DNA of 64,000 nt from Methanobacteriota archaeon. GTDB taxonomy: Archaea; Thermoplasmatota; Poseidoniia; Poseidoniales; Thalassarchaeaceae. The translations under genes were made by a program, and so were the position numbers. The notes under the pieces were generated by a model. The model was not told the DNA's origin and did no database searches. It saw only the letters and a list, made by a program, of their open reading frames with translations. The stretch lies in contig JAOMRN010000001.1 in NCBI GenBank assembly GCA_028355015.1, positions 1,229-65,228 of the forward strand, in the 5' to 3' direction. Positions 1 through 64,000 of the stretch are shown piece after piece; positions within the stretch are counted from its first letter, which is position 1, and each line of letters begins with the position of its first letter.

Positions 1-1
1 A

Positions 2-670
2 AAATTACAGAAAAAAGGATATTCATGTTCTACATTCATGCTATACCTTGGTATGGATAAGTTATATCAACAACCCCACCATCAAATTTATGCATCTAAA
101 GAGTATGAAAATAATCTCAAAGATATAACTCAGCACAAAATAACATGGAATGATCCTTCACTATATGTTCAGAATGCTTGTATCACTGATCCTAGTATGG
201 CACCCGATGGGAAATCTACTCTGTATGTGCTCGTACCAGTTCCTAATACTGATGAAAGTATAGTCTGGGACGATATTAAGGATGATTATAGCGAGGTTAT
301 CTTAGACATGATGCAGGAGAAACTTGGCTTTGGTAACATCCGTGAATCAATTGTCTCCAAAACGATAGTAACTCCCGATGACTGGAACTCATCTGATATC
401 TATCGTGGTGCAGTATTCAACTTAGCACATTCCTTAGATCAGATGCTATGGAGGCGTCCTCACAATAGATTCGAAGAATTGGATAATCTATTCCTCGTGG
501 GTGGAGGTACTCATCCTGGAAGTGGTCTCCCTACGATATTTGAAAGTGGAAGAATTACTAGTAAGCTAGTGCTTTCTGACTTAGGGGTTGAACCAGACTG
601 GAATGGGATAGACACTTGGTTTGGAGATCTTAAGAAGCCGAAAAAAGTAAAATCAGTGGTATCGTTATGA
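2..670 (+). CDS. crtI: Phytoene desaturase-family FAD oxidoreductase (CrtI-like), C-terminal part; the 5' end lies outside the window
   Basis: The reading frame is open from base 2, upstream of the listed Met at 38. C-terminal signature LFLVGGGTHPGSGLPTIFESGRITSKLV is typical of CrtI/CrtD-type desaturases. A phytoene synthase gene lies nearby. Confidence 0.7.
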   Translation, partial: KLQKKGYSCSTFMLYLGMDKLYQQPHHQIYASKEYENNLKDITQHKITWNDPSLYVQNACITDPSMAPDGKSTLYVLVPVPNTDESIVWDDIKDDYSEVILDMMQEKLGFGNIRESIVSKTIVTPDDWNSSDIYRGAVFNLAHSLDQMLWRRPHNRFEELDNLFLVGGGTHPGSGLPTIFESGRITSKLVLSDLGVEPDWNGIDTWFGDLKKPKKVKSVVSL

Positions 671-1260
671 AGACATTAGGGGTTATTTTTCTTCTTTTAA
701 GCAGTGTACTAGCCGGATGCATATCTGAAACACAGGAGTTTATTGATGAAGAAATTCCCTCTAGTTCTCCACCTGAGAGAATGTCATTTACAGCACCATT
801 GATGTCCAACTATTCAAATAATACCGATTTAATCTTAGAAGAGTATGTTTCTGAAGGCCCAGTGCTTTTGATTTGGGTGGCTGCAGGTTGTATGGGATGC
901 CATTCTTGGACTGACATAATTTCAGATGAGGTTAACAATGGAAACATTAGCAATACCTCATTACTCAGTATACATAGATATCCTTCTTTTGAATCCGTTT
1001 CTTACGTTGAAGAGGTATATGGTAATCATGAAAATGCAACTAATCCTGTTTCTTGGCCTCTGGTACTTCCTCCTGAAGATACCCCGGTAATCGATCTAGA
1101 ATCGAGATCAGAAAGTACAGTCTCATTTTACGATTCCTTCGGTTATCCATCGACACCTACTCTTCAGATAATGGATACTTTTGGAAAGATAATTTGGACA
1201 TCTAAAACCTATTGGCCAACAACCGAAGTACTGGAAGAAATAAAGAATATAATTAATTGA
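667..1260 (+). CDS. Putative lipoprotein with thioredoxin-like CxxC motif
   Basis: N-terminal signal with lipobox-like LLLSSVLAGC. LLIWVAAGCMGCHSW contains a CxxC motif in a TlpA/thioredoxin-like context. The 4-nt overlap with the upstream crtI-like gene suggests co-translation. Confidence 0.5.
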   Translation: MKTLGVIFLLLSSVLAGCISETQEFIDEEIPSSSPPERMSFTAPLMSNYSNNTDLILEEYVSEGPVLLIWVAAGCMGCHSWTDIISDEVNNGNISNTSLLSIHRYPSFESVSYVEEVYGNHENATNPVSWPLVLPPEDTPVIDLESRSESTVSFYDSFGYPSTPTLQIMDTFGKIIWTSKTYWPTTEVLEEIKNIIN

Positions 1261-1269
1261 AGTGATAAT

Positions 1270-1698
1270 ATGGATGTTTATGATTTTTCGTTTTTCTTGT
1301 CCACAATGTGGGTTGGACCTTTTTGGATAGCAATGTTGCTGTACCCTAATCACGAGATGACTCACAAATTAATGCAGGGTCCTTGGTTTTTCTTCGGCCC
1401 TATTGCCATATGGTACATTCTCTCTCTTTCAGATATATCTGGTTTAGTTAATTTAATCTCAGATACCTTAGATCCTTCAAATGCCTTACAGGGTCTTGCC
1501 GATCTTTTAGGGACAAAGCCTGGAGCATCAGCTGCTTGGGCTCACATGGTTGCAGGTGATATCTTCGTAACTCGATGGATATGGAAAAGATGTATTGAAT
1601 CTGAATGTGAAAAATGGAAATCAATCATCTCGATATTTTTCGGTGTTATGTTAATGCCAATTGGTTTAGGACTTACATTGATATTAGTAAGAAAATAA
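1270..1698 (+). CDS. ABA4-like membrane protein (DUF4281 family)
   Basis: Four hydrophobic helices. Segments GASAAWAHMVAGDIFVTRWIW and FFGVMLMPIGLG resemble the conserved ASAWIHLLVVDLFAARQVY and LLFCPVGI blocks of plant/cyanobacterial ABA4-like proteins as I recall them. Sits between crtI and crtB. Confidence 0.6.
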   Translation: MDVYDFSFFLSTMWVGPFWIAMLLYPNHEMTHKLMQGPWFFFGPIAIWYILSLSDISGLVNLISDTLDPSNALQGLADLLGTKPGASAAWAHMVAGDIFVTRWIWKRCIESECEKWKSIISIFFGVMLMPIGLGLTLILVRK

Positions 1699-1722
1699 TT
1701 TTTAATAAAAAATTATTTTTTA

Positions 1723-2742
1723 TTATTCTTTAGACAATGACCATAATCCAAGAGCCGAAAGAGCGAAACCAATTTTTTTCATAAAACCCAATTGTAACCT
1801 CTTAGATAGGATATCTCCATTTCTTTTCTCAGCTTCAGACAGAATACTTGAGTAAACGGCACACATCATTTGAGGATTCCTTCTAGAATCATTTTCGATT
1901 AATGGGATCAAATTCAAAGCATTATTTTTATGCGTCCGTGTTCTACTGATGTAGTGTTTCATAAATCGCTTCCATTTCTTACTATTAGCCAAATTCGTAT
2001 TTTCAATTTCTTGCGGTTGTATACCAAACATTTCTAATTCGCCAGTTGGTAAATATAGTCTACCTCTTTCTCTATCTTCTTGTATGTCTCTAAGTACATT
2101 TACCATTTGTAAGAATATACCCATTTCTTCAGCATACTCTCGTGCATCTGGATTAGAATAACCATATATTTCTATGAGACTTAGCCCAACAGTAGAGGCT
2201 ACTTTGAAGCAGTAACTTCTCAAATCCTCGAAATTTTCGTAATTAGTTGGAAATAAATCATCTTCCATTCCTTCAATGAGTAATTTTAAATCTGAAATTC
2301 TAATAGGGAACTTTTTCATTGTATCTTCTAGTGCAATGAAAATAGGATGATTTACAGGCATATTTTTTTCTATAGAATCAAGATTATCTCTGAACCATAA
2401 CAATGCTCTTACTCTTTGAAAATGACTTTTATCATCATTTACTGGTTCACTCATTCTTTCTATCGCCAGAGCAATAGATCTGTATTCTGCTCTTTCATTC
2501 AGAGAACTCAAATCTTTAGCATTTAAGTTGGATAAATTAGGTAGCCAATCTCCGTCGACAATATCATCTACCTTTCTACAGAAAGCGTACAATGCATGCA
2601 CAGAACATCGTTTTTCCAAAGGTAATGATTTGAATGAACGCAAGAATGAAGTCGATGCAGATTTAGTGATATCTTCGCATATCTGGTATGCTTGAGGTAT
2701 TGAAATCGGTCCGAGAATTTTCGGCTCGTTGAGCAATACCAT
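1723..2742 (-). CDS. crtB: Phytoene/squalene synthase family (phytoene synthase)
   Basis: Motifs YAFCRKVDDIVD (first Asp-rich box), YCFKVASTVGL and LQMVNVLRDIQEDRERGRLYLP (second Asp-rich region) are hallmarks of the family. Confidence 0.85.
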   Translation of the reverse strand: MVLLNEPKILGPISIPQAYQICEDITKSASTSFLRSFKSLPLEKRCSVHALYAFCRKVDDIVDGDWLPNLSNLNAKDLSSLNERAEYRSIALAIERMSEPVNDDKSHFQRVRALLWFRDNLDSIEKNMPVNHPIFIALEDTMKKFPIRISDLKLLIEGMEDDLFPTNYENFEDLRSYCFKVASTVGLSLIEIYGYSNPDAREYAEEMGIFLQMVNVLRDIQEDRERGRLYLPTGELEMFGIQPQEIENTNLANSKKWKRFMKHYISRTRTHKNNALNLIPLIENDSRRNPQMMCAVYSSILSEAEKRNGDILSKRLQLGFMKKIGFALSALGLWSLSKE

Positions 2743-2847
2743 GCACTTGTGAAATATACATAGAATATGAAGGGGTGTTTATCGATTGCTGAATTTGCAG
2801 AGTTATCTGTCCCTTATGTTGAAGGATGAAACCTCTTCCGGACGACT

Positions 2848-3177
2848 ATGGGAGATGGAAACATACTCACAGATTTGGAACGCAGTGATGAAGATTGTGT
2901 ACTGAGATTTGATGACGGGCAATCTTTCACATTGAGTTATGTCTCAATAAGATCTAGGTGTCAATGTGCTAAGTGTAAGCCTAGGCAAGAGAATGAACAG
3001 AAAATTCTTGAATTAGAAGAAGAAATTTCCCGATTAATGCTAGAAAAACCGAAAGTCGAGCTAGTTGGGAGATATGGTCTCAGATTTGAATGGCCTACTG
3101 GTTGTTCCTCTGGAATACATTCATTTTCCCACTTGAGAAAGGTTTGTGAAGAACTCGGTAAATCTTTGAGTCAGTAA
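2848..3177 (+). CDS. DUF971-like small protein
   Basis: The pattern FDDGQSFTLSYVSIRSRCQCAKCKP ... YGLRFEWPTGCSSGIHSFSHLRK matches the two-block architecture of DUF971 (gamma-butyrobetaine hydroxylase N-terminal-like) proteins. Confidence 0.5.
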   Translation: MGDGNILTDLERSDEDCVLRFDDGQSFTLSYVSIRSRCQCAKCKPRQENEQKILELEEEISRLMLEKPKVELVGRYGLRFEWPTGCSSGIHSFSHLRKVCEELGKSLSQ

Positions 3178-3257
3178 TTTAAGTATCCGAAGTGCTGAAA
3201 TGCAGCCTCTGATTCGCAGGTACATCGAATATACGGGTCAACTCCGTTTTTCGATAG

Positions 3258-4688
3258 GTGATGAAGATGAAAGAAGATAATCATAAGGCCGATTCCGATG
3301 ATGAGGATTCTTGGGCTCTTTATGCAGATGCAGGATATGGTCAGTCCGAGGTAGAAGTCGATGAAAATCTGGAAATTAATCCTTTAGAAGAGGAAGTTTG
3401 GTATGATGGCGATGATTTTGAGTTTGAAGGTGCAACAATAAACTGGGATGCACCACCGTGCCCTGCACCTCTAGGAATAGAACATATCATTCGTATCGGT
3501 TGTTGTGATTTTTGTGTTCAGAGGCTTTCTGGAAGGCGCACAGCATCAAAAGGAGAAGAAGGCGGGCAAGAAATAAGAAAAGAAGCTTATCAAAGAAACT
3601 CTGAATTAGAATCATCTGTCAAAAATGACCTCTGCCCAATGTGTGAGAATTTATTTGATGACATTGATAATATAGTGGTAAGAATTATTGATAAAATTGG
3701 TGAAGTAGAACATTCAACGATTCAACTTGGCATTCACCTACCTAAGGATTTAGTGGAAGAAGAAGATAGGATTCGCTCAAGACACGGCTCTCCTGGCTCT
3801 GCCCCTCTCAAACCTTCATTCGTCAGCCAAATACAATCTAAACTTTCAAACTTAGTTAATGGGGTCACTTATGTTAAAGAAAGGCCAGATTTAATGATTT
3901 TAGTAGATGGATTAACTTTGATGGTTGAGGTAGATATCCGGCCTGTGTTCATGTATGGGCGATATCGTAAATTAATTCGAGATCTTCCTCAAACTCGATG
4001 GCCATGCCGTGCTTGTCGTGGACGTGCACAAGGATGTGAATCATGTAATGAGACGGGGTTACAGTATCCAGATTCTGTTCAAGATCTAATTGGTGAGCCA
4101 ATTCGTCTTTCTTTAGGTGCAGAAGATACATCTTTCCATGGAATGGGCCGAGAAGACATAGATGTTAGATGCCTAGGAATGGGACGCCCTTTTGTTATTG
4201 AAATTAAAAAACCAGGAACTAGATTGGCTAATCTTGAAGAAATTCAGAAAGCAGTAAATGAAAATGCAGTAGATAAGGTTGAAATTAATAGTTTGAGATG
4301 GTCAGATCGCCGAGAAGTCGTTAAAGTCAAAGAAAGTCGTTCTGAGAAATCATATACAATACGATTCAAAGTAGATGGCATACCAGATGAGAAAACAGCA
4401 ATTGAAGCAATTTCGTCGCTTTCAGGTGTAGAGTTATCTCAAGAGACTCCTAAGCGTGTCGCTCACCGCCGAGCGGCGAAAAATAGGAAAAGAAAAGTAG
4501 TCTCACTTTCTGATATTATTGTTGAAGAAGATGAAATCCAATTTTCGGTTAGATGTGAGGCTGGAACGTATGTCAAGGAACTAGTTCACTCCGATGAAGG
4601 CCGAACAGTGCCCTCTGTTCGTAGCGTGTTAGGGGACAAAGAATGCACAGTTCTTTGGCTAGATGTTGAAGAGATTCACTATGAATGA
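3258..4688 (+). CDS. pus10: tRNA pseudouridine(54/55) synthase Pus10
   Basis: N-terminal Zn-binding CDFCVQR...CPMCENL. Catalytic region GREDIDVRCLGMGRPFVIEIKKP and C-terminal AGTYVKELVHSDEGRTVPS are present. It sits upstream of rpl21e, as in many Euryarchaeota. The listed start is GTG. Confidence 0.85.
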   Translation: MMKMKEDNHKADSDDEDSWALYADAGYGQSEVEVDENLEINPLEEEVWYDGDDFEFEGATINWDAPPCPAPLGIEHIIRIGCCDFCVQRLSGRRTASKGEEGGQEIRKEAYQRNSELESSVKNDLCPMCENLFDDIDNIVVRIIDKIGEVEHSTIQLGIHLPKDLVEEEDRIRSRHGSPGSAPLKPSFVSQIQSKLSNLVNGVTYVKERPDLMILVDGLTLMVEVDIRPVFMYGRYRKLIRDLPQTRWPCRACRGRAQGCESCNETGLQYPDSVQDLIGEPIRLSLGAEDTSFHGMGREDIDVRCLGMGRPFVIEIKKPGTRLANLEEIQKAVNENAVDKVEINSLRWSDRREVVKVKESRSEKSYTIRFKVDGIPDEKTAIEAISSLSGVELSQETPKRVAHRRAAKNRKRKVVSLSDIIVEEDEIQFSVRCEAGTYVKELVHSDEGRTVPSVRSVLGDKECTVLWLDVEEIHYE

Positions 4689-4767
4689 GTTATTTATCAA
4701 ATCCGAGTCCTTAAGAATACGAGGCAGGTCGACCGCTTCCAAGACCTATGGTCTGTAAGGTGATATC

Positions 4768-5064
4768 ATGGTAACAAGGACGCATGGACAACGCCAAGGA
4801 ACACGTTCAATTCTTAAGAAAAGTAAGCGTGATAAAGGCCGAGTTTTCATTAATAGAGTAATGTACCCGTATGCTGAAGGAGATAGAGTTGCTATCGTAT
4901 TAGATGGTGCGCAACACAAAGGCATGCCTCACCGTCGATTCCAAGGCCGTACAGGTACTATTGCAGGAAAGCAAGGTCGAGCTTATGTTGTTAATTTCAA
5001 AGATGGTAATATGAAAAAGACCGTAGTTGCTCGTCCGGAGCATCTTAAACCAATTAAGGGATGA
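4768..5064 (+). CDS. rpl21e: 50S ribosomal protein L21e
   Basis: N-terminus MVTRTHGQRQGTRSILKK, a 98-aa basic protein, in the conserved synteny with rpoF/DUF655/ksgA. Confidence 0.9.
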   Translation: MVTRTHGQRQGTRSILKKSKRDKGRVFINRVMYPYAEGDRVAIVLDGAQHKGMPHRRFQGRTGTIAGKQGRAYVVNFKDGNMKKTVVARPEHLKPIKG

Positions 5065-5423
5065 TTTTAATGAGTGAGAAAGAATTTGTAGATTTTGCTA
5101 CTGTACGTGAACTTTTATCCGATGCACGCGAAAGACGTGGAGATCTTTCCTATGAGCAAATCATGGCCCTTCAACATGCAGAGTGGGCAGCATCCACTAA
5201 TCGTGGCGGAACAAAAACTGATGCTAAGGTTTTCGTTGCACTATACAATGCCCTATCTGAAAATGAAAAACTATCTCAATACCCTGAAATATGCTCTAAA
5301 TTGGCAGAATTAACTCCGTTAAATGTCAAAGGAGTTAGAGTTATAATTTCAAGTAAAAGAATTGCAATGGATACTTCAGAGGTAGAAGATATCATTACTA
5401 CCATTCGTCAACACGTACTTTGA
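5061..5423 (+). CDS. rpoF: DNA-directed RNA polymerase subunit F (Rpo4)
   Basis: A 120-aa acidic protein that overlaps the rpl21e stop by 4 nt and occupies the rpoF slot in the conserved archaeal rpl21e-rpoF-DUF655-ksgA cluster. The call rests mainly on synteny and size. Confidence 0.6.
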   Translation: MILMSEKEFVDFATVRELLSDARERRGDLSYEQIMALQHAEWAASTNRGGTKTDAKVFVALYNALSENEKLSQYPEICSKLAELTPLNVKGVRVIISSKRIAMDTSEVEDIITTIRQHVL

Positions 5424-5485
5424 GTATAGAAATCCGTGTGTTTCTTCAATGAGTTAATTCTTGAATAAAGACCTGTCTGAGGTAG

Positions 5486-6067
5486 TTGAGCGTAATGCAT
5501 GCGAGTTCCCCTTCTGAGGCCGGAGATGGCCCAATATCTCCTTTTTCAGGTGAAACACATTTGAGAATATTGGATATGTCCGATAGAAGGCCTGTTGGGC
5601 ATGAAGTACATGCACTAACTGAACCGTCTCTATATTTGGTTCGTGCTAAAGTATTAGTCAAAGATGGTGTAAGTAATGGCGTAAAAGTTGCAGTATCCGA
5701 AAATAAACTAGGGCCAATGTCTCTACTCCGATATCGTGATCTTTCAACAACCAGTGAAGATGAACTTCTCAATGAACTAGTTGGTGCCATAAGGGATAAC
5801 TCAGAACTACATCTTGGATTTTATAATCGTGCTAATAATATTTCTTTGAAAGTACATGCTTTCCAACTTCTTCCAGGGATAGGCAAGTCTAAGGCGCAAA
5901 AAATGGTACAATCCCGTGGAATGGCCGGATGGATGGAGTTTTCAGAAGTAGACGAGGCTTGTGAAATTGATTCAGTCAAGTTACTAGCAGAGAGGTACCT
6001 TATAGAAATCGAAGATCCACTAAACAATCGTAGTATTCTTGATCATCTAATACGTACGTCTAATTAA
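5486..6067 (+). CDS. DUF655 family protein (helix-hairpin-helix nucleic-acid-binding)
   Basis: FYNRANNISLKVHAFQLLPGIGKSKAQKMVQSR matches the FFN..P.T.R.H.LELLPGIGKK block of DUF655. It holds the conserved position between rpoF and ksgA. Confidence 0.75.
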   Translation: MSVMHASSPSEAGDGPISPFSGETHLRILDMSDRRPVGHEVHALTEPSLYLVRAKVLVKDGVSNGVKVAVSENKLGPMSLLRYRDLSTTSEDELLNELVGAIRDNSELHLGFYNRANNISLKVHAFQLLPGIGKSKAQKMVQSRGMAGWMEFSEVDEACEIDSVKLLAERYLIEIEDPLNNRSILDHLIRTSN

Positions 6068-6079
6068 TTAGGAATTAAT

Positions 6080-6985
6080 ATGGATGATTTAACTCCCCGA
6101 CTTCTTGTCGATTTACTTAGAGACCATATTGTTCCCGACAAATCATTGGGTCAACATTTTCTTTTAGATACGAAGATAATCTCTCGCTCTATTGAAATTT
6201 GTAGTGAAGAGGGGTTCCCAATTAATTCGAAATCTAAAGTTCTTGAGATAGGGCCAGGCCCCGGTTCATTGACATTATATCTTTTGAGAAATGAAGCCTA
6301 TGTTTTTGGCATAGAAATTGACGAGGAAGCGATTCTTCATTTAGATAGAGTATTTGGAGATGCTAATGGCCAACTAGAAATTATTTCTGGAGACGCTCTT
6401 AGGCTAAATTGGCCTTTGGGTTTGACACATATAGTAGCAAATTTACCTTACCAAATTTCAAGCCCAGTCTTAGATAAAATTCAACAATATCATTTTAAAA
6501 ACCCTCTAAATGTCATCGTATTACTTGTCCAAGATGAATTTGCAGAAAGAATGTCCATGGAACATTATGGATCTCTAAGCCCTCTAGGTTTATCCCTATG
6601 GCTCGATTTTGACGTTAAATTAGATAAAAAAGTACCTGGCGGTGCTTTCAGTCCTGCTCCTCGTGTTAATTCTAGAATTGTATCTCTGGTGCCAGTAGAT
6701 CGTTCTCAGGAGAATGGAGAGATTTCTCGTAAGATGTTTAAGATAATAACTCAACATTGTTTTTCAAGCCGTCGGAAAAAAATTAGAACATTATTATCCC
6801 AAGTCCCTCGAAGAATTAGTCGAATAAAAGGATGGCATAAATCACGTTGGAAGGCAGCTGTGGAAGATTTATTGTTAAATCCACCAGATACATTTTCTAA
6901 TGAATGGTTTGAAAACAGACCAGACATGCTAGAACCTGAAGAATGGGCAATAATTGCTAATAGAATATCTTCATTTAATGAATAA
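6080..6985 (+). CDS. rsmA: 16S rRNA (adenine1518/1519-N6)-dimethyltransferase KsgA/Dim1
   Basis: Motifs LGQHFL, SAM-binding VLEIGPGPGSLT and catalytic ANLPYQISSP. Confidence 0.9.
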   Translation: MDDLTPRLLVDLLRDHIVPDKSLGQHFLLDTKIISRSIEICSEEGFPINSKSKVLEIGPGPGSLTLYLLRNEAYVFGIEIDEEAILHLDRVFGDANGQLEIISGDALRLNWPLGLTHIVANLPYQISSPVLDKIQQYHFKNPLNVIVLLVQDEFAERMSMEHYGSLSPLGLSLWLDFDVKLDKKVPGGAFSPAPRVNSRIVSLVPVDRSQENGEISRKMFKIITQHCFSSRRKKIRTLLSQVPRRISRIKGWHKSRWKAAVEDLLLNPPDTFSNEWFENRPDMLEPEEWAIIANRISSFNE

Positions 6986-7077
6986 ATAAGATAATTATGA
7001 CCGCGACTTGATATTATACGCATGGTTCCGCGGGACTACTGCGCAGCGGACATACATTCGCGCAAGGGGGCACTAAT

Positions 7078-8172
7078 ATGGCAAAGAAGGACACCTATCT
7101 CGCATTATTACGCCGTGGGATAGATGAAAAAACTGCTCAAATCCTGTCAGATGGTGGAATTAAAGTTGGTGATTTGAAAAATCTTGATGTCGAGACGTTA
7201 ACTAATAATTATGGTCTTAAGAAAGAAATAGCAACCTCTGTATTAGACGCGGTTAAATCAGGCCCTCGCTCTTCATCTAAGCAAAGATATCTTGCAGATG
7301 TTCTTTCGGATACCGGTGGGGTGAAGAAAGTTGACAAGATTGAAGAGCAGAGATTCAAGAGAGAACAGAAAGATTTGCATTCAGAACTTCTGGAGAAGAA
7401 AGAACAGTTACGAATTGCTAGAGTAGAGCAGTTTCGTGAAAAGAAATTAGTAATGAATAGATTAGGTAAGACTGTTGAACTCATAGTTAAATTAGAAAAT
7501 ACTTTTGATGAAGAGGGTAAAGATGAACAGCGCACTAAACTCAGAGATCAACTAGAGACTAGAGGACTTGAAGCCGCTAGAGATCATGAATTATTGGACT
7601 TATCAGGTACTCCTCAAGATATAGTTGATTTCCGTCGCAAGATCGCTCCAATATTATGTATGCACGCATGTCCAGACTGTGGAGAAGAAATGGACCCTCG
7701 AGGAGGAAATGTCATGGAAGATATGACAGACTTTGTTTTGATTTGTTGGGATTGTGAGAAAGAGTTCCGGGCACCTATGGCAGAAGTTGTAGAAAATAAA
7801 TTAGAAAATGGTGATAGGTTAACAATCGATCCTCAGAGAGGGCCAAGATTAGAAGTAATTCAACCTCCTAAGAAGTCTGAATCACTGAGTGTTGATGACT
7901 TAATTAAAAGAGATCTAAAGAAGACAGGAGCATCTTTCGCAGAAGTTGAAGCAGCGGTTGAAGCGAGTAAGTTGTCTGGTGGATTAATGAGTATTGAAGA
8001 TTGGATTGAACAGAAAATCGAAGATAAAGGATATATCCAAGCTCAAGAACATAGAGAAGAATTCATTCTTGCTACTGGTGCAGGGGCTACTAAATTTAAC
8101 AAATGGATGAAGAAAGCGGGACTGTATTTCAATAAACAAACAGGACGTTGGACTCGTTGGGAAGACCGTTGA
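7078..8172 (+). CDS. Hypothetical protein: N-terminal HhH-like domain, coiled coil, central zinc ribbon
   Basis: The N-terminus GIDEKTAQILSDGGIKVGDLKNLDVETLTNNYGLKKEIATSVLDAV looks helix-hairpin-helix-like. It is followed by a K/E-rich coiled-coil stretch and CPDCGEEM...CWDCEKEF. No family recognised. Confidence 0.6.
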   Translation: MAKKDTYLALLRRGIDEKTAQILSDGGIKVGDLKNLDVETLTNNYGLKKEIATSVLDAVKSGPRSSSKQRYLADVLSDTGGVKKVDKIEEQRFKREQKDLHSELLEKKEQLRIARVEQFREKKLVMNRLGKTVELIVKLENTFDEEGKDEQRTKLRDQLETRGLEAARDHELLDLSGTPQDIVDFRRKIAPILCMHACPDCGEEMDPRGGNVMEDMTDFVLICWDCEKEFRAPMAEVVENKLENGDRLTIDPQRGPRLEVIQPPKKSESLSVDDLIKRDLKKTGASFAEVEAAVEASKLSGGLMSIEDWIEQKIEDKGYIQAQEHREEFILATGAGATKFNKWMKKAGLYFNKQTGRWTRWEDR

Positions 8173-8235
8173 GCATCAGTTTATTCAAATTCTTCTATTG
8201 GATGGATTGAAGATACCCTTCTCTATGGGTGAATC

Positions 8236-8523
8236 ATGGCTATAGTCCGCTTCTTCCGTGGAAGGTTGCTTTTGCGTTCTATTGAACTCAAGGATGATGA
8301 GTTCCTAGTGGATGCTGCAGATCGCGCAGGAATCGATATACCTAGAAATTGTACATCTGGGAATTGTGGAACTTGCCTTGTAAGATTAATTTCAGGGAAT
8401 GTCCCATATCCCGAACCTTTACCTCCGGGCTTGGATGAATTTTTAATTGAAGATGGAGGGATTTTGTCTTGTTGTATGATACCGGAAGGAGCTTGCGACA
8501 TTGATGTCATTCCACCATTATGA
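8236..8523 (+). CDS. Plant-type [2Fe-2S] ferredoxin
   Basis: Cluster motif NCTSGNCGTCLVRLISG (C-x4-C-x2-C) plus a downstream LSCC cysteine; 95 aa. Confidence 0.8.
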   Translation: MAIVRFFRGRLLLRSIELKDDEFLVDAADRAGIDIPRNCTSGNCGTCLVRLISGNVPYPEPLPPGLDEFLIEDGGILSCCMIPEGACDIDVIPPL

Positions 8524-8533
8524 GAGGTAAAAT

Positions 8534-8689
8534 ATGGTTGACTGGAGTAATCAAGAATTTTTATTAATTCTTACTTTCGATATTATAGCCGTGACATTCG
8601 CGGTATGGTGGTTGTCCAGGCGTGTCAAGTCTAAAATTGATGAGGTTAATTTAAGAAAATCGAAGAGATGGGAAAGAGAGGATAAATAA
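8534..8689 (+). CDS. Possible small single-pass membrane protein (51 aa)
   Basis: Hand translation gives MVDWSNQEFLLILTFDIIAVTFAVWWLSRRVKSKIDEVNLRKSKRWEREDK, one hydrophobic helix followed by a basic tail. It starts 11 nt after the ferredoxin stop and is below the ORF-track length cutoff. Confidence 0.35.
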   Translation: MVDWSNQEFLLILTFDIIAVTFAVWWLSRRVKSKIDEVNLRKSKRWEREDK

Positions 8690-8697
8690 TTTTCAGG

Positions 8698-8991
8698 CTA
8701 TTCGTTTATAGCAGCAGTCCATCTTTTTGCTTGCGGTATTGAGATTACTTCAATATGGCAGGCTAAGATCCCTTTCGTAGAAGTAATTTCCTTTCTCAAT
8801 TCAATCAAGTCATTAATGCAACATGGGCAGTAAGGGTGTGTAGGTTTCACCCAAAGTTCTGCAATTCCTGATTCACTTATCTCGACACCTTTCAAGATTT
8901 CTTTATCTTTGAATAATTTTCCATGTGGCTCTTTTCTTTCCCTAAGGATCTTAGCTAGTCGGCGTTGAACAGCATTAGATACTTGAGACAC
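8698..8991 (-). CDS. Hypothetical small protein with PYCPCC motif
   Basis: 97-aa ORF in a clean intergenic slot. It contains HPYCPCCINDL, possibly metal-binding. No family confidently recognised. Confidence 0.5.
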   Translation of the reverse strand: MSQVSNAVQRRLAKILRERKEPHGKLFKDKEILKGVEISESGIAELWVKPTHPYCPCCINDLIELRKEITSTKGILACHIEVISIPQAKRWTAAINE

Positions 8992-9036
8992 GACACGTCG
9001 TAGAGGTATCGGGAATTAGTATAATCCCTTGATAGT

Positions 9037-10293
9037 TTAATTCCAATCTGTAAATAATGGAAAAGAATTTCCCATTGTGAGGCATTCCATGCCATCCTCA
9101 GTTCTTACAAAAGTGTCTTCAGTTCCTATGCAACCATCTGGATATATTACTTTAGGTTCTATTGCCATCGTTCCGCCAATACATAATGGACGATTAAATC
9201 CATTTGCAATAACTGGAGTTTCATCTAATTCTAATCCCACTGAATGCCCTAAAAAATGAGATTTATCGGGATTCATTCCCATGAGATTATCTGAATAGCC
9301 CATTTCTTTTGCCATGAAACTTCCAATTTCCCACGCTTTAGAACAATTATCTCCTCGAGAAAGGCTTGAAACTACTGCTTTTTGGATTTCGGCCATATGG
9401 TCGAGTCTTTCCATCCATCTACTATCTAGAGCTCCTGCACTGAACATACGTGTACAATCAGAAACATACCCGCGATGTAGATGCACGATATCTACAGTAA
9501 CTGGAGAATTAGATTTGACTTTGGCGTGCCCTGATCCTAAAGGCGAGATTGGACTCGCTCCAACTCCTCCAATTGCAGAATCAAAATATGAGGGTATAGA
9601 TGCAGACTCACCAGCAACAATAACAACTCTGTCACAATCCATCGGCCATTTCCTCATCCTTATTCTTCCACCGAAGCCAGCCTTTCTACTAACATTATCA
9701 GCAACGGCAGCCATTTCTAACTCCGTTTTCCCCAATCCTCCTTTTTCTTTGATTGATTCGAACATTTCTTTGTTAATACGTCCACTCTCTCGAAGCATAT
9801 CGATCTCCCAATTTGACTTCATTTCTCTCAAGCCATACATTATTGATGTACAATCTTTTGATTCACCAACTAGTGATTTCATTTTACTGGATATGAATTT
9901 CCAGCGATCATGAGGTATTTTCCCTCCTAATATTGCAGGCTTTTGGACCCCGCCTATTTCACGAATAGAATTTGCTAAATCTGCCATTCTTGGTTGAGCA
10001 ATAACTGGGTCAGGACAATCATCTCCTCCAGATTCAAATTTAGCTCTTTCAAGTGACCTCTTCACCCAATGAGTCGTTTGAACATCAGAATCTTTCCCAC
10101 CTATTAGAATAATCCCGTTTTGCCTTCCACCTGTTAGCCAATATAATTCCACAGGATCGTCGATAAGAGCGGATTCAATCCCACTTTCAGATAGAGCGAC
10201 TGATAACCTTGCTCTACGATTTTCTAATTCTTGTACAGGGACTCTCCAATCGGCGCCTTCAGGGCCGACCAATCCTCTCATATCCCATGCCAT
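9037..10293 (-). CDS. M24-family metallopeptidase (Xaa-Pro aminopeptidase/creatinase-like)
   Basis: C-terminal pita-bread motifs HFLGHSVGLELDETPVI and GGTMAIEPKVIYPDGCIGTEDTFVRTEDG, with an N-terminal creatinase-like domain. Confidence 0.8.
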   Translation of the reverse strand: MAWDMRGLVGPEGADWRVPVQELENRRARLSVALSESGIESALIDDPVELYWLTGGRQNGIILIGGKDSDVQTTHWVKRSLERAKFESGGDDCPDPVIAQPRMADLANSIREIGGVQKPAILGGKIPHDRWKFISSKMKSLVGESKDCTSIMYGLREMKSNWEIDMLRESGRINKEMFESIKEKGGLGKTELEMAAVADNVSRKAGFGGRIRMRKWPMDCDRVVIVAGESASIPSYFDSAIGGVGASPISPLGSGHAKVKSNSPVTVDIVHLHRGYVSDCTRMFSAGALDSRWMERLDHMAEIQKAVVSSLSRGDNCSKAWEIGSFMAKEMGYSDNLMGMNPDKSHFLGHSVGLELDETPVIANGFNRPLCIGGTMAIEPKVIYPDGCIGTEDTFVRTEDGMECLTMGNSFPLFTDWN

Positions 10294-10380
10294 GCATTGT
10301 GCGTGGGAGTGTCAATCACAAAGGTATTGGTGAAGGTATGTAAGGACAATTCAACCATTACGGTCAAAGAGTCCTAGCCT

Positions 10381-11658
10381 GTGGGCATGAACGTGAGTGG
10401 CGTCCTTACGCTGGACGATGTCGGTCTTGGCGGCAAAGTAGTTCTATATCGTGTAGACGTAAATTCTCCACTAGAACCATCAACAGGTGCCTTCCTTGAC
10501 GATAGTAGATTAAGAGCTATTTTGCCTACCCTTAGATCATTACAAAATTCTAAGGTTGTTATGATTGGCCATCAATCAAGACCTGGTAAGAATGATTTCA
10601 CAGATATGTCGCAACATGCAGATCGGATATCTAGATTAATTGGTAAAAAAATTCATTTTGTATCAGATATTTGTGGAGATAAAGCAATTACTGCGATTAA
10701 AAAACTCAAGATAGGTGAGATGTTATTTTTAGATAATATTAGAATGCATGACGATGAGAATTCTATGAAGAAAGCGTCGCCGGAGAAAACAGCTACTTCT
10801 GAAATTGTACAAAAGTTAGCTCCTTTGATTGATGTTTACGTAACAGATGCTTTTGCTGCTGCGCATCGAAATTCTCCCTCACTTACCGGTTTTTCAGAAG
10901 TCGTTCCTTGTATCGCTGGAAGATTAATGGCTAAAGAAATAGATAATCTACAAATCGCAGTAAATGATCCTCCTCGGCCATATATTGCCATATTAGGTGG
11001 TACGAAGTGTGATGATTCATTACGTGTAGCTAAGAATTTAATCGATAAGGAGATAATTGACTCAATTCCTGTTGTCGGTGTTGTTGGTAATATGATGTTG
11101 TGGGCCAGTGGAATAGATATTGGTGAGGGAAATAAATCATTTATCCGAAATACATTAGGCGTTGCCTTCGAAGAAACATGGGAAATGGCCGTTTATCTTC
11201 ATGATAATCACTCAGAATATTTCCTCTTACCTGCTGACGTAGCTGTAGAATTAAATGGCGATAGAGTTGCTATGATGGTAGATGATTTACCTACGGGCAA
11301 TCCAATATACGATATAGGAATCCAAACATTACAAGAAATCAGCCCTCTATTGATTAATGCTGGGTGTATTCTCTGGAATGGGCCAGCATCTTACTTCGAA
11401 TTACCCGGATTTGCCTTTGGAACAATTGAGATTCTAAATATGTGTATCGAATCATCGGCTGTTACCATTGTAGGTGGAGGTCATACCAGTTCATTAGTTA
11501 GTAATAGGGGCGCAGTAGATCAAGTAACTCACAACAGTACTGGTGGAGGTGCCTGCCTTACTATGCTTTCAGGAGGGTTCATGCCGGTCATAGATTCCTT
11601 AAATCGTTCAAATACTAAATTCCGTCCAATTTTAGATGCTTTAGGTATTAAAAAATAG
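10381..11658 (+). CDS. pgk: Phosphoglycerate kinase (archaeal type)
   Basis: Motifs GHQSRPG, FLDNIRMHDDE, TDAFAAAHR and NSTGGGA. The listed start is GTG. Confidence 0.9.
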   Translation: MGMNVSGVLTLDDVGLGGKVVLYRVDVNSPLEPSTGAFLDDSRLRAILPTLRSLQNSKVVMIGHQSRPGKNDFTDMSQHADRISRLIGKKIHFVSDICGDKAITAIKKLKIGEMLFLDNIRMHDDENSMKKASPEKTATSEIVQKLAPLIDVYVTDAFAAAHRNSPSLTGFSEVVPCIAGRLMAKEIDNLQIAVNDPPRPYIAILGGTKCDDSLRVAKNLIDKEIIDSIPVVGVVGNMMLWASGIDIGEGNKSFIRNTLGVAFEETWEMAVYLHDNHSEYFLLPADVAVELNGDRVAMMVDDLPTGNPIYDIGIQTLQEISPLLINAGCILWNGPASYFELPGFAFGTIEILNMCIESSAVTIVGGGHTSSLVSNRGAVDQVTHNSTGGGACLTMLSGGFMPVIDSLNRSNTKFRPILDALGIKK

Positions 11659-11706
11659 ATCTAATCCGTCCCAACTTCTAAGTGCATTAACTTATCAGCC
11701 TAAAAC

Positions 11707-12231
11707 ATGAATGGCGAAGGAGAAGATGTATTTTCAGGTGAGGTAGGGACACAGCCACAAATGGTTAATGTCCAAACACCAGGTACAATGATGATGGTTG
11801 AAAGAAGCCCAGCGGCTCAAGTAATAGGGGTCTTAGTTATCCTTTGGAGCCTTCTGCAAATTGGAATGAATCTTCTAGGTCTCGTGGCTCTATCTTTCTT
11901 ATCTGATCTTGACGAACCAGGGCTAGAAGAATTACCAATAACGCTTTTTGCTGTCGGAGCAATATTTGCATTAATACCTGCTGTAATAGGAATTATAGGC
12001 GGCTATCAGATGTTTAAATTCCAGAAAAAGGGTTTATGGCTTGTACTCACTTCTCTCGTAGTAGGCTGGATTATCAGCATGGTTAATGGTGCGTTAACAT
12101 CTGGTTATGGTGGCACGGGAGATCCCGGATTAGATGCGGCTTTCAATGGAGTTTGTGGATTAGGATGCGTAGCTGTTTGTGGGCTAATTGTTTGCATACC
12201 GCTATTGTTTGCACATCATGGATTGGAATGA
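11707..12231 (+). CDS. Hypothetical multi-pass membrane protein
   Basis: 174 aa with about four hydrophobic helices; no recognised motif. Confidence 0.6.
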   Translation: MNGEGEDVFSGEVGTQPQMVNVQTPGTMMMVERSPAAQVIGVLVILWSLLQIGMNLLGLVALSFLSDLDEPGLEELPITLFAVGAIFALIPAVIGIIGGYQMFKFQKKGLWLVLTSLVVGWIISMVNGALTSGYGGTGDPGLDAAFNGVCGLGCVAVCGLIVCIPLLFAHHGLE

Positions 12232-12249
12232 AAAACTAATGGTCATCAA

Positions 12250-12609
12250 ATGTCAAGTTTAATTTTTGATACTTTTAAGATTCTCTTGACAGCGTTGGTA
12301 ATTCTTGCAGTAGCCCAGTTAAGTCAGAGAGATACCTTACTTGCAGCGGTACTTGCATCTATACCATTAGTTAGTGTTCTTGCGATGATGTGGATGAATC
12401 AAGACGGTGCTACTAGTGAAGAAATAATTATGTTCTCAAGAGATATTGTTTGGTTGGTTCTTCCATCATTATTATTATTTATTGTGATGCCAGAATTAAT
12501 TGAACGCGGATGGAATTTTTATCCAGCACTTGGTGGTGGACTATGTGCTACAGTAATTGGATATTTTTTAATGATTGAACTAATGAAGAGATTTCAATCA
12601 ATAAGCTAA
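12250..12609 (+). CDS. Small membrane protein (DUF3147-like)
   Basis: 119 aa, four predicted helices. LAAVLASIPLVSVLAMMWM resembles the conserved DUF3147 block. Tentative. Confidence 0.45.
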   Translation: MSSLIFDTFKILLTALVILAVAQLSQRDTLLAAVLASIPLVSVLAMMWMNQDGATSEEIIMFSRDIVWLVLPSLLLFIVMPELIERGWNFYPALGGGLCATVIGYFLMIELMKRFQSIS

Positions 12610-13994
12610 GATTCATGAAATTTCTTTAAGTTAATTACAGATCCTAATCTATGTTCAACATCTTCTTTAATTTCTTTAAGACCTTCTTCACTAGTAGCCT
12701 CTGCTCTCATTACGAGTATAGGTTCAGTATTGCTTGGTCGACAAAGATACCACCCTTCAGGATACCTAACTCTTACACCATCTACAGTAGATTTTTGTAA
12801 ATCTGCGAAGGCATTAGAAACTATTTCCATTGTTTCTTCTCTATCTTTAGTAAGTGGAACTTTAGCCTCTCCTGTTGATGCATAATTTGGTAGATCTGTA
12901 AACCAATCTGAGAATAATGGTCCACCTTCTTCAGGCGATTTTTCTCTACCTATTATTTCGAGTAGCCTAGCCGTATTGTATAATGAATCATCAAATCCTG
13001 GCCACCTATCATTAAGGAAGAAGTGACCTGACATTTCTCCAGCCAAAGGTGAATCTGGATTGTTTCTTAATTCTCTTTTCATAAACGAATGCCCTGTTCT
13101 AACCATAACTGGTATCCCTCCGGCAGATCTTATCGCATCTTCTAGCGCCATACTACATTTCACATCAAAGAAAACGGTTCTTTCTAAATCAGTTCCTCCT
13201 TTTCTTTCTCCGAGTATATCTTTCGCAAAAATTGTCATCAATCTATCTGGATGAATAAACCTCCCTTTTTCATCAACTGCTCCAATTCTATCTCCGTCTC
13301 CATCCATTCCGATACCAAATTCTGCATTATTTTCAATAACTGCTTTTGATAAATCTTCCATATTTTTAGGTCTTGTAGGATCTGGTGGATGATTTGGAAA
13401 TTTATTGTCCCATTCACAGTGTACGGGAATTAAATCAACTCCTAATTTTTCCATTAATTTAATTGTTAATGGCCCTGGAACTGCATTGCCACAATCTATC
13501 ACGATTCTTATTTTACGTTGAGGTATTCCAGCATTTTCAGTAACTATTTTCAAATAATCTTTCTCAAATTCAGGAAGTTTTTTGATTACTCCTTTTCCTT
13601 TTTTGAAGTTATTTTCATCAAAAGTTATTTTCAATTCTTGTAATTCTTGACCAGCCATTGGTAGAGACTTTTTACATATCTTAAATCCATTATATTCTGG
13701 AGGATTATGACTTGCTGTGATTACTACTGAAGCATCTACTGGCAGATCGACTGTTGCTCTATAGAGCACTCCTGTTGTAGTAATTCCTAGATCTAAAACA
13801 TCTGCTCCTGAGTCTGTTAATCCTTTCAAGAATGCTTGATGTAATTCTGGCCCTGATTCTCTTATGTCGGATGCTACTGCTACTGTTTTTGCATCAAGGT
13901 GTGTTACAAGAGCTTTACCTAATCTTTCAGCGAATTTAGCATCTAACTCAGAATATGCTAATCCACGAATGTCATAAGCTTTGAAAACACTCAT
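12606..13994 (-). CDS. Phosphomannomutase/phosphoglucomutase (alpha-D-phosphohexomutase family)
   Basis: Active-site loop TASHNPPEYNGFK, Mg-binding GMDGDGDRIG and sugar-binding GEMSGHFF. Confidence 0.9.
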   Translation of the reverse strand: MSVFKAYDIRGLAYSELDAKFAERLGKALVTHLDAKTVAVASDIRESGPELHQAFLKGLTDSGADVLDLGITTTGVLYRATVDLPVDASVVITASHNPPEYNGFKICKKSLPMAGQELQELKITFDENNFKKGKGVIKKLPEFEKDYLKIVTENAGIPQRKIRIVIDCGNAVPGPLTIKLMEKLGVDLIPVHCEWDNKFPNHPPDPTRPKNMEDLSKAVIENNAEFGIGMDGDGDRIGAVDEKGRFIHPDRLMTIFAKDILGERKGGTDLERTVFFDVKCSMALEDAIRSAGGIPVMVRTGHSFMKRELRNNPDSPLAGEMSGHFFLNDRWPGFDDSLYNTARLLEIIGREKSPEEGGPLFSDWFTDLPNYASTGEAKVPLTKDREETMEIVSNAFADLQKSTVDGVRVRYPEGWYLCRPSNTEPILVMRAEATSEEGLKEIKEDVEHRLGSVINLKKFHES

Positions 13995-14009
13995 ATTAAC
14001 TCACCTATT

Positions 14010-14387
14010 TTATTCAGTTCCTGAACCTCTGAATGCTTCACAAATAATCTCAATCAATGCATTGCCTGGAAGTTTACTAACTTCATAAGCCGCTCTTGCA
14101 GGTGGCATTGATTCCCCTAGCCACTTACCATATACTTCGTTAACATCCGAATAATAATCAATATTTGTTAATAGGATAGTTACCATGACGAGGTCATCTC
14201 TAGAACTATTGGCAATTTCTAATAAATTATCAATTTTTTTAAGAGCTTCTTGAGTTTGAGACACAACATCATCTCCTCCTTCTATTCCTATTTGCCCCGC
14301 AAGCCAAATATGATCTTTGACTGTTATTCCTGGGCTATATGGTGCCCAAACTTTCCCTCCATTGTCAATCTTTAACTTACGTGCCAT
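14010..14387 (-). CDS. ridA: RidA/YjgF/UK114 family reactive-intermediate deaminase
   Basis: 125 aa. C-terminal PARAAYEVSKLPGNALIEIICEA is typical of the family. Confidence 0.8.
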   Translation of the reverse strand: MARKLKIDNGGKVWAPYSPGITVKDHIWLAGQIGIEGGDDVVSQTQEALKKIDNLLEIANSSRDDLVMVTILLTNIDYYSDVNEVYGKWLGESMPPARAAYEVSKLPGNALIEIICEAFRGSGTE

Positions 14388-14417
14388 AACACTCGCAGTA
14401 TGTTGTTGCTGATATGT

Positions 14418-14870
14418 TTATTCACGAAGTATATCAATGACTTTAGAGTGGTCACCGGCTACATTTTGCTCTGTTAATTTATTGATATTTACCCATTTAG
14501 CATCCACAGCATCATCTCCCCCAACAGGTTCTGAATCGGAATCAACTTCAACTAAATAGAATAATCCGATACAATGTTTTCTCGGGTCTCTCCCAGGTTT
14601 CCCTAGTATAGTAAGAGGTAATGGGAATCTTCCCTGAACTCCAGTTTCTTCTAGTAACTCTCTTATCACTGCATCTTCGGGATTTTCTCCATAATCTACG
14701 AATCCTCCAGGGAATGCCCACATTCCATTCCATTCCGGAGGTTTTGAACCTCTCTTTATCATTAATAATTCTAGATCTTCATTTCTATTCCTAGTCGCAA
14801 TAGCATCAACTGTTACGGAAGGACTTTGATAGTCATCTCTACCGCATTTTGAACATCTTTCAACTGCCAT
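14418..14870 (-). CDS. NUDIX hydrolase with N-terminal zinc-ribbon-like CxxC
   Basis: Nudix box GGFVDYGENPEDAVIRELLEETG; N-terminal CSKCG. Confidence 0.85.
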   Translation of the reverse strand: MAVERCSKCGRDDYQSPSVTVDAIATRNRNEDLELLMIKRGSKPPEWNGMWAFPGGFVDYGENPEDAVIRELLEETGVQGRFPLPLTILGKPGRDPRKHCIGLFYLVEVDSDSEPVGGDDAVDAKWVNINKLTEQNVAGDHSKVIDILRE

Positions 14871-15741
14871 ATCTTCTCTTCCTCCTTTGATAAGATTCTA
14901 TTGCTTCATACAAATCTTGTTTGCCAAAAGAAGGCCAGTGGACATCAGTAAAATGTAATTCTGAATATGCGATTTGCCATAACAAGAAATTTGAAATTCT
15001 TTCTTCACCACTAGTTCTAATGACTAAGTCTGGGTCGGGTAAATTTGCTGTGTAAAGTTTACTAGAAATCTTATTAGTGTCGATTTCTTCTAATTTTATT
15101 TCACCCTTTGAATATTCATCTGCAACCTTACGAACAGCATCTACAATCTCTTCCCTGCCTCCATATGCAAGACATACAGTAAACAAGAAATTTGAGTATT
15201 TAGCAGTTTTTTCTTCTATGTTTGATATGGCATTTCTTACATCATCAGGTAGCATTTCTAGCCTACCCACAACTTGAACTTTGACTTTCATATTATGAAT
15301 TTTTGGATCTTCAGCCATTTCATTTAAGCCATTACAATAGAGTGCATACAGAGATTCCAACTCCTCAGGACTTCGTTCTTTGATATTCTCTGTAGAAAGG
15401 GCATATACAGAAAGATATGGAATTTCTAGATCTAGCACCCAATCCATAACCTGCTCTAGTTTTTCCTTACCTTTTTTATGTCCAATACTCGTTTCAATTT
15501 GCCTATTCCATGCAAACCTTCTGTTTCCATCCATTATGATTGAAACATGTTTAGGCATTTCATAATTTAAGATACGATCTTTCAATCTATTAGTTCGTAT
15601 TCTATCTGTTCTTGATACGAAACTCCAAGCAAAACTCGAGCTTGCAAAAATTTTAGCAGGGATAGAAATTATTCTAAACTTAAGAAGCCATTTTGCTACA
15701 GAGTCAATACGGCGACCAGCCTCTCTGCGCGCTCGACCCAT
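14860..15741 (-). CDS. uppS: cis-Prenyltransferase (undecaprenyl-diphosphate synthase family)
   Basis: Motifs HVSIIMDGNRRFA and RTSGEERISNFLLWQIAYSELHF. It has an N-terminal hydrophobic extension, so the exact start is uncertain. Confidence 0.85.
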   Translation of the reverse strand: MGRARREAGRRIDSVAKWLLKFRIISIPAKIFASSSFAWSFVSRTDRIRTNRLKDRILNYEMPKHVSIIMDGNRRFAWNRQIETSIGHKKGKEKLEQVMDWVLDLEIPYLSVYALSTENIKERSPEELESLYALYCNGLNEMAEDPKIHNMKVKVQVVGRLEMLPDDVRNAISNIEEKTAKYSNFLFTVCLAYGGREEIVDAVRKVADEYSKGEIKLEEIDTNKISSKLYTANLPDPDLVIRTSGEERISNFLLWQIAYSELHFTDVHWPSFGKQDLYEAIESYQRRKRRYGS

Positions 15742-15789
15742 GTTCGAGGGAATATCTCCTGTGTCTAAAGTAGTTGGATAGAAGATTCC

Positions 15790-16332
15790 TTATTCAAATA
15801 CAATATGAGCATCATTATTCACTTTGTTAAGTAGATTTTTTTCAGGATTAACTACAATAATTTGCCCTGAATGTTCCCATACTGGTAAATCATGATGGCT
15901 ATTTCCTGCATAACCAAATTTCATATCCCCATATCTTGCTATTAGCGCTTCGGCTTTTTTCTTTCCACGGAGATTATATTTAGAATCAGATGCCATCACA
16001 TCTGAAAATAATCCGACATGTGCCGCAACTTGTTCGGCAATGATTCTATCAGAAGCAGTAGCAAGAATCAGAGTTCTTCCTCGAGCATGTTCACCAGTTA
16101 ACCAATCTAGAAATACAGCATGATATTCAAGCTCTGCGGGATCAAATACAAGTTTTTCTGCTAAATCTCTCTTCCATTGTGCTCTCTTATTTCTGAACTC
16201 TTTGGAAAGCATACTAACTATCATCCATGGTCTTCTCAGTAGAACTCTTCTGATACTGATATAACTCATGTCAGTTAGAATTAGCGTACCATCCATATCG
16301 ACTGCAAGGGGGATGTCCGATACCTCGTCCAT
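15790..16332 (-). CDS. HAD-superfamily hydrolase (subfamily IB-like)
   Basis: Motif I AVDMDGTLILTD, motif II ILATAS and a C-terminal GNSHHDLPVW Asp motif. Confidence 0.7.
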   Translation of the reverse strand: MDEVSDIPLAVDMDGTLILTDMSYISIRRVLLRRPWMIVSMLSKEFRNKRAQWKRDLAEKLVFDPAELEYHAVFLDWLTGEHARGRTLILATASDRIIAEQVAAHVGLFSDVMASDSKYNLRGKKKAEALIARYGDMKFGYAGNSHHDLPVWEHSGQIIVVNPEKNLLNKVNNDAHIVFE

Positions 16333-16419
16333 GTTCTTGCCTAAACCAACACCATATCAAAGATTCCCTGACCGATTGCATCAAGTTCACTACTGCTTCG
16401 TAGATATGGGTGAGCATGT

Positions 16420-17676
16420 ATGTCGGAGGTTGAGAATAGTTGGAAACCTGCTGCTATGTCTCGAATTGAATCAGCTGATGAAGCACCAAAAGGGTTCAAA
16501 TGGCTTATTTTTGCAGGTATTGGTTTGAAATCAAAAATGCTCGAACCAATCGATGAGAATAATTGGAATAATACAATTTCAGATTTGAAATCTTGGGGCG
16601 AAGTCCCATCGGAAAATGTAATTGTTGAAGAAGTATTTAATACAGAAAGAGGCATTAATTTAAAATTAAATGATAGTGGAAAATACTGGCTAGCTGAATT
16701 TTTCCCATGGGGTACTGATGGAAGGTTTCGTGCTAGGATTAGCCTTGCACCATCAGGAAGTGACATTCCTATGGGTGGTTATTATTGGAATGATATGGAT
16801 ATTATTTCTGTAAGAAAGTGGAAAGAAGAGGTTAGAGATGTCAATTCTAAACTTTATGATTCTATTCATTCTAACGATTTAGAAACATCTAAGAAAATTA
16901 TTTTTGAATCTGCTGCAGCACTAGGCAGATATCACGGTGCTGTCGAAAATGCGAGAGTTACCCCCAGGGATGCTAAGAGGTGGAATAAGAGACTTGAAAA
17001 AATTGAAGCGAGATTACGTGCCAATACCATTTGGCGTGCTCCTCATACAAAACATACAGATTGTATAATTACAATTGGCGACATTAGATTTTCAGATATG
17101 ATTGATGATGATTCGGGGAGATATAATATTCATTTTTCTAGACCGCGTTTAGCTGATAGTATAATTCCGCCTGAATGTGAATTTCCAGCTGTCCGAGATT
17201 TTTCTTCACTTCTTCATGACCTAAATAGAATATATTTTCTATGTGACTCCGAAGTTAAGATTTCAGAACTTCGTTCTACATTAATTGAAGGCTGGCAATC
17301 AACAGCCCCAGCAAAATGGTCCTCCAAAGAGATATTTTACACCCCTCGCGGAGGAGCATTTTTTTGGGAATATGAACAGTGTTTACTAGACGTAATAGAA
17401 TCGGTGTCTCATCAATCTGGAAAGCCCGAACCAGCGGTATCAATAATCCAAGATGTACCTTATTTACAAAAATCAATGTTCAGTCACAGAACAATAGCTG
17501 CTTTGTCTTTTATGACTGGTTTCTTCTCCGCTAGTGGATTTTATCAGTACGGAGTAGGAAATTCTGATGATTTAATACTTCCATTGTTACTAGTACCAAT
17601 TACAGCAGGTATATTCTTTTCATACCGGAAACTAGCCCCTTCTCCTGAAACATCAATTCTGAGAAAATGGGAATAA
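16420..17676 (+). CDS. Hypothetical protein, possibly kinase-like fold, C-terminal membrane anchor
   Basis: 418 aa. The central region (ALGRYHG ... IITIGDIRFSDMIDDD ... FPAVRDFSSLLHDL) loosely resembles aminoglycoside/choline-kinase-like phosphotransferases. Two C-terminal hydrophobic helices. Weak call. Confidence 0.5.
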   Translation: MSEVENSWKPAAMSRIESADEAPKGFKWLIFAGIGLKSKMLEPIDENNWNNTISDLKSWGEVPSENVIVEEVFNTERGINLKLNDSGKYWLAEFFPWGTDGRFRARISLAPSGSDIPMGGYYWNDMDIISVRKWKEEVRDVNSKLYDSIHSNDLETSKKIIFESAAALGRYHGAVENARVTPRDAKRWNKRLEKIEARLRANTIWRAPHTKHTDCIITIGDIRFSDMIDDDSGRYNIHFSRPRLADSIIPPECEFPAVRDFSSLLHDLNRIYFLCDSEVKISELRSTLIEGWQSTAPAKWSSKEIFYTPRGGAFFWEYEQCLLDVIESVSHQSGKPEPAVSIIQDVPYLQKSMFSHRTIAALSFMTGFFSASGFYQYGVGNSDDLILPLLLVPITAGIFFSYRKLAPSPETSILRKWE

Positions 17677-18276
17677 TTACTCGAGTTTTGTGAAAATATT
17701 ATCCTTATATTCATATGTTCTTGGAACACCAGTCTGAATTTCTAATTTGACAATATCTTCTTTTGATATATTTTCTATGTGCATTACAATTGATCGTAAA
17801 GAATTACCATGTGCTGAAATAAGAACATTTTTTCCTTCATTTAGATGTTTTAGTACATCTTCTTTGAAGTACGGGAGGGTTCTCTCTGCAGTCATTTTCA
17901 AACTTTCACCATCTGGGGGTGCGATATCAAATGAACGCCTCCAAATGTGCACTTGTTTGGGGCCATATTTTTCAGCAGTTTCAGTTTTATTGAGGCCTTG
18001 TAATGATCCATAGTGCCTTTCATTGAGTCTTTCATCTTTGTAAGTTGGAATATTTTCTGATATTTTATTATTTTTTATGATGATTTCAGCCGTTCTTTGA
18101 GCCCTCATAAGGGCACTCGTATGAACAACATCAAATGATACATTTTCTAATTTCTCACCTGCTGCTTTTGCCTCCTTTTCACCTTTTTTAGAGAGGTCAA
18201 TATCAGTCCATCCGGTAAATCTATTCTCTGCATTCCAGAGTGACTGACCATGCCTGATGAGAACAAGAATTGCCAA
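17677..18276 (-). CDS. gpmA: 2,3-bisphosphoglycerate-dependent phosphoglycerate mutase
   Basis: N-terminal LIRHGQSLWNAENRFTGWTD and ISAHGNSLR histidine-phosphatase motifs. Confidence 0.9.
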   Translation of the reverse strand: MAILVLIRHGQSLWNAENRFTGWTDIDLSKKGEKEAKAAGEKLENVSFDVVHTSALMRAQRTAEIIIKNNKISENIPTYKDERLNERHYGSLQGLNKTETAEKYGPKQVHIWRRSFDIAPPDGESLKMTAERTLPYFKEDVLKHLNEGKNVLISAHGNSLRSIVMHIENISKEDIVKLEIQTGVPRTYEYKDNIFTKLE

Positions 18277-18285
18277 ATTTTCACC

Positions 18286-19362
18286 TCACTTATTACTTCT
18301 TAAACGTGGTTCAAAGAAAATTAATTCTAGTTTTTCAGCCGTCTCTCTAGCCATCATTAGGATATCTTCATTCAACTCTCTTTGCGTAGATGCTGATGAT
18401 ACACAATAAAAATTACCTGCTACTACAACCATTGCAGTTCCAAATGTTTGTACACGAACCCATGAATCTTCTTCTTTTATTGATCTCGCATCATCATTTA
18501 CTTTCTTTAGTAGGATATCACAGAATTCTTTTAGAACCGCTGGGCTACTATCTTCTTCTAACTCAAATTTAGGAGTAATTCTTCTAAATCTTCTTTTACT
18601 GAAATTTTCTACAGGAGAATTGACCATATTTGAATTAGGAACAGTAATCATTGTGTCTGCGGAAGTTCTGATTAAAGTAGTTCTAAGTCCAATATTTACT
18701 ACTTCTCCCTCAACTCCATCGACTATTATCCAGTCACCTACATTGAACGGTTGATCGATTAATATTGAAACCGCTCCGAAGATATTTGAAACAGAATCTT
18801 TTGCTGCTAATGCGAGTGCTAAACCAGTAATTCCTAAACCTGCAATTAGTCCATTCAAATCTACTCCTGCAACTCCTGCAAGAACGAATGCTCCAATTAC
18901 TACTACTGCAACTCTTCCAACAGATTCGGCTACACTTGCTAACGAGCGTCTTGAAGCAATATTGTCGTCACCTTCTACTACGATAAAAGCGTCTAGATAG
19001 TCTACTAATCTGTAAGCAGCAATTAACATCATTATGATGAATGCAGTAAATACAACATCATTCACTTGATTTACGAAACTTCCATCCCATATTGGAGTGA
19101 AATTTGAATCTAAATATCCTATCGATTGAACAAAAACTAAAGTTCCAATCATCCACCCCAATGATCTTGGTGCAAACAACGTTTTTCCATCAATCCTTTC
19201 TGTTTTAGAAAACATATCCATTAGTCTAGGGAAAACAAATCTCCTTGACAATACTCCTGAAACAATTGAGAGGCCGATTATTGCAAAGAAAATAATCATA
19301 GTTCCTTGCGAAAAACCTTGTAAAATAGTATCTCCTTGCATGAAGTCATCTAGTTGGTTCAT
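18286..19362 (-). CDS. Small-conductance mechanosensitive channel (MscS family)
   Basis: Pore and beta-domain block NIFGAVSILIDQPFNVGDWIIVDGVEGEVVNIGLRTTLIRTSADTMITVPNS, preceded by about four TM helices. Confidence 0.85.
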   Translation of the reverse strand: MNQLDDFMQGDTILQGFSQGTMIIFFAIIGLSIVSGVLSRRFVFPRLMDMFSKTERIDGKTLFAPRSLGWMIGTLVFVQSIGYLDSNFTPIWDGSFVNQVNDVVFTAFIIMMLIAAYRLVDYLDAFIVVEGDDNIASRRSLASVAESVGRVAVVVIGAFVLAGVAGVDLNGLIAGLGITGLALALAAKDSVSNIFGAVSILIDQPFNVGDWIIVDGVEGEVVNIGLRTTLIRTSADTMITVPNSNMVNSPVENFSKRRFRRITPKFELEEDSSPAVLKEFCDILLKKVNDDARSIKEEDSWVRVQTFGTAMVVVAGNFYCVSSASTQRELNEDILMMARETAEKLELIFFEPRLRSNK

Positions 19363-19462
19363 GTCTGTCCGCCCTAACTGGCACTTATCAAACCCTCTCC
19401 GGTACTACGTACCGCAAATGCGAGGCTTTCAAGACCCAAACACTTCTCGAGGGTATGATAAC

Positions 19463-21661
19463 ATGGTAAGCAGCGACGTGACTAGTAAGTCGAAATTCAT
19501 CTCAAATCCTCGTAGAATCCCTGCAATGGCACTTCTAATGCCTTTACTGCTCTCGGTTCTTGCACCTGTAGCATTGATTGCACCCGTTGGTGCTCAAGAA
19601 GCAAATGAAAACTTAGAACCTGAGGATATTTGGTCATTTACATATTCTAACCAAATTTTCCCCTGGGGCGGAAACGATCAGTTGCAATTTAGAGAATACC
19701 ATGATTATTTCACTATGAAGGATAGAATGCAACAACTCGCAGATCAAAATATGGAGATAATGAGTTTCCATGAAGGACTAGTTGGAGGTGTTAACGCACG
19801 TGGGCAAGAAATGACCGCAAATGATTACGAAGGTTGGTACTACAATCATGCAAGCCCTTGGGTTAAGATTACTGGTGGTGGTGAAGAATTAGAAGGTGTT
19901 GCGGGAGGAGAATGTAATGTCTTTGTCGGAGATTGTGGTAATTATGCAGATATTCCTGATGTAATGTTAGTTGGTAATCATCATGCTAGAGAGTGGATGT
20001 CCTATGAGGTACCTATGCTTTTCTTAGAGACGGTAGCTTACTACTATGGTATGGCCGGAGTTGATAATGATGGTGATGGACTAATTGATGAAGACGGTTG
20101 GGACGGAATAGATAACGATGGAGATTGTTCTCGGTTAAATGCTAGCGCTCAAGATAGTAATGGTGATGGAAATCCTTGTGGTCCTGGTGATCTTGGAGTC
20201 GATGAAGACTTTTCAGAACAATGGATTACTGATTTAGTCAATACACGTGAGATCTATCTGATTCCAATGCTGAATGTTGATGGAAATAGATATGATCGAG
20301 AAGAATACTGTGGAGAAAATGCATGGGAAACCTGTCCAACATCTGGTTGGAGAAAGAACCTTCGCGACAATACAGTAACGGGGGTAACTCCTCTTCCAGA
20401 TATTGATGAAGAAGTAGACCCATCCTGCGACGGAGTAGATTTGAATCGTAATTATCAGTTCGAGTGGGGGGCTCCTCTAGGTGCTACTGGGCCTCTGTTC
20501 CCTGGTATGTGTTATGCAGGTGAAGCTGGTGCAAACAATGACGTTTACAATGGCCCTGTTGATACAGTTGACCAAGATCAAGATGGTCGGTTAAATGAAG
20601 ATCATGTAGATGGTAAAGACGACGATGCAGATGGTATGGTTGACGAGGATTGGTTAGGTGGAAACAGCGAACCTGAGACAAAATTCATTCAAGATATGAC
20701 TGAGATGAATGATGATGATGGCGATGGAGCGTCCGAATTCAAGGCGACATTAACATGGCATTCATACTCAGAACTGGTATTATGGCCATGGGGTCATTGT
20801 ACTAATTGTTACTCTCCAGATGATGAATTCCTAGTATATCATGGAGTTAAGATGGGTGAGATGACTGATTATGCACCAATGCAATCTTCAGATCTATACC
20901 CTACTACAGGAGATTTCTGTGATTGGCATTATGGAGTTCATAACTCATATTGCTATACAATGGAAATCGGCACAGCGTTCCATCAACATCCAGATGATAT
21001 TGCTCATATCGCAGTAAGGAATCTAGGCGTTCCATTTTACATGATAGAAATGGCCGATGACCCTAGATATCGTGCTATTGTCGGTATTGAGAATACTACT
21101 GGTTCTCAATGGCTTGCACCTCCTGTGGATGTGTCTATACCGAAAAATGGAGAAATTCCTATTGATTTCTGTTTAGATGTTACTTTCCCTTACACTACAA
21201 ATATGACTTACACTCATCTAATGTGGAGGCTAGTAGAACCAAATCGCCAGCAAGATGATTTCGGTCCTACAGAATGGATAGAAGTTCCTTGGGAAATGTC
21301 TGGTTTTGAAGCATTGGGGACTTCATGTATTCTTTTAGATGGAAGTAACGGTACTGTATTACAGGCAAATATCCCTGTACCAGATAGCTCTGTTGGGAAA
21401 ATACACTACAAGGCAATGCTTGGCACCACTAATGGGGCATTCCCCTTCTCATATCCTACAATATCCGAAGGACCTAATTATTACGAATTATCCATACCTT
21501 ACAGAGCCTCTTTTGGTTCTTCAGTAATGGCATTATTGATGTTCGCTCTGATAGCAACAATGGTCTGGGGAGGACTTGGATATACGTTGAAAGAGATGTT
21601 TAACGATGATCGAGATGTACTCGGCCTACCCGAAGAAATGCGTACTAAGAGGGATGCTTAA
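19463..21661 (+). CDS. Secreted, C-terminally membrane-anchored M14 zinc carboxypeptidase with Asp-rich inserts
   Basis: Zn/catalytic motifs VGNHHAREWMS, GVDLNRNY and WHSYSELVLWPWG. Signal-like PAMALLMPLLLSVLAPVALIAPVGA and C-terminal TM VMALLMFALIATMVWGGLG. The ORF-track start at 19340 overlaps the divergent MscS gene, so the in-frame ATG at 19463 is preferred. Confidence 0.8.
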   Translation: MVSSDVTSKSKFISNPRRIPAMALLMPLLLSVLAPVALIAPVGAQEANENLEPEDIWSFTYSNQIFPWGGNDQLQFREYHDYFTMKDRMQQLADQNMEIMSFHEGLVGGVNARGQEMTANDYEGWYYNHASPWVKITGGGEELEGVAGGECNVFVGDCGNYADIPDVMLVGNHHAREWMSYEVPMLFLETVAYYYGMAGVDNDGDGLIDEDGWDGIDNDGDCSRLNASAQDSNGDGNPCGPGDLGVDEDFSEQWITDLVNTREIYLIPMLNVDGNRYDREEYCGENAWETCPTSGWRKNLRDNTVTGVTPLPDIDEEVDPSCDGVDLNRNYQFEWGAPLGATGPLFPGMCYAGEAGANNDVYNGPVDTVDQDQDGRLNEDHVDGKDDDADGMVDEDWLGGNSEPETKFIQDMTEMNDDDGDGASEFKATLTWHSYSELVLWPWGHCTNCYSPDDEFLVYHGVKMGEMTDYAPMQSSDLYPTTGDFCDWHYGVHNSYCYTMEIGTAFHQHPDDIAHIAVRNLGVPFYMIEMADDPRYRAIVGIENTTGSQWLAPPVDVSIPKNGEIPIDFCLDVTFPYTTNMTYTHLMWRLVEPNRQQDDFGPTEWIEVPWEMSGFEALGTSCILLDGSNGTVLQANIPVPDSSVGKIHYKAMLGTTNGAFPFSYPTISEGPNYYELSIPYRASFGSSVMALLMFALIATMVWGGLGYTLKEMFNDDRDVLGLPEEMRTKRDA

Positions 21662-23445
21662 TGCAAGCATCAGGAGATTCTAGTTCAGACGAATTCAGTG
21701 GCCGACTAGGATTAATTTTTGCTACTATCGGTGCTGCTATTGGTACAGGTAACATTTGGCGATTCCCAAGAATGGTAGGTGCAAACGGAGGAGGTTCATT
21801 CCTAGTCCCATGGCTAATTTTCTTATTTTTATGGTCAGTTCCTTTGATTATTGCAGAATTTGCATTAGGTAAAAGAAGCCGCACAGGGACAGTCGGTACT
21901 TTCCGTATTTTCGCAGGTAACAAATTTGCTTGGATGGGGCTTTGGACTGCCTGGATTTCAACAGCAATCGGTTTCTATTATGCTGTAGTTACAGGTTGGT
22001 GCATCAACTACTTCCAAACAGCTATCCGTGGCGGTTTAGGCTCAGAGGTTGATACGGTTCAAGTATGGAACGATTTCCTTCAAGACCCGTTCCAAGTAAT
22101 TTTCTTCCAGTTAATTGCTGTTATGATTACAATGGCAGCAATTTGGAAAGGTGCTAAGGCAATAGAGAAAGTCAATGTGACATTGATGGTATCTCTTTTC
22201 ATTCTTTTATTTGCCGCATTATTCCTTTCATTTGTTATGGACTTAGATGATGGTACATTAGATGGATTTGTTTACATGTTTAGTATTCAACCAGGTTACC
22301 TTAGTCAACCTGAAACTTGGATAAATGGACTATCTCAATCTGCTTGGTCTTGTTCTGCAGGTATGGGTATGGCAATCACTTATTCCGTATATATGCGTAA
22401 AGATGAGGATACTACACTCAATGCTGCAACTATGTGTCTTGCAAACAATAGTATCTCAATAATTGCAGGTTTGACTGTAATGATGGCTGTATTCTCTGTT
22501 AGTGACGATCCTCTAGGTGCTGTAAGTGGCGGTAGTAGTGCGATTACTTTCTTAGTTCTTCCAGAAGTTTTTGCTCAGGCACCAGGTGGTCCTGTTGTCC
22601 AACTTCTAATGGTTACAATGTTTTTCTTAGCACTTTCATTTGCTGCTTTAACATCAATGATTTCGACTGTGGAACTTTGTGTGAGAAACTTTGTTGATCA
22701 TGGTATTGAGCGCCAAAAAGCAGTAGGTTTCACAACTCTTGCAATATTTTTGTTTGGTTTACCAAGTGCCGGTCTATGGATTCTTGTAGACCAAGATTCA
22801 GGTGTTGCGTTTCCACAGTTCTTAGAAGTCCAAGATCACATTTGGGGATATGGATTGATGTTCAGCGGATTATTTATTGCTTATTCAATCTGGAAATATG
22901 GATGGAACCAATATCGCGTATGGCAAGACGAGAATGATATTAGTGGATTTAATTTCAGAGAATATCTAGACAATGGAGTTTCTCCTTTCCGTGATGATTT
23001 CATTAATACAGGAGATAATGATTGGTGGATTGGTCGTTGGTGGGATTACATCATGTACCTTGGATTCCCAATAATGTTCGGTGTACTAATGCTATCATAT
23101 TTCAGTGATTTAATATTGAATGTACACGATCCTTGGAATCCAACTAATGCTCATGGGATTTCCATAATTCTATTATTCTGGGGAGTCACAGCAGGCCTAT
23201 TCATTAGTATGAATAAATATGTTTTAGTTAATCGTGTAACGTCATATAACGGCTCAATGTGGCCAGCGCGCTGGGACTTAGAACCTCGTCCGCTATACAG
23301 AAATGTACCAGATGGCGCAGAAGTATCGATTGATACACTACCGGGTGGAAATGATCCATTCATTGTAGAAGCAGGTGAGAACTTACCTGAGACATTCGTG
23401 AATGATTATGGGGAAACGCAAACCCATACACTTCATACTCAATAG
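21661..23445 (+). CDS. Sodium-dependent neurotransmitter/amino-acid symporter (NSS/SNF family)
   Basis: N-terminal hallmark GLIFATIGAAIGTGNIWRFP followed by about 12 TM segments. The ATG overlaps the stop of the carboxypeptidase gene. Confidence 0.85.
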   Translation: MQASGDSSSDEFSGRLGLIFATIGAAIGTGNIWRFPRMVGANGGGSFLVPWLIFLFLWSVPLIIAEFALGKRSRTGTVGTFRIFAGNKFAWMGLWTAWISTAIGFYYAVVTGWCINYFQTAIRGGLGSEVDTVQVWNDFLQDPFQVIFFQLIAVMITMAAIWKGAKAIEKVNVTLMVSLFILLFAALFLSFVMDLDDGTLDGFVYMFSIQPGYLSQPETWINGLSQSAWSCSAGMGMAITYSVYMRKDEDTTLNAATMCLANNSISIIAGLTVMMAVFSVSDDPLGAVSGGSSAITFLVLPEVFAQAPGGPVVQLLMVTMFFLALSFAALTSMISTVELCVRNFVDHGIERQKAVGFTTLAIFLFGLPSAGLWILVDQDSGVAFPQFLEVQDHIWGYGLMFSGLFIAYSIWKYGWNQYRVWQDENDISGFNFREYLDNGVSPFRDDFINTGDNDWWIGRWWDYIMYLGFPIMFGVLMLSYFSDLILNVHDPWNPTNAHGISIILLFWGVTAGLFISMNKYVLVNRVTSYNGSMWPARWDLEPRPLYRNVPDGAEVSIDTLPGGNDPFIVEAGENLPETFVNDYGETQTHTLHTQ

Positions 23446-23456
23446 TTATCAAACTC

Positions 23457-23945
23457 GTGAATAAAATGTCCAAATTTGTAAGTGATGAATATCCTTGGTC
23501 TAAGTTATTACGAGAGTATGTGATGTATTGTGCTGTAGGCTGTATTAACGTAGCAATTTTCTTTGCATTATATTGGTTCTTTTCGAATTTTCTTACAGTA
23601 ACAGATTCTCCTGAGACATTTGGTTGGGCTGTTTCTTTCTTGATCAGTTCAGCTCAGGCGTTTGTTTTACATCGCTGGCTGACTTTCGAATCTGAGTCTG
23701 AAATCCGATCTAGTTTCAGTAAAATGATGATTGTATATGGTGTACTATGGGTTGTTTCAACTATCGCTTTCTACTTATTGGTAGAAGTTATTGAGTTGGA
23801 TGAATTTATCTCTTGGGGTATCAATACAGCAGCATTTGGATTTTTCACATTCCTAGGTCTCAGGTTCTTTGCATTTCCACTTTCTGATGGTAGGGTAACT
23901 CGTAAGGAAAGGCTCGATAATTTCCGTGAACGACGTAAGGCTTGA
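23457..23945 (+). CDS. GtrA-family membrane protein
   Basis: 162 aa, four helices, with YCAVGCINVAIFFALYWFF and FVLHRWLTF blocks typical of GtrA-like proteins. Confidence 0.65.
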   Translation: MNKMSKFVSDEYPWSKLLREYVMYCAVGCINVAIFFALYWFFSNFLTVTDSPETFGWAVSFLISSAQAFVLHRWLTFESESEIRSSFSKMMIVYGVLWVVSTIAFYLLVEVIELDEFISWGINTAAFGFFTFLGLRFFAFPLSDGRVTRKERLDNFRERRKA

Positions 23946-25227
23946 AGTGGCCTTGTTTGTTGGAATAACCGTGGCACAAGGCGTTCGAGGTACTCGAGAC
24001 TTCTATCCTGAGGAGATGAGGTTGCGAAATTGGCTGTTCGATAATTTCGATGATGCGGCTCTATTGCACGGTTTTGAGGAATATGATGCTCCTGTTCTCG
24101 AGCATGAGGAATTGTATACAAGGAAACAAGGAGAAGAAATCACTCAACAACTGTATAACTTTCAAGACAAAGGTGATCGTAAGGTCGCATTAAGACCTGA
24201 AATGACTCCTTCCTTGGCCCGGATGGTAATGTCAAGAGCCGGTGCTTTGCCTATGCCAATCAAATGGTATTCCATACCTCAATGTTGGAGATATGAGAGA
24301 ACTCAAAGAGGTAGAGGGCGAGAACATTATCAGTGGAATGTAGATATCTGGGGGACAAATGAAATTTCAGCAGATGCTGAGTTAATTTCCGTTCTAGTTA
24401 CCTTCTTTGAAGGAGTAGGATTAACTGAAGAAGACTTAGTAATTCGTATGAGTAGTAGAAAGGTTCTGGAAGAGGTATTGGGTTCACTCGGTATTGTAGG
24501 GGATATGTTCGCTCAAACTTGTATAATAGTCGATAAAATGGATAAATTACCTGCAGATGTTGTGAGTGAACAATTATCGGCTTTAGGTATTGAAGATAAT
24601 GCAATAAAGACAATACAGTCAACACTTGGTATCAAAGATATGGATTCTCTCAGAAGTATGTTAGGAGAAGAAAGCCCTGCAGTTCTTGAGTTAACAAGTT
24701 TGTTTTCTGCTCTCGAAGCCTATGGGATCTCAGAATGGATAGAATTTGATGCATCTATTGTCCGTGGCCTTGCATACTATACTGGGCCTGTATTCGAAGC
24801 TCATGATAGAGCAGGAGAATTACGTGCAATTTGTGGTGGTGGGAGATATGACAAATTACTTTCAACATTAGGTGGTAAAGATTTACCCGCAACTGGATTT
24901 GGTTTTGGTGATATGGTAATTATGGAACTATTAGCCGAGAAAGGATTAGTTCCAGAATTAACAAGTGGAAATGATGATGTTGTAATTTCGTTAAGTCCTG
25001 AACTAAGAAATGCCGCAATGCACGTCGCATCATCTCTTAGGGCAACAGGTCGATCTGTCGATTTAGTTCTCGAGAATAAAAGATTGAAATGGGCTTTCAA
25101 ACATGCCGAAAGATCAGGTGCTCAACGTCTTGTTATGGTTATGCCAGATGAATGGAAAGATGGTAAAGTCCGAATCAAAGATTTAGAGACAGGCGAAGAA
25201 ACCAATGTAGACGTCGAATCTCTTTGA
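23926..25227 (+). CDS. hisS: Histidine--tRNA ligase
   Basis: Motifs GVRGTRDFYPEE, ALRPEMTPSLARMV, WYSIPQCWRYERTQRGRGREHYQWNVDIWG and GGGRYD. The listed ATG overlaps the gtrA-like gene by 20 nt; an in-frame GTG at 23971 is an alternative start. Confidence 0.9.
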   Translation: MNDVRLEVALFVGITVAQGVRGTRDFYPEEMRLRNWLFDNFDDAALLHGFEEYDAPVLEHEELYTRKQGEEITQQLYNFQDKGDRKVALRPEMTPSLARMVMSRAGALPMPIKWYSIPQCWRYERTQRGRGREHYQWNVDIWGTNEISADAELISVLVTFFEGVGLTEEDLVIRMSSRKVLEEVLGSLGIVGDMFAQTCIIVDKMDKLPADVVSEQLSALGIEDNAIKTIQSTLGIKDMDSLRSMLGEESPAVLELTSLFSALEAYGISEWIEFDASIVRGLAYYTGPVFEAHDRAGELRAICGGGRYDKLLSTLGGKDLPATGFGFGDMVIMELLAEKGLVPELTSGNDDVVISLSPELRNAAMHVASSLRATGRSVDLVLENKRLKWAFKHAERSGAQRLVMVMPDEWKDGKVRIKDLETGEETNVDVESL

Positions 25228-25255
25228 TATTCGTGATTAAAGGAGAGAATGTAAG

Positions 25256-26053
25256 ATGTCTGAGATAAAATTCCGTAAAAGCGATAAAAAAATGACCACA
25301 TTTGAGGTAATGAAACAAACATTTACGTTTGTTTCTGTAATCTGTATTTTTGATTTTATGTTCTATATGATGTATCTTCAAGAAGGTACAATAGCTAGTC
25401 TAATTCCTATGATTGTTTGCGGTTTACCACTGAGCTTGATTCTTCTTCTTCTCCTAATACAATCTATGAAGCATTTCCTCGGTTTCGGTCACATGGTTAT
25501 TACAAGTGATAATGAAATGGTGCTCAGGACCTCAAGTTCAGGTCGGGAAAAAACTAGTAGATTCTCATCTCTTAGTAAGATGATAACAAATCCAATGGCT
25601 AAAATGATGATGAGAGAAGCAGATAAAGATGGTGATGGACAAATATCTTTCGATGAATATATCGATATGGCCTTCGATGATTTAAGCATAAACGAGAAAC
25701 CTTGGGAATGGGACTTTAAGATGGCTTATGAAAGAATCTCGAAACAATTTGATTTGCCTTCTGGCGATCTCCCTATATCTTTCGAAGATTTTAGTATCTA
25801 TACTGATTCAGAAGATAGAACTAATTTCGATGAAATAGATATCGATAATGATGGTTTTATTACCAAGGAGCAGTTAATTGATTATTTCTGGGAACAAGGT
25901 AAATCTGAATTTACTGAGCTTAGGATAGAATTCGATAAATATGACGTAGATGGAAATGGTTACCTATCTTTAGAAGAATTGAGTACACTAATTTCATCTG
26001 GTCATCACGAAAATTGGGCAGAAGAAAAGACCAATAATTGGTGGTCTGAATAG
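25256..26053 (+). CDS. Membrane-anchored EF-hand calcium-binding protein
   Basis: Two N-terminal TM helices, then three canonical EF-hand loops: DKDGDGQISFDEY, DIDNDGFITKEQL and DVDGNGYLSLEEL. Confidence 0.75.
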   Translation: MSEIKFRKSDKKMTTFEVMKQTFTFVSVICIFDFMFYMMYLQEGTIASLIPMIVCGLPLSLILLLLLIQSMKHFLGFGHMVITSDNEMVLRTSSSGREKTSRFSSLSKMITNPMAKMMMREADKDGDGQISFDEYIDMAFDDLSINEKPWEWDFKMAYERISKQFDLPSGDLPISFEDFSIYTDSEDRTNFDEIDIDNDGFITKEQLIDYFWEQGKSEFTELRIEFDKYDVDGNGYLSLEELSTLISSGHHENWAEEKTNNWWSE

Positions 26054-26055
26054 AA

Positions 26056-26946
26056 CTAGTCGTCAACATTTCTGTTTTCTAGGAACTCTTTCAATCTATC
26101 TTGAAAATTCCAAATACCAATTGTTATTATGATAAATGTAGACAATACTAACCACATTCTTGTTTTAACTTTAATTTCCATAGAGAGTGACTCATAACAC
26201 TCGTCACTATTTTCATCTCCTATTTCAACAATTATTATACAAGAATCTAATGTTCTGAGTAAGTAAATAGGAGTAGATATCTCAAACCTACATTTTTCAC
26301 TGATAATATTCTCATCTGGATTACTTTCTATTAAACAATTTTTTTGTTTATATGAAAATCCTGTTGGTAATGATCTAGACTCACTATCTCTATCAATCAT
26401 TAATATCTGAAATTCTTTAGTAAATTCGTTATTGGCGTGACAGTCTATTCTTGATGATATGACTATCGGTGCACCCGCATTAACAACTAATAGCTGATGT
26501 TCTAACTCATATTGGCAATCAATATACTCATTTACATTAATTATCACATTGTAACTTTCAGGATTTCCGATATAGTTGACAGAATTTACTTTAGTAATTA
26601 CAGCATCAATTCTAGATTCATGTTCTCCAGATCTTGTATCGATATCTCCTCCATATGTGACTGAGAAAGTCCAAGAACTACCCCGATTAACAGTAAAATC
26701 ATTAGGAGCCACTGTACTAAGAACACCTCCTTGAACTGTAATCTGGACTGTGATAACGTGAACTGTTGGATTTTCTACCTCACAGAAAATATATGCTGTT
26801 TTTTGTTTTCCATCTACTGACATGTTAGTAGAATCATTACATGTTAGTATTATTTCAGGTTCTACTTGCGCTTCAGCACTTGGAATATAAGAATTCAATG
26901 ATACAGAAATTACTAGGAAAGTCATGATTAAACTTAATCTAGACAA
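26056..26946 (-). CDS. Hypothetical secreted protein with C-terminal TM anchor
   Basis: Signal peptide MSRLSLIMTFLVISVSLNSYIPSAEA, a Cys-containing beta-rich body, and C-terminal helix WLVLSTFIIITIGIW. Confidence 0.6.
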   Translation of the reverse strand: MSRLSLIMTFLVISVSLNSYIPSAEAQVEPEIILTCNDSTNMSVDGKQKTAYIFCEVENPTVHVITVQITVQGGVLSTVAPNDFTVNRGSSWTFSVTYGGDIDTRSGEHESRIDAVITKVNSVNYIGNPESYNVIINVNEYIDCQYELEHQLLVVNAGAPIVISSRIDCHANNEFTKEFQILMIDRDSESRSLPTGFSYKQKNCLIESNPDENIISEKCRFEISTPIYLLRTLDSCIIIVEIGDENSDECYESLSMEIKVKTRMWLVLSTFIIITIGIWNFQDRLKEFLENRNVDD

Positions 26947-27057
26947 GAATCAACCCTCAGCAAACCTAACTCTTAGAAAGTTTAGGCATTAAAATATACT
27001 AACGCTCTGTAGTATAAATAGATTGAGCCGTCATTTAGTATGATACAGCAATCTAAT

Positions 27058-27879
27058 TTATTCTTCTCTTCTATTGATTCTAGAACCTGCTACTGCAGCC
27101 ATTGCAAGAGCAGCCATACCTGCCATTAATCCGAATCCTGGTAATGCGTCACTGACAGCCCCGAGACCGCCTTCATCATCATCTCCACCGTCGGGCATTG
27201 ATTGATTAATTATAGGGAATTCCACAATTCCCGTATCACTACCATTTGTTGTAGCATAGTACATTCGGAAAGATCCTCCGCATACGAATATCCAACATTG
27301 ACCAGCAGGAGCGTTATAACCTGGTTTTGAATATTGTACTCTTAGTTGTGGTTCTTCTCCGCTTCTATTGAATCTTGTCATATTCCTATCGACATCTATA
27401 TCCCAAGTTACTGAATCATCATTACCATTATTAGCTGTCGCTGGAAATTCCTGCATTGCTAATTCAATTCCTCCTTTGTATAAAGTTAAAGTTAGATTTT
27501 GACATTCGCTTTGATCATTGCAATTATCTGAATCAATCTGAAAGTCTAGTTTTACTTGTATAGTTCCGTTTTCATTCAAATACACATCTTGTTTGAAGTT
27601 ATCACTAATTCTACAAGTATAATCCATCTCTATTTGTTGATTTATCTGCTCTGGCCACACTTGCTCCCCATAACCTTCCTCTGCAGAACCTGTAGTATCA
27701 TTTCCATCAAAGTGCATAAAACAATTTGATAAGTCACTATTTCCATAAATATGCATATGAGGATTATCTACAGATGGTTGCTTAGGATCAACAAATTGTG
27801 CCGATGTAGGAGCACCGATTGAACTTACTAGAAGTAAGACGACTAATGCCGCCGACTGTAACCTAAGGTTGGTTGCCAT
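27058..27879 (-). CDS. Secreted protein with PGF-CTERM archaeal sorting signal
   Basis: Signal peptide LQSAALVVLLLVSSIGAPTSA. The C-terminus ALPGFGLMAGMAALAMAAVAGSRINRREE has a PGF motif, a hydrophobic helix and a basic tail, the architecture of archaeosortase A substrates. Confidence 0.7.
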   Translation of the reverse strand: MATNLRLQSAALVVLLLVSSIGAPTSAQFVDPKQPSVDNPHMHIYGNSDLSNCFMHFDGNDTTGSAEEGYGEQVWPEQINQQIEMDYTCRISDNFKQDVYLNENGTIQVKLDFQIDSDNCNDQSECQNLTLTLYKGGIELAMQEFPATANNGNDDSVTWDIDVDRNMTRFNRSGEEPQLRVQYSKPGYNAPAGQCWIFVCGGSFRMYYATTNGSDTGIVEFPIINQSMPDGGDDDEGGLGAVSDALPGFGLMAGMAALAMAAVAGSRINRREE

Positions 27880-27932
27880 GAACTACCGTCGATACCCGTA
27901 TGGTTTGAAACTTACCGGTACTCGATTGCAGA

Positions 27933-29060
27933 TTAATCGAATCTTTGGATTCTTTGATTACCTTGATTTGTGGCCTTTCTGGCTATATTTAGGGCTTCTC
28001 CAAGCATATCTGCACTGACTAACTCTTGATCTAACCTCTTATTTGCAACACCAGTAATTATTGACATAACTTTGATTGTATCTCCGAAAGCAGGATCATG
28101 TCTTGCTCCGAATATCACTTGTGCTGTCGGAGATAGCTTTGAAGTCATCAAATCACAGACCTGATTTGCTTGTTCTAGAGTCATATATGGCCCTCCTGTA
28201 ACATGTATTAATGCTCCAGTTGCACCTTCAATATCAATATCTAATAATGGATGATTAAGAGATTCATGTACTACTTCTTCAGGCCCTTGATCTGATTCAC
28301 CATAAAGCATCATTGTAACTCCTCCTCCTTTCATGATAGTTCGAACATCTGCGAAATCAAGATTGATTAGACTAGGTAGAGTAATTGTTTCCACAACTCC
28401 CTTGACAATCTCTGCAATTAATTGATCCATTATACTGAATGCTTCATCAAGTGGCATATTAGGAACGAAATGCAGTAATCTATTGTTATCTAGAACGAGA
28501 ACTGCATCTGCTTCTTTCCTCAATAAGTCTAGCCCTTCTAGTGCTCTTGACATTCTTTGTTTCCTTTCAACTGTAAAAGGAGTTGTCACGATTGCGACAA
28601 CCAAGGCCCCTGCACGCCTTGCTTCATCTGCCACAATCGGAGCAATTCCTGTGCCGGTTCCCCCTCCTAATCCGGCGGTAACGAAAACTAAGTCAGCCCC
28701 TGTGACTATTTTCGAAATTACATCGCGTCCTGCTTCGGCGCATCTTCGACCCATTATCGGGTCACCTCCAGCTCCAAGTCCGCGTGTAATATGACGTCCT
28801 ACAAGCAGCTTTTGCATTGCCCTTGTATGATCTAAGTGTTGTTTATCGGTATTGATTGCTACAGTAATAGCTCCTTCAACTCCAATATGTGTAATGCGAT
28901 TCATTGTGTTATTTCCAGAACCGCCGCATCCACAAACTAGTATTCGTGGGTCAGGTGTTCCGAACGATTCTAGTTCACGATCACGGAGTGCTGTAGGGAT
29001 TCGTCCTGAAGTCGTAGTACGGCCATCCATACCAACTGAACCTTGAGGTAATCCTGACAT
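27933..29060 (-). CDS. ftsZ: Cell division GTPase FtsZ
   Basis: Motifs [12 protein letters not shown], the tubulin signature GLGGGTGTG, and NTDKQHL. Confidence 0.95.
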
Positions 29061-29287
29061 TATATCTCCCCGTGCATCCCCGGCATTACTGCCTTACAAA
29101 TCATCAATGCAATTCTTAGTATTATTAACAGTTGAGGATAATCATAGGTCTAAGAGGCCGATTATCGCAGTAGATTATCAGAACCAGATATGTGTTTTTT
29201 CTCAGATTTTTAAATCATTATTTTTTTTGGATTTTCGAATTGCGACCGGAAATCAACATAAGGCGATGGTGCCTCCAAGGCTTCGTC

Positions 29288-29391
29288 CCGCGCTTAGCTC
29301 AGTTGGCTAGAGCACCTGACTGTAGACTGGAAACACATGGTTGTAGGCAGCCATCAGGGGGTCCCCGGTTCAAGTCCGGGAGCGCGGACCA
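29288..29391 (+). tRNA. tRNA-Tyr (anticodon GTA) with a 27-nt intron at the canonical 37/38 position; CCA encoded
   Basis: Hand-folded cloverleaf. Acceptor CCGCGCT/AGCGCGG (C1-G72, A73, as required of archaeal tRNA-Tyr). D arm GCTC-AGTTGGCTA-GAGC. Anticodon stem CCTGA/TCAGG with loop CTGTAG|A interrupted by 29326..29352. Variable loop GGGTC. T arm CCCGG-TTCAAGT-CCGGG. The mature length would be 77 nt including CCA. Confidence 0.85.
29366..29391 (+). repeat. 26-nt direct repeat, copy 1 (3' end of tRNA-Tyr; att-like)
   Basis: CGGTTCAAGTCCGGGAGCGCGGACCA is identical to 33565..33590. Confidence 0.9.
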
Positions 29392-29413
29392 TAATATCAT
29401 CAGATTAGGTAAC

Positions 29414-30535
29414 TTAAGATGTAATTTGCACCACACATTTACCTTTAGCACGACCAGAAAAAGAGCGATTGAACGCTCCTTGCCATCCTTCTTCGGTATC
29501 TTCTGAATTGAAGTTCCAAATACCGTCGAGCACCGGCTTAATTTCTCCACTTTCTAGATACCCTGCAAGTGTCGAGAGATCTTCATGACTTGGTGAAAGG
29601 AAAAGATACTCCCAGTTTGCACCCACAGACCTAGCAGATTTGAACTCCTTCCTCTTTTCTTTCCTCTTCAAGAAAAGCTTGAGTATCCAAGCAGTCCCAC
29701 CTATCCGACGTATTTCTTCAAGGGTTGGCATACCCGCAATGGTAACGATTTTTCCTCCCTCTTTGACAATCTTAGACATCTCATGACTTTCGGCTGTTGT
29801 ATCGAAACACACATCAAATTTTTCATCATTGCTCCCTCCATACACTTCATCGAATCGAGTGTTTTTGTAATTAATTACTACATCTGCTCCGAGACTTTTA
29901 CACAGATTTTCTTTCTCTCCCTTTGATGCGGTAGTGACAACAAGACCTGCTTTAAACACGTTCTTTGCTAATTGAATAGCAATTGTACCAACTCCTCCGG
30001 CTCCACCTGATATGAAGATTCGGTCACCTTCTTTGAGTCCAGAAGATTTGAGGGCCTGGAGCGCAGTCATACCAACGAGAGGAATCGATGCGGCTTCCTC
30101 AAATGTTAGATTATCAGGCTTCATCACAACATTGGCTGTATCTGCAACACAGTACTCTGCCATTGCACCTCTATACCATGGTGTTTTCTTTCCATCATTT
30201 TCGTTTCCAAAAAGACGAGCAAATACAGGTTGACCAACAGAGAATTTTCCTTCAAGGTCTGCTTCTTCAACAACTCCTGCAATATCGTAACAAATGATAT
30301 GAGGGAAGGATGCAACGGGTCGAACCATCTTCAAATCGCCCGATAGTAGTGCTTTGTCAACTGGATTGATGGAAGATGCGTGAACTTTGATTACGATATT
30401 GTTTGAGGCATCAAAACCATGAGGGTAAGCCACACTTGTTTTTTTCAATTGGGAAGGTTTACCATATTTTGAGAAACCGATTATGTTCATTGTTTTGCCA
30501 CTTGGATGTGCATTCATAATCACGGGAACGTACAT
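29414..30535 (-). CDS. Zinc-type alcohol dehydrogenase-like / quinone oxidoreductase (MDR superfamily)
   Basis: Nucleotide-binding GDRIFISGGAGGVGTIAIQLAK, with an overall GroES-like plus Rossmann layout. The real start may be the internal MNIIGF. Confidence 0.8.
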   Translation of the reverse strand: MYVPVIMNAHPSGKTMNIIGFSKYGKPSQLKKTSVAYPHGFDASNNIVIKVHASSINPVDKALLSGDLKMVRPVASFPHIICYDIAGVVEEADLEGKFSVGQPVFARLFGNENDGKKTPWYRGAMAEYCVADTANVVMKPDNLTFEEAASIPLVGMTALQALKSSGLKEGDRIFISGGAGGVGTIAIQLAKNVFKAGLVVTTASKGEKENLCKSLGADVVINYKNTRFDEVYGGSNDEKFDVCFDTTAESHEMSKIVKEGGKIVTIAGMPTLEEIRRIGGTAWILKLFLKRKEKRKEFKSARSVGANWEYLFLSPSHEDLSTLAGYLESGEIKPVLDGIWNFNSEDTEEGWQGAFNRSFSGRAKGKCVVQITS

Positions 30536-30606
30536 CTGTAAATAAATAAAAAAGTGTCAATAGTGTCCTTTTGTAACAATGTTGTAACCTGTATCCTAAT
30601 AACAAA

Positions 30607-30984
30607 ATGATACTTAGCCACCTTATGTCTCAGATACAATCACAGCGTATGCAATCAATGTGTGAATCAGCTCGAAGTCATGTTGACGACCTATTGGTTT
30701 TACTATCAAAATCGAAAATGCTCAGCATTCTTTACGTAATGAATTGTGATCCCTCTCCAATGCGTTTCTCTGAAATCAAGAAGAGAGTTGACTCATCCTC
30801 AACAACAGTTGCAAGACGATTGGCAGAACTTGAAGACAATGGGCTAGTCACCCGTACTGCCTATGCAACCGTCCCAGCTACAGTCGAATATGCACTAACC
30901 GAAGATGCGATTTCACTTCAGCCCAGTCTTGAATCGATGTTTGAATGGGTGCTCAATCGAGCAGATAATTTTGCCGAAAAATAA
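30607..30984 (+). CDS. HxlR-family winged-helix transcriptional regulator
   Basis: LLSKSKMLSILYVM...MRFSEIKKRVDSSSTTVARRLAELEDNGLVTRTAYATVPATVEYALTE is the typical HxlR wHTH. It is divergent from an oxidoreductase gene, the usual HxlR context. Confidence 0.8.
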   Translation: MILSHLMSQIQSQRMQSMCESARSHVDDLLVLLSKSKMLSILYVMNCDPSPMRFSEIKKRVDSSSTTVARRLAELEDNGLVTRTAYATVPATVEYALTEDAISLQPSLESMFEWVLNRADNFAEK

Positions 30985-31146
30985 ACACATACCACGAAAC
31001 TAGTTATTTCCATGAAATTGTAATATTTTTCTAGAATGTGTCTTTATGATAAAATTTTGATGGTTACGGGCATGTTACTAGGACAGTAACGAGTCTGTTA
31101 CTATCAAAACGGTTCTTTATATGTAGTAAGTAGATGGAATTAGTAT

Positions 31147-33432
31147 ATGTCTCGGTTGAGAGTACTATTAATCTGCTTAATGATGATGGCCATTCCTGCA
31201 TCCCAGGTATCTGCTGATGTTGATGAAACGAATTCAAGTCCAGAGGTAACTATTGGGTTTGGCAATGTTACCAATGACACCATGGTATTCACCATGGATA
31301 CCTCTGTAGATGTGTATGTATACCAAGTAACATTGGCTTGGGAGAATGGTGCTGTTTATTGTGGCATCTCAGCATCCGGTGGACTCTCTGAAGAATATAA
31401 CTTGTATGTCAGCGTCCTTTATGCTGGGTGTTTGACAACAGGATACTATTATGGCGCTCAGGGAGGTGCCTGGATCCCCTCAGGTAGTAATGATACTCTC
31501 ACATCTATTTTGTATCAATCCAACAGCCCTGAGGTATGCATCGGGAATGCGACCTATACAGTCATGTTACCCGATGGGGAGTTCGAAACTCGACAAGCAG
31601 ACTTTGATCCCAATGATTGTCTGAGTTATACTATGTATGAAAGAGAATGGCCGTATGATCTATGGTATGTACTTGATGAAGACGGCAATGATGAAGGCGA
31701 CAATGAATCTGAGGCAGAGGAAATTATTGATGACAGTCTTTATCAGTTCAATGAAGATTTGACTGTATTAGAAAATTTGGAAAGTTTTGATGATTTTTCC
31801 ACTCTCATAGAGGCACTCAACATAACAGGATTAACTGATAATTTCAGTTCAAATAATACACCTCAGATGGGGTGGTCAATCTTTGCCCCCACTAATGATG
31901 CTTTTGCTTCTGCAGGCATAGATTTAGATGATTTTGATAGTTCAGAAGAAATAGAATTTTTGACTGAAATCTTACTCTATCATGTTACTTTCGCAGGACC
32001 ATATGCTATGAACTCAAGTATGGCCTACAACAGCTCGAGCGGCGAGTATGAGCCATACTGCCAGCCTTACACTGCTGACTGGATGCCGATGCTAAATGGA
32101 GAATATGCTGATCCATTCGATTACAGCTCTTGGACTGAGACTGTAACAATTTCGAATGACTGCCAGGGAAATCTTACAGTCAACCAGGCCTATATCATTG
32201 ATGCAGATAATCGAGTCTATGGTTATGAATACAACGGGGTCGATGGCTACCCTTTCAACAATCAACTTCCACATGGCTGGGAAATTGCTGAGGATAATGG
32301 GATGATTCAGGTAATCGATCAAGTTCTATTTCCGGCAAGCTTCAATTCTACACCACCGAATAATGATCAGCCAAGATTCAATCCTAGATTTGATATTCCG
32401 TCCAACCTAGAGAATGATGGAGAGTTTGGAGACTTAATGGATGCATTGGGAATGACTATGTTGATGGACGACATTACTATCGAGAATAGCCCTCAGATGG
32501 GAATGACGATATTCGCTCCAACAGATGAGGCATTTGCTGCGGCTGGAATTAATCTTGACGATTATGATAGTCTCCAGAAACTCGAAGGTTTGTCTGAAAT
32601 CCTTCTTAATCATATCTCATTTGACTGGGTATTATCATTCCCTGATGAATGTACGCCCACAGAGTTTGACATGGAAACTACAGATTCATTTTCGGTAACC
32701 ATTTCAAATGATTGTGAAGGTAATATCTTCGTCAATGAAGCAAAAGTTCTCTATTCCCAAGGAGTAGAAAATGGGGTTATTATCGTCATCGATCAAATAC
32801 TGATGCCGATAGAAGAAGAACCTGTAGAGGAGCCTGTCGAAGAACCTGTAGAGGAGCCTGTCGAAGAACCTGTAGAGGAGCCTGTCGAAGAACCAGTAGA
32901 GGAGCCTGTGGAAGAACCAGTAGATACAACCATAGAAACTCCAGTCGATGATATTCCTTTGCAGGATGATGATTCCAAAGTTGATGGCAGCGGACCTTCA
33001 GTTATTTTAGGTCAAAGCAGTACATTCTTTGGAGCGATGATATTGTTCACCATGGTATTGGTTCTAGTCGGTACAGCTGCGGTAAGATCTCCCAAGTCAC
33101 GATTAGATTCCGTAATAATGGAAAATGAAGTTGAAGCAGATGAATTATTGTCACTTCTTTCTAGATCAAAAATGGTTCAAATTATTCATGCATTGCATTC
33201 AGAAGAAAATCCAATTAGATTTACAGAATTAAAAAATAGAGTTGATACCTCCTCTACCACACTAACAAGAAGATTGGGCGAATTAGAGGACCATAATTTA
33301 GTAGAAAGAATTGATTATGAGACCGTTCCTCCCACTGTTGTGTATAAATTGACTGATTCCGGAACATCTCTTCTTCCTAGTTTAGAGACATTTTTTGAAT
33401 GGGTTCTAAATGATACAAATGAAACTGAGTAA
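31147..33432 (+). CDS. Membrane-spanning fusion: signal peptide, two fasciclin (FAS1) domains, (EEPV)9 linker, TM helix, cytoplasmic HxlR-type wHTH
   Basis: Signal MSRLRVLLICLMMMAIPASQVSA. FAS1 blocks WSIFAPTNDAFASAG...LLYHV...GMIQVIDQVLFP and MTIFAPTDEAFAAAG...LLNHI...GVIIVIDQILMP. TM FFGAMILFTMVLVLVGTAAV followed by basic RSPKSR. The C-terminal 110 aa are colinear with the stand-alone HxlR at 30607..30984. Confidence 0.8.
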   Translation: MSRLRVLLICLMMMAIPASQVSADVDETNSSPEVTIGFGNVTNDTMVFTMDTSVDVYVYQVTLAWENGAVYCGISASGGLSEEYNLYVSVLYAGCLTTGYYYGAQGGAWIPSGSNDTLTSILYQSNSPEVCIGNATYTVMLPDGEFETRQADFDPNDCLSYTMYEREWPYDLWYVLDEDGNDEGDNESEAEEIIDDSLYQFNEDLTVLENLESFDDFSTLIEALNITGLTDNFSSNNTPQMGWSIFAPTNDAFASAGIDLDDFDSSEEIEFLTEILLYHVTFAGPYAMNSSMAYNSSSGEYEPYCQPYTADWMPMLNGEYADPFDYSSWTETVTISNDCQGNLTVNQAYIIDADNRVYGYEYNGVDGYPFNNQLPHGWEIAEDNGMIQVIDQVLFPASFNSTPPNNDQPRFNPRFDIPSNLENDGEFGDLMDALGMTMLMDDITIENSPQMGMTIFAPTDEAFAAAGINLDDYDSLQKLEGLSEILLNHISFDWVLSFPDECTPTEFDMETTDSFSVTISNDCEGNIFVNEAKVLYSQGVENGVIIVIDQILMPIEEEPVEEPVEEPVEEPVEEPVEEPVEEPVEEPVEEPVDTTIETPVDDIPLQDDDSKVDGSGPSVILGQSSTFFGAMILFTMVLVLVGTAAVRSPKSRLDSVIMENEVEADELLSLLSRSKMVQIIHALHSEENPIRFTELKNRVDTSSTTLTRRLGELEDHNLVERIDYETVPPTVVYKLTDSGTSLLPSLETFFEWVLNDTNETE
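32815..32922 (+). repeat. In-frame tandem repeat, 9 x 12 nt (24-nt super-period), encoding (EEPV)9
   Basis: gaRgaRccWgtN repeats nine times, alternating cctgtagaggag/cctgtcgaagaa. It lies inside the 761-aa ORF, just outside the TM helix. Confidence 0.95.
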
Positions 33433-33564
33433 TGTCATTGTTTCACCCCTGAAAGCAGAGTTAGTAACTGCTTTACAGTACCATTTTTACCTTCACGAAT
33501 ATCCTCCAGGCACTGTCGCGACAACTCCCTCAGGAGCACGAACGCCTCATCCGATACCGGACTT

Positions 33565-33590
33565 CGGTTCAAGTCCGGGAGCGCGGACCA
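33565..33590 (+). repeat. 26-nt direct repeat, copy 2 (orphan tRNA-Tyr 3'-end fragment; att-like)
   Basis: Identical to 29366..29391. The upstream sequence does not supply a matching 5' acceptor strand, so this is a fragment and not a second tRNA. Confidence 0.9.
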
Positions 33591-33872
33591 AAAAATATAA
33601 ACTAAGAAAATTAAATTTCAAAATTGTGCGAGAAGATACAAGTATATTTAAATCAAAAATACAAAAGTAAACAGGCATTCATTAATGAATCATTACGACG
33701 TATAATAATGCACGCAGGACACATACTAACAATACTAATTGGCTCCTACGCATCTTTCGCTATTACAGTGATGAGTGTTACGCCATTATTAGGTTGAACA
33801 GCTAAAACTCAGTAATTCCCATCTTACCTCGAGGAATGACTTCAATAGCCTTCGATTACACAGTATAACTTC

Positions 33873-34058
33873 ATGACCGAAAACACGTGTGAGCATGAGT
33901 GGGATAAGAGCGAAGATATAGATCAATTTCTTGACCTGGTAGACTTGAACCCGCAGTTTGTACAAATCAAAGTTAGGTGCTGCAAGTGCGGGAAAACGGG
34001 ATTGACTGACGCTGATACGACTTGGAAGCCAGTATATTGGGATTTTATTGACCCATGA
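33873..34058 (+). CDS. Hypothetical small Cys-rich (zinc-ribbon-like) protein
   Basis: 61 aa with CEHEW ... CCKCG; located in the island. Confidence 0.4.
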   Translation: MTENTCEHEWDKSEDIDQFLDLVDLNPQFVQIKVRCCKCGKTGLTDADTTWKPVYWDFIDP

Positions 34059-34120
34059 GACCGTACAAATGCGAAAGGATTAACAATAATTATTTATATG
34101 AACATACAGAGATGAATTAG

Positions 34121-34489
34121 ATGAATGAAGATTTACAAAAAGAATTGATTTGGGCATTTGGTACATTAGTCGTTTTCATCATCTTTTTATTATTAGGAGG
34201 CATAAATGAAGTCAGTGGAATAGCAATTTCAGTAGGTGCTTTTCTATTAAGTTGGTCTGTAATGAGTTTTTCCCTCAAGAAATACGCCCCTAATAATGAC
34301 TCAGGGAAAGAACTAGAAAACGAAATGAAATGGTTTGCTGCTATCTTGATATTATTTCTTACTATAATGACTATCATCGGGAAAACTGATAGTGAGTTAG
34401 AATTATCATATTCATTATACGCCATTTTAGTATTTGGCTATACTTTGATTTGGATTATTCGCAGTTCTGCTATCAAATATTTCAATTAA
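34121..34489 (+). CDS. Hypothetical four-helix membrane protein
   Basis: 122 aa with four clear hydrophobic segments. It is more protein-like than the overlapping minus-strand ORF 34117..34425. Confidence 0.5.
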   Translation: MNEDLQKELIWAFGTLVVFIIFLLLGGINEVSGIAISVGAFLLSWSVMSFSLKKYAPNNDSGKELENEMKWFAAILILFLTIMTIIGKTDSELELSYSLYAILVFGYTLIWIIRSSAIKYFN

Positions 34490-34502
34490 TTATTGGAGCA
34501 AT

Positions 34503-34606
34503 GGGTAGGCATTGAAAGGGCCCATAGATAGCCGATAAGTTCACTCAAAACATATCAATGGGCTCAAGTAGAAACCCATTGATTCGTCTGTTAATCGATT
34601 ATGCTA
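34503..34606. repeat. Island intergenic repeat, copy R1 (104 nt)
   Basis: It aligns without gaps to 35627..35730, with 73 of 104 identical by hand count. Shared blocks are TGAAAGGGCCCA and the perfect palindrome TAATCGATTA (34592..34601). It also contains the hairpin CAATGGG-n12-CCCATTG. Confidence 0.75.
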
Positions 34607-34651
34607 AGCACAGTTTTTCGAATTTGCGGTTAGATACAATGTTAGTAAAAA

Positions 34652-35542
34652 TCATTTTTCGAACCACCAATCTCCTTCATTATTAGATGGGTAGTTACTG
34701 GGTAAGTTTTTCCAACTCTTATATCCGACTAGGTATACTTTCATTTCCGTCTCCACTCTGGTTATCCCACTCTCATCAAAGACCATACCATATATTGTTG
34801 AGGATTTCATATGACCAGTTTTTCCAAAGGTGCTCTCAGGATTTGCCCTAGCATATTCTCTTGCTTGATGTTCCTTAATTCCTTTATCGAGACAATAATT
34901 GACATAGATTTCTAATCGTTCTGCTTCATCAATATAACTAATATAACCATGCAAACGCCCATCTACGATTTCAGCTTGAAAAATATTTTCAACAGGCTTC
35001 TTATCTATTTTGATGTGGTTATATTTTGGGTCAATAGACATTATTTTCTGATTATAGGAAATAATATGCTCAATCTCGAATAATTCAGGTAAAATCGATT
35101 TCAATGATTCTTTCCAATTCGGAGTGAATCTTTTCATGAAGTTTGGATATGAATCATAATCACCAATTTCATAATCAACCGTTTTAATTATTGTTTGATT
35201 ATTTTCCTTTATTTCCATCAATCTGTAGCTATTACCATCAGGATTTACAGGTTTATATGTCGTATAGAATAAATCACTAATTGGTATTTTTCTATATTTA
35301 ATATTGATTTTTTTCGTGAATTCTTGTCCAAAAATTATGTGATCTGAGGAATCAATTCGAATTATATATTTTCTATGGAATAAGAATAGACTCATTGGGA
35401 AAGCCCCTAAGAAAATAGCAATAACAATACCAAATGTTAAATCATCAGGAATTACGTATAGTCCGATGAATATGAAGAAACCAAAAACAATAGGTAAACC
35501 CTGATAATCGAATACTGGGAATATGATTTTCTTCTCCTCCAT
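34652..35542 (-). CDS. Hypothetical protein, two N-terminal TM helices plus a soluble domain of about 230 aa
   Basis: 296-aa ORF. TM helices LPIVFGFFIFIGLYVI and FGIVIAIFLGAFPMSLFLF. No recognisable motifs. Repeats R1 and R2 flank it. Confidence 0.6.
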   Translation of the reverse strand: MEEKKIIFPVFDYQGLPIVFGFFIFIGLYVIPDDLTFGIVIAIFLGAFPMSLFLFHRKYIIRIDSSDHIIFGQEFTKKINIKYRKIPISDLFYTTYKPVNPDGNSYRLMEIKENNQTIIKTVDYEIGDYDSYPNFMKRFTPNWKESLKSILPELFEIEHIISYNQKIMSIDPKYNHIKIDKKPVENIFQAEIVDGRLHGYISYIDEAERLEIYVNYCLDKGIKEHQAREYARANPESTFGKTGHMKSSTIYGMVFDESGITRVETEMKVYLVGYKSWKNLPSNYPSNNEGDWWFEK

Positions 35543-35626
35543 ATTACTACCTAAACTTTCGACATATGATAGACCTTTAGGTCTGTTCCCCGATAATTAG
35601 AGGAGGGATACCGCCTAACATCGGAT

Positions 35627-35730
35627 GGTTAGGCTCTGAAAGGGCCCACTGAAAGCCCAATAATTCGCCGATTGCAATCGGATGGGTCTAAGCAGAAACC
35701 CTCAGATTTGTCTATTAATCGATTATACTA
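35627..35730. repeat. Island intergenic repeat, copy R2 (104 nt)
   Basis: Homologous to R1. It contains TAATCGATTA at 35716..35725 and the palindrome CCGATTGCAATCGG. The hairpin GCCTAAC-n8-GTTAGGC (35613..35634) overlaps its 5' end. Confidence 0.75.
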
Positions 35731-35780
35731 TGCTCTGATTCTCTAATTGAACGCCAGCCTATGAAAGAGAATACAGATTA

Positions 35781-35825
35781 CCTAATAATTCTTCAATTAC
35801 TATCGGATGGGGCTAAGTAGTAACC
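35781..35825. repeat. Island intergenic repeat, partial copy R3 (45 nt)
   Basis: cctaataattcttcaattactatcggatggggctaagtagtaacc aligns to the middle of R2 (cccaataattcgccgattgcaatcggatgggtctaagcagaaacc) at about 80% identity. Confidence 0.65.
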
Positions 35826-35949
35826 GTATAATTACTAACAACAAATACCTTATTTTAGCGGACCATAATTTTACAACGTTACTACTATTTTAATCTATTT
35901 GAGCACTGAGCCCAAAACTATATGCCGCTTGAAAACTAAGTATATAGTT

Positions 35950-37089
35950 ATGAGTGAGTTGAAAAATCGCGATAAAGAAAAACAAGAAAATGAAACTGTA
36001 TCAGTCTGGTTTAGAGCACAGAATGCTTTGAAAAATGAAGGTAATTTTAGCCGGATTCCGGGAACTCCTTCATATTCTGAATCTAGAAATAAAATATATG
36101 GAAGAAGAAGTGCGAGAACAATATTTAACAATCTTAGAACTGATAAAAAACTTTACAGGAATCATATTTTATCATATAGTGTCCATGGTCGAGAACATGA
36201 TTTATTGAGTGAGAGTGCAATAAATGACGAAGTTGATTCACGAACTGATATCCTTTTTCTTAGAATGAGGACTCCTGGACTTGATGAAATCTGCTGGAAC
36301 TGGAGTCAGGAGCTGCTATCGCATAGAGATTATCTACGATCAGCCGGTATTGATTTACCAATCGAAAATGATAATAGGAAAATCACACAAATTGAAATGA
36401 TTATAAGAAGTGGTTACTTACATAAAATATGGCATAATTCATTGTATGCTATGAGTGAACTAGGAATGGAAATTCCAAACTGGTGTAAAATTCTTCCTTA
36501 CAATCCATTAGTAAATGCATTTCATGGCACAAACCGAGATGATCAAGACATAGGTGAAAGATTATTATCAATTTTAGAAGAAAAATATCCAGAGTTACAT
36601 GCTGAATTAATCGCATCAAATCCGTTCCGTTCACCAAGAATTGGTTTTCAAAATGGGAAAGGAAATGTAGGGGGAACTAAGTGGCCCTCTATTTCTGATA
36701 TTATTTCAAGATTAGAATCAGGAGAATCTGTCGATCAGGATTGGGAAAATAAATTTCTAGAAGAACTGATTTATGATTATGATGAAGAAGAAGATGACTT
36801 CCCATATGAAAGCACAGAGGATCTTTATCGTTCATTGAAAGTCACTAACCTGAGAAGATGGGCAGATGCTGATGAGATAACTGGTGCTTGGTCTATGAAT
36901 CGTGAGAAATTAATTTCGGCTTGGGCTACTAGAACTGAAAAGATGGAGAGTGCTTATAGAAGACAAGGGGGGGCATACCCTAGAGTACCAAGGCTAACCG
37001 ATTGGACTATTTTTATTATGGAGAATGTAAATTTTTTCAAATTAGATGATGAGTTAATTTTAAGCCCGAAGATGCAAAGGAGTGAATAA
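35950..37089 (+). CDS. Hypothetical protein (about 379 aa from the first ATG; the ORF opens at TTG 35899)
   Basis: Long ORF in the island with an acidic patch YDYDEEEDDFPYE. No Walker, HUH or nuclease motif recognised. Its stop overlaps the next gene. Confidence 0.6.
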   Translation: MSELKNRDKEKQENETVSVWFRAQNALKNEGNFSRIPGTPSYSESRNKIYGRRSARTIFNNLRTDKKLYRNHILSYSVHGREHDLLSESAINDEVDSRTDILFLRMRTPGLDEICWNWSQELLSHRDYLRSAGIDLPIENDNRKITQIEMIIRSGYLHKIWHNSLYAMSELGMEIPNWCKILPYNPLVNAFHGTNRDDQDIGERLLSILEEKYPELHAELIASNPFRSPRIGFQNGKGNVGGTKWPSISDIISRLESGESVDQDWENKFLEELIYDYDEEEDDFPYESTEDLYRSLKVTNLRRWADADEITGAWSMNREKLISAWATRTEKMESAYRRQGGAYPRVPRLTDWTIFIMENVNFFKLDDELILSPKMQRSE

Positions 37090-37090
37090 T

Positions 37091-37591
37091 ATGAAATGTG
37101 ACGATTGCAAAGTAGATTTAATCTCAACAGATATGATTGCGGAAACTACCACTTACTATGAAGGCTACTTACGCTCAAGATTGCTTATACCTAATGAACT
37201 ACTTAATGAGGAGTTAAAAGAGTTAGGAAAACTAGAAGCAGAACTAATTTGGTCTGAATATAATAGCTCTCGGAGTAGATATATGGAGCATTTGGATGGA
37301 GGGTCATGGGATGGACGACCTGAATACCTCGATTTGATAAATCAAATCAAAGATATACATGTAGACATTATTGCTAAGGTATGCCCTAAATGCGGCAAAG
37401 TAAAGATCGTAGCCGATTTAATGAGTAGGAAAAAAATATTCACTAGTTTGGAAAAAATGGTAAAAACCCTCGTAATGAAACGTAAAAAATTAAACAAAGC
37501 CGAAGAGTTCGAAAAGAAGGAAAAAGCAAAAAAAGATAGGGAAATTGCTAAACTAAAAAAACAGATTGAGAAATTGGGCGGTGACTCATAG
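37091..37591 (+). CDS. Hypothetical split zinc-ribbon protein with Lys-rich coiled-coil tail
   Basis: CDDC at the N-terminus and CPKCG about 95 aa later. C-terminal tail KRKKLNKAEEFEKKEKAKKDREIAKLKKQIEKL. GGAG-like motif upstream of ATG 37091; GTG 37082 is an alternative start. Likely translationally coupled to the upstream gene. Confidence 0.55.
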   Translation: MKCDDCKVDLISTDMIAETTTYYEGYLRSRLLIPNELLNEELKELGKLEAELIWSEYNSSRSRYMEHLDGGSWDGRPEYLDLINQIKDIHVDIIAKVCPKCGKVKIVADLMSRKKIFTSLEKMVKTLVMKRKKLNKAEEFEKKEKAKKDREIAKLKKQIEKLGGDS

Positions 37592-37641
37592 GCCGGCGTT
37601 CCTTTCAACCAATCGCATGGGCACCCCATCCATCCGTATAC

Positions 37642-37654
37642 GAAGCAAAGGGTA
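37642..37654. repeat. Left arm of a 13-bp inverted repeat flanking the R-M/recombinase cassette
   Basis: GAAGCAAAGGGTA here; its reverse complement TACCCTTTGCTTC is at 40906..40918. Both lie in intergenic DNA rich in ACCCTA/TAGGGT motifs. Confidence 0.6.
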
Positions 37655-37681
37655 CCCTATGGTATGATATGCACCATAGGG
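37655..37681. repeat. Perfect hairpin / palindromic site (9-bp stem, 9-nt loop)
   Basis: CCCTATGGT-atgatatgc-ACCATAGGG lies immediately after the left IR arm, 64 nt downstream of the 37591 stop. It may be a terminator or a recombinase site. Confidence 0.8.
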
Positions 37682-37727
37682 GTATCATAGGGATAACCAT
37701 AAGTATCAATAGCAAGACCATATATTT

Positions 37728-38519
37728 GTGGAACTTGAACAAATTATGAATCGTCTTGCAGAGCAGGTAGCAATCGTAGACAGAAATATTACACCTACTC
37801 AAAACTATTATATTCCTTCAATAGGAACTTCTAGTGAGCCTACAATTGTACATAGACTAGTAGAAGAATGGGTAAAAAAACATCCTGATGAGTTACCAGG
37901 TATTATGCTAAATAAAAGAGGAAAGGGAACAGAAGGTTGTTTTGAAATAAAATATCCAGGTGCCAAAGGTTCTGAAAAGAAATTGGATTTTGGTTTTTCA
38001 AGTTCAACAGGACATGAAAATTCTGATAATTTAGATAACTTAGAATGGGCAATCGAATTTAAAAAAATCAATTGGATTGGTGGGACAGGAACTGACCAAT
38101 CAGAAAGAGCAGTAGGTAAACTATGCTCTCCTTATCCGGCTACAGGACCAATCTTATCCGATGCCTTAAGGGTCATAAAACATAGTCATGGAACACGTCA
38201 TGCAGTGATTTTAATAAGTCCAGATGTCCATTCTGATCAATTAGAATTATGTAAAAATCATCCAGATAGAGAACGTAGATGGAAACCTGAAAATCCAAAT
38301 GATAGAATTATAGCACTAACTAATTCTTTCAAGAAAAATAATGGTTATGCATTTGAAGCAGAACCTCTGTTACCATTTGTTGAGAAAATATTTGAGTATA
38401 AGGAAATTAACTTCAATGAACGTATTATTAAGAAAATTACTGGATTAACAAACCACCCCGTTTATTCAAGATTGACACTTGTTGGTTGGGAAATTAAAAA
38501 AGAATCTATAGCAGATTGA
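37728..38519 (+). CDS. Putative type II restriction endonuclease (PD-(D/E)xK-like)
   Basis: Candidate catalytic pattern KKLDFGF ... (23 aa) ... LEWAIEFKK (D ... E-x-K). It is convergent with, and overlaps by 58 nt, a C5-cytosine methyltransferase gene. Start is GTG 37728 or ATG 37746. Confidence 0.55.
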   Translation: MELEQIMNRLAEQVAIVDRNITPTQNYYIPSIGTSSEPTIVHRLVEEWVKKHPDELPGIMLNKRGKGTEGCFEIKYPGAKGSEKKLDFGFSSSTGHENSDNLDNLEWAIEFKKINWIGGTGTDQSERAVGKLCSPYPATGPILSDALRVIKHSHGTRHAVILISPDVHSDQLELCKNHPDRERRWKPENPNDRIIALTNSFKKNNGYAFEAEPLLPFVEKIFEYKEINFNERIIKKITGLTNHPVYSRLTLVGWEIKKESIAD

Positions 38520-39841
38520 ATTTCAATAATCATGTTTACATTAACTGCATTACCAAGTTGTTTGTATGATTGATTATCTTGTTCACCTAGAATAAACGGC
38601 TTTCCAAAAATACCATCTACATCGAAACTCTGTATTCTAGCACACTCTTTGGGTGTTAAGTGCCGCCTTAACCATCCTACAACGGGTATTTGTGCCATGG
38701 CCACTAGTGCTGGAAAATAGTCACCTCTTTTAACACGAATTCCAGAAGGTCTGAACTGGAAAATATTTTCCCAATTAGTTCGACTATCTGGGCCCGCTTG
38801 CCACTCATATTTTGTTCGACTAACAGGAATTATTGGCTTACCATCTTTATCATTTTCAAGAACTTTCCAGCGTTTTAACCAGCCATCAATGTAGTCCTTA
38901 TTCTCTGAGTATAGATACCTATTTTTCTTTACAAAATCTTGTTTCCAAAGTGGTAAATTAATTTGTTTTATAATCTCTGTTTTATCCATTCCAGATTCGA
39001 TAGGTCTAACCCAGCCATAAGAAGACCAATTTTTGTGTATTTGAATTAATTGTTCTACACTGTATTGCTCTAAATCACCAGGTATCTCGGCATCACCTTT
39101 GAATGAATCTGCCCATATCGGATGACCTGGTAATTTTGTTTCAACATTTACATTAATAAGAAATTCTTCCCACATTTCTAACCATTTAATTTCCTTTTCC
39201 GACATATGGTATTTTTCAGGAACATGGTCGTCTAATATTGTCCTAACATCTAATGAGTTAGTCTCATGTTCCTTTGGAAACACAAATTTACCACTCACTA
39301 GATCAGAACGTATTGCCACAATATACACTCTTTTTCTAACCTGAGGGACTCCAAATTTATTCGGTGAAAGTACAGCATATTCATGATTATATCCTAATTC
39401 AGAAAGTCTCGATTGAATTACAGAAAATGTATTGCCTCCATCATGTTTTACTAGATTAGGTACGTTTTCTAGAAATATAACTGAAGGTTGATGCTTTTCT
39501 GCAATACTACAAATATCGTGGAATAGAGTGCCTCTAGTTTGATCCATAAATCCTTTCTGTGATCCTGACTTGCTAAATGGCTGACAAGGAAATCCTGCAC
39601 ATATTATGTCCATCGGAGGTATCTCATCTATCACTTCCCTTATGTCACAATTAACAGAGTAACCCTGTGGTTGACCCCAATTCAATTCATATACCTCTGC
39701 AGCATTTTTATCAATATCAGATGCAAAAACACATTCATGTCCTAAACGATGTAGAGCTGCATGAAACCCTCCTATGCCACAGAACAAATCTACGAATCGC
39801 ATATCATCACCAGGAAATACACGGTTAATAAGGAAATGCAA
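38462..39841 (-). CDS. DNA (cytosine-5)-methyltransferase
   Basis: Motif I DLFCGIGGF, motif IV GFPCQPFS, motif VI FLENVPNL, motif X QLGNAVNVN, and a long variable target-recognition region. The likely true start is MRFVDLF at 39802. Confidence 0.9.
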   Translation of the reverse strand: MHFLINRVFPGDDMRFVDLFCGIGGFHAALHRLGHECVFASDIDKNAAEVYELNWGQPQGYSVNCDIREVIDEIPPMDIICAGFPCQPFSKSGSQKGFMDQTRGTLFHDICSIAEKHQPSVIFLENVPNLVKHDGGNTFSVIQSRLSELGYNHEYAVLSPNKFGVPQVRKRVYIVAIRSDLVSGKFVFPKEHETNSLDVRTILDDHVPEKYHMSEKEIKWLEMWEEFLINVNVETKLPGHPIWADSFKGDAEIPGDLEQYSVEQLIQIHKNWSSYGWVRPIESGMDKTEIIKQINLPLWKQDFVKKNRYLYSENKDYIDGWLKRWKVLENDKDGKPIIPVSRTKYEWQAGPDSRTNWENIFQFRPSGIRVKRGDYFPALVAMAQIPVVGWLRRHLTPKECARIQSFDVDGIFGKPFILGEQDNQSYKQLGNAVNVNMIIEIQSAIDSFLISQPTSVNLE

Positions 39842-39842
39842 T

Positions 39843-40742
39843 CTATTTCTTGAGTACTAAATCATCTTTAGTCCAAACCTTCGGTTTTTTTGATTTCTCT
39901 ATCTTCTTATTCTTCTTTCTCTTGATTCTGTGCCAAACTTTGTCACCCCACCATTCAGGTATGTCAAATTGATTTCTATTTGTGTGAAATTTATTTTTGA
40001 TAGTTCTTAGAACGCCTTGGCTTCTCCACTGCCCTCCTAATTTACCTTTTATTTCTCTTTTATTTAGTGATCTTGCTACACTAGTTGCAGTTACTTCATT
40101 ATGCACGACTTGCCAAGCCATGTAGTCAATCCATGATTGTTCAGTCCAATTAGGAAATAGGTCTCCGTTCTTATCAAAGTCCCATCCATAAATCGCTCTA
40201 GTAAAGCGAAGTTGTTCTCTTTTCAGATATGCCATACCTTCTAATGTCCTCTCAGAAATTAAACCTCTTTCCATCTCTGCTAAACCTGACATTATTGTCA
40301 AAAAGAACTTCCCCATAGCGTTACTTGTGTCTATTGCCTGACCGCCTAAATCAACAATGTGGACTTTGATATGATGGTCTTCATTAAGATATTCAATGGT
40401 ATTAATGGCATCACTAGTAATTCTAAATAACCTATCTAATTTCATAGAAATAAGATGTTCAAATTTTCCACTTTCAATTCTTTTTAGCAATAGTTTACCT
40501 GCTGGCCTCTCAAAAAGAGGAATACCTCCACTAACGCCTTCTTCAATTATAATATTCCTAGAAAGTAATTCTAATCCTTTCATACGAGCATAATCCATTA
40601 TTTTTTGCTGTTGACTATCAATACTATTTCCTTCATCGACTTGCCTTCCTGTAGATACACGAATGTATGCTACAGTGGAAATTGCATCTGGCTTAGACTT
40701 AGGCACAATTAAGAATATCACATTACAATAGATATAAATCAT
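39843..40742 (-). CDS. Serine recombinase (resolvase catalytic domain plus truncated recombinase domain)
   Basis: Catalytic VAYIRVSTGRQVDEGNSIDSQ, LDRLFR and SGLAEMERGLISERT motifs. The C-terminal LNKREIKGKLGGQWRSQGVLRTIKN resembles the large-serine-recombinase recombinase domain, but no Zn-ribbon/coiled-coil is present. Its stop lies directly upstream of the MTase ORF (1 nt between them). Confidence 0.8.
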   Translation of the reverse strand: MIYIYCNVIFLIVPKSKPDAISTVAYIRVSTGRQVDEGNSIDSQQQKIMDYARMKGLELLSRNIIIEEGVSGGIPLFERPAGKLLLKRIESGKFEHLISMKLDRLFRITSDAINTIEYLNEDHHIKVHIVDLGGQAIDTSNAMGKFFLTIMSGLAEMERGLISERTLEGMAYLKREQLRFTRAIYGWDFDKNGDLFPNWTEQSWIDYMAWQVVHNEVTATSVARSLNKREIKGKLGGQWRSQGVLRTIKNKFHTNRNQFDIPEWWGDKVWHRIKRKKNKKIEKSKKPKVWTKDDLVLKK

Positions 40743-40905
40743 TCTAATCTAAAATTATAGCGCCCCCCTATATTATTCAAGTGAATCATTGGGATGTACT
40801 AGCACACCCAATCATTCTACATGGAAACTAATGGGCGCCTTCAGTAAACCCTACCCTGCATATTTGGAGCATAGATACCGTTGCACTGCAATACAGCGTA
40901 TTCCC

Positions 40906-40918
40906 TACCCTTTGCTTC
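40906..40918. repeat. Right arm of the 13-bp inverted repeat flanking the R-M/recombinase cassette
   Basis: TACCCTTTGCTTC is the reverse complement of 37642..37654. The neighbouring direct 9-mers CCCTACCCT sit at 40849..40857 and 40903..40911, and ATCATAGGG is shared with the left side. Confidence 0.6.
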
Positions 40919-40977
40919 AAGTTGAATCATAGGGTTATCGAAGGAGTCGTTTAATCTCTACTCAATGATCCATACAA

Positions 40978-41364
40978 TTATTTATCATGATTTTTAAAAA
41001 CCAAAAGTTTCCATGCCATGAATAACAATACGCCCAATACTACCACTGGTCCTCCATAAATAATCAGCAACAAACCAGCCAATCCGTTCAATTCATACCC
41101 ACCGCTTAGAGGAAACATAAGTAAAATTCCTAAGAATACAATTAGTCCGCCCACTATTAGCAATGATATTCCAATCACTTTCAACATAGAAATACGAGGG
41201 AGATCTTGATAAATTACAAGTGACTCATTAACTAGGGTGGAAGAGATCTTTTTTATTTCATGATTAGGGTCTTTGTGCCTGAGGCAAAATCCAGACGTCC
41301 TAAACTCTAGGGCCTTGCATCCTTCGTAAGCACACTTCCTTTCGCCCACATAATTAACAGTCAA
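40978..41364 (-). CDS. Hypothetical protein: N-terminal Cys/His zinc-finger-like motif plus three TM helices
   Basis: CAYEGCKALEFRTSGFCLRHKD followed by hydrophobic segments. It is the last ORF of the island. Confidence 0.5.
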   Translation of the reverse strand: MTVNYVGERKCAYEGCKALEFRTSGFCLRHKDPNHEIKKISSTLVNESLVIYQDLPRISMLKVIGISLLIVGGLIVFLGILLMFPLSGGYELNGLAGLLLIIYGGPVVVLGVLLFMAWKLLVFKNHDK

Positions 41365-41414
41365 TTATTAGGGATAGACTTTGCTACGCCACAAACTAGT
41401 AAAGGAGTCACAGG

Positions 41415-41510
41415 GTAGTGTATCAGTTAACAGACTCTGGTGCGGATCTTCTTCCTAGTTTAGAATCATTTTTTGAATGGGTAATTAATGATACAAATCA
41501 AACTCAATGA
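41415..41510 (+). pseudogene. Displaced relic of the 3' end of an HxlR-type gene (31 codons plus stop)
   Basis: It translates to VVYQLTDSGADLLPSLESFFEWVINDTNQTQ*, versus VVYKLTDSGTSLLPSLETFFEWVLNDTNETE* at 33337..33432 (24/31 aa and about 75/96 nt identical by hand alignment). An in-frame TAA lies 4 codons upstream and similarity is lost beyond it. Confidence 0.75.
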
Positions 41511-41631
41511 ATGCATTTTTAAACAATGGAATTGGTTGATTTGAAAGATTTTGATATATTTTCATGTTCAAGGTCTTGGATATAGACTCATAAAGGGATG
41601 TCAAGTCGGCGACTCGCTACGAGGGATGAAT

Positions 41632-42216
41632 ATGGGAGTTACAAAGTACGTACGTTCGGCTTGGAAGAGTCCAAAGCAAAGCATGGAACCTCGTCATAGA
41701 ACTGGTAGAATGGCTGTATGGCGCCACGAACCAGTGTTTCAGAGAATCGATAAACCTACTCGTATTGATGCGGCTCGTCGTGTTGGATACCGTGCAAAGC
41801 AAGGTGTAGTAATCTGCAGAACACGTGTTCGCCGTGGTGGACTACGTAAGGGTGTAGTAAACATGAAGCGTAAACCTTCAAAGTCAGGTGTAACAAAAAT
41901 TACTATGGCTAAGTCAATTCAAAGAATTGCAGAAGAGCGTGTTTCTCGTAGATACCCGAATCTTAGGGTTCTAAACTCATATTGGGTTGGAGAAGATGGA
42001 AAGAACAAATTTTTCGAAGTTATTCTATTAGATCCTAATCATCCAGTTGTTAAAGCTGATAGTCAATGGTCTTGGGTTGCAGATAATCATCACAAGGGAC
42101 GAGCTATGCGTGGTATGACAAGTGCTGGAAAGCGTGGTCGTGGTTTGTACAACAAAGGTAAGGGTGCAGAGAAACTTCGCCCAAGCTTGAAGGCTAACAA
42201 AAACCGTGGTAAATAA
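41632..42216 (+). CDS. rpl15e: 50S ribosomal protein L15e
   Basis: MGVTKYVRSAWKSPKQS..., with RVRRGG and a basic C-terminus typical of L15e. The ORF-track start at 41551 is an upstream non-ATG codon, so ATG 41632 is preferred. Confidence 0.9.
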   Translation: MGVTKYVRSAWKSPKQSMEPRHRTGRMAVWRHEPVFQRIDKPTRIDAARRVGYRAKQGVVICRTRVRRGGLRKGVVNMKRKPSKSGVTKITMAKSIQRIAEERVSRRYPNLRVLNSYWVGEDGKNKFFEVILLDPNHPVVKADSQWSWVADNHHKGRAMRGMTSAGKRGRGLYNKGKGAEKLRPSLKANKNRGK

Positions 42217-42244
42217 GTAATATTCAGCCGAAGGTTGATTTCAC

Positions 42245-42526
42245 TTGAGCCCACCGGCTGTCTCAATGGTCGAGCGAGACATGAGTACTATTCGTGGTCT
42301 TCCCGTGATCATTCCAGATGGAAGAGTATTAGGAACAGTGCATGATACTGTACTTTCAGCAGAGTCCGAGGCATGGTCTTGCACTCATTTATTCGTTTCA
42401 GATCCTCCTCCTAGTTTGGTTGAAGGACGAATTCATGTGGCCATACCTTGGAACTGGGTCCGTTCGATTGGTGATGTTGTAATTCTACGATGGTTTCCTC
42501 CAACTCCTATACCTAAAAAGCCATAA
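42245..42526 (+). CDS. PRC-barrel domain protein
   Basis: A 93-aa protein with GLPVIIPDGRVLGTVHDTVL in a PRC-barrel-like pattern. TTG start. Confidence 0.5.
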   Translation: MSPPAVSMVERDMSTIRGLPVIIPDGRVLGTVHDTVLSAESEAWSCTHLFVSDPPPSLVEGRIHVAIPWNWVRSIGDVVILRWFPPTPIPKKP

Positions 42527-42538
42527 TTTGTATGATGC

Positions 42539-45055
42539 ATGAGCGAACGTAACCACAATACGATTCAAAAGGGAAAAGTTCACGCTAAGGTAATGCGTAG
42601 AGTCACGTCAGCCATTTTGCTTGTCCTTCTTCTTTCTATTGCTAGCCCTCTGGCATCTGCTGATTCCAAGGGAATTATCGGTTGTACTAGTGCGGATATA
42701 GGCATGATGCCTGCAAGTTGGGAGATATCCGATCAGTCTTGTGTAACTATAGATTTCCTCGAAGTATTGGCTCCTGGTACGACATTTTCATTTGAAATTG
42801 ATAGCGATTCAGAAATTGACATACTCCTTTTTACATCCAATGCTAGGACTACTTATCAAAATGAGCAAAATTATCGAACAGATCTAATCTGGGAAGAAGA
42901 TTCTGTCTTTGAATCATTCAGTGGCCAGGGATCTTGGCACTGGACAGTTCCAGATGAAGGCCAATCTACTCGTTGGTACATGGTGATAGATAATTTAGCC
43001 CATCCTCAAGATAGTGGTCAAGGTGCTCAAGGAGGTAGTACTGCCAATGTAATCATGGATGTTCAGCAGGTTGTAAGCCCTGATTTCTCAATTGCAGATA
43101 CAATAGTCAGACTTGATAATGATGGATATGAAATCATAGCCGGTCCATTTACTTTAGATGAAGGAACTCAAGTATCTATTGATGTCACAACTATGGAAGG
43201 TGCTCCTGATATATTCTTGATGACAGAAGCACAGAAGAATTCGTATGAATCTGCAGCAGCGAATGGAACAGTAGCTGCCTCAAGAATCAATCAAGCAGAT
43301 TTACTCTCGGTCACAAGTTCTGGAAGTACAGTTTGGTCTGCAATATCTCCATACACTGAAATTCCCCTTTACATGATTGTAGATAATCGCGCAGGGGCAG
43401 GAGGTGCAGGGACTACAGACGTTGCCACAACTGTCGTTTCTTCTTTGACACCAGTTGTCCAAGCAGTACTCTCAAACTCTGATTCTCTAACTTTAATTGA
43501 TGTAGGAGAAATCATTACATTAAATGCAAGTGAAACACCAAATCTCTCAAACCAAATTGATAGTGTGAATTGGGATATTGATGGAGATGGATTCAATGAT
43601 GTTAACGGATTCTCAACAGATGTTTCTTGGGACACTCCAACAAATTTCACACTCAAATTAACTGTTGTTTCTACAGATTCACGTAGTTCAACAGTTTTCA
43701 AGGATATAGAAGTTAGAGATATTTCTAATCCTGTTGCCAATATTGATATCACATCAGATATAACTCGTGGTTATGGAGAAAACATAGTACTTAGTGGGCA
43801 ATTTTCAGATAATTATGGCGTCGCAACTGTTGAATGGTTAGTCGATGGTGTGGTTTCAGAAACATATTCAGGTACTGATTCATCAGCAACCTCATTTAGT
43901 CATATTTTTGACTCATCATATATTTCAGGAATGCATACTATAACTCTTCGAGTTACAGATAATTCAGGACTAATAACAGATGATGTTGCAAATATCAATC
44001 TATACGATCCAACCCCCCCTAGTATAGATTCAACATTTATGTCAGAGTTACAAGTCGTAGTTAACCAAGCTTACCCCTTTTCAGTTCCAGCAACTGATTC
44101 TGAATCAACCAATTTAATCTATACTTGGGATTTTGATAGAGACAAAGATTCTGATGGTGATGGTGTCACTTCTAATGACAATGAAGGTGTCGGCCCTCAA
44201 GTCAATCACGTATTTCCTAAAGCGGGAGTATTTTGGGTAGTCTGCACTATTGAGAATGATGAAGGCCTCACTACAGAGGCAGAAATATTAGTTACTGTAG
44301 TGTCGCCAACTGGAAATTCAGAAGGTATTGATTGGTTATCAATCATTACAATAATAGTAGTTATAGCGGTAGTACTTGCAATACTCGGTTTTGTAACTTT
44401 TAGAATACTAGAGAATAGGAAAATAGCAGCAATATTAGCCGAACAGTCTGAAGAAGAAGTTACGAAAGATGTAGCACCTCCTTCTGTTGAAGAACAGAAA
44501 GCAATGTGGGGCAGCTCATCAAATCCAGTAAATCCTCTTTCACAACAGGGTATGCAAACGGACTTCGGTGGCTACTCTTCGGGGATGTCAGGACTTCCTA
44601 CCCCTCCTCCTTCAGGTACACCAACGATTTCTTCATCAATTGAATTAGACCCAGATTTAGCGGAACTAATGGCTTCTTCTCCGCCTCCAACTTCCGCCCC
44701 AACGAACAGTCAAGCAAGTGAGTTACTTTCTGCTTTCTTGGAAGATGATGCAGTCGATATAGAAAATGTTGAACATGTATTTGATGATATAGCGAATTCA
44801 GGAGAGATATGGACTCCTTCAGAAGATCCTCTTGCAGGTATTTCTCTTCCTGGTTCTGAAGTTGTCGAGGCACCCGAACTTGAACCTGAACCTGAGCCAG
44901 AGCCAGAACCTGAACCTGTTACACGTAACAGAACAGTCCGGAGCGCTTGTTCTAACTGTGAGAAATTGTTCGAAGTAGATATGCCCGAGGGCGTGGATGT
45001 GGCCCGAACGACTTGCCCACATTGTGAATCAATTGAGACAATTCGTTTTGAGTGA
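42539..45055 (+). CDS. Type I membrane surface protein: PKD-like repeats, TM, long Pro/Ser-rich cytoplasmic tail, (PE)6, C-terminal zinc ribbon
   Basis: Signal/anchor AILLVLLLSIASPLASA. PKD-like blocks (WDIDGDGFNDVNG..., YTWDFDRDKDSDGDGV...VCTIENDEGL). TM LSIITIIVVIAVVLAILGFVTF. C-terminal CSNCEKLFEV...CPHCES. Confidence 0.75.
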   Translation: MSERNHNTIQKGKVHAKVMRRVTSAILLVLLLSIASPLASADSKGIIGCTSADIGMMPASWEISDQSCVTIDFLEVLAPGTTFSFEIDSDSEIDILLFTSNARTTYQNEQNYRTDLIWEEDSVFESFSGQGSWHWTVPDEGQSTRWYMVIDNLAHPQDSGQGAQGGSTANVIMDVQQVVSPDFSIADTIVRLDNDGYEIIAGPFTLDEGTQVSIDVTTMEGAPDIFLMTEAQKNSYESAAANGTVAASRINQADLLSVTSSGSTVWSAISPYTEIPLYMIVDNRAGAGGAGTTDVATTVVSSLTPVVQAVLSNSDSLTLIDVGEIITLNASETPNLSNQIDSVNWDIDGDGFNDVNGFSTDVSWDTPTNFTLKLTVVSTDSRSSTVFKDIEVRDISNPVANIDITSDITRGYGENIVLSGQFSDNYGVATVEWLVDGVVSETYSGTDSSATSFSHIFDSSYISGMHTITLRVTDNSGLITDDVANINLYDPTPPSIDSTFMSELQVVVNQAYPFSVPATDSESTNLIYTWDFDRDKDSDGDGVTSNDNEGVGPQVNHVFPKAGVFWVVCTIENDEGLTTEAEILVTVVSPTGNSEGIDWLSIITIIVVIAVVLAILGFVTFRILENRKIAAILAEQSEEEVTKDVAPPSVEEQKAMWGSSSNPVNPLSQQGMQTDFGGYSSGMSGLPTPPPSGTPTISSSIELDPDLAELMASSPPPTSAPTNSQASELLSAFLEDDAVDIENVEHVFDDIANSGEIWTPSEDPLAGISLPGSEVVEAPELEPEPEPEPEPEPVTRNRTVRSACSNCEKLFEVDMPEGVDVARTTCPHCESIETIRFE

Positions 45056-45459
45056 TTATTATGATTAAGGTTTTATTGACAATATTGTCATTAATTCTTG
45101 GTCTACCATTAATTTGGATTGGAATTTTACATTTTCAAGACCCAGCATGGTTCGAACCAATAGTTCCTGATTTAATTGGCTATCCTACATTTTGGGTATA
45201 CGCTAGTGGAGTATTTGAGATAGTATTAGGAATCGGTTTGATTATTCCTAAAACTCGTGAAATTTCTGGTTATGGTATTGCTTTAATGTTGGTTGTTTTG
45301 TACGCAGCAAATTTCAATATGTGGGTAAATGATATTGCGATAGGAGGTTCAAAGTTTGGAACTAATTGGCACATATTTAGGGCAACAGTACAGATTTTAT
45401 TAATCTCGGTTTGTATATGGATTGGAAGGAAATCATCTAAACAATATAATTTAGGTTAG
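45052..45459 (+). CDS. DoxX-like four-helix membrane protein
   Basis: 135 aa. GILHFQDPAWFEPIVP ... ASGVFEIVLGIGLIIP ... LMLVVLYAANFNMW resembles DoxX-like proteins. The 4-nt overlap with the upstream gene suggests coupling. Confidence 0.5.
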   Translation: MIIMIKVLLTILSLILGLPLIWIGILHFQDPAWFEPIVPDLIGYPTFWVYASGVFEIVLGIGLIIPKTREISGYGIALMLVVLYAANFNMWVNDIAIGGSKFGTNWHIFRATVQILLISVCIWIGRKSSKQYNLG

Positions 45460-45529
45460 TTTCCTCCATCTTTCAGAAATGAGAAAAAATTGATTTTATG
45501 TTGTATCAGGTAGGGGAATAACCTTTACC

Positions 45530-48500
45530 ATGTATCTTAGAGGTATGTTCATGCAAGGAGGTGCTGTACGCATTATTCGCAGGTCCCCGGGCATCAATCA
45601 TTCCCAGACAATACTCCTTGTCTTGATATTCTTACTTCCAATGTTTTCACCAATAACTTCAGTTACTGCTGAGACTAGAATTAGTGCGGATGACTTTGAG
45701 ATTCTTGACGATTTAACTTCGGTTCTTTCTGAAAGAGAAAGCGTAATTTCATCAGAATTAGTTAAGAACATGGCAAATCCTTCGCTTGAAGGAGTAGCTA
45801 ACTCAGTTGCAGACACAACAAGTAATGACCCTATTTTTGGAATTGAAGATATTTTTTCTGATGCCTCTATAGTTGATACTACTCCTCCTGAAGTTGCCCA
45901 CCCTGGTCCATATGAACTTCTAGTTAACCCAGAAAAATCACCTCCTGGTGCCGTAGATACAGTTTGGCAAACAATTTTTAATTTGACAGATTATTTAATC
46001 TGGACCAAATACATGGATTTAGATGGCAATGAAGTTGAAAAATTTGAAGTCGTAACATTCACTACAAGTTTATTTTCATTACTCGACCCAGAGACTAATT
46101 CCTTCCTACATGCTATCGATATAGATGATGATGGAGATAATGATATTCAGGTCGGCTTAGAAATTTCCTTTGATTTAGGAGATGATTTCGGCATAGAAGG
46201 GGATACTCTTTGGATTAAGCCAACAATTTCTTTTACGGTTCTAGTTTTAGAAGATAGTCGTGATGATCCTGATTGGAACGAATTAGATACCTTACAAGTA
46301 TCTTTACTGAAGGCTTTTGCATATTCTGAAGGAATACTCACTGGTGGAGAAAGTTATGTATGGGTTATTGATTCAAAGTTCACTACCCCCCCAAATGATT
46401 TTTCTATCAATATAGGTTTAGAACGTATCTTTTTTGATATATCTGATGCAGGTTCAAGCTTAGTCACAAGTTTACTATCTTTCATTGGTTTAGGAATAGC
46501 AATTCCAGGTGCCGATGAGTCAAATATTGTTTTCCTTGGTCTTTCTGCCCCATATGCTATTTCAATAAATAATAATGGGCAAACGTATTGCCCTGATCGT
46601 TATTCTCAAATTGAGTTGTCCACCCTCCCCTCCAATGAAATTTCTTGTGGAGTTGTAGCTGGATTTGGGTATGTTCACTTCTCGCCTGCAAATACTGACG
46701 GAGACAGAGAAGTCTGGGAAGTTGCTTACATAGAAGCAACAGTGCATCCTAATGGTGTATCTACTCGACTTCCATCTGAAGTTAATTTAGTGATTAGAAC
46801 GGATACAACATTAGCTGAAGACCCTGGTGTCGTTGGAGAAAATGCACTTGATACAATAGAATACTATGCAGATCGTAGAGCCGACCTTCATGTTCATTTC
46901 CATGAAAATAAAGCAGGTGAACCCGTGGAAAACTCTGGCGACATGAGAGGAAATTCAACAGACAGTATTGGGTGGCTCAGAGGTATGCCAGCAGGCAGTT
47001 TATCAGCAGATGAAATTGATAGAGTATTTACTATGCTAGGCTCTAAATCATCACCAGAACTACCTGGTGGTCAGCCAGAAAAATTAGGTATGATAATTGC
47101 AATAAAGAACTTCTCTAGAGATACAACACAGAATGTTGATGATCCAACTTTACCTGTAAATCCTGCATATCCTCCAAAGACCCTCGTCCTTATTCGCTCT
47201 GTAGAGAGTATCCAATCTATAGAATATGATTCATGGCATAAACGTGGAGACATAATCACTGATCATAGTAAAATACACTTAGAATTGAAGAATATTCCAA
47301 CCTCGATAGCATTGTATGGTTCATTTGAACTGGGCAGTTCATCTGCAACTGATACAAGCCTTGATAGTGGAGATAATCTTGACTTTTTGTCCAAAATTTT
47401 AGATTCAGTGATACTAAATCTAGTTAATTTGTTTTTAGATATTGGCGATATAATTAATTCAGTTCCAAGTGAAGTAGTCTCCGTTCTTACAGGAGATACG
47501 GGTAGTGGTGGGCTTAATTCATTTGCAGGGCGAGATGTAAATTTACTGATGACTGATAATTTACTTGCCGATAGAGTAAATATGCACATTGATGAACTTG
47601 CTGTGCAAATAGGTTCCAGCCCTCATCCAGTAACTCTCGATAATCATGTAATAATCTCTAAAGATCGAGGTCTAGATCAGGTAATGGGAGAATTTGGAGC
47701 ACGAGATCCACTAGTTCCAGTAGCATCCAGTGTTAGGTTTAGTGGTCTTTCACAATTTACATTTAGTGATGATGAAGTATTAGGAACTCAATCAATTGGC
47801 CTAATTACAGATTCTAGTGAACCTTTCAGATTTTCTTTTATTGAACATGATAGTAATTCTATCGATAATCTTTCTTTCCAGAGCCTGCATTTATCAGATA
47901 TTCCTAATAATATATCTGTTTTAATAGATGAAAGTTCTCTAAGTTATGTTGCTAATGAGGGTATTGAATTGATGACCTATGTAGGTCTTGATGGCAATCA
48001 GAAGCAGGGCGCAAATATCCATGACATGCCTGCAGAGTTTATTTTTGAGTTTGGCGAACAAACAAGTTTTATTGCTGAAACGCCAATATCTACAGTGGAA
48101 GTTCAGATTACCAATGCATCCGAACCAATAACAATGACCGGCGACCATTTCTTATTCCATCATGATTCAATAAATGAAACATCCACGATATCAACACGCC
48201 TTACCGGAATTAAAGAATTAGGATGGATATCCCCAATTGAAGAAGGTGCGTTAGGATCTTCTGGAAGAGGTACTGCTTTCTTGAAATCTGCAGGTGATAG
48301 ACCTATGAGTATCAACATAGACAATGCTCCAACTGCTGATTCATCAGGCCTATCTGCATTAGCTTTGATAGATCCTCTCCCATCTCACCTTTCAGTTGAA
48401 ATACCAACAGGTAATGATGGTGGTTCTGAATTAGTACTTCCTGAATTTAATTCTACCAAGGGACTATCCGGCGCGGCCTTTTTCATTGGTGGATTTTCTG

Positions 48501-49948
48501 ACTTCGGCCGTTCAATAAATTCTGTTCTTGCAGGGTTTACTAGTGATATCTCAACAGGTACAGAAGAAGTCGATGATTCGTTTTCATATGCTTTACAATT
48601 AGAATCAGATACTTCTTTTGATTTGATTGTAGAAGCAACCTATGGGGATCCGGTTACTAACGAACCTCCTTGGGTACATGGAATCTCTTTCCAGTCATCT
48701 CCTAACGGATTATCCGAAGGATTCCATATCAAAACTTGGTTACCTGGATTACCTCCATTAATTGATTTATCAATTTCTCGAAATACTCTCGTTAATGGTG
48801 AGGATTGGTATATTCAAGCCTCATTAGATAGTTGGGAACCTGGGCGTGAAGAATTTATGATTCATGCTTATGGTGTAAATGGTCAAGATATGTTGTTGAC
48901 TATGCAAGGGCTTGAGCCAGGCAAACCAACGAATCTATTCCTTGATGCTGTTTTCGAGATTAGAGATTCAGGGGGTATAACACAGGTTTCAACAGGAACT
49001 CAATTCGTGTTATCTGAGAGGCTTGATTGGATTCATATGATGTTGATTAATCGAGAATCACAGAGCAGGACTGAGATGTTGATTAATGAGATTCCTAAAT
49101 CTATTGCCTTACAGGCAAGCCTCGGTACAGCGATTTCTATAGATATGAGTGTCCCAGAAGAACAGAGAATAGAAGGTTTTGCAGTAGGCTCATTAATGTT
49201 ACAACAAATGCAATGGATGGATGGTTTCTGGTGGCCCGCCACGGTATTTTTGAAAGATATACCTGGATATATTAATCTTACAACTGCTCCAGAAATGAAT
49301 TTTGATATAACTAAAAATCTTGCATTCCAAGGTTTACCTAACCTTGACTTTACATCATCAGATGATGGAATGTCGCTATATATTGAGGCATTTGGCAGAG
49401 CTATAAATTCTCGAGGAGATATTATTTTATTAGCTGAAGGTATGACTGACAAATTGATAATTAAGCCAACCAATGACTTTGGTTTAGAAATCCGTTCAGG
49501 AGGTAGTGGTGTTGAGAGAATTTATGTTAGAATGAATGATGTTCCTACGGGTTCCAGCCAAGTCGGAACACCGCCGGTTTTCCTTGAAGAGATGGAGGCA
49601 ATGGGGGAAAATCTTCGAAGTGCAACATTGCACATTCGGGAATTAGTAGGGCCATACAGCGTTATCGAAGTTGATGATGTAGATGGTGGAAAAATCATTG
49701 TATCTGCTAGAGTTACAACAGAATTTTCAGGACACGATATACAAATTCGTGGTGTACTAATTGACGCACAAACTACAGGAGGTGTTCCTACTGGAACCAC
49801 ACTTGGTGTAAACGGTCTTTCTTCAGATCTTTCAATTCTTAATTTGGTACCAGGTTTGAGTGGTTCAACACACCATTTACTTGTTCCTGAGCCATTTACA
49901 TCTGCGATACTCACAGTAATTGCAACACTAACTGAAGGAGGTAGTTGA
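45530..49948 (+). CDS. Giant (1472 aa) secreted/envelope protein of unknown function
   Basis: N-terminal hydrophobic signal/anchor ILLVLIFLLPMFSPITSVTA. The body is acidic, Ser/Thr/Asn-rich and beta-type. No catalytic motif recognised. Confidence 0.75.
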   Translation: MYLRGMFMQGGAVRIIRRSPGINHSQTILLVLIFLLPMFSPITSVTAETRISADDFEILDDLTSVLSERESVISSELVKNMANPSLEGVANSVADTTSNDPIFGIEDIFSDASIVDTTPPEVAHPGPYELLVNPEKSPPGAVDTVWQTIFNLTDYLIWTKYMDLDGNEVEKFEVVTFTTSLFSLLDPETNSFLHAIDIDDDGDNDIQVGLEISFDLGDDFGIEGDTLWIKPTISFTVLVLEDSRDDPDWNELDTLQVSLLKAFAYSEGILTGGESYVWVIDSKFTTPPNDFSINIGLERIFFDISDAGSSLVTSLLSFIGLGIAIPGADESNIVFLGLSAPYAISINNNGQTYCPDRYSQIELSTLPSNEISCGVVAGFGYVHFSPANTDGDREVWEVAYIEATVHPNGVSTRLPSEVNLVIRTDTTLAEDPGVVGENALDTIEYYADRRADLHVHFHENKAGEPVENSGDMRGNSTDSIGWLRGMPAGSLSADEIDRVFTMLGSKSSPELPGGQPEKLGMIIAIKNFSRDTTQNVDDPTLPVNPAYPPKTLVLIRSVESIQSIEYDSWHKRGDIITDHSKIHLELKNIPTSIALYGSFELGSSSATDTSLDSGDNLDFLSKILDSVILNLVNLFLDIGDIINSVPSEVVSVLTGDTGSGGLNSFAGRDVNLLMTDNLLADRVNMHIDELAVQIGSSPHPVTLDNHVIISKDRGLDQVMGEFGARDPLVPVASSVRFSGLSQFTFSDDEVLGTQSIGLITDSSEPFRFSFIEHDSNSIDNLSFQSLHLSDIPNNISVLIDESSLSYVANEGIELMTYVGLDGNQKQGANIHDMPAEFIFEFGEQTSFIAETPISTVEVQITNASEPITMTGDHFLFHHDSINETSTISTRLTGIKELGWISPIEEGALGSSGRGTAFLKSAGDRPMSINIDNAPTADSSGLSALALIDPLPSHLSVEIPTGNDGGSELVLPEFNSTKGLSGAAFFIGGFSDFGRSINSVLAGFTSDISTGTEEVDDSFSYALQLESDTSFDLIVEATYGDPVTNEPPWVHGISFQSSPNGLSEGFHIKTWLPGLPPLIDLSISRNTLVNGEDWYIQASLDSWEPGREEFMIHAYGVNGQDMLLTMQGLEPGKPTNLFLDAVFEIRDSGGITQVSTGTQFVLSERLDWIHMMLINRESQSRTEMLINEIPKSIALQASLGTAISIDMSVPEEQRIEGFAVGSLMLQQMQWMDGFWWPATVFLKDIPGYINLTTAPEMNFDITKNLAFQGLPNLDFTSSDDGMSLYIEAFGRAINSRGDIILLAEGMTDKLIIKPTNDFGLEIRSGGSGVERIYVRMNDVPTGSSQVGTPPVFLEEMEAMGENLRSATLHIRELVGPYSVIEVDDVDGGKIIVSARVTTEFSGHDIQIRGVLIDAQTTGGVPTGTTLGVNGLSSDLSILNLVPGLSGSTHHLLVPEPFTSAILTVIATLTEGGS

Positions 49949-50509
49949 ATGGGATTACTTGAGAAATCTCGGAATCAAGAAGTAGAGGAAACTCTTGATG
50001 AAGAGCTTGCACATGAGGTGTTAGTTCGAATAGAAGATTCAGTGAGTCGTATATCTCCTTTGAGAGTTATTCTAGTTTCATTTGTGGCTTTAATGCTATT
50101 TTCTGCAACTTTTGTAGCTTTAACTTGGATAGTTCCATATGAAAAAGTAACAATTGATGTTGTTTATATCCAGAGTAGTTCTGGTCACGTGATATTAACT
50201 CAAATTGATAATGATGGAAGTAGAGATATCAGTGACTTAACCCTAATTATTCGATTTATAGATTCAGATAATATTGAGATAGATAGAACTTCGTTCAATA
50301 AATCTTCTTTACCTGCACATAGTTCTGTTTCTGGTGATGCCTTAGAACTAATAATAATCGGCGAATCAGTTTGGGAAAACTATACGATAGATATTGAGTT
50401 ACAATATACTGATCATAATAAAGAGGATTCTAAAATAGAATTACAATACTTAGTTGGTGAATGGAAGATGGAACAATTCAGCCATGGTACTGGTATAGAC
50501 TTCTTTTAG
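49949..50509 (+). CDS. Hypothetical single-pass membrane protein (186 aa)
   Basis: The ATG directly abuts the stop of the 1472-aa gene (TGAATG). One TM (ILVSFVALMLFSATFVALTWIV) followed by a beta-rich ectodomain. Confidence 0.6.
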   Translation: MGLLEKSRNQEVEETLDEELAHEVLVRIEDSVSRISPLRVILVSFVALMLFSATFVALTWIVPYEKVTIDVVYIQSSSGHVILTQIDNDGSRDISDLTLIIRFIDSDNIEIDRTSFNKSSLPAHSSVSGDALELIIIGESVWENYTIDIELQYTDHNKEDSKIELQYLVGEWKMEQFSHGTGIDFF

Positions 50510-50521
50510 AGTGCATCTATT

Positions 50522-53500
50522 TTGTCCTTAACGTATGAACCCCTAAGGGTTCAACTCACCCATATGCTCAAAACTGTCTTCAGAAGGCGCAACCTTATGT
50601 CCAAGCGAACAGTATGTCTAATTTTGGGCGTTCTTCTTCTTTCTTACATACCTCTTAATGACGGTACTCATGAATCATCTGATTCATTTATAGAAAAATT
50701 GGATGAATCAATCCAAAGAATAGAGATATCCCCTGACCCAAATAGTATCTCAGATTTAGGCGCACCAAGAATATCTAATAGTTCCGAGATATTACGTTCC
50801 GAGAGTGCTGATTCTACTATCGGTGTTTACACTCATTCAGGGCTAATTCCTAGTATTTATCTTTCTCAGGACATATCATTCTCCCGAATAGATCTTGCTA
50901 TTGTAATAATTGATGGAGACACAGGACTATGGGATGCTAGGATGGAAATAATGGAAATCTCAGGGATTGAAATCCGTTCTACAATTCCGCCATCAGGATA
51001 TTTAGTTCAAGGTAATTCTGAGCAGTTGAAAAATCTACAATCGCTCACTTCAGTGGAATCAGTACATGAGGTGCCAGCAGGGCTTCTAATTCACCCAGCA
51101 CTTCAAGATGCTCCTGATGATGAAATTTTAGTTGTTGAAATAGTCGGCTGGAAGAATTCAGAACTAGTACGTCAAACTTCGTCTCTAGATGATAATTTAC
51201 AAGATGTTGCTAATTCATGGCTGTCCGATTCGTGGTCTCCAGATACGGGAATTATATGGGGTGAAATTCAAACAAATGATATTTCAGAGATAATAAAACA
51301 TCCTTCTGTTTCTTACATTGCGCCAGTACCGATTCTTAAGTTAATGAATAATGAAGCAAGAAATCATATGGGCATAGATACAGTTGAAGATTTCTTCATT
51401 ACTGGATTAAACGGTTCTGGGCAAAAAATTGCAGTAGGTGATTCGGGATTAGATGATGACCATGGCGATTTTAATGGCCGAATTTCAGGTCTTGATTCAG
51501 TTACACCCGGTGACTCTTCTACTGCCGATCCTTCTGATGGCCACGGCACTCACGTCGCCTGTACAGTACTCGGCGATGGAATGAGAAGTGGTGGGACATA
51601 CCAGGGAATAGCCCCTGAAGCAAATCTTTACTTCCAAGCTATGGAAGATGATGACTCAGGTGCTCTGTATTCTATTGGAATTAATAGTATGCTTAATGAA
51701 GCATATAATGCAGGTGCTCGTTTGCATACCAATAGTTGGGGGTCACCAACTGGAGGAGAATATACAACCTCGTCTGAAGATGCTGACGATAGAGTCTCAA
51801 CATGGGATCAATATTGGCAATATCAAGGAATGACTGTATTATTTGCCGCTGGTAATGAGAGGAATGATGGGATTTCATCTCCAGGGACTGCTAAGAATGT
51901 CATAACAGTAGGTGGTCATGTCAACAGATACAATGGCGCTCCAGATGATATGTATTACTGGAGTAGTCGTGGACCAACTGATGATGGTAGGATAAAACCT
52001 GATCTAGTAGGGCCAGGAGATTATGTTCGTTCTTGTAAATCTCAAGAAGCAAGCAGTGCATCAGGTTCTTGGAGTAATAATTGGTACCTAGAATATAGTG
52101 GAACTTCAATGGCAACTCCTGCGACAGCCGGGGCTGCAGTTTTAGTTCGCGAATATCTGATGGAAATTGCATCTAGGCCCGCACCTCAAGCAGCCCTAAT
52201 CAAGGCATTATTGATATTAGGGGCTGAAGATATGGGTGTTCGCGATATACCAAACAATAACGAAGGTTGGGGGCGTGTTAATCTCGTTAATTCCCTAATC
52301 CCAGAAAGTGATGTAGGTATATTTGTAGACGATAGGTCTAGATTATCGTCTGGCCAAATTAGTGATTATTCATTTGACATTACAAGGGGTGGCGAAGAAC
52401 TCAAAGTAGTTCTGGCTTGGTCGGATTATCCAGGTTCATCATCATCGTCAACCCAATTAAGAAATGACTTAGATTTAGAAATTACTAATCCAAATGGTCT
52501 GCTATTCAAAGGTAATGTTTTCACTAATGGTGAATCAGTAGCAAATGGTCAGAAAGACTCGAAAAATAATGTTGAAGTCGTACTTGTTGACAATGCTGCA
52601 GTCGGTACCTGGACTGTTAGAGTTAGAGATTCATCTCATGGAGGTAGTAATTTCTACCAACCTTATTCTCTTGCGGTTAGAGGCGTAAATGTCAATGATT
52701 TAGACCCAGATCCAACATTTGTATCCGATTCTTTTGAATTGTCAGTACCAATTCCTCAAGTTGATGAAGAGGTAGAATTTTCAATTTCTTTGATTAATCA
52801 GGGTGCAGGAAGCATACCTGAGTTATCTGTATTAGCAGCAGTTAATAGTGCCACAATTAGTACAAAAACCCTCAGCCTTTCTCCTGGAGAATCTGCTGAA
52901 CTGACATGGCAATGGACCCCCGGTGTAGAGGGTGAGAACACTGTATCTTTCTACATAGATCCTAACGATTTAGTTGACGAGGTGTCTGAGTCTAATAATC
53001 AATATAATCAGATTGTTATAGTTAGCGTCCCAGGAGTCAGAGTTACTAGCCAAGCTCCAATGCAATTAATTGAGGGGACTTCAGATAGTTCTACCACTTG
53101 GTCTCTTGATTTGACAAATACAGCATTATTTGAAACAAATGCAACAATTGAGGTATCTGAACCTATTAGAATGCAAGATGGAGTTGAATTTGATTGGTTT
53201 TCATCATTTTCTAATAATACGTTTAATTTAATGCCTGCAGAATCGACTACTGTAAGCCTATCAGTGGTGCATCCAGCACCTCCAGAACCAGGGCTTTACA
53301 GAATGTTAGTTACAGGAACAGATGTTGAAAATCAAATTGAATCAGAATTTGAGATATATCTCGAGGTACCACTATTGTCCGATGCTAATGTTCTAATCCC
53401 CACTAGTCAAATTAGAGTAAACCCTCTTGTTTCAACGCCACTACAAATTCAAATTCAGAATGACGGAAACGGTCCACAAACTTATGATGTCGAATTAATT

Positions 53501-55066
53501 TCACCCTCTGGTTGGAGTCTTGGGCTAGATTCGATAGGATCTTTCGCTGGTTCGTCTCATGGTTCTACAGGTTCCTTAGATAAGGGGGAATCACGAACAA
53601 TAGACATCACCATCAACCCCCCAGGGGCTATGATTCCCGCCGGTACGGTATTTTCTGCAGCGGTCTCAGTTCATTCTAGAGTGAGTTCAGATTCTTGGTC
53701 TGAAGACATAACTTTAGTAGTAGATAATATCGATGTAGTCACTTTAACTCCAACTTCTGATGGAACAGAGCATGATGTTTCTGCTGATGATTTACTTGAA
53801 TGGGAAATTAATTTCAATAATCAGGGTAACCGGGATCTAGAATTAACTCCGTATATTCTATCTAAGCCGAATGGTTGGTCATTTACTGGAACTCAGAACT
53901 CATTCATAGTATCATCAGGTTCTCAATTTGATTTACCAATTTCCATAACTGGTAACGGTCTTGCCAAGAGCGGTGAGTTGAAGCTAAGATTTGTTACAGA
54001 AGATGGATTCGTCATAGATTGGAACAGGACAATTGATGTTCTCTCAGGTGCGATTCCTAGAATAGAATTCTATCAAGTTGCATTACCAGACGGGACTTCA
54101 GCGGATACTCCACTAGGAGTAGATTCTCATCCAGTAGGGGGTATTGGCTTTGATTTACTTTGGAAAGTCACTAACGATGGTACAATGACTTGGAGGCCAA
54201 TCGTCTCTATGGAGGTACCAAATGATGATTGGGAATACTCCTGCCAAAATAATAATCCTACTATCTCTACAGGATCAACTATAACAATAATTTGTAATCT
54301 TATAATTCCATTATCTGCAGAAGCTGGTTCCGAGCCAACGGTCTCTCTAATTCTCAGCGGAGAGGGATTAACTTCAGAGAATATAATATCTCTTTATGTT
54401 GATTCAGTGAATGAAGTTATTTGGAGTATAGTTGAGCAAAACCCTTCTCCTCAAGGATATCAAACAACTCTTTCTCTTGAATTACAGAATATAGGTAATT
54501 CAGATATATCAGAAATCTTGAAGTTGGAAGCTCCCAATGGTTGGAATGAATTAATACTAGATAGTTCATTTGTTAACTTGAGGCCTGGTGAAACACGTTC
54601 AGTAGAAATTGCATATACTCCATCCAAAGGAGCAGATGGGATAGTTACGGTTTCGTTCTTAAATTCTGATGATATTACTGGTTCATCCTTAAATGTAGAA
54701 ATTGATGTATTACCTGCTGCAACTTCTGATAGTATGGGGAGTATCAATTTAATACTTATAATTCTTATAATAATAATACTTGGAGGTGGAGTTGGTTTGA
54801 CTATTTATTTACGCCGAGAAGGATTAATTAATTCATTAATTCCAGAAAATAAAATTGAAAATATTTTACCGGAAGAAGTTCAAGAAGAATCCAGCGGAGT
54901 TCCTTGCTGGATATGTAGTGGTGACGTAATTATTGGTAAAGCTTGGGCTTGTCTCGAGTGTGGTGCTAGATATCATATGGCTGGCCAAGTACAAGGTTGT
55001 AATATCACCGAAAAAAGCCACTGTTTACACTGTGACGCTGGAATAGACCAACTTACTGAAGTGTGA
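50522..55066 (+). CDS. Giant S8 subtilisin-like serine protease with multiple beta-sandwich domains, C-terminal TM and cytoplasmic zinc ribbon
   Basis: Catalytic triad contexts AVGDSGLDDDHGD (Asp), DGHGTHVACTVLG (His) and GTSMATPATAGAAVLV (Ser), with oxyanion HTNSWG. TM LILIILIIIILGGGVGLTIYL, then CWICSG...CLECG...CLHCD. The real start is probably an internal Met (MLKTVF or MSKRTV). Confidence 0.85.
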   Translation: MSLTYEPLRVQLTHMLKTVFRRRNLMSKRTVCLILGVLLLSYIPLNDGTHESSDSFIEKLDESIQRIEISPDPNSISDLGAPRISNSSEILRSESADSTIGVYTHSGLIPSIYLSQDISFSRIDLAIVIIDGDTGLWDARMEIMEISGIEIRSTIPPSGYLVQGNSEQLKNLQSLTSVESVHEVPAGLLIHPALQDAPDDEILVVEIVGWKNSELVRQTSSLDDNLQDVANSWLSDSWSPDTGIIWGEIQTNDISEIIKHPSVSYIAPVPILKLMNNEARNHMGIDTVEDFFITGLNGSGQKIAVGDSGLDDDHGDFNGRISGLDSVTPGDSSTADPSDGHGTHVACTVLGDGMRSGGTYQGIAPEANLYFQAMEDDDSGALYSIGINSMLNEAYNAGARLHTNSWGSPTGGEYTTSSEDADDRVSTWDQYWQYQGMTVLFAAGNERNDGISSPGTAKNVITVGGHVNRYNGAPDDMYYWSSRGPTDDGRIKPDLVGPGDYVRSCKSQEASSASGSWSNNWYLEYSGTSMATPATAGAAVLVREYLMEIASRPAPQAALIKALLILGAEDMGVRDIPNNNEGWGRVNLVNSLIPESDVGIFVDDRSRLSSGQISDYSFDITRGGEELKVVLAWSDYPGSSSSSTQLRNDLDLEITNPNGLLFKGNVFTNGESVANGQKDSKNNVEVVLVDNAAVGTWTVRVRDSSHGGSNFYQPYSLAVRGVNVNDLDPDPTFVSDSFELSVPIPQVDEEVEFSISLINQGAGSIPELSVLAAVNSATISTKTLSLSPGESAELTWQWTPGVEGENTVSFYIDPNDLVDEVSESNNQYNQIVIVSVPGVRVTSQAPMQLIEGTSDSSTTWSLDLTNTALFETNATIEVSEPIRMQDGVEFDWFSSFSNNTFNLMPAESTTVSLSVVHPAPPEPGLYRMLVTGTDVENQIESEFEIYLEVPLLSDANVLIPTSQIRVNPLVSTPLQIQIQNDGNGPQTYDVELISPSGWSLGLDSIGSFAGSSHGSTGSLDKGESRTIDITINPPGAMIPAGTVFSAAVSVHSRVSSDSWSEDITLVVDNIDVVTLTPTSDGTEHDVSADDLLEWEINFNNQGNRDLELTPYILSKPNGWSFTGTQNSFIVSSGSQFDLPISITGNGLAKSGELKLRFVTEDGFVIDWNRTIDVLSGAIPRIEFYQVALPDGTSADTPLGVDSHPVGGIGFDLLWKVTNDGTMTWRPIVSMEVPNDDWEYSCQNNNPTISTGSTITIICNLIIPLSAEAGSEPTVSLILSGEGLTSENIISLYVDSVNEVIWSIVEQNPSPQGYQTTLSLELQNIGNSDISEILKLEAPNGWNELILDSSFVNLRPGETRSVEIAYTPSKGADGIVTVSFLNSDDITGSSLNVEIDVLPAATSDSMGSINLILIILIIIILGGGVGLTIYLRREGLINSLIPENKIENILPEEVQEESSGVPCWICSGDVIIGKAWACLECGARYHMAGQVQGCNITEKSHCLHCDAGIDQLTEV

Positions 55067-55132
55067 AAAATATACGATTACAGTGCACGTCAAGCGCGAA
55101 GCCCTTAGAGGGAAGATTGTTCCCGACCAACC

Positions 55133-57814
55133 ATGAAGAGAGCGGAATCCGCGCGTTTGGTCCTTGTTTTGCTTTTGTTATCTTTAATTTCTCCTCCTGT
55201 TTATGCAGCAGTAGATGTCTCAATATCAGCTTCTCCAAGTTCTCAAGAAGCAGATGCAGATAATCCAGCGGAATATGATATTACAGTAACTAATACTGGC
55301 GATGATGACATTACTGTGTCTCTAAGTACATCTCAAGCTGCTGATTGCAACGGCTTTACTTCTAATGTTGAACAGGTTAGTGGCACTATTGAATCAGGTC
55401 AAAGTGAAACTGTAACTTTGACGGTTTCAGTAAATGACCAGGCTAGTGGAGAATGTGAAACCACGGTTACAGTAACTGCAACAGGAACTCCTCCAGATCA
55501 ACCCAAAACTGATGACGTCAAGGTTACAACAACTGCAGGTGACGGAGGATTATATTCCGTTACCCTGACTGTTGATGAACAAACTGTTACTTATGATGGT
55601 GAGGATGACGAAGTAGTCTGGGAAGTCGACGTCGAAAACACCGGCGAGCAACAAGAAAATATTCAACTCGAGATGACTTCAGATAATGATTGTGAATCTG
55701 ATGAATTAGACGCTTCTGTGAATCCAGCCACAGTTCAATTAGATTCCGGAGATTCTACTACTGTTGATGTAACTGTTGACCTTCCAGATGGTGCTTCAAC
55801 AGAATCGGGGATTCATTGTTTTATCATCAAAGCAACCGTTACTAATGATCCGAATGCTGCTGATCCCGCTGAAGATAATTTGACACTAACAGTTAATATT
55901 CCAGAAGTTAAAGAATGCGACCCATCTCTTCAATTTACTTCTATGAATCTTAATCCAGGGGAAACTGGGTCAAATCGATTTACAGTAGAAAATATAGGTA
56001 ATACAGAATGGACGGTCTCGGCCAAAGCAGTTGCTGATGATTTTGATGTTTCCGAATGGGTTGATTTTTCATCCCCTTCTAGTGCATTCCTGGGTGAGAA
56101 AAATACTGCTGATGATCAACATACCTTTGAGTTTCAAGTGACGCCAGATGATTCTGTAGAAGCCAGCACCCAAGTTCCAATAAAGATCCAAGGCCGTTCA
56201 GGTACAGAAGTTGGTTGTGAGAAAATAGTGACACTAAATGTCGGCCAATCTTATGACGCTTCAGCATCGCTAAGCCAGTCTTCATTATCTAACGTTGAAC
56301 CAGGGACTTCTAAATCAGTATCCATGACAATCACAAACCAAGGTAATGGCGTCGACACTATTCAGATTAGTGCTGCAAATGTGCCGACAGGATGGCAAGT
56401 ATCATTCTCACAATCTTCGGTAACACTGGCTAGTTCTCAGTCATCGAATAATCAAGGTACAGTCACTATTGATGTCTTAGTCCCAGAAGGTGCAGCAGCC
56501 GGTTCGGATAGTATTACTTTCAACATAGGTCATGGGGGTGGTTCAACTCCATATGCTACGAAAACACTGTCAGTATCTGTTGCTCAGGTTCATGATCTGA
56601 GCAGTTCTATAATTTCAGATTCACAAAAAGGTAAGTCGAATCAGATTCTAAGATTCCCTATTGACATAACAAATACAGGCAATGTCAATGATAATTTCAA
56701 ACTTCAGGCCTGCGACCCGAATGATATTACTGGTTGTAATAGTCCACTTTGGGATTCATCATTTTCGAATTCTCAGGGGGCAACAATTACTCAAATTAGT
56801 ATAGCCTCAGGAGTTACCAAGAAAGTATATCTTGATGTGACGATAGAGGGTGAAGAAAATGGAGACAGGGCTTCAGTATCAGCCGTTATAACGATTTTCG
56901 GCACTGATGTTTCATCATCACACGTCTTTAACATCGAAGTTTCTAATTTTAATTACGGTATGAGTGTCACTCCAGTTGAGCCAGGAGAGATACCTGACGA
57001 ACTCCAAGTCCAATTGCCTCCCGGGGGTACAGGACAAGTTTCTTTTTGGGTTGAAAATACGGGGGATTTCCCAAATGGCGATAATGCGGTAATCACAATT
57101 ACAGGGATGGAGTCTACAGTCCTCAGGACATTGAAAGTCAATGGTGTAGCTACTGATGAACCATTCCATGTCGATGTAGGTCCTGAGAATAGAGTCGTAA
57201 TCACTTTAGATTTCGAAGTTTTAGATGGTGTGCAAAGTGGTGCTTCAGGGCTCATTAGAGTATTAGCCGCTTCCGAACTTAATGCGATTGAAAGTACATC
57301 GGTGAGTCTCTTAATTGATGTTATTACTATACATGATCTTAGAATGGTAATTGAAGAAGAGACTTCTCAAACAGTTGATTATCCCGAAAAAGCAGTATTT
57401 ACTATTTATGTCACTAATCATGGTAATGTCGAAGAGACAGTTGTGATTGAGTCTTCAGACCCACTTAGGTTCTGGTCAGTTAATGCAGTTGATGACGAGT
57501 TTAAACTAGCTCCTGGGGAAACAAGAGAAGTTGAGATAAGAGTAACTCCTCCCAATGATTTATTCCAAGATGACACTTACGATTTTACAATTATAGTAAT
57601 GCCAAAGGGACTTCCTGTGGCGGGACAACCTCTTGACCTATCAGTTACAGCAGAAATGTCAATTGGGATTTCCTTTCTTTCAGATGATGTCATCCAGATA
57701 TTAGTTTGGTCGTCTATCATAATCGGGGTACTGCTAGTCATAATGTTGGTAATGAGGTCTCGTAATGAAAGCCAAAGAATCCTCGAAGCGTTAGAACTAG
57801 AATCTAAGCCTTAA
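55133..57814 (+). CDS. Secreted repeat-domain envelope protein (CARDB/NEW3-like beta-sandwich repeats) with C-terminal TM anchor
   Basis: Signal LVLVLLLLSLISPPVYA. Repeated modules of about 100 aa of the form ...TV/TI.N.GN..D/E... Acidic and Thr/Ser-rich. C-terminal helix ILVWSSIIIGVLLVIMLVM. Possible S-layer-type protein. Confidence 0.65.
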   Translation: MKRAESARLVLVLLLLSLISPPVYAAVDVSISASPSSQEADADNPAEYDITVTNTGDDDITVSLSTSQAADCNGFTSNVEQVSGTIESGQSETVTLTVSVNDQASGECETTVTVTATGTPPDQPKTDDVKVTTTAGDGGLYSVTLTVDEQTVTYDGEDDEVVWEVDVENTGEQQENIQLEMTSDNDCESDELDASVNPATVQLDSGDSTTVDVTVDLPDGASTESGIHCFIIKATVTNDPNAADPAEDNLTLTVNIPEVKECDPSLQFTSMNLNPGETGSNRFTVENIGNTEWTVSAKAVADDFDVSEWVDFSSPSSAFLGEKNTADDQHTFEFQVTPDDSVEASTQVPIKIQGRSGTEVGCEKIVTLNVGQSYDASASLSQSSLSNVEPGTSKSVSMTITNQGNGVDTIQISAANVPTGWQVSFSQSSVTLASSQSSNNQGTVTIDVLVPEGAAAGSDSITFNIGHGGGSTPYATKTLSVSVAQVHDLSSSIISDSQKGKSNQILRFPIDITNTGNVNDNFKLQACDPNDITGCNSPLWDSSFSNSQGATITQISIASGVTKKVYLDVTIEGEENGDRASVSAVITIFGTDVSSSHVFNIEVSNFNYGMSVTPVEPGEIPDELQVQLPPGGTGQVSFWVENTGDFPNGDNAVITITGMESTVLRTLKVNGVATDEPFHVDVGPENRVVITLDFEVLDGVQSGASGLIRVLAASELNAIESTSVSLLIDVITIHDLRMVIEEETSQTVDYPEKAVFTIYVTNHGNVEETVVIESSDPLRFWSVNAVDDEFKLAPGETREVEIRVTPPNDLFQDDTYDFTIIVMPKGLPVAGQPLDLSVTAEMSIGISFLSDDVIQILVWSSIIIGVLLVIMLVMRSRNESQRILEALELESKP

Positions 57815-57898
57815 CTATCAAGTTGAAACTCGTTGTTAGGTTACACTTATTGCCCTAATTTTAGTGGCCGCACCTGACGGTCCCTCAGGGACCGGGTT

Positions 57899-58354
57899 GT
57901 GAGCCCCATGACGTCTGTTTCCGAAGCATATCTAGGACTAGCAGTGATGACTTTGGTCGGCATAGGATTTCCAGTAGGCAGTTTCATCGCATCTAGGCTT
58001 CTAAGGCCGGTTGTCGACCCAAATGATTCTACTAAAACACGCTCTTGGTTGTTACCTGGTTATGAGGTTGATCAGTCTTTGTATGTACGACGTGAAAGTA
58101 CTTACGAATGTGGGTCTGCTCCTGTTGGAGACGCTCATATTAATTTTCATTTCCAATATTATTGGTACGCCATTATATTCTTGGTATTCGATATAGCTTT
58201 CATGTTCTTAGCATTTGGTGGTATAATTTCAATACAAGAAGAAATATCCAATTCTCAAATAATGGGTGCATTAACTACTATGTCCATATTCATTGCTCTA
58301 ATGAGTCTCGGGGTTTGGCATGTATTCCGTAAGAGAGGAAGAATATACATTTGA
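57899..58354 (+). CDS. nuoA: NADH-quinone oxidoreductase subunit A
   Basis: YECGSAPVGDAHINFHFQYYWYAIIFLVFDIAFMFL is the conserved NuoA core. GTG start. Confidence 0.85.
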   Translation: MSPMTSVSEAYLGLAVMTLVGIGFPVGSFIASRLLRPVVDPNDSTKTRSWLLPGYEVDQSLYVRRESTYECGSAPVGDAHINFHFQYYWYAIIFLVFDIAFMFLAFGGIISIQEEISNSQIMGALTTMSIFIALMSLGVWHVFRKRGRIYI

Positions 58355-58363
58355 GGTGTAAAT

Positions 58364-58960
58364 ATGGCGGATGATGGACAGAATTATTCTATGTTTAGTA
58401 GTCGATTACTGGTCGATACAGTCGGGGACGTAACCGATGAGGCATTGAAGGCAAGTCGTTTGAAAGATGTAATAGGTGTACTTGCAGGGCGTCTATTTAA
58501 TTGGGGACAAAGAAAATCATTATTCCCTCTCCATCTTGGAATCAAGTGCTGTGCATTAGAAATGGCCGCAGCGGGCGCAAGCCGTTTCGATGCTGAACGT
58601 TTTGGAGTTTTCTTCCGTTCAAGCCCACGACAATGTGACGTTCTTTTGGTGAATGGTCCAATAAGTAAAAAATTCGCTGACCCAATAGTCCGTCTTTGGG
58701 AGCAAATGCCGGAGCCAAAATGGTGTATTGCAATGGGCGAATGTGCGATATCAGGTGGCCCTTATTTCCAGTCATACAATATTCTTGAAGGAGTAGATAC
58801 CGTAATTCCAGTTGATGTATATATCCCTGGCTGTCCCCCTCGCCCCGAGGCATTAATTGATGGATTTGGAAAATTAAGAGAGAAAATCATTCGTATAGGT
58901 GCAATGCCGAGTCATTCTAGGTTAGAAAGTGAAGCTCCGATAATTGTTGGAGATATTTGA
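58364..58960 (+). CDS. nuoB: NADH-quinone oxidoreductase subunit B
   Basis: Cluster N2 ligand motifs CCALEMAAAG, GECAISGGPY and IPGCPPRPE. Confidence 0.9.
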   Translation: MADDGQNYSMFSSRLLVDTVGDVTDEALKASRLKDVIGVLAGRLFNWGQRKSLFPLHLGIKCCALEMAAAGASRFDAERFGVFFRSSPRQCDVLLVNGPISKKFADPIVRLWEQMPEPKWCIAMGECAISGGPYFQSYNILEGVDTVIPVDVYIPGCPPRPEALIDGFGKLREKIIRIGAMPSHSRLESEAPIIVGDI

Positions 58961-58969
58961 GGAATTTTT

Positions 58970-59623
58970 ATGCCAATCGTTTCTGAAAAAATACAACAAG
59001 CGGCGGCTGAGAAATTAGCAGAGGCTTTGGATAAGATGGACGGTGTTGAATCTTCAGTAGATGTCCGAACTAGCGGAACTCAAAACAGACCTATAGTCAA
59101 CGCTTCCGTGTCGCCTGAAAACTGGCGTAAGGTCGCTGAAGATTTAAAAAATAAATATGAAGTAGATCATTGCTCAATGATTACTGGAATTCACTGGCCT
59201 GAATCCAGTGATAAAACATGGGAAGTGGTTTATCATTTCTTGAGAACGGGGATAAAAAATCCCATTATTGAAGGGGGTTTAGTTATTCCAAATATAGTGG
59301 ACTTTTCTAAAGTCAAAGGTAAGGACGTTCCTTTAGAAATTCAAATCAGTGTCAAGATTCAAGAAACTAGAACTCCTTCCGTTGCAAGTGTGCAAGACAT
59401 TTGGGTAGGAGCCGATTGGAACGAAAAAGAAACGTGGGATTTAGTTGGAATTGATTTTGATGGCCATGAAGGAATGCGTAGAGTTCTCAATCCTCATGAA
59501 TCGCCAGTAGGTTTCCATCCCCTACAAAAACAACACAAATTACGTTATCATGGATTTGAAGAAATGTATGACGATGCTCAAGGTTTTATGCGTAAACCAG
59601 TAGATTCTAACAGAGTAAAATGA
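58970..59623 (+). CDS. nuoC: NADH-quinone oxidoreductase subunit C
   Basis: WNEKETWDLVGIDFDGHEGMRRVLNP matches the NuoC ERE..D..G..F.GHP..RR.L block; positioned between nuoB and nuoD. Confidence 0.8.
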   Translation: MPIVSEKIQQAAAEKLAEALDKMDGVESSVDVRTSGTQNRPIVNASVSPENWRKVAEDLKNKYEVDHCSMITGIHWPESSDKTWEVVYHFLRTGIKNPIIEGGLVIPNIVDFSKVKGKDVPLEIQISVKIQETRTPSVASVQDIWVGADWNEKETWDLVGIDFDGHEGMRRVLNPHESPVGFHPLQKQHKLRYHGFEEMYDDAQGFMRKPVDSNRVK

Positions 59624-59624
59624 G

Positions 59625-60770
59625 GTGGAAAAAATGGCAGAAATGTGGATTTCAATGGGGCCTCAACATCCGATGACTCATGGACTTTGGACACTTAAGG
59701 TGAAAGTTGACGGTGAAACAGTAGTGGATACTGAGCCTGATCTTGGATACATTCATCGAGGAGTAGAAAAAATCTGTGAATCTCGAGATTTTACTCAGAT
59801 AACAACATATTGTGATAGGCTGTGTTATGCTTCTGCTAATACTTGGTCTCATGCTTACATATATGCGGCTGAAGATTTACTTGGTGTTGAAGTTCCAGAA
59901 CGTGCAGAATATATTCGATTAATAGCAGTAGAAATTCAGAGAATAGCTAGTCACTTAATGTGGTTAGGTGCTTATGGTCCAGATATTGGTAATCTGAGCG
60001 TAATGGTTTGGTGCCTCCGTGAAAGAGAGATGATGATGGATTTATTGCAAGAACTTGGTGGTTCTAGAATGCATTATAATTTTCCTCGTATAGGGGGCGT
60101 CAAGAGAGATTTACCGCATGGTTTCGCTCTAAGAGCTCGGCATAAGTTGAAGTTGTTCCTAGATCGAATACAAGAATATGAAGCTCTTTTCGATGAATCT
60201 ACTGTGTTTTTAATTCGCAGCCAAGGTGTAGGCTATGCTAAACCTGAAGAAATGATGAATCATGGAGTTTCAGGACCGAATATTCGTGCAGCAGGAGTGA
60301 ATCATGATATTCGTACATCTCACCCATATTCAGTATATTCAGAGCTTGATTGGACACCTGCTGTAGAACGTTCTTCAATCAAGGGTGCTGACTGTTATGA
60401 TCGCTACCGCATTAGAGTTGAAGAAATGAGGCAGAGTGCTAATTTAGTTCTCCAAGCATTAGATAAGATTCCAGGCGGAGCAGAAACATATCATGAGCCT
60501 GGAGATGCTAAGATTCTGGGCAAAGCACCAACAAGAGCGCCAGAAGGAACATCGGGTTCCCATCATTTCGAGGACAGTCGCGGCGAATCAATGTTCTACA
60601 TAGCAGGTGGCGGTGAAGGTCGCGGTAAGATGCCTTATCGGGTGTCTATTCGTTCACCGATGTTCATTACAATTCCTTATGCCTCAAAATGTATGATTGG
60701 ATACAAGGTGGCAGATATTCCTGCAATTATGGGTTCATTTGATCCATGTATTGGTGAGACTGATAGGTGA
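59625..60770 (+). CDS. nuoD: NADH-quinone oxidoreductase subunit D
   Basis: MGPQHPMTHGL..., GYIHRGVEK and the C-terminal GETDR end. Confidence 0.9.
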   Translation: MEKMAEMWISMGPQHPMTHGLWTLKVKVDGETVVDTEPDLGYIHRGVEKICESRDFTQITTYCDRLCYASANTWSHAYIYAAEDLLGVEVPERAEYIRLIAVEIQRIASHLMWLGAYGPDIGNLSVMVWCLREREMMMDLLQELGGSRMHYNFPRIGGVKRDLPHGFALRARHKLKLFLDRIQEYEALFDESTVFLIRSQGVGYAKPEEMMNHGVSGPNIRAAGVNHDIRTSHPYSVYSELDWTPAVERSSIKGADCYDRYRIRVEEMRQSANLVLQALDKIPGGAETYHEPGDAKILGKAPTRAPEGTSGSHHFEDSRGESMFYIAGGGEGRGKMPYRVSIRSPMFITIPYASKCMIGYKVADIPAIMGSFDPCIGETDR

Positions 60771-60779
60771 GTTGAGATT

Positions 60780-62354
60780 ATGGCAAGTAGCGATTGGTTG
60801 GACATTCGTGGTTGGACGGAATCAATTATTGGATGGTCTATGGACAAAACTCATGACACTCTGCCTTCAAGTGATATCGATTTAGAATTTTCAATTACTC
60901 GCCCAAGATGGTTTTTGGAAGAGCCAATCGTGATAGGTTCAGAAATAAATCTGCAATCAGGATTTGCAGATATTCAACCCTCTCTCGAAGCATTTTTCGT
61001 TTCTACAATAATGTGTACTGTAGTTTTTGCTACAATGATGTTGACTCTCATGGTAGTCCCATATATTGAGAGAAAATTCATAGGTCGTCTGATGGATAGA
61101 ATCGGTGCCACTACTTCACTTCGAAGTTTATGGATCGGCGAAGGGCCTTCAACCGCAGGAGATTGGTGGAATAAGTTACCAATGGGGATGGGAGCCCCTA
61201 TAGGTATGATTAATCGAACCCTCAATTCATCTTTTGGTAATGAGCATCATTTAGATACGATAAATAGAGTAGGGAATAGAGGTTATCATGGTATTTGGTT
61301 CCTATTTCCTGGCTTTTTCCAAGCATTAGCTGATTTTCTTAAATTCGCTACAAAGGAACATTTGATTCCTGAAAAGGCAGATAAATTAGTCTTCGAAGTT
61401 GCCCCTGTAATCATTATTGCAACCACAATTATGTGCTATACCTTCATACCCTTCGGGCCTCATATTTGGGCGGCAAATCCTGACTTATCTCTTCTTTTCT
61501 TGATGGCAATCTTTGGAATAGCACCTCTAGGTGTTTTCTTTGCTGGTTGGGCGTCTAATAACAAATATACTCTCATTGGTGGAATGCGATCTGCAGCGCA
61601 ATTAACAGCATATGAGATACCACTGCTAATTACAGTTCTTTCAATAGCAGTAGTTAGTGGGTCATTCAATATTCTAGAAATAGTCGACTTCCAAATAGAA
61701 AATTCCGATACTTGGAATATATTCATATTGCCATTAGGCGCGGCACTTTTCTTGATCACAATGATAGCAGAAGTTGAAAGGATACCTTTCGATATGCCTG
61801 AAGCAGAGGCTGAACTTGTAGAAGGTTGGTGGACTGAGTATGGAGGTATAAGATGGGGCCTAATGTTTGCAGTTGAAATGATGCGTGCTTATGCTGCTTG
61901 TATTCTATTTGCTTTGTTCTTCCTTGGAGGATGGGAATTTCCATTCCAAGATTGGCTTTCAATCGCCCCAGGAGTAGGTTTTATCTTTGAAAATCTATTT
62001 TTAATTATACCCGGTATAGTTGTAGTTTTACTGAAAGCATGGCTATTATTTGCTTTCTTTGTTTGGGTTCGTGCTTCATTACATAGAATTAGAACTGATC
62101 AGATTCTTGAATTTGGTTGGAGATATTTATTACCTCTTTCTATAGTAAATTTAGCAATTGCAATGTACCTTCGTCTAGAGGTATGGTCTTCTTCAGGATG
62201 GCCGATTTGGGTTCCACCATTGATTAGTATAGTCGCAATTGCACTATTCGTCATATATGCTATAGATGAAGATAAAGATGCATTAGAATACTCTAGAAGA
62301 CCATATAATACTCAAACATTGGATAAAGCATATCCAGGAAGTAGAAGAGAATAG
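60780..62354 (+). CDS. nuoH: NADH-quinone oxidoreductase subunit H (expanded, 524 aa)
   Basis: Conserved YIERKFIGRLMDRIG, ADFLKF and PFDMPEAEAELVEGWWTEYGG blocks. It has an extra N-terminal region of about 70 aa and an insertion after the RIG motif. Confidence 0.85.
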   Translation: MASSDWLDIRGWTESIIGWSMDKTHDTLPSSDIDLEFSITRPRWFLEEPIVIGSEINLQSGFADIQPSLEAFFVSTIMCTVVFATMMLTLMVVPYIERKFIGRLMDRIGATTSLRSLWIGEGPSTAGDWWNKLPMGMGAPIGMINRTLNSSFGNEHHLDTINRVGNRGYHGIWFLFPGFFQALADFLKFATKEHLIPEKADKLVFEVAPVIIIATTIMCYTFIPFGPHIWAANPDLSLLFLMAIFGIAPLGVFFAGWASNNKYTLIGGMRSAAQLTAYEIPLLITVLSIAVVSGSFNILEIVDFQIENSDTWNIFILPLGAALFLITMIAEVERIPFDMPEAEAELVEGWWTEYGGIRWGLMFAVEMMRAYAACILFALFFLGGWEFPFQDWLSIAPGVGFIFENLFLIIPGIVVVLLKAWLLFAFFVWVRASLHRIRTDQILEFGWRYLLPLSIVNLAIAMYLRLEVWSSSGWPIWVPPLISIVAIALFVIYAIDEDKDALEYSRRPYNTQTLDKAYPGSRRE

Positions 62355-62365
62355 GAGGTGAAAAA

Positions 62366-63343
62366 ATGGATTATAATACAGGACACCCTCACGCAACACC
62401 AAATTTCAGGAACTTGGTAATTAAACCAATGTGGATTACCATGAAAACAGCCCTTAGAACCGTCCCTTACATTGGTAAAGCAAAATTTCTTAAGAATAAT
62501 TACCACGGTCAGCAAACTAATTTGACCGATGAATATACTCTTGAGAGGATTGGAGATAATCATCCATCTTCAGGCCAAGTTTATGCAGCAGATCGTGAGT
62601 CATCACCTGCACTTCCTTTCTTAGAAAGACCTGTTACAATCATGTTCCCCTATGAAAGACTTGAGGATATGGAACCTTGGCTTTTCGTCCCAGGAAATTA
62701 TAATGGAAGAATAGGGATTGTTTGGGAGACTTGTACGGCTTGCAAAGCATGCGTCAAAGCGTGCCCAAATGATTGTCTTCATATGACTTCAGAAACACGT
62801 GTAAATGTTCTCGATACGACCGAAGAAGATGATGAATGGCATGGTCTTGGAAGTGAAATTGAATCTGGCGGCTTAGCTGCACGAAAGAAAGATGATTTTG
62901 AAGAAATCGAGAATTTCGACTTAGTTTTAGAACACAAAGCCCCTCCTCAACAGTATGATTTTGCTGAAGTAATAGATATTAGTGGCGACAAAGCAACTGT
63001 TCGCTGGCAAGATGGTTCCGGTATTGAATCAGTCGAAATTTCGTCATTAAAGCCGGCTGAAGTTGATATTGTATCTGGCCGTATAGATATTGGAAGATGT
63101 ATGTTCTGTGGTTTATGCGCAGAAGCCTGTCCTTTCGAATCATTCTTTATGACAAATGAGTATGATGGTATGTCTGGCTATTCAAGAGAAGATCTTTGGT
63201 TTGATGCAGACCGTACAAGACTTCTACCTGTCGTTCATCAAGAAAGAGTAGATATGGAACTTGCTAAAAGAGCACAGAAAGAGAAGGCTAAGCGTGAGAA
63301 GAAAGCAGCTAAAGCAGCAGCAGCGGCTAAAGCGGAGGCATGA
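62366..63343 (+). CDS. nuoI: NADH-quinone oxidoreductase subunit I (expanded, 325 aa)
   Basis: Two 4Fe-4S motifs, CTACKACVKACP and CMFCGLCAEACP, separated by about 100 aa instead of the usual short spacer. Lys/Ala-rich C-terminal tail. Confidence 0.8.
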   Translation: MDYNTGHPHATPNFRNLVIKPMWITMKTALRTVPYIGKAKFLKNNYHGQQTNLTDEYTLERIGDNHPSSGQVYAADRESSPALPFLERPVTIMFPYERLEDMEPWLFVPGNYNGRIGIVWETCTACKACVKACPNDCLHMTSETRVNVLDTTEEDDEWHGLGSEIESGGLAARKKDDFEEIENFDLVLEHKAPPQQYDFAEVIDISGDKATVRWQDGSGIESVEISSLKPAEVDIVSGRIDIGRCMFCGLCAEACPFESFFMTNEYDGMSGYSREDLWFDADRTRLLPVVHQERVDMELAKRAQKEKAKREKKAAKAAAAAKAEA

Positions 63344-63349
63344 TTTCCA

Positions 63350-63619
63350 ATGAATATAGACTTCGAAGCCCTAGTATTCGTGATACTTTCAGCTGCCGCT
63401 ATTATTGGGGCACTAGGTTGTGTATATGCTAGAAGAGTAGCCCACTCCCTTCTTTCACTCATGTTAACTTTCATGGCAGTTGCTGGAGTAATGGTGCTGG
63501 CAGCAGCAGAAATGTTGGCTGCTATACAAATCTTGGTTTATCTTGGTTCAGTAATGCTTGTTGTTCAATTCGGAGTTATGTTAACTCGTCGTCAAATTCA
63601 AGAAGGTGATGTTGAATGA
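63350..63619 (+). CDS. nuoJ: NADH-quinone oxidoreductase subunit J, N-terminal piece (J1)
   Basis: 89 aa, three TM helices, occupying the nuoJ slot between nuoI and nuoK. VYLGSVMLVVQFGVML is NuoJ-like. Confidence 0.65.
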   Translation: MNIDFEALVFVILSAAAIIGALGCVYARRVAHSLLSLMLTFMAVAGVMVLAAAEMLAAIQILVYLGSVMLVVQFGVMLTRRQIQEGDVE

Positions 63620-63888
63620 AAGCAATTTCTGCGTTAACTAAGATCGGACTTTTTGGATTTATATTAGTGATGCTAAACGAAGTCATGTCACATCCTATGT
63701 GGGATAATTCGACAGCATCCCCTCCTAATACTGTAGATTTCGCTCTTGCTTTGTATGGTGATCAATGGGCTATTGCTACAGTAATTCTTGGAGCACTTCT
63801 TGCTATGGCAATGGTGGGCGCATCCTATCTTGTAAGGGATGAAAGATTGATTAATTTAATTTGGGATATGGGCGGTGAAGATTTATGA
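63616..63888 (+). CDS. nuoJ: NADH-quinone oxidoreductase subunit J, C-terminal piece (J2)
   Basis: 90 aa, two TM helices, with 4-nt ATGA overlaps on both sides. The call rests on position. Confidence 0.55.
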   Translation: MKAISALTKIGLFGFILVMLNEVMSHPMWDNSTASPPNTVDFALALYGDQWAIATVILGALLAMAMVGASYLVRDERLINLIWDMGGEDL

Positions 63889-64000
63889 TTGATCCAAGTT
63901 GGATTTCAGGTCTTGGTGTAATCTTATTTGGTATCGGCCTTCTTGGTGCATTCACTAGGAAAAATGCTATTATCGTTCTAATGTGTATTGAGGTTATGCT
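63885..64000 (+). CDS. nuoK: NADH-quinone oxidoreductase subunit K, 5' fragment (runs off the window)
   Basis: Hand translation MIDPSWISGLGVILFGIGLLGAFTRKNAIIVLMCIEVM matches the NuoK N-terminus pattern (GL.G...RRN.I..LM.IE.ML). Confidence 0.8.
   Translation, partial: MIDPSWISGLGVILFGIGLLGAFTRKNAIIVLMCIEVM

Follow-up and report, generated by a model that had tools for sequence, protein, structure and literature searches.

The window analysed here, 64,000 nt of DNA from a marine Group IIb archaeon (Thalassarchaeaceae), raises the question of how the 3' end of one protein-coding gene came to be present twice in the same orientation. The complete gene (31147..33432, + strand) encodes two fasciclin (FAS1) domains followed by an HxlR domain (Pfam Fasciclin 1.2e-24, HxlR 7.2e-14), and its last 31 codons and stop (33337-33432) recur as a relic at 41415..41510 (+ strand). 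A repeat search of the window gives one direct pair here, 33330-33442 and 41408-41520, with 113 nt, 75% identity and a spacing of 8078.

Two alleles and two blocks

The likeness of the two 96-nt copies was recounted as 75/96 nt and 24/31 amino acids, in agreement with the preliminary description. The copies differ at 15 codons, 8 of them by synonymous and 7 by non-synonymous changes, and have 7, 1 and 12 differences at codon positions 1, 2 and 3, respectively. The similarity is significant, the 58-nt core having E = 4e-14 (short-query blastn) and the runner-up ungapped match to the 96-mer in the whole window, both strands, reaching 55/96. The relic is cut off upstream by in-frame TAG and TAA codons at 41397-41402, and likeness to the upstream gene is gone left of ~41412. 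A compositional break is also confirmed, with a G+C content of 0.342 (33591-34508) and 0.354 (34509-41414) compared with 0.409-0.414 on the left side and 0.400 on the right side.

These features had been explained by a single 8,078-bp insertion, one element that entered the FAS1-HxlR 3' end with its own replacement end, like e14 at icd. Consistent with such an element, the displaced original end adjoins the host flank, the A+T-rich interval holds a recombinase, and the differences between the ends fall mostly at third codon positions. The predicted empty sites before rpl15e (41632..42216, + strand; Pfam Ribosomal_L15e for the identical protein), a conserved gene that anchors the variable region on its right, also exist. 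The contig index lists the rpl15e protein in 539 blocks, and 23 contigs were read. Several Poseidoniales (Thalassarchaeaceae) contigs carry a FAS1-HxlR gene with the terminus ...FEWVINDTNQTQ 122 nt before rpl15e; those of L010, L011 and L012 encode 902-918 amino acids, end ...VVYQLTDSGADLLPSLESFFEWVINDTNQTQ and lie 122 nt 5' of rpl15e. The window is 99% identical to these three contigs starting exactly at 41415. Contigs retrieved by a relic-derived pattern mostly have an intact HxlR domain upstream.

The single-element model was nevertheless rejected as contradicted by allele divergence, by contigs L014 and L005 and by a tRNA-type attR, and it is regarded as extremely improbable. Compared over four successive segments, of which the last is the 96 nt, the window gene and the empty-site allele are 81%, 85.5%, 73% and 79% identical, with no step at 33337. 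The gene upstream of this point is as diverged (73-86% along the HxlR domain and the whole length compared) as the final 96 nt, whereas the rpl15e side matches at 99%, and this refutes an old gene with a replacement end. The window FAS1-HxlR is therefore a second allele, here called ETE, as opposed to the empty-site QTQ allele. The upstream 96-nt copy is its own natural 3' end, and the same allele with the same end occurs in contigs L005 and L009. The two copies come from different alleles of one gene family, of which they form the 3' ends, and the earlier proposal that both diverged as coding sequence in separate lineages is accepted. In L005 only 1,261 bp separate the copies, and this stretch holds neither a recombinase nor a methylase. 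The tyrosine-integrase fragment and tRNA repeat beside the supposed new end make up an attR with a tRNA as its target.

The relic belongs to the QTQ allele of the resident HxlR-domain gene and is 99-99.96% identical to the intact genes in L010-L012 and L014, a match that extends over everything downstream. Its reading as a displaced original end stands for an HxlR-domain gene, as in L010-L012; in L014 that gene is a 104-codon HxlR-only gene and not FAS1-HxlR.

Contig L014, the closest relative, resolves the interval into two separate extra blocks, 29392-33590 (block A) and 34509-41414 (block B). It is 99.6-99.96% identical to the window over 28054-29397, 33565-34508 and 41415-46000, with L014 1-1345 corresponding to window 28054-29397 and L014 1314-2257 to window 33565-34508 (99.6-99.9%). 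The FAS1-HxlR gene is absent from L014 altogether, and 918 bp from the middle of the interval are retained (33591..34508, 99.9% to L014 1340-2257). This resident segment belongs to no insertion relative to L014. It holds three small ORFs, for two membrane proteins (57 and 122 aa) and a zinc-ribbon protein (61 aa), comes directly 3' of the tRNA in L014 and is partly common to L005, L009 and L015. The place of block B is taken in L014 by 211 nt, the 5' two thirds of the intact 104-codon HxlR gene. Between these two states alone, the change may be a gain in the window or a loss in L014. The variable region is a patchwork of at least two separate blocks, not one tail-swapping element, and from the tRNA gene (29288-29391) to rpl15e (41632) it forms a flexible genomic island of this archaeon.

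The e14 and phage 21 insertions at Escherichia coli icd (icd plus the icdC pseudogene) are similar in having a displaced C-terminal fragment beyond the inserted DNA and two ends that differ chiefly by synonymous changes. The differences are that here the 5' part of the gene has diverged as much as its end, with nothing swapped on, that the interval comprises two unrelated blocks and resident DNA, and that the att remnant belongs to the tRNA target and not to the gene.

Block A and the tRNA gene

Block A (29392..33590, 4,199 bp, absent from L014) is defined by its junctions against L014 and has a host-like G+C content of 0.409. To its left is an intron-bearing tRNA gene (29288..29391, + strand; Rfam RF00005, 56.4 bits) that ARAGORN does not call and that is 100% identical in L005 and L006. 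Its anticodon, in our own reading, is GTA (Tyr). The block is bounded by direct repeats of 26 nt from the tRNA 3' end, the left copy (29366-29391) being the last 26 nt of the gene itself and the right copy lying at 33565-33590. Block A carries a zinc-type alcohol dehydrogenase (29414-30535, - strand; Pfam), a small HxlR regulator (30607-30984, + strand; Pfam) and, as a third gene, the ETE FAS1-HxlR.

Convergent with FAS1-HxlR, their stop codons 2 nt apart, is int(C), a C-terminal fragment of a tyrosine integrase (33435..33590, - strand), the frame of which runs through the right-hand tRNA repeat. The translation (..FWSALPDLNRSPVSDEAFVLLRELSRQCLEDIREGKNGTVKQLLTLLSGVKQ at its end) is conserved as protein in two L005 copies while the DNA differs, making three copies in total. 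L005 carries an 8-kb element with a 445-aa Phage_integrase ORF (1.8e-11) at its other end, the frame of which enters the tRNA as ..NWSALPDLNR. The integrase from which int(C) derives has its attachment site inside its own reading frame. The 3' flank of the FAS1-HxlR stop is the right end of a tRNA-targeted block containing FAS1-HxlR itself. Block A has no int(N), the main part of the integrase, and may have arrived by integration or may be a remnant after rearrangement. In L006, a deletion fuses int(C) to the small HxlR gene over 7 common bases, CGAATAT.

The arrangement is related to the archaeal type I (SSV-type, "suicidal") tyrosine integrases, in which the att site also lies within the integrase frame and integration leaves int(C) at one end and direct repeats of the tRNA 3' end at both (PMC7253208). 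A statement in PMC4383910 gives it as a general rule that a regenerated tRNA and a displaced fragment mark island ends. The window differs from type I systems in having no int(N) part, and the L005-type site is near the gene 3' end, past the catalytic domain (Pfam match at residues 195-349, attachment site near residue 410), so that the integrated copy may stay active. Type I integrases have been placed in geothermal habitats (PMC7253208), whereas the host here is a mesophilic planktonic archaeon.

Block B and the recombinase module

Block B (34509..41414, 6,906 bp, G+C 0.354), absent from L014 and delimited by the L014 junctions, is a mosaic of repeat-bounded orphan cassettes and a 3.3-kb module. 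Its left boundary is the 5' end of the first of three copies of D2, an intergenic repeat of ~120 nt (34496-34633, 35619-35740 and 35742-35860, + strand; repeat family D2/D4), in which no conserved hairpin was found. An nhmmer profile detects no further copy in the window and numerous copies in the variable regions of L008, L009, L013, L015, L020 and L022. Between D2 copies lies an orphan 296-aa membrane ORF (34652-35542, - strand), followed by two orphan ORFs of 396 and 169 aa, the latter with a zinc ribbon and a coiled-coil-like tail (35899..37591, + strand), which match no family in Pfam, PHROG, PADLOC or NCBIfam. The 42 relatives of the 396-aa protein all come from marine metagenomes, and those at 90% identity adjoin genes for an AAA ATPase, a UPF1-like helicase and a PLD nuclease. 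The right-hand cassette (40915..41414, - strand) consists of a conserved arm of ~50 nt (40908-40960) and an orphan 128-aa zinc-ribbon/membrane ORF (40978-41364, - strand). This arm is found again in L018, L025 and L026, in reverse orientation in L020, and in L041 beside another recombinase element.

The self-contained module (37646..40914, ~3.3 kb) encodes a putative restriction nuclease (37728-38519, + strand), a C5 DNA methylase (38462-39841, - strand; Pfam DNA_methylase 1.3e-77) and a serine recombinase (39843-40742, - strand; Pfam Resolvase 1.2e-30, Recombinase 3.4e-4). Of the restriction-modification system and serine recombinase originally described, the methylase and recombinase are supported by Pfam, and the nuclease partner is putative, assigned from its gene neighborhood and a motif of invariant residues on adjacent strands (D87, E106 and E110-x-K112). 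The candidate matches no known family, and its confident model (pLDDT 91.7) has no fold neighbor in the PDB. Relatives of the module in L018-L028 and L046 align over ~3.1-3.2 kb at 87-98% identity with differing flanks, in at least seven flanking contexts. A 99.9%-identical module has at least five different flanks on one side and two on the other, and the variant of the window has other flanks in L027, L028 and L046. Identical joints are found in independently made assemblies, L023 (ENA) with L024 (JGI) and L044 (ENA) with L045 (JGI). Neither an excised circle nor a reciprocal empty site was recovered for the module. The combination of methylase, putative nuclease and recombinase in a compact unit at several genomic places resembles bacterial mobile restriction-modification units with a recombinase, differing in the archaeal host and in a nuclease candidate of no known family or fold neighbor.

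A very improbable alternative, only slightly more credible than the single element, is an assembly chimera of strain pieces joined at short repeats (tRNA 3' end, HxlR ends and D2 sites). In its favor, the locus is hypervariable, and the majority of related contigs break off within it. No second contig spans any of the block B junctions (34508/34509, 37653, 40906 and 41414/41415), so the exact block B arrangement rests on one assembly. The block B junction repeats, at 10-15 nt, are however not long enough to mislead an assembler. The single-cell genome L005 and contig L009 independently give the order FAS1-HxlR(ETE), int(C), tRNA fragment, 33591 onward; the relic too is present in L005, and L014 confirms the flanks at 99.9%.

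Boundary sites and proposed cassette exchange

Block B is bordered on the left by GGAGCAATGGG-TA-G (34495-34508) and on the right by GGAGTCACAGGG-TA-G (41403-41417). The sequence AGCAWWGGGTAS has three exact matches in the window, at 34497, 37644 and 40905, all coinciding with independently mapped boundaries, and a fourth site, CACAGGGTAG, lies at the block B right edge; all 4/4 mapped boundaries are on CAWWGGG-TA-type sites. With one mismatch there are 5 matches to AGCAWWGGGTAS compared with 1.08 expected, at least 5 being reached in 0/100 shuffles. The module is bounded by site 2, a 16-bp palindrome (37646-37661, CAAAGGG-TA-CCCTATG), and site 3 (40899-40914, - strand, CAAAGGG-TA-GGGAATA). 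Sites 3 and 4 have only one good half-site each. Every copy of the module has a perfect 16-bp palindrome as its site, with an unchanging half on the module side and a variable half on the flank side (CAAA, CATA or CAAT). One arm is joined to either module end and to an unrelated element with a 53%-identical recombinase; a second arm is joined to both elements.

Homologous or microhomology recombination between strains and paralogues could have made block B and the other differences, with motifs and recombinase incidental. CAWWGGG-TA would then be the conserved part of a repeated promoter or leader where events land, and the recombinase would serve its own 3.3-kb module alone or be a resolvase or invertase. 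D2 repeats are located 5' of ORFs, a diverged D2-like stretch, seen by eye, is located 5' of the recombinase gene, the position of a shared leader, and relaxed 10-mer and 16-mer motifs are not enriched across the window, the stricter 12-mer alone being so. A homology-driven event is seen in L016, L017 and L029, where the resident HxlR gene and an inverted third paralogue have been joined head-to-head within the conserved TTL(T/S)RRL helix, and the L006 deletion also joins its genes through shared bases. Against this, without exception, the flanks of 99.9%-identical modules diverge no more than a few bases from the TA, and the same arms meet different partners in both orientations. Homologous recombination would require longer identity and would not produce inverted arms. 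This explanation is considered unlikely, yet clearly less so than a chimera.

The probable explanation is a mosaic island combining the ETE and QTQ alleles, blocks A and B and recombinase shuffling. The resident QTQ gene, intact directly before rpl15e in other strains, would have been eroded here from its 5' side. Block A would be the footprint of an element integrated into the tRNA and later left with no main integrase part, and block B would have replaced 211 nt at the start of the resident HxlR gene. The boundary sites suggest cassette shuffling by a truncated large-serine-recombinase family that would exchange DNA at ~16-bp CAWWGGG-TA-SCCTWTG sites with arms of ~30-50 nt. The recombinase would catalyze the joins, with the crossover cut at the central TA, and block B may have entered by that route. 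Because TA is self-complementary and the direction-imposing domain is missing, recombination could join any pair of sites in either orientation, and cassettes could be moved, inverted, deleted or swapped.

The recombinase resembles Bxb1, phiC31, TP901-1, CcrAB and XisF in catalytic domain, fold and NCBIfam matches. Its fold is closest to Bxb1, an attL-bound serine integrase and phiC31 (245-290 columns), the match covering the N-terminal and recombinase domains of Bxb1 and phiC31; the catalytic domain is closest to the TP901-1 integrase (4.8e-17), and CcrB and XisF are weak NCBIfam matches. Pfam reports the Resolvase and Recombinase domains only, with no zinc-ribbon or coiled-coil domain in a family of 261-299 aa, the window protein ending at 299 aa. 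The enzyme is accordingly of the large serine integrase type, with catalytic and recombinase domains but no zinc-ribbon/coiled-coil domain. Short inverted half-sites around a central dinucleotide are shared with the large serine recombinases. In Bxb1, orientation is set solely by the central dinucleotide, which is non-palindromic, and direction by the coiled coil; here the dinucleotide is the palindromic TA, with many partner sites in place of one attP/attB pair and joints in both orientations.

Short sites that part gene cassettes, and the same pieces in varied order and orientation, are also features of integron arrays and of the serine-invertase multiple-inversion systems (Gin, Cin, Pin, Min and Mpi). 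Unlike both, the window recombinase travels on one cassette. The island differs from integrons in having no IntI tyrosine recombinase and no hairpin-forming attC, and its recombinase differs from Gin-type enzymes in not being a small invertase with a C-terminal helix-turn-helix domain. Archaeal serine recombinases have been seen in transposons and never fully investigated (PMC8371274). The variable region of this archaeon has apparently been reshuffled by an archaeal recombinase that is still unstudied.

The duplicated gene end and the states of the resident locus

The duplicated 3' end of the FAS1-HxlR gene (31147-33432) is real and is recovered by a repeat search as a 113-nt direct pair (33330-33442 and 41408-41520, 75% identity, spacing 8078). 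By our own count the stretches 33337-33432 and 41415-41510 are identical in 75 of 96 nucleotides and 24 of 31 amino acids, the next best match of the 96-mer within the window being 55/96. The third-position bias, the cut-off of the downstream copy and the A+T-richness of the interval given in the preliminary description are also borne out, with differing codons divided into 8 synonymous and 7 non-synonymous (differences by codon position 7/1/12), an in-frame TAG TAA ahead of the copy where the similarity ends, and a G+C content of 0.34-0.35 between the copies compared with 0.40-0.41 outside. A C5 methylase and a serine recombinase are indeed present there among orphan genes; the restriction-modification system also claimed is probable, with a putative nuclease.

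Contigs carrying rpl15e (41632-42216 in the window) were gathered by exact-protein look-up, giving 10 contigs among the matches listed. The gene is intact in L010, L011 and L012, where a FAS1-HxlR protein of 902-918 amino acids ends in ...VVYQLTDSGADLLPSLESFFEWVINDTNQTQ* 122 nt ahead of rpl15e, and the window aligns to these contigs at 99% over 41415-46000, starting exactly at 41415, showing the downstream copy to be a true relic of the resident gene, as the preliminary description had predicted. Had an insertion replaced only the end of this gene, ~99% identity would be expected upstream of 33337, as on the rpl15e side. Upstream of 33337, three successive segments show 81, 85.5 and 73% identity to the empty-site gene, and the 96-nt end itself shows 79%; the whole FAS1-HxlR gene of the window is another allele (with an ETE end), common to L005 (a single-cell genome) and L009. 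Relatives of the FAS1-HxlR protein are found only in Poseidoniales/Thalassarchaeaceae assemblies. The linker of the protein is encoded in part by a 12-nt tandem repeat, (EEPV)n, at 32791-32946 (L005 12084-12326), with a copy number that varies between alleles (~8 units in the window, a larger number in L005).

The idea of a single 8,078-bp insertion gives way on comparison with L014, whose identity to the window is 99.6-99.96% across three stretches (28054-29397, 33565-34508 and 41415-46000). L014 retains the 918 bases of 33591-34508 and has neither 29392-33590 (block A) nor 34509-41414 (block B), so that the window contains two separate extra blocks. In L005 the two copies of the gene end are only 1,261 bp apart with no recombinase or methylase, and the left-hand stretch that it shares with the window between the copies is 33433-33822. 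The known counterpart of the single-insertion model is e14 at icd-icdC (PMC13626634), and the event, had it occurred, would be of this already known kind. As in e14, the displaced 3' fragment abuts the host flank and an intact gene is found there in empty sites. The other two of the three defining features tested differ. Divergence does not set in at a crossover, the target gene being less host-like than the flank already in its 5' portion, and the DNA between the copies is not a single element found or missing as a whole.

The locus before rpl15e occurs in several further states. L014 has an intact 104-codon HxlR-only gene, L005 has the 31-codon relic as in the window, and in L008, L009, L013 and L015 the relic is absent and a repeat and a 79-amino acid ORF are present instead. 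In L016 (1121-1474), L017 and L029 the gene is joined head-to-head to a third HxlR paralog that is inverted there and intact as a 110-amino acid gene in L011 and L012. The conserved recognition helix TTL(T/S)RRL is exactly where the join lies, and HxlR paralogs thus act as homology patches for rearrangement.

Three HxlR 3'-end relics (window 41415, L005 13967 and L006 9738), which derive from two different paralogs, are cut within ~8 nt of the same codon (V-V/E-Y), and the L006 joint is a 7-nt overlap, CGAATAT, with an integrase fragment. A recombination hot spot at this codon was considered and set aside, as a metagenome pattern scan gave only 6 loci and other truncations lie elsewhere (L014; L016, L017 and L029). 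The clustering may be coincidence or reflect a pseudo-site.

Block A and the tRNA-targeted elements

Block A is bounded by identical 26-nt direct repeats of a tRNA 3' end (29366-29391 and 33565-33590), and the repeat is exactly where contigs with and without the block part, L014 passing from the tRNA directly into 33591. The tRNA carries an intron and scores 56 bits with Rfam. The intron, ~27 nt in length, follows the anticodon loop of the gene (29288-29391), which is detected by Rfam, and ARAGORN reports no tRNA in the 64 kb. The 156 nt following the FAS1-HxlR stop (33435-33590) encode ..WSALPDLNRSPVSDEAFVLLRELSRQCLEDIREGKNGTVKQLLTLLSGVKQ* on the minus strand, in frame through the repeat, and consist of coding sequence for an integrase fragment, int(C), and 26 nt of the tRNA. 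No match to a non-coding RNA or a complete tRNA was returned for this stretch by Rfam (E <= 1) or ARAGORN. The int(C) peptide WSALPDLNR-SPVSDEAFVLLRELSRQCLEDIREGKNGTVKQLLTLLSGVKQ* is kept in three copies (one in the window and two in L005) despite differing DNA.

The N-terminal integrase part with the catalytic domain, int(N), is absent beside the tRNA in the window. Genes for an alcohol dehydrogenase and a small HxlR protein are found there instead, which makes block A a remnant or an island without an integrase. Gain by the window and loss by L014 both fit the two states. Only in an 8-kb element inserted in the same tRNA in L005 (1052-9137, single-cell genome AG-319-P11) is int(N) with its catalytic domain found next to the tRNA (Phage_integrase, 1.8e-11). 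This element opens with a 445-amino acid Phage_integrase ORF reading ..NWSALPDLNR into the tRNA, and an int(C)-like fragment closes its far end. The att site falls after the catalytic domain and the reading frame runs through the attachment core. L005 holds two such tRNA-repeat-bounded blocks in tandem. The type I arrangement of tyrosine integrases, with attP inside the integrase gene, is described for hyperthermophilic archaea (PMC7253208); the L005 element is type I-like, but its host is mesophilic and planktonic and its site lies after the catalytic domain. A search of viral contigs with the 68-nt piece, the att fragment and the L005 integrase gave no match.

Block B, the D2 repeat and the methylase-recombinase module

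Block B occupies the place of 211 nt forming the first two thirds of the HxlR gene of L014, and its junctions in the window rest on one contig, with no second contig confirming them. On the left it begins with the 5' end of D2, an intergenic repeat of ~120 nt whose three window copies (34496-34633, 35619-35740 and 35742-35860) all lie inside block B. The D2 consensus reads ..GGGTAG CCTCTGAAAGGGCCCACTGAAAGCCC ... ATGGGTCTAAGCAGAAACCC.TTGATTTGTCTGTTAATCG. Among the sequences compared D2 is confined to the variable region, usually upstream of small ORFs, and occurs there in L008, L009, L013, L015, L020 and L022, with at least 8 copies within 10 kb upstream of rpl15e in L008. A diverged D2-like stretch was seen upstream of the recombinase gene by eye only and was not reported by nhmmer. 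A structured RNA or attC-like hairpin was rejected for D2, as RNAalifold gave only 6 pairs (-2.3 kcal/mol). Block B thus differs from an integron both in the lack of conserved secondary structure in D2 and in having no tyrosine recombinase by Pfam.

Beyond the methylase and recombinase, PADLOC and NCBIfam recognized nothing in block B. Exact-protein look-ups for these two proteins and for the 296-, 128- and 166-amino acid ORFs gave no match, probably due to start-codon or allele differences. An orphan of 396 amino acids (35899-37089) has 42 relatives, and those of 90% identity (L035 7140-8231, L036 859-1965 and L037) adjoin genes for an AAA ATPase, a UPF1-like helicase, a PLD-nuclease and a radical-SAM protein. 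This neighborhood looks like a defense island, and the orphan may be a component of an undescribed system.

The methylase, recombinase and putative nuclease form a module (37646-40914). The methylase is recognized by several profiles (Pfam DNA_methylase 1.3e-77, TIGR00675 1.5e-75 and PADLOC MTase_II 3.6e-87), supplying the DNA methyltransferase of a probable type II restriction-modification system. The putative nuclease (37728-38519, 263-271 amino acids) is convergent and overlapping with the methylase and kept in every module copy. Its confident AlphaFold model (pLDDT 91.7, pTM 0.90) places the invariant residues Asp-87, Glu-106 and Glu-110-Phe-Lys-112 on neighboring strands. It has no family or sequence match and no neighbor in a fold search of the PDB (best Foldseek E = 0.05), and its only 26 relatives comprise at least one annotated Poseidoniales protein, with the rest from marine metagenomes. 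The methylase and putative nuclease probably constitute a restriction-modification system.

At E <= 1e-5, 1,876 relatives of the serine recombinase are retrieved; the best-scoring 120 are 261-292 amino acids in length and lie mostly on short marine contigs. A copy 87% identical in its recombinase (P0002) is found together with the methylase and a 271-amino acid gene, and this unit is 99.9% identical among nine contigs. At least five different flanks adjoin it at the nuclease end, and two at the recombinase end. The module variant present in the window (98%) is flanked by different sequences in L027, L028 and L046. Every module copy begins at a perfect 16-bp palindrome, CAWAGGG-TA-CCCTATG, with the inner half constant and the outer half varying with the flank, and CAAAGGG-TA recurs as the flank half at the opposite end. 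The nuclease-side flank in L020 is the reverse complement of the recombinase-side flank in the window. One module arm is joined to six different partners, some of the joints being inverted, and the joints center on TA; identical joints are found again in independent assemblies. GC was rejected as the central dinucleotide, since AC, TC or CC stands there in other copies; every module copy is consistent with TA at the center of GGGTACCC.

A different element, whose recombinase (P0098) is 53% identical, stops at ACGAGGG-TA-CCC and is followed by five different arms, two of which also occur beside the methylase module, and its left limit is the 5' end of D2, which looks like a recombination site. 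In its strict form, AGCAWWGGGTAS, the motif is found at just three places in the window (34497, 37644 and 40905), each time at a boundary mapped by comparison, and block B has CACAGGGTAG at its right edge. The window shows no enrichment of looser forms of the motif. A further block of ~6.5 kb (L038-L045), 99.9% identical among contigs, carries a pair of serine recombinase genes (269 and 261 amino acids) ~5.3 kb apart with seven to nine orphan ORFs between them, and ends at GGG-TA-CCC followed by five different sequences.

The serine recombinase and a proposed cassette-shuffling system

The recombinase catalytic domain is present (Pfam Resolvase, 1.2e-30, residues 24-176), with Arg-28 and Ser-30 of the YIRVST motif invariant in 32 homologs, and its closest match is the TP901-1 integrase (4.8e-17). 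The Pfam Recombinase domain narrowly passes its cut-off (21.2 versus 21.1 bits). Foldseek with the AlphaFold model (mean pLDDT only 70.7) aligns 245-270 columns to Bxb1 and to the N-terminal plus recombinase domains of phiC31 (PDB code 4bqq), and NCBIfam gives weak matches to CcrB and XisF. The protein ends at 299 amino acids with no Pfam family besides Resolvase and Recombinase to represent a zinc-ribbon/coiled-coil domain, and the predicted C terminus is short and of low confidence. In viral contigs no close relatives were found, a profile search giving only distant phage serine integrases (<=42% identity).

Large serine integrases share with this protein the catalytic domain with its serine nucleophile and the recombinase domain following a long helix. 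They differ in having a zinc ribbon with a coiled-coil motif and a single attP/attB pair with a non-palindromic central dinucleotide. In serine integrases the coiled coil limits which sites pair and the non-palindromic dinucleotide sets their orientation. One would expect an enzyme with neither to join any sites, whatever their orientation, which matches the observed pattern, and by this analogy we infer such activity for the window recombinase.

The interval from the tRNA to rpl15e is best described as a mosaic flexible island, composed of a tRNA-targeted element remnant with a second allele, an eroded resident gene, and cassettes including a mobile recombinase-methylase unit. We suggest, with confidence short of even, that archaeal serine recombinases of ~260-290 amino acids run integron-like cassette shuffling in Marine Group II and build the island beside rpl15e. 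Shuffling would be carried out by recombinases that share the catalytic domain and the recombinase domain with large serine integrases and lack the zinc-ribbon/coiled-coil domain. The cassettes would be bounded by TA-centered palindromic sites, CAWWGGG-TA-SCCTWTG, with ~30-50-nt arms, some sites being the 5' ends of D2; any two sites could recombine in either orientation, and the recombinase would travel on cassettes such as the methylase/nuclease module. Such a system would build and continually rearrange the island beside rpl15e, and probably other islands too. The predicted circular joint of the module is ...ACAGCGTATTCCC-TA-CCCTATGGTATGATATGC..., and the predicted empty site is ...CGTATACGAAGCAAAGGG-TA-CCCTTTGCTTCAAGTTGAATC..., containing a perfect 24-bp palindrome.

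Genomic islands at tRNA genes are ordinary, and the part worth following is the serine-recombinase site network. No such network in an archaeon is described in the literature searched, where a review states that archaeal serine recombinases were never fully investigated (PMC8371274), and in Poseidoniales only a few low-quality proviruses have been found (PMC11706807). The analysis provides a base-pair-resolved picture of the assembly of a Poseidoniales flexible island, which combines tRNA-targeted elements having att inside the integrase gene with resident-gene erosion and paralog recombination, and points to an archaeal serine-recombinase system with defined candidate sites. The Poseidoniales are among the most abundant planktonic archaea, are uncultured, and have integrated elements that are barely described. 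If the proposed sites are real, the serine recombinase, small and free of direction and acting on a 16-bp core, would be directly testable in vitro and would explain the poor assembly of such regions, in which most homologs lie on contigs of 1-3 kb.

What the first reader, a model, noticed from the sequence alone, without database searches (positions are those of the whole stretch)
37600..40960. Restriction enzyme, C5-methyltransferase and serine recombinase cassette bounded by inverted repeats and ACCCTA/TAGGGT motif clusters
A serine recombinase (39843..40742) lies directly upstream of a C5-MTase ORF on the same strand, with 1 nt between them. The MTase converges on, and overlaps by 58 nt, a 263-aa ORF with a D...ExK pattern (KKLDFGF...AIEFKK), a likely cognate REase. 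The intergenic DNA on both sides shares a 13-bp inverted repeat (GAAGCAAAGGGTA at 37642..37654; reverse complement at 40906..40918). Both sides also share the 9-mer ATCATAGGG and several ACCCTA/TAGGGT copies. On the left there is a perfect 9-bp-stem hairpin (37655..37681) and an AGGGTACCCT palindrome. A 13-mer match confined to these two short intergenic stretches is unlikely by chance. This suggests the R-M unit is itself a recombinase-mobilised or invertible module inside the island, a mobile R-M cassette.
Basis: partly seen in the sequence, partly recalled or inferred. Interest (0 to 1): 0.6.

Follow-up and report, generated by a model that had tools for sequence, protein, structure and literature searches.

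The report
Mobile restriction-modification cassette in marine archaea
A 3.25-kb block in a Marine Group II archaeon carries a likely DNA-cutting enzyme, its protective methylase and a small serine recombinase. It sits in the split centre of a 24-bp palindromic site. Ocean metagenomes show the same block beside at least eight different neighbours, so it is a mobile defence cassette that uses a site family shared by other variable gene blocks in these archaea.

Summary
The 13-mer GAAGCAAAGGGTA lies at 37642-54 and inverted at 40906-18, and 0 of 3000 shuffles of the two spacers reach 13 nt.

The recombinase-methylase-REase trio recurs as one block (87-98% identical DNA) in contigs from at least five datasets. 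It has eight different REase-side flanks and three recombinase-side flanks. Homology always breaks inside the 13-mer: the outer 7 nt follow the flank, and AGGGTA plus the inner DNA follow the cassette.

The 13-mer is not private to the cassette. It is one half (11 nt plus a central TA) of a 24-bp dyad, GAAKCAWAGGG-TA-CCCTWTGMTTC, found only in Poseidoniales. An uninterrupted B-arm/dyad/A-arm site exists in another genome.

A 98.4%-identical Tara contig lacks window 34508-37654, with the junction again in GGGTA. The same cores therefore bound other cassettes.

The recombinase has the catalytic and recombinase domains of large serine recombinases but no zinc-ribbon domain.

My reading is a mobile R-M cassette integrated at the TA of a dyad site, with the IRs being the split target. 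Catalysis by its own recombinase is inferred, not shown. I found no evidence of inversion. The REase fold is unverified.

The parts
34495..34507 (+). Site S1 core (GGAGCAATGGGTA), left border of the neighbouring 3.15-kb cassette X
   Evidence: In Tara contig L065 the 42 nt ending here (34466-34507, 100% identical) are joined directly to 37655 onward. The ~120-nt intergenic repeat family of contigs C4, C7 and C15 starts right after this core.
34508..37654 (.). Cassette X: 296-aa (-), 396-aa (+) and 169-aa (+) orphan ORFs, ending in the A-arm and core. Present in the window, absent in L065.
   Evidence: L065 is 98.4% identical to 37644-40820 but lacks this segment. Its genes are not found in 150 family genomes; only its last 40-59 nt (the A-arm) recur there.
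37592..37641 (+). A-arm: a conserved accessory sequence outside the core (…CAATCGCATGGGCACCCCATCCATCCGTATAC), with an internal GGG-(C/T)A-CCC sub-site 31 bp from the main TA
   Evidence: 91-98% identical copies occur in own contig C7 and in at least 17 Poseidoniales MAGs/SAGs, each followed by different DNA after GGGTA.
37642..37665 (+). Site S2, the predicted attL: GAAGCAAAGGG-TA-CCCTATGGTAT. Proposed crossover is at TA 37653-37654.
   Evidence: Across 8 contexts the sequence is constant from AGGGTA inward and variable outward. The dyad architecture matches the solo sites.
37655..37681 (+). Perfect 9-bp-stem hairpin at the inner REase-side end of the cassette. Its arms are further CATAGGG half-site-like motifs.
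   Evidence: Read directly. It is 100% conserved in every copy of the cassette.
37728..38519 (+). Candidate type II restriction endonuclease (263 aa, GTG start), with invariant D81 … E104-x-K106 (numbered from M at 37746)
   Evidence: 26 homologues, all marine. Always adjacent to a C5-MTase, convergent or divergent. D and ExK lie in consecutive beta strands of an AF2 model with pLDDT 85. No hit to any known family or fold.
38462..39841 (-). C5 cytosine DNA methyltransferase (likely start about 39802)
   Evidence: PF00145 1e-77. TIGR00675 dcm 1.5e-75. N-terminal domain matches M.HhaI at 2e-57. PADLOC type II MTase models.
39843..40742 (-). Serine recombinase, about 287 aa from a probable GTG start at 40706. 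It has a catalytic domain plus an LSR-type recombinase domain and no zinc-ribbon domain ('mini-LSR').
   Evidence: PF00239 1e-30, PF07508 weak. Best NCBIfam hits are CcrB and XisF. TP901-1 integrase at 5e-17. Foldseek top hits are Bxb1 and phiC31-type integrases over about 250 columns. All 55 invariant family columns are kept. It is the only PF00239 gene in the genome.
40895..40918 (-). Site S3, the predicted attR, read on the minus strand: GAAGCAAAGGG-TA-GGGAATACGCT. TA is at 40906-40907.
   Evidence: Homology to L015-L017, L019 and L020 stops at 40917, and to L014 and L021 at 40939. Three different outer flanks were seen.
40919..40977 (-). B-arm: a conserved accessory sequence outside S3 (…GAGATTAAACGACTCCTTCGATAACCCTATGATTCAACTT)
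   Evidence: The same arm flanks the REase end in L016, another cassette in a same-genus genome (L075/L192), and an uninterrupted B-arm/dyad/A-arm site in UBA8684 (L191).

Best explanation
Window 37655-40905 is a self-contained 3.25-kb mobile cassette. It carries a type II R-M pair (C5-MTase plus an orphan-family PD-(D/E)xK-like REase candidate) and a short LSR-type serine recombinase.

**Where it sits.** The cassette lies at the centre of a 24-bp palindromic site, GAAGCAAAGGG-TA-CCCTTTGCTTC. This site belongs to a Poseidoniales-specific family: 11-bp half-sites around a central TA, usually with 45-65-nt conserved 'arms'.

**Proposed mechanism (inferred).** Recombinase dimers bind the half-sites and make the 2-bp staggered cut at TA. 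They then exchange strands conservatively.
- The central TA is itself palindromic, and the enzyme lacks the zinc-ribbon/coiled-coil domain that gives large serine integrases their attP/attB direction control.
- Any two sites could therefore recombine in either alignment, giving insertion, deletion, exchange of neighbours and possibly inversion.
- The same cores bound recombinase-less blocks such as cassette X (34508-37654), which would be moved in trans.

**Shown**
- The unit is discrete.
- Its borders are exact.
- It occurs in many contexts.
- There is a near-identical structural variant.
- The dyad family and an uninterrupted composite site exist.
- The recombinase's domain make-up was determined.

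**Inferred**
- This recombinase is the catalyst.
- The cut is at TA.
- The 263-aa protein is the nuclease.
For: 1. **One unit, many contexts.**
   - Contigs L014-L021 carry the trio at 87% DNA identity, with a recombinase 87% identical to the window's; L065, L109 and L110 are 98% identical in DNA. They come from at least 5 datasets.
   - REase-side flanks are of 8 kinds: A, S1, F, D, B, A', A'' and E. Recombinase-side flanks are of 3 kinds: B, B' and C.
2. **Exact breakpoints.** The inner sequence is constant from AGGGTA, while the preceding 7 nt vary with the flank (GAAGCAA, GGAGCAT, GAACCAT, GAATCAA, GACACAT, AAATCAA, GGAGCAA).
3. **A near-identical structural variant.** L065 is 98.4% identical over 3221 nt but joins 34507 to 37655, so 3.15 kb is present or absent between two direct cores.
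4. **The site family is real and lineage-specific.**
   - The 20-nt A-arm pattern gave 17 of its 26 hits in Poseidoniales, out of 596 Gb scanned.
   - The 24-bp dyad gave 8 of 8 hits in Poseidoniales, against about 0.07 expected.
5. **Recombinant flanks around the dyad centre between genomes.** Examples are L093/L095/L096, L085/L086 and own C7 against SAG L047/L091.
6. **An uninterrupted B-arm/GAAGCAAAGGG-TA-CCCTCTGATTC/A-arm(rc) site** lies in UBA8684 in a housekeeping context. This is the architecture predicted for the empty target.
7. **Recombinase homologues (42% identity or more) sit beside cores in other lineages.**
   - A core lies 100-400 nt upstream of the gene in the window/L014 type and in G006, G119 and G081.
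   - Direct cores flank the recombinase block in G030 and G006.
8. **The family is patchy.** It occurs in 31 of 301 genomes and 12 of 26 genera, and some copies carry stop codons, as expected of a mobile gene.
9. **Domain make-up.** Catalytic plus recombinase domain, structurally closest to Bxb1 and phiC31-type integrases.
10. **Site geometry.** A dyad of 11-bp half-sites around a 2-bp centre matches the crossover-site plan of serine recombinases (hix, gix, res site I). This rests on established knowledge, not on a test here.
Against: - No read-level or contig-level evidence for excision, a circular form or inversion.
- The truly orthologous empty site was not found.
- Eleven of 12 site-rich genomes have no PF00239 gene at all, so the sites persist without this enzyme. 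These are MAGs whose contigs often break at the sites; the single-contig G027, for example, starts 39 nt before one.
- The inner half of S3 (AGCGTATTCCC) and the reconstructed attP are poor half-sites.
- Recombinase genes and sites both concentrate in variable regions, which could create their local association without any functional link.
- The REase candidate matches no known nuclease family or fold.
Confidence: 0.55

Rival explanations
1. The borders are real recombination junctions, but another activity makes them. It could be a host tyrosine recombinase using AGGGTA as its overlap region, an HUH-type nuclease cutting 3' of GGGTA, or palindrome/cruciform-mediated breakage and rejoining. 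The serine recombinase would then be a passenger, or would act on other sites.
For: The sites are abundant in genomes with no serine recombinase. The shared junction segment is 6 nt (AGGGTA), which would also fit a tyrosine-recombinase overlap. Every junction has one 'good' conserved side and a variable other side, as with enzymes that cut 3' of a recognition sequence. Many neighbouring sequences are GC-rich hairpins.
Against: The junctions are exact, with no indels, in at least 8 independent comparisons, which argues against cruciform breakage. No other recombinase is linked to the cassette, and in four lineages the recombinase homologue sits 100-400 nt from a core. MAGs systematically lose variable islands, so the absence of the gene is weak evidence.
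Confidence: 0.25
2. The module is a Hin/Gin-like invertible segment. The recombinase flips 37655-40905 between the two inverted sites, switching which outside promoter reads into the REase or into the recombinase-MTase operon (phase-variable restriction).
For: There are two inverted copies of a recombinase-type site, with the recombinase inside the segment as in the Hin system. Flanking genes on both sides read into the cassette. The B-arm is found at the REase end in L016 and at the recombinase end in the window.
Against: L016 shares only the roughly 55-nt arm with the window, not the locus, so it is not an inverted allele. No contig has the same two flanks with the cassette flipped. The enzyme is LSR-like, not a small invertase with a C-terminal HTH. 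Flipping a unit that carries both convergent operons has no obvious regulatory effect.
Confidence: 0.07
3. The 13-mer is a shared regulatory or terminator element, such as an operator or hairpin upstream of both convergent transcription units. The cassette's apparent mobility would then come only from ordinary homologous recombination between dispersed intergenic repeats.
For: In the window both copies lie upstream of, and co-directional with, their operons. Dyads often lie between gene ends, like bidirectional terminators. The arms are 45-65 nt long and 75-98% identical, enough for some homologous exchange.
Against: Elsewhere the sites are not consistently upstream of co-directional genes. 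Breakpoints fall at the core rather than being spread along the arms. Junctions also join arms to unrelated inner sequences that share only 6-9 nt.
Confidence: 0.08

Closest known systems
Staphylococcal cassette chromosome (SCC) elements and their Ccr large serine recombinases
   Same: A serine recombinase of the LSR lineage is carried on a cassette; CcrB is the best NCBIfam hit at 3.5e-20. The cargo includes R-M/defence genes. Recombinase-less blocks lie adjacent, bounded by the same short sites and presumably moved in trans. SCC tandem mobilisation of defences is described in PMC11470126 (found; not read in detail).
   Different: Ccr proteins are 440-560 aa with a zinc-ribbon/coiled-coil domain, whereas this one is about 287 aa without it. 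SCC integrates at one site in rlmH as direct repeats. Here the target is a dispersed 24-bp palindrome with a palindromic TA centre, and the cassette is bounded by inverted halves. The host is an archaeon.
Crossover sites of small serine recombinases (hix of Hin, gix of Gin, res site I of Tn3/gamma-delta)
   Same: Dyad symmetry, with two half-sites of about 12 bp around a 2-bp crossover dinucleotide. Further half-site-like motifs lie nearby, about 30 bp apart, like accessory sub-sites. The catalytic domain matches Gin and gamma-delta resolvase at 5e-11 to 1e-7.
   Different: The C-terminal domain is an LSR recombinase domain, not the small HTH of invertases and resolvases. No enhancer or Fis logic is known. 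Neither inversion nor resolution has been shown here.
Mobile R-M units (Kobayashi/Furuta concept of R-M systems as selfish mobile elements, including units flanked by repeats or linked to recombinases)
   Same: A complete R-M pair behaves as an insertable unit that appears in unrelated genomic contexts. The same R-M pair also exists without the recombinase, in housekeeping or defence-island contexts.
   Different: Here the borders can be assigned to a defined palindromic target family, and the unit carries its own serine recombinase. To my knowledge this has not been described for archaea, and no paper was found with both terms 'Poseidoniales' and 'serine recombinase'.
Integron gene cassettes (IntI / attC)
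   Same: Variable islands are built of short gene blocks separated by imperfectly palindromic sites of about 60-130 bp. Homology between arrays breaks inside a short conserved core.
   Different: There is no tyrosine IntI and no attI/Pc platform. Sites occur in both orientations. The breakpoint is at the centre of the palindrome, not at one end. The linked enzyme is a serine recombinase.

Membership tests
Type II restriction-modification system | DNA methyltransferase with the conserved C5-MTase motifs | tested here: met
   PF00145 1e-77 over profile positions 1-322 of 324. TIGR00675. M.HhaI at 2e-57.
Type II restriction-modification system | Adjacent gene encoding a nuclease (a recognisable endonuclease fold or family) | tested here: inconclusive
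   The D81…E104-x-K106 motif is invariant in 22 homologues and lies in consecutive strands of a pLDDT-85 model. There is no Pfam, NCBIfam, PADLOC, PDB-sequence or Foldseek match; the best Foldseek E-value is 0.12.
Type II restriction-modification system | Conserved linkage of the R and M genes across unrelated contexts | tested here: met
   The 263-aa family is next to a C5-MTase in every locus retrieved. They are convergent in L014-L021, L065 and L109-110, and divergent in L022, L079, L080 and L082.
Type II restriction-modification system | Sequence-specific cleavage blocked by the cognate methylation | not testable with these tools
   This needs enzymology or methylome data. The only hint is that GATC (O/E 0.52) and AGCT (O/E 0.64) are the most avoided 4-bp palindromes in the genome.
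Large serine recombinases (phage integrase / Ccr / TnpX type) | N-terminal resolvase-type catalytic domain with the catalytic serine | tested here: met
   PF00239 1e-30. The YIRVSTxRQ, DRLFR and E-helix motifs are invariant. TP901-1 catalytic domain at 5e-17.
Large serine recombinases (phage integrase / Ccr / TnpX type) | Recombinase domain (PF07508) following the long E-helix | tested here: met
   PF07508 scores 21.2 bits, just over its 21.1-bit cut-off. Foldseek aligns about 250 columns to Bxb1 and phiC31 N-terminal plus recombinase domains at E 1e-10 to 4e-6.
Large serine recombinases (phage integrase / Ccr / TnpX type) | C-terminal zinc-ribbon domain with coiled-coil (attP/attB discrimination, RDF control) | tested here: not met
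   The family ends at 260-290 aa, right after the recombinase domain. The tail is a short basic stretch of low pLDDT with no Cys cluster.
Serine DNA invertases (Hin/Gin/Cin/Pin) | Protein of about 190 aa with a C-terminal HTH; an invertible segment seen in both orientations | tested here: not met
   The domain make-up is LSR-like. No contig has the same flanks with a flipped cassette. Some source databases name homologues 'DNA invertase Pin-like', but that is only an automatic label.
Transposon / IS with terminal inverted repeats | Inverted repeats belong to the element and travel with it; target-site duplication present | tested here: not met
   The outer 7 nt of the 13-mer change with the flank, and only AGGGTA is constant. 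There is no duplication beyond the shared TA.
Integron | IntI tyrosine recombinase with attI, and cassettes each ending in attC | tested here: not met
   The only linked recombinase is a serine enzyme. The sites occur in both orientations and break at their centre.

The most novel reading that the evidence does not exclude
The hypervariable islands of Poseidoniales (Marine Group II) may be assembled and reshuffled by a previously undescribed cassette-exchange system based on a serine recombinase.

- **Components.** A family of minimal LSRs (catalytic plus recombinase domain, about 260-290 aa, more than 1800 relatives at E <= 1e-5 in metagenomes). It would act on a lineage-wide family of 24-bp dyad sites (…CAWWGGG-TA-CCC…) flanked by 45-65-nt arms.
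- **Action.** These enzymes would insert, delete and swap gene blocks, including defence cassettes like this R-M unit and recombinase-less blocks moved in trans.
- **Consequence.** Functionally this would be an archaeal counterpart of integrons and SCC arrays, built on different chemistry and with non-directional sites.
Probability: 0.35. Interest if true: 0.8.

Novelty: new variant of a known kind. Interest (0 to 1): 0.62.

Why it matters
Marine Group II archaea are among the most abundant microbes of the surface ocean. They are uncultured, and how their strain-variable islands are built is unknown.

This locus gives a concrete and testable mechanism. It offers a short recombinase, a 24-bp site with an exact predicted cut point, and natural 'before/after' alleles.

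If the enzyme works as proposed, three things follow:
- It explains how defence genes such as R-M systems move within and between Poseidoniales genera; the arms are 91-98% identical across genera.
- It explains why MAG assemblies of these organisms break at particular repeats.
- It adds a compact serine recombinase, apparently lacking direction control, with a simple palindromic site to the set of enzymes that could be characterised.

It also defines an orphan REase family that is always paired with an HhaI-like C5-methylase.

Tried and rejected
- **Predicted circle junction** GTATTCSCTACCCTATGGTATG in viral contigs: 0 hits. The A-arm pattern in viral contigs also gave 0 hits. Viral relatives of the recombinase are only generic LSRs at 43% identity or less.
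- **The single metagenome scan**, run with the inner REase-end 30-mer, gave only 2 contigs. One of them (L065) was decisive.
- **Exact-protein look-ups** of the two flanking ORFs (169 aa and 128 aa), meant to find the orthologous empty site, found neither on record.
- **Genome-wide co-occurrence of recombinase and motif**. The pattern GAANCAWAGGGTA proved too narrow: family f3 uses CAATGGGTA variants. I do not rely on the apparent anti-correlation.
- **7-mer density test**. The reversed control overlaps the motif (ATGGGTA fits both), so the test is uninformative and was discarded.
- **Rfam scan of 33-42 kb at E <= 1:** nothing. I considered a C/D-box sRNA reading of the arms by eye and dropped it.
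- **Promoter reading of the arms.** Rejected, because the sites are not consistently upstream of co-directional genes.
- **REase fold.** Foldseek against PDB, an alignment profile against PDB sequences, Pfam on all 22 homologues and PADLOC gave no significant hit.
- **The search for related loci with the recombinase in GTDB genomes** returned only a 29%-identical bacterial hit. The genome search found the real relatives.
- **Empty site for the G030 recombinase block.** The comparison with G252 ended inside an arm at a contig end and was not informative.

Full report
**1. What is in the sequence**

The window is C1:1229-65228 of a 1.5-Mb, 19-contig Poseidoniales (Marine Group II) MAG that is 84% complete.

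At the flagged place there are three ORFs:
- a 263-aa ORF at 37728-38519 (+);
- a C5-MTase at 38462-39841 (-), matching PF00145 at 1e-77, with an N-terminal domain matching M.HhaI at 2e-57;
- a serine recombinase at 39843-40742 (-), matching PF00239 at 1e-30 plus a weak PF07508 hit.

The repeat features are all present as described: the 13-mer GAAGCAAAGGGTA at 37642-54 and its reverse complement at 40906-18, the 9-bp-stem hairpin at 37655-81, the AGGGTACCCT palindrome, and the shared ATCATAGGG. In 3000 shuffles of the two spacers the longest inverted match never reached 13 nt; the maximum was 12.

Two details need correction. The '1-nt spacing' is an ORF artefact: homologues start the MTase at MRFVDLFCGIGG, and the recombinase at about the GTG at 40706, giving 287 aa. 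The 13-mer is also not unique in the genome.

**2. The three genes travel as one block, and its borders are the repeats**

A recombinase 87% identical to the window's (P0028) is encoded on 62 collection blocks. In every contig read it is followed by the MTase and the convergent 256-271-aa ORF.

BLASTN of the window against eight such contigs gives about 87% identity over 3.1-3.2 kb. On the REase side the match ends at 37642/37644, 37635 or 37610. On the recombinase side it ends at 40917 or 40939.

I anchored the alignments on the inner sequences. At the REase end everything from AGGGTA|CCCTATGGTATG… inward is constant, while the 7 nt before it and all DNA beyond differ. Five flank kinds were seen there, and three more turned up in contigs 98% identical to the window (L065, and L109/L110).

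At the recombinase end the inner sequence GGGTA|G(C/G)GAATAC… is constant, with three flank kinds.

MEGAHIT k141 and k127 contigs cannot be chimeric across repeats of 65 nt or less, so these junctions exist in reads. This last point is an inference from the contig names.

**3. A near-identical structural variant**

Tara contig CEWO01171603 (L065) is 98.4% identical to window 37644-40820. Its first 42 nt, however, are 100% identical to window 34466-34507.

So 34508-37654 is present in the window and absent there. This 3.15-kb segment carries three orphan ORFs. The junction falls inside the GGGTA shared by two directly oriented cores: S1 (GGAGCAATGGGTA at 34495) and S2 (GAAGCAAAGGGTA at 37642).

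The same cores therefore delimit a second block that carries no recombinase.

**4. The 13-mer is half of a lineage-wide palindromic site**

- **Copies in the same genome.** The left spacer's 46 nt recur at C7:7008-7053 (93% identical), and part of the right spacer at C15:83658-83707 (88% identical). Further copies lie at C4 and C15, mostly near contig ends.
- **A-arm pattern.** Scanning 596 Gb of GTDB genomes with CGTATRYGAANCAWAGGGTA gave 26 hits, 17 of them in Poseidoniales MAGs/SAGs. These show a conserved arm of about 65 nt (…TACGGTTTCTACTACTGAACGCATGGGTACCCCATCCATCCGTATACGAAGCAAAGGGTA) followed by unrelated DNA.
- **Dyad symmetry.** Many solo sites are dyads, for example GAAGCATAGGG-TA-CCCTATGCTTC. 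The 24-bp pattern GAAKCAWAGGGTACCCTWTGMTTC has 8 hits, all in this order, against about 0.07 expected.
- **Recombinant flanks.** Genomes L093, L095 and L096 are pairwise recombinant around the dyad centre. So are L085 and L086, and own contig C7 against SAG AG-313-L18.
- **An empty-target architecture.** In UBA8684 an uninterrupted B-arm/GAAGCAAAGGG-TA-CCCTCTGATTC/A-arm(rc) site lies downstream of a housekeeping-type gene with no recombinase nearby. This is the architecture expected for the window's target before insertion.

Together these constraints place the exchange point within AGGGTA. The centre of symmetry is the TA.

**5. The proteins**

*Recombinase.*
- All 55 invariant columns of a 28-member alignment are kept, including YIRVSTxRQ and DRLFR.
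- The best family hits are CcrB and XisF, and the best solved relative is the TP901-1 integrase.
- An AF2 model (pLDDT 70) aligns over about 250 columns to Bxb1 and phiC31-type integrases, covering the catalytic and recombinase domains.
- The protein ends there, with no zinc-ribbon or coiled-coil domain.
- The family has more than 1800 relatives at E <= 1e-5. It is patchy in the order, occurring in 31 of 301 genomes and 12 of 26 genera, and some copies carry stop codons.
- It accompanies other cargo, such as DUF4379 proteins.
- In homologous loci (42% identity or more), an intergenic CAWWGGGTA core lies 100-400 nt upstream of the gene in G006, G119 and G081, as it does in the window. Direct cores flank the recombinase block in G030 and G006.

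*REase candidate.*
- It has 26 homologues, all marine.
- It is always next to a C5-MTase. Four of these contexts have no recombinase: two are housekeeping contexts, one is a short contig holding only the R-M pair, and one is a defence island with GmrSD, Z1 and DUF4420.
- The D…ExK motif is invariant and lies in adjacent strands of a pLDDT-85 model.
- No known family or fold matched.
- I therefore call it a likely REase of an orphan family, with its fold unverified.

**6. Mechanism proposed**

The cassette (37655-40905) integrated by conservative recombination at the TA of a 24-bp dyad. The inverted 13-mers are B-TA and TA-B', the halves of the split target.

S2 (attL) is again a good dyad, GAAGCAAAGGG-TA-CCCTATGGTAT. 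S3 (attR) has a poor inner half. This may explain why REase-side neighbours are more diverse (8 kinds) than recombinase-side ones (3 kinds); that link is speculation.

Two features should remove site polarity and attP/attB direction control: the palindromic crossover dinucleotide, and the enzyme's lack of the LSR direction-control domain. This is established for phiC31 and Bxb1 core mutants (from my own knowledge, not tested here). Insertion, deletion and neighbour swapping between any two sites would then all be possible.

Blocks such as 34508-37654 would be moved in trans.

**7. What weakens this**

- Eleven of 12 site-rich genomes lack any PF00239 gene. MAGs lose variable islands, and their contigs often break at the sites: 16 of about 150 listed sites lie within 300 nt of a contig start, and the single-contig G027 starts at one.
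- No circle, no orthologous empty site and no inverted allele was found.
- Sites and recombinase genes both concentrate in variable regions, which could produce their local association without a functional link.
- The rivals are a different catalyst acting at GGGTA, a Hin-like switch, and a regulatory repeat combined with homologous recombination. They are scored separately in this report.

**8. Comparison and novelty**

The closest known system is SCC/Ccr: an LSR-lineage recombinase on a defence-carrying cassette, with neighbouring recombinase-less cassettes bounded by the same sites. The site plan is that of hix, gix and res site I.

It differs from these in four ways:
- the enzyme is truncated;
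- the target is a dispersed palindrome with a TA centre;
- the cassette borders are inverted target halves;
- the host is an archaeon.

It fails the membership tests for invertases, TIR transposons and integrons. It meets two of the three defining LSR features.

No paper in the library joins Poseidoniales with serine recombinases, or describes these sites.

I rate it a new variant of a known kind. There is a 0.35 chance that it represents an order-wide cassette-exchange system.

Noticed in passing
window 33330-33442 and 41408-41520: A 113-nt direct repeat (75-78% identical) lies 8078 bp apart. The right copy is an orphaned 3' end of an HxlR-type gene (…DSGADLLPSLESFFEWVINDTNQTQ*) just upstream of rpl15e, so the whole 8-kb island replaced the end of the FAS1-HxlR gene. 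The R-M cassette and cassette X lie inside this larger insertion.
   Followed up: partly
window 34501-34624, 35625-35748, 35756-35825; own contigs C4, C7, C15: A ~120-nt intergenic repeat family (AGGCATTGAAAGGGCCC…TAATCGATTA…) has at least 20 further copies in the small or variable contigs C4, C7 and C15. Copies start immediately after a GGGTA core, so they look like a conserved 'inner arm' of the same site system. About 29% of C4 lies outside my crude ORF calls, against 5-7% in core contigs.
   Followed up: partly
L080 (Logan DRR337556 contig), 114-8065: A homologue of the REase candidate (72% identical) with its C5-MTase sits in a defence island. It is next to a MazG-like gene, GmrSD_N, a Z1-domain protein and DUF4420.
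   Followed up: no
L023/L024 and L026 (metagenome contigs): Recombinase homologues (55-72% identical) are paired with 478-511-aa DUF4379 zinc-ribbon proteins instead of an R-M pair. In L023 the two genes sit between housekeeping genes (peroxidase, Spt5, DnaJ), which suggests other cargo types for the same recombinase family.
   Followed up: no
whole genome G000: GATC (O/E 0.52) and AGCT (O/E 0.64) are the most under-represented 4-bp palindromes. Both are known targets of type II systems with C5-methylases (Sau3AI and AluI types, from my own knowledge). They are candidates for the specificity of this or other R-M systems of the lineage.
   Followed up: no
L032 and L088 (G081:C1:10711): An A-arm plus core abuts, with no spacer, the 3' fragment of a TolB/PD40-like beta-propeller gene (…WSADGRYIAFHSDRSGNFDIW…). 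Here the site interrupts or truncates a coding sequence.
   Followed up: no
ARAGORN, however, called no tRNA anywhere in the window, so the tRNA may contain an intron or the call may be wrong.
   Followed up: no
L014-L021, between the recombinase-side core and the recombinase start: The 87%-identical cassettes carry about 195 nt more than the window between the site and the recombinase gene. The extra DNA includes a called 40-aa ORF on the opposite strand and an inverted GAAGTAATGGGTA core-like motif 68 nt from the main core.
   Followed up: no
genus g18 (G030 and relatives): The ~95 nt following a CAAAGGGTA core (GCGTCTGACAAGACCCACTGCAAGTCCTTTGAA…) is itself a dispersed repeat. It has 1-4 copies in 27 of 37 genomes of another Poseidoniales family, often at contig ends. 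About 27 nt after the TA it contains an inverted CCTTTG.
   Followed up: partly
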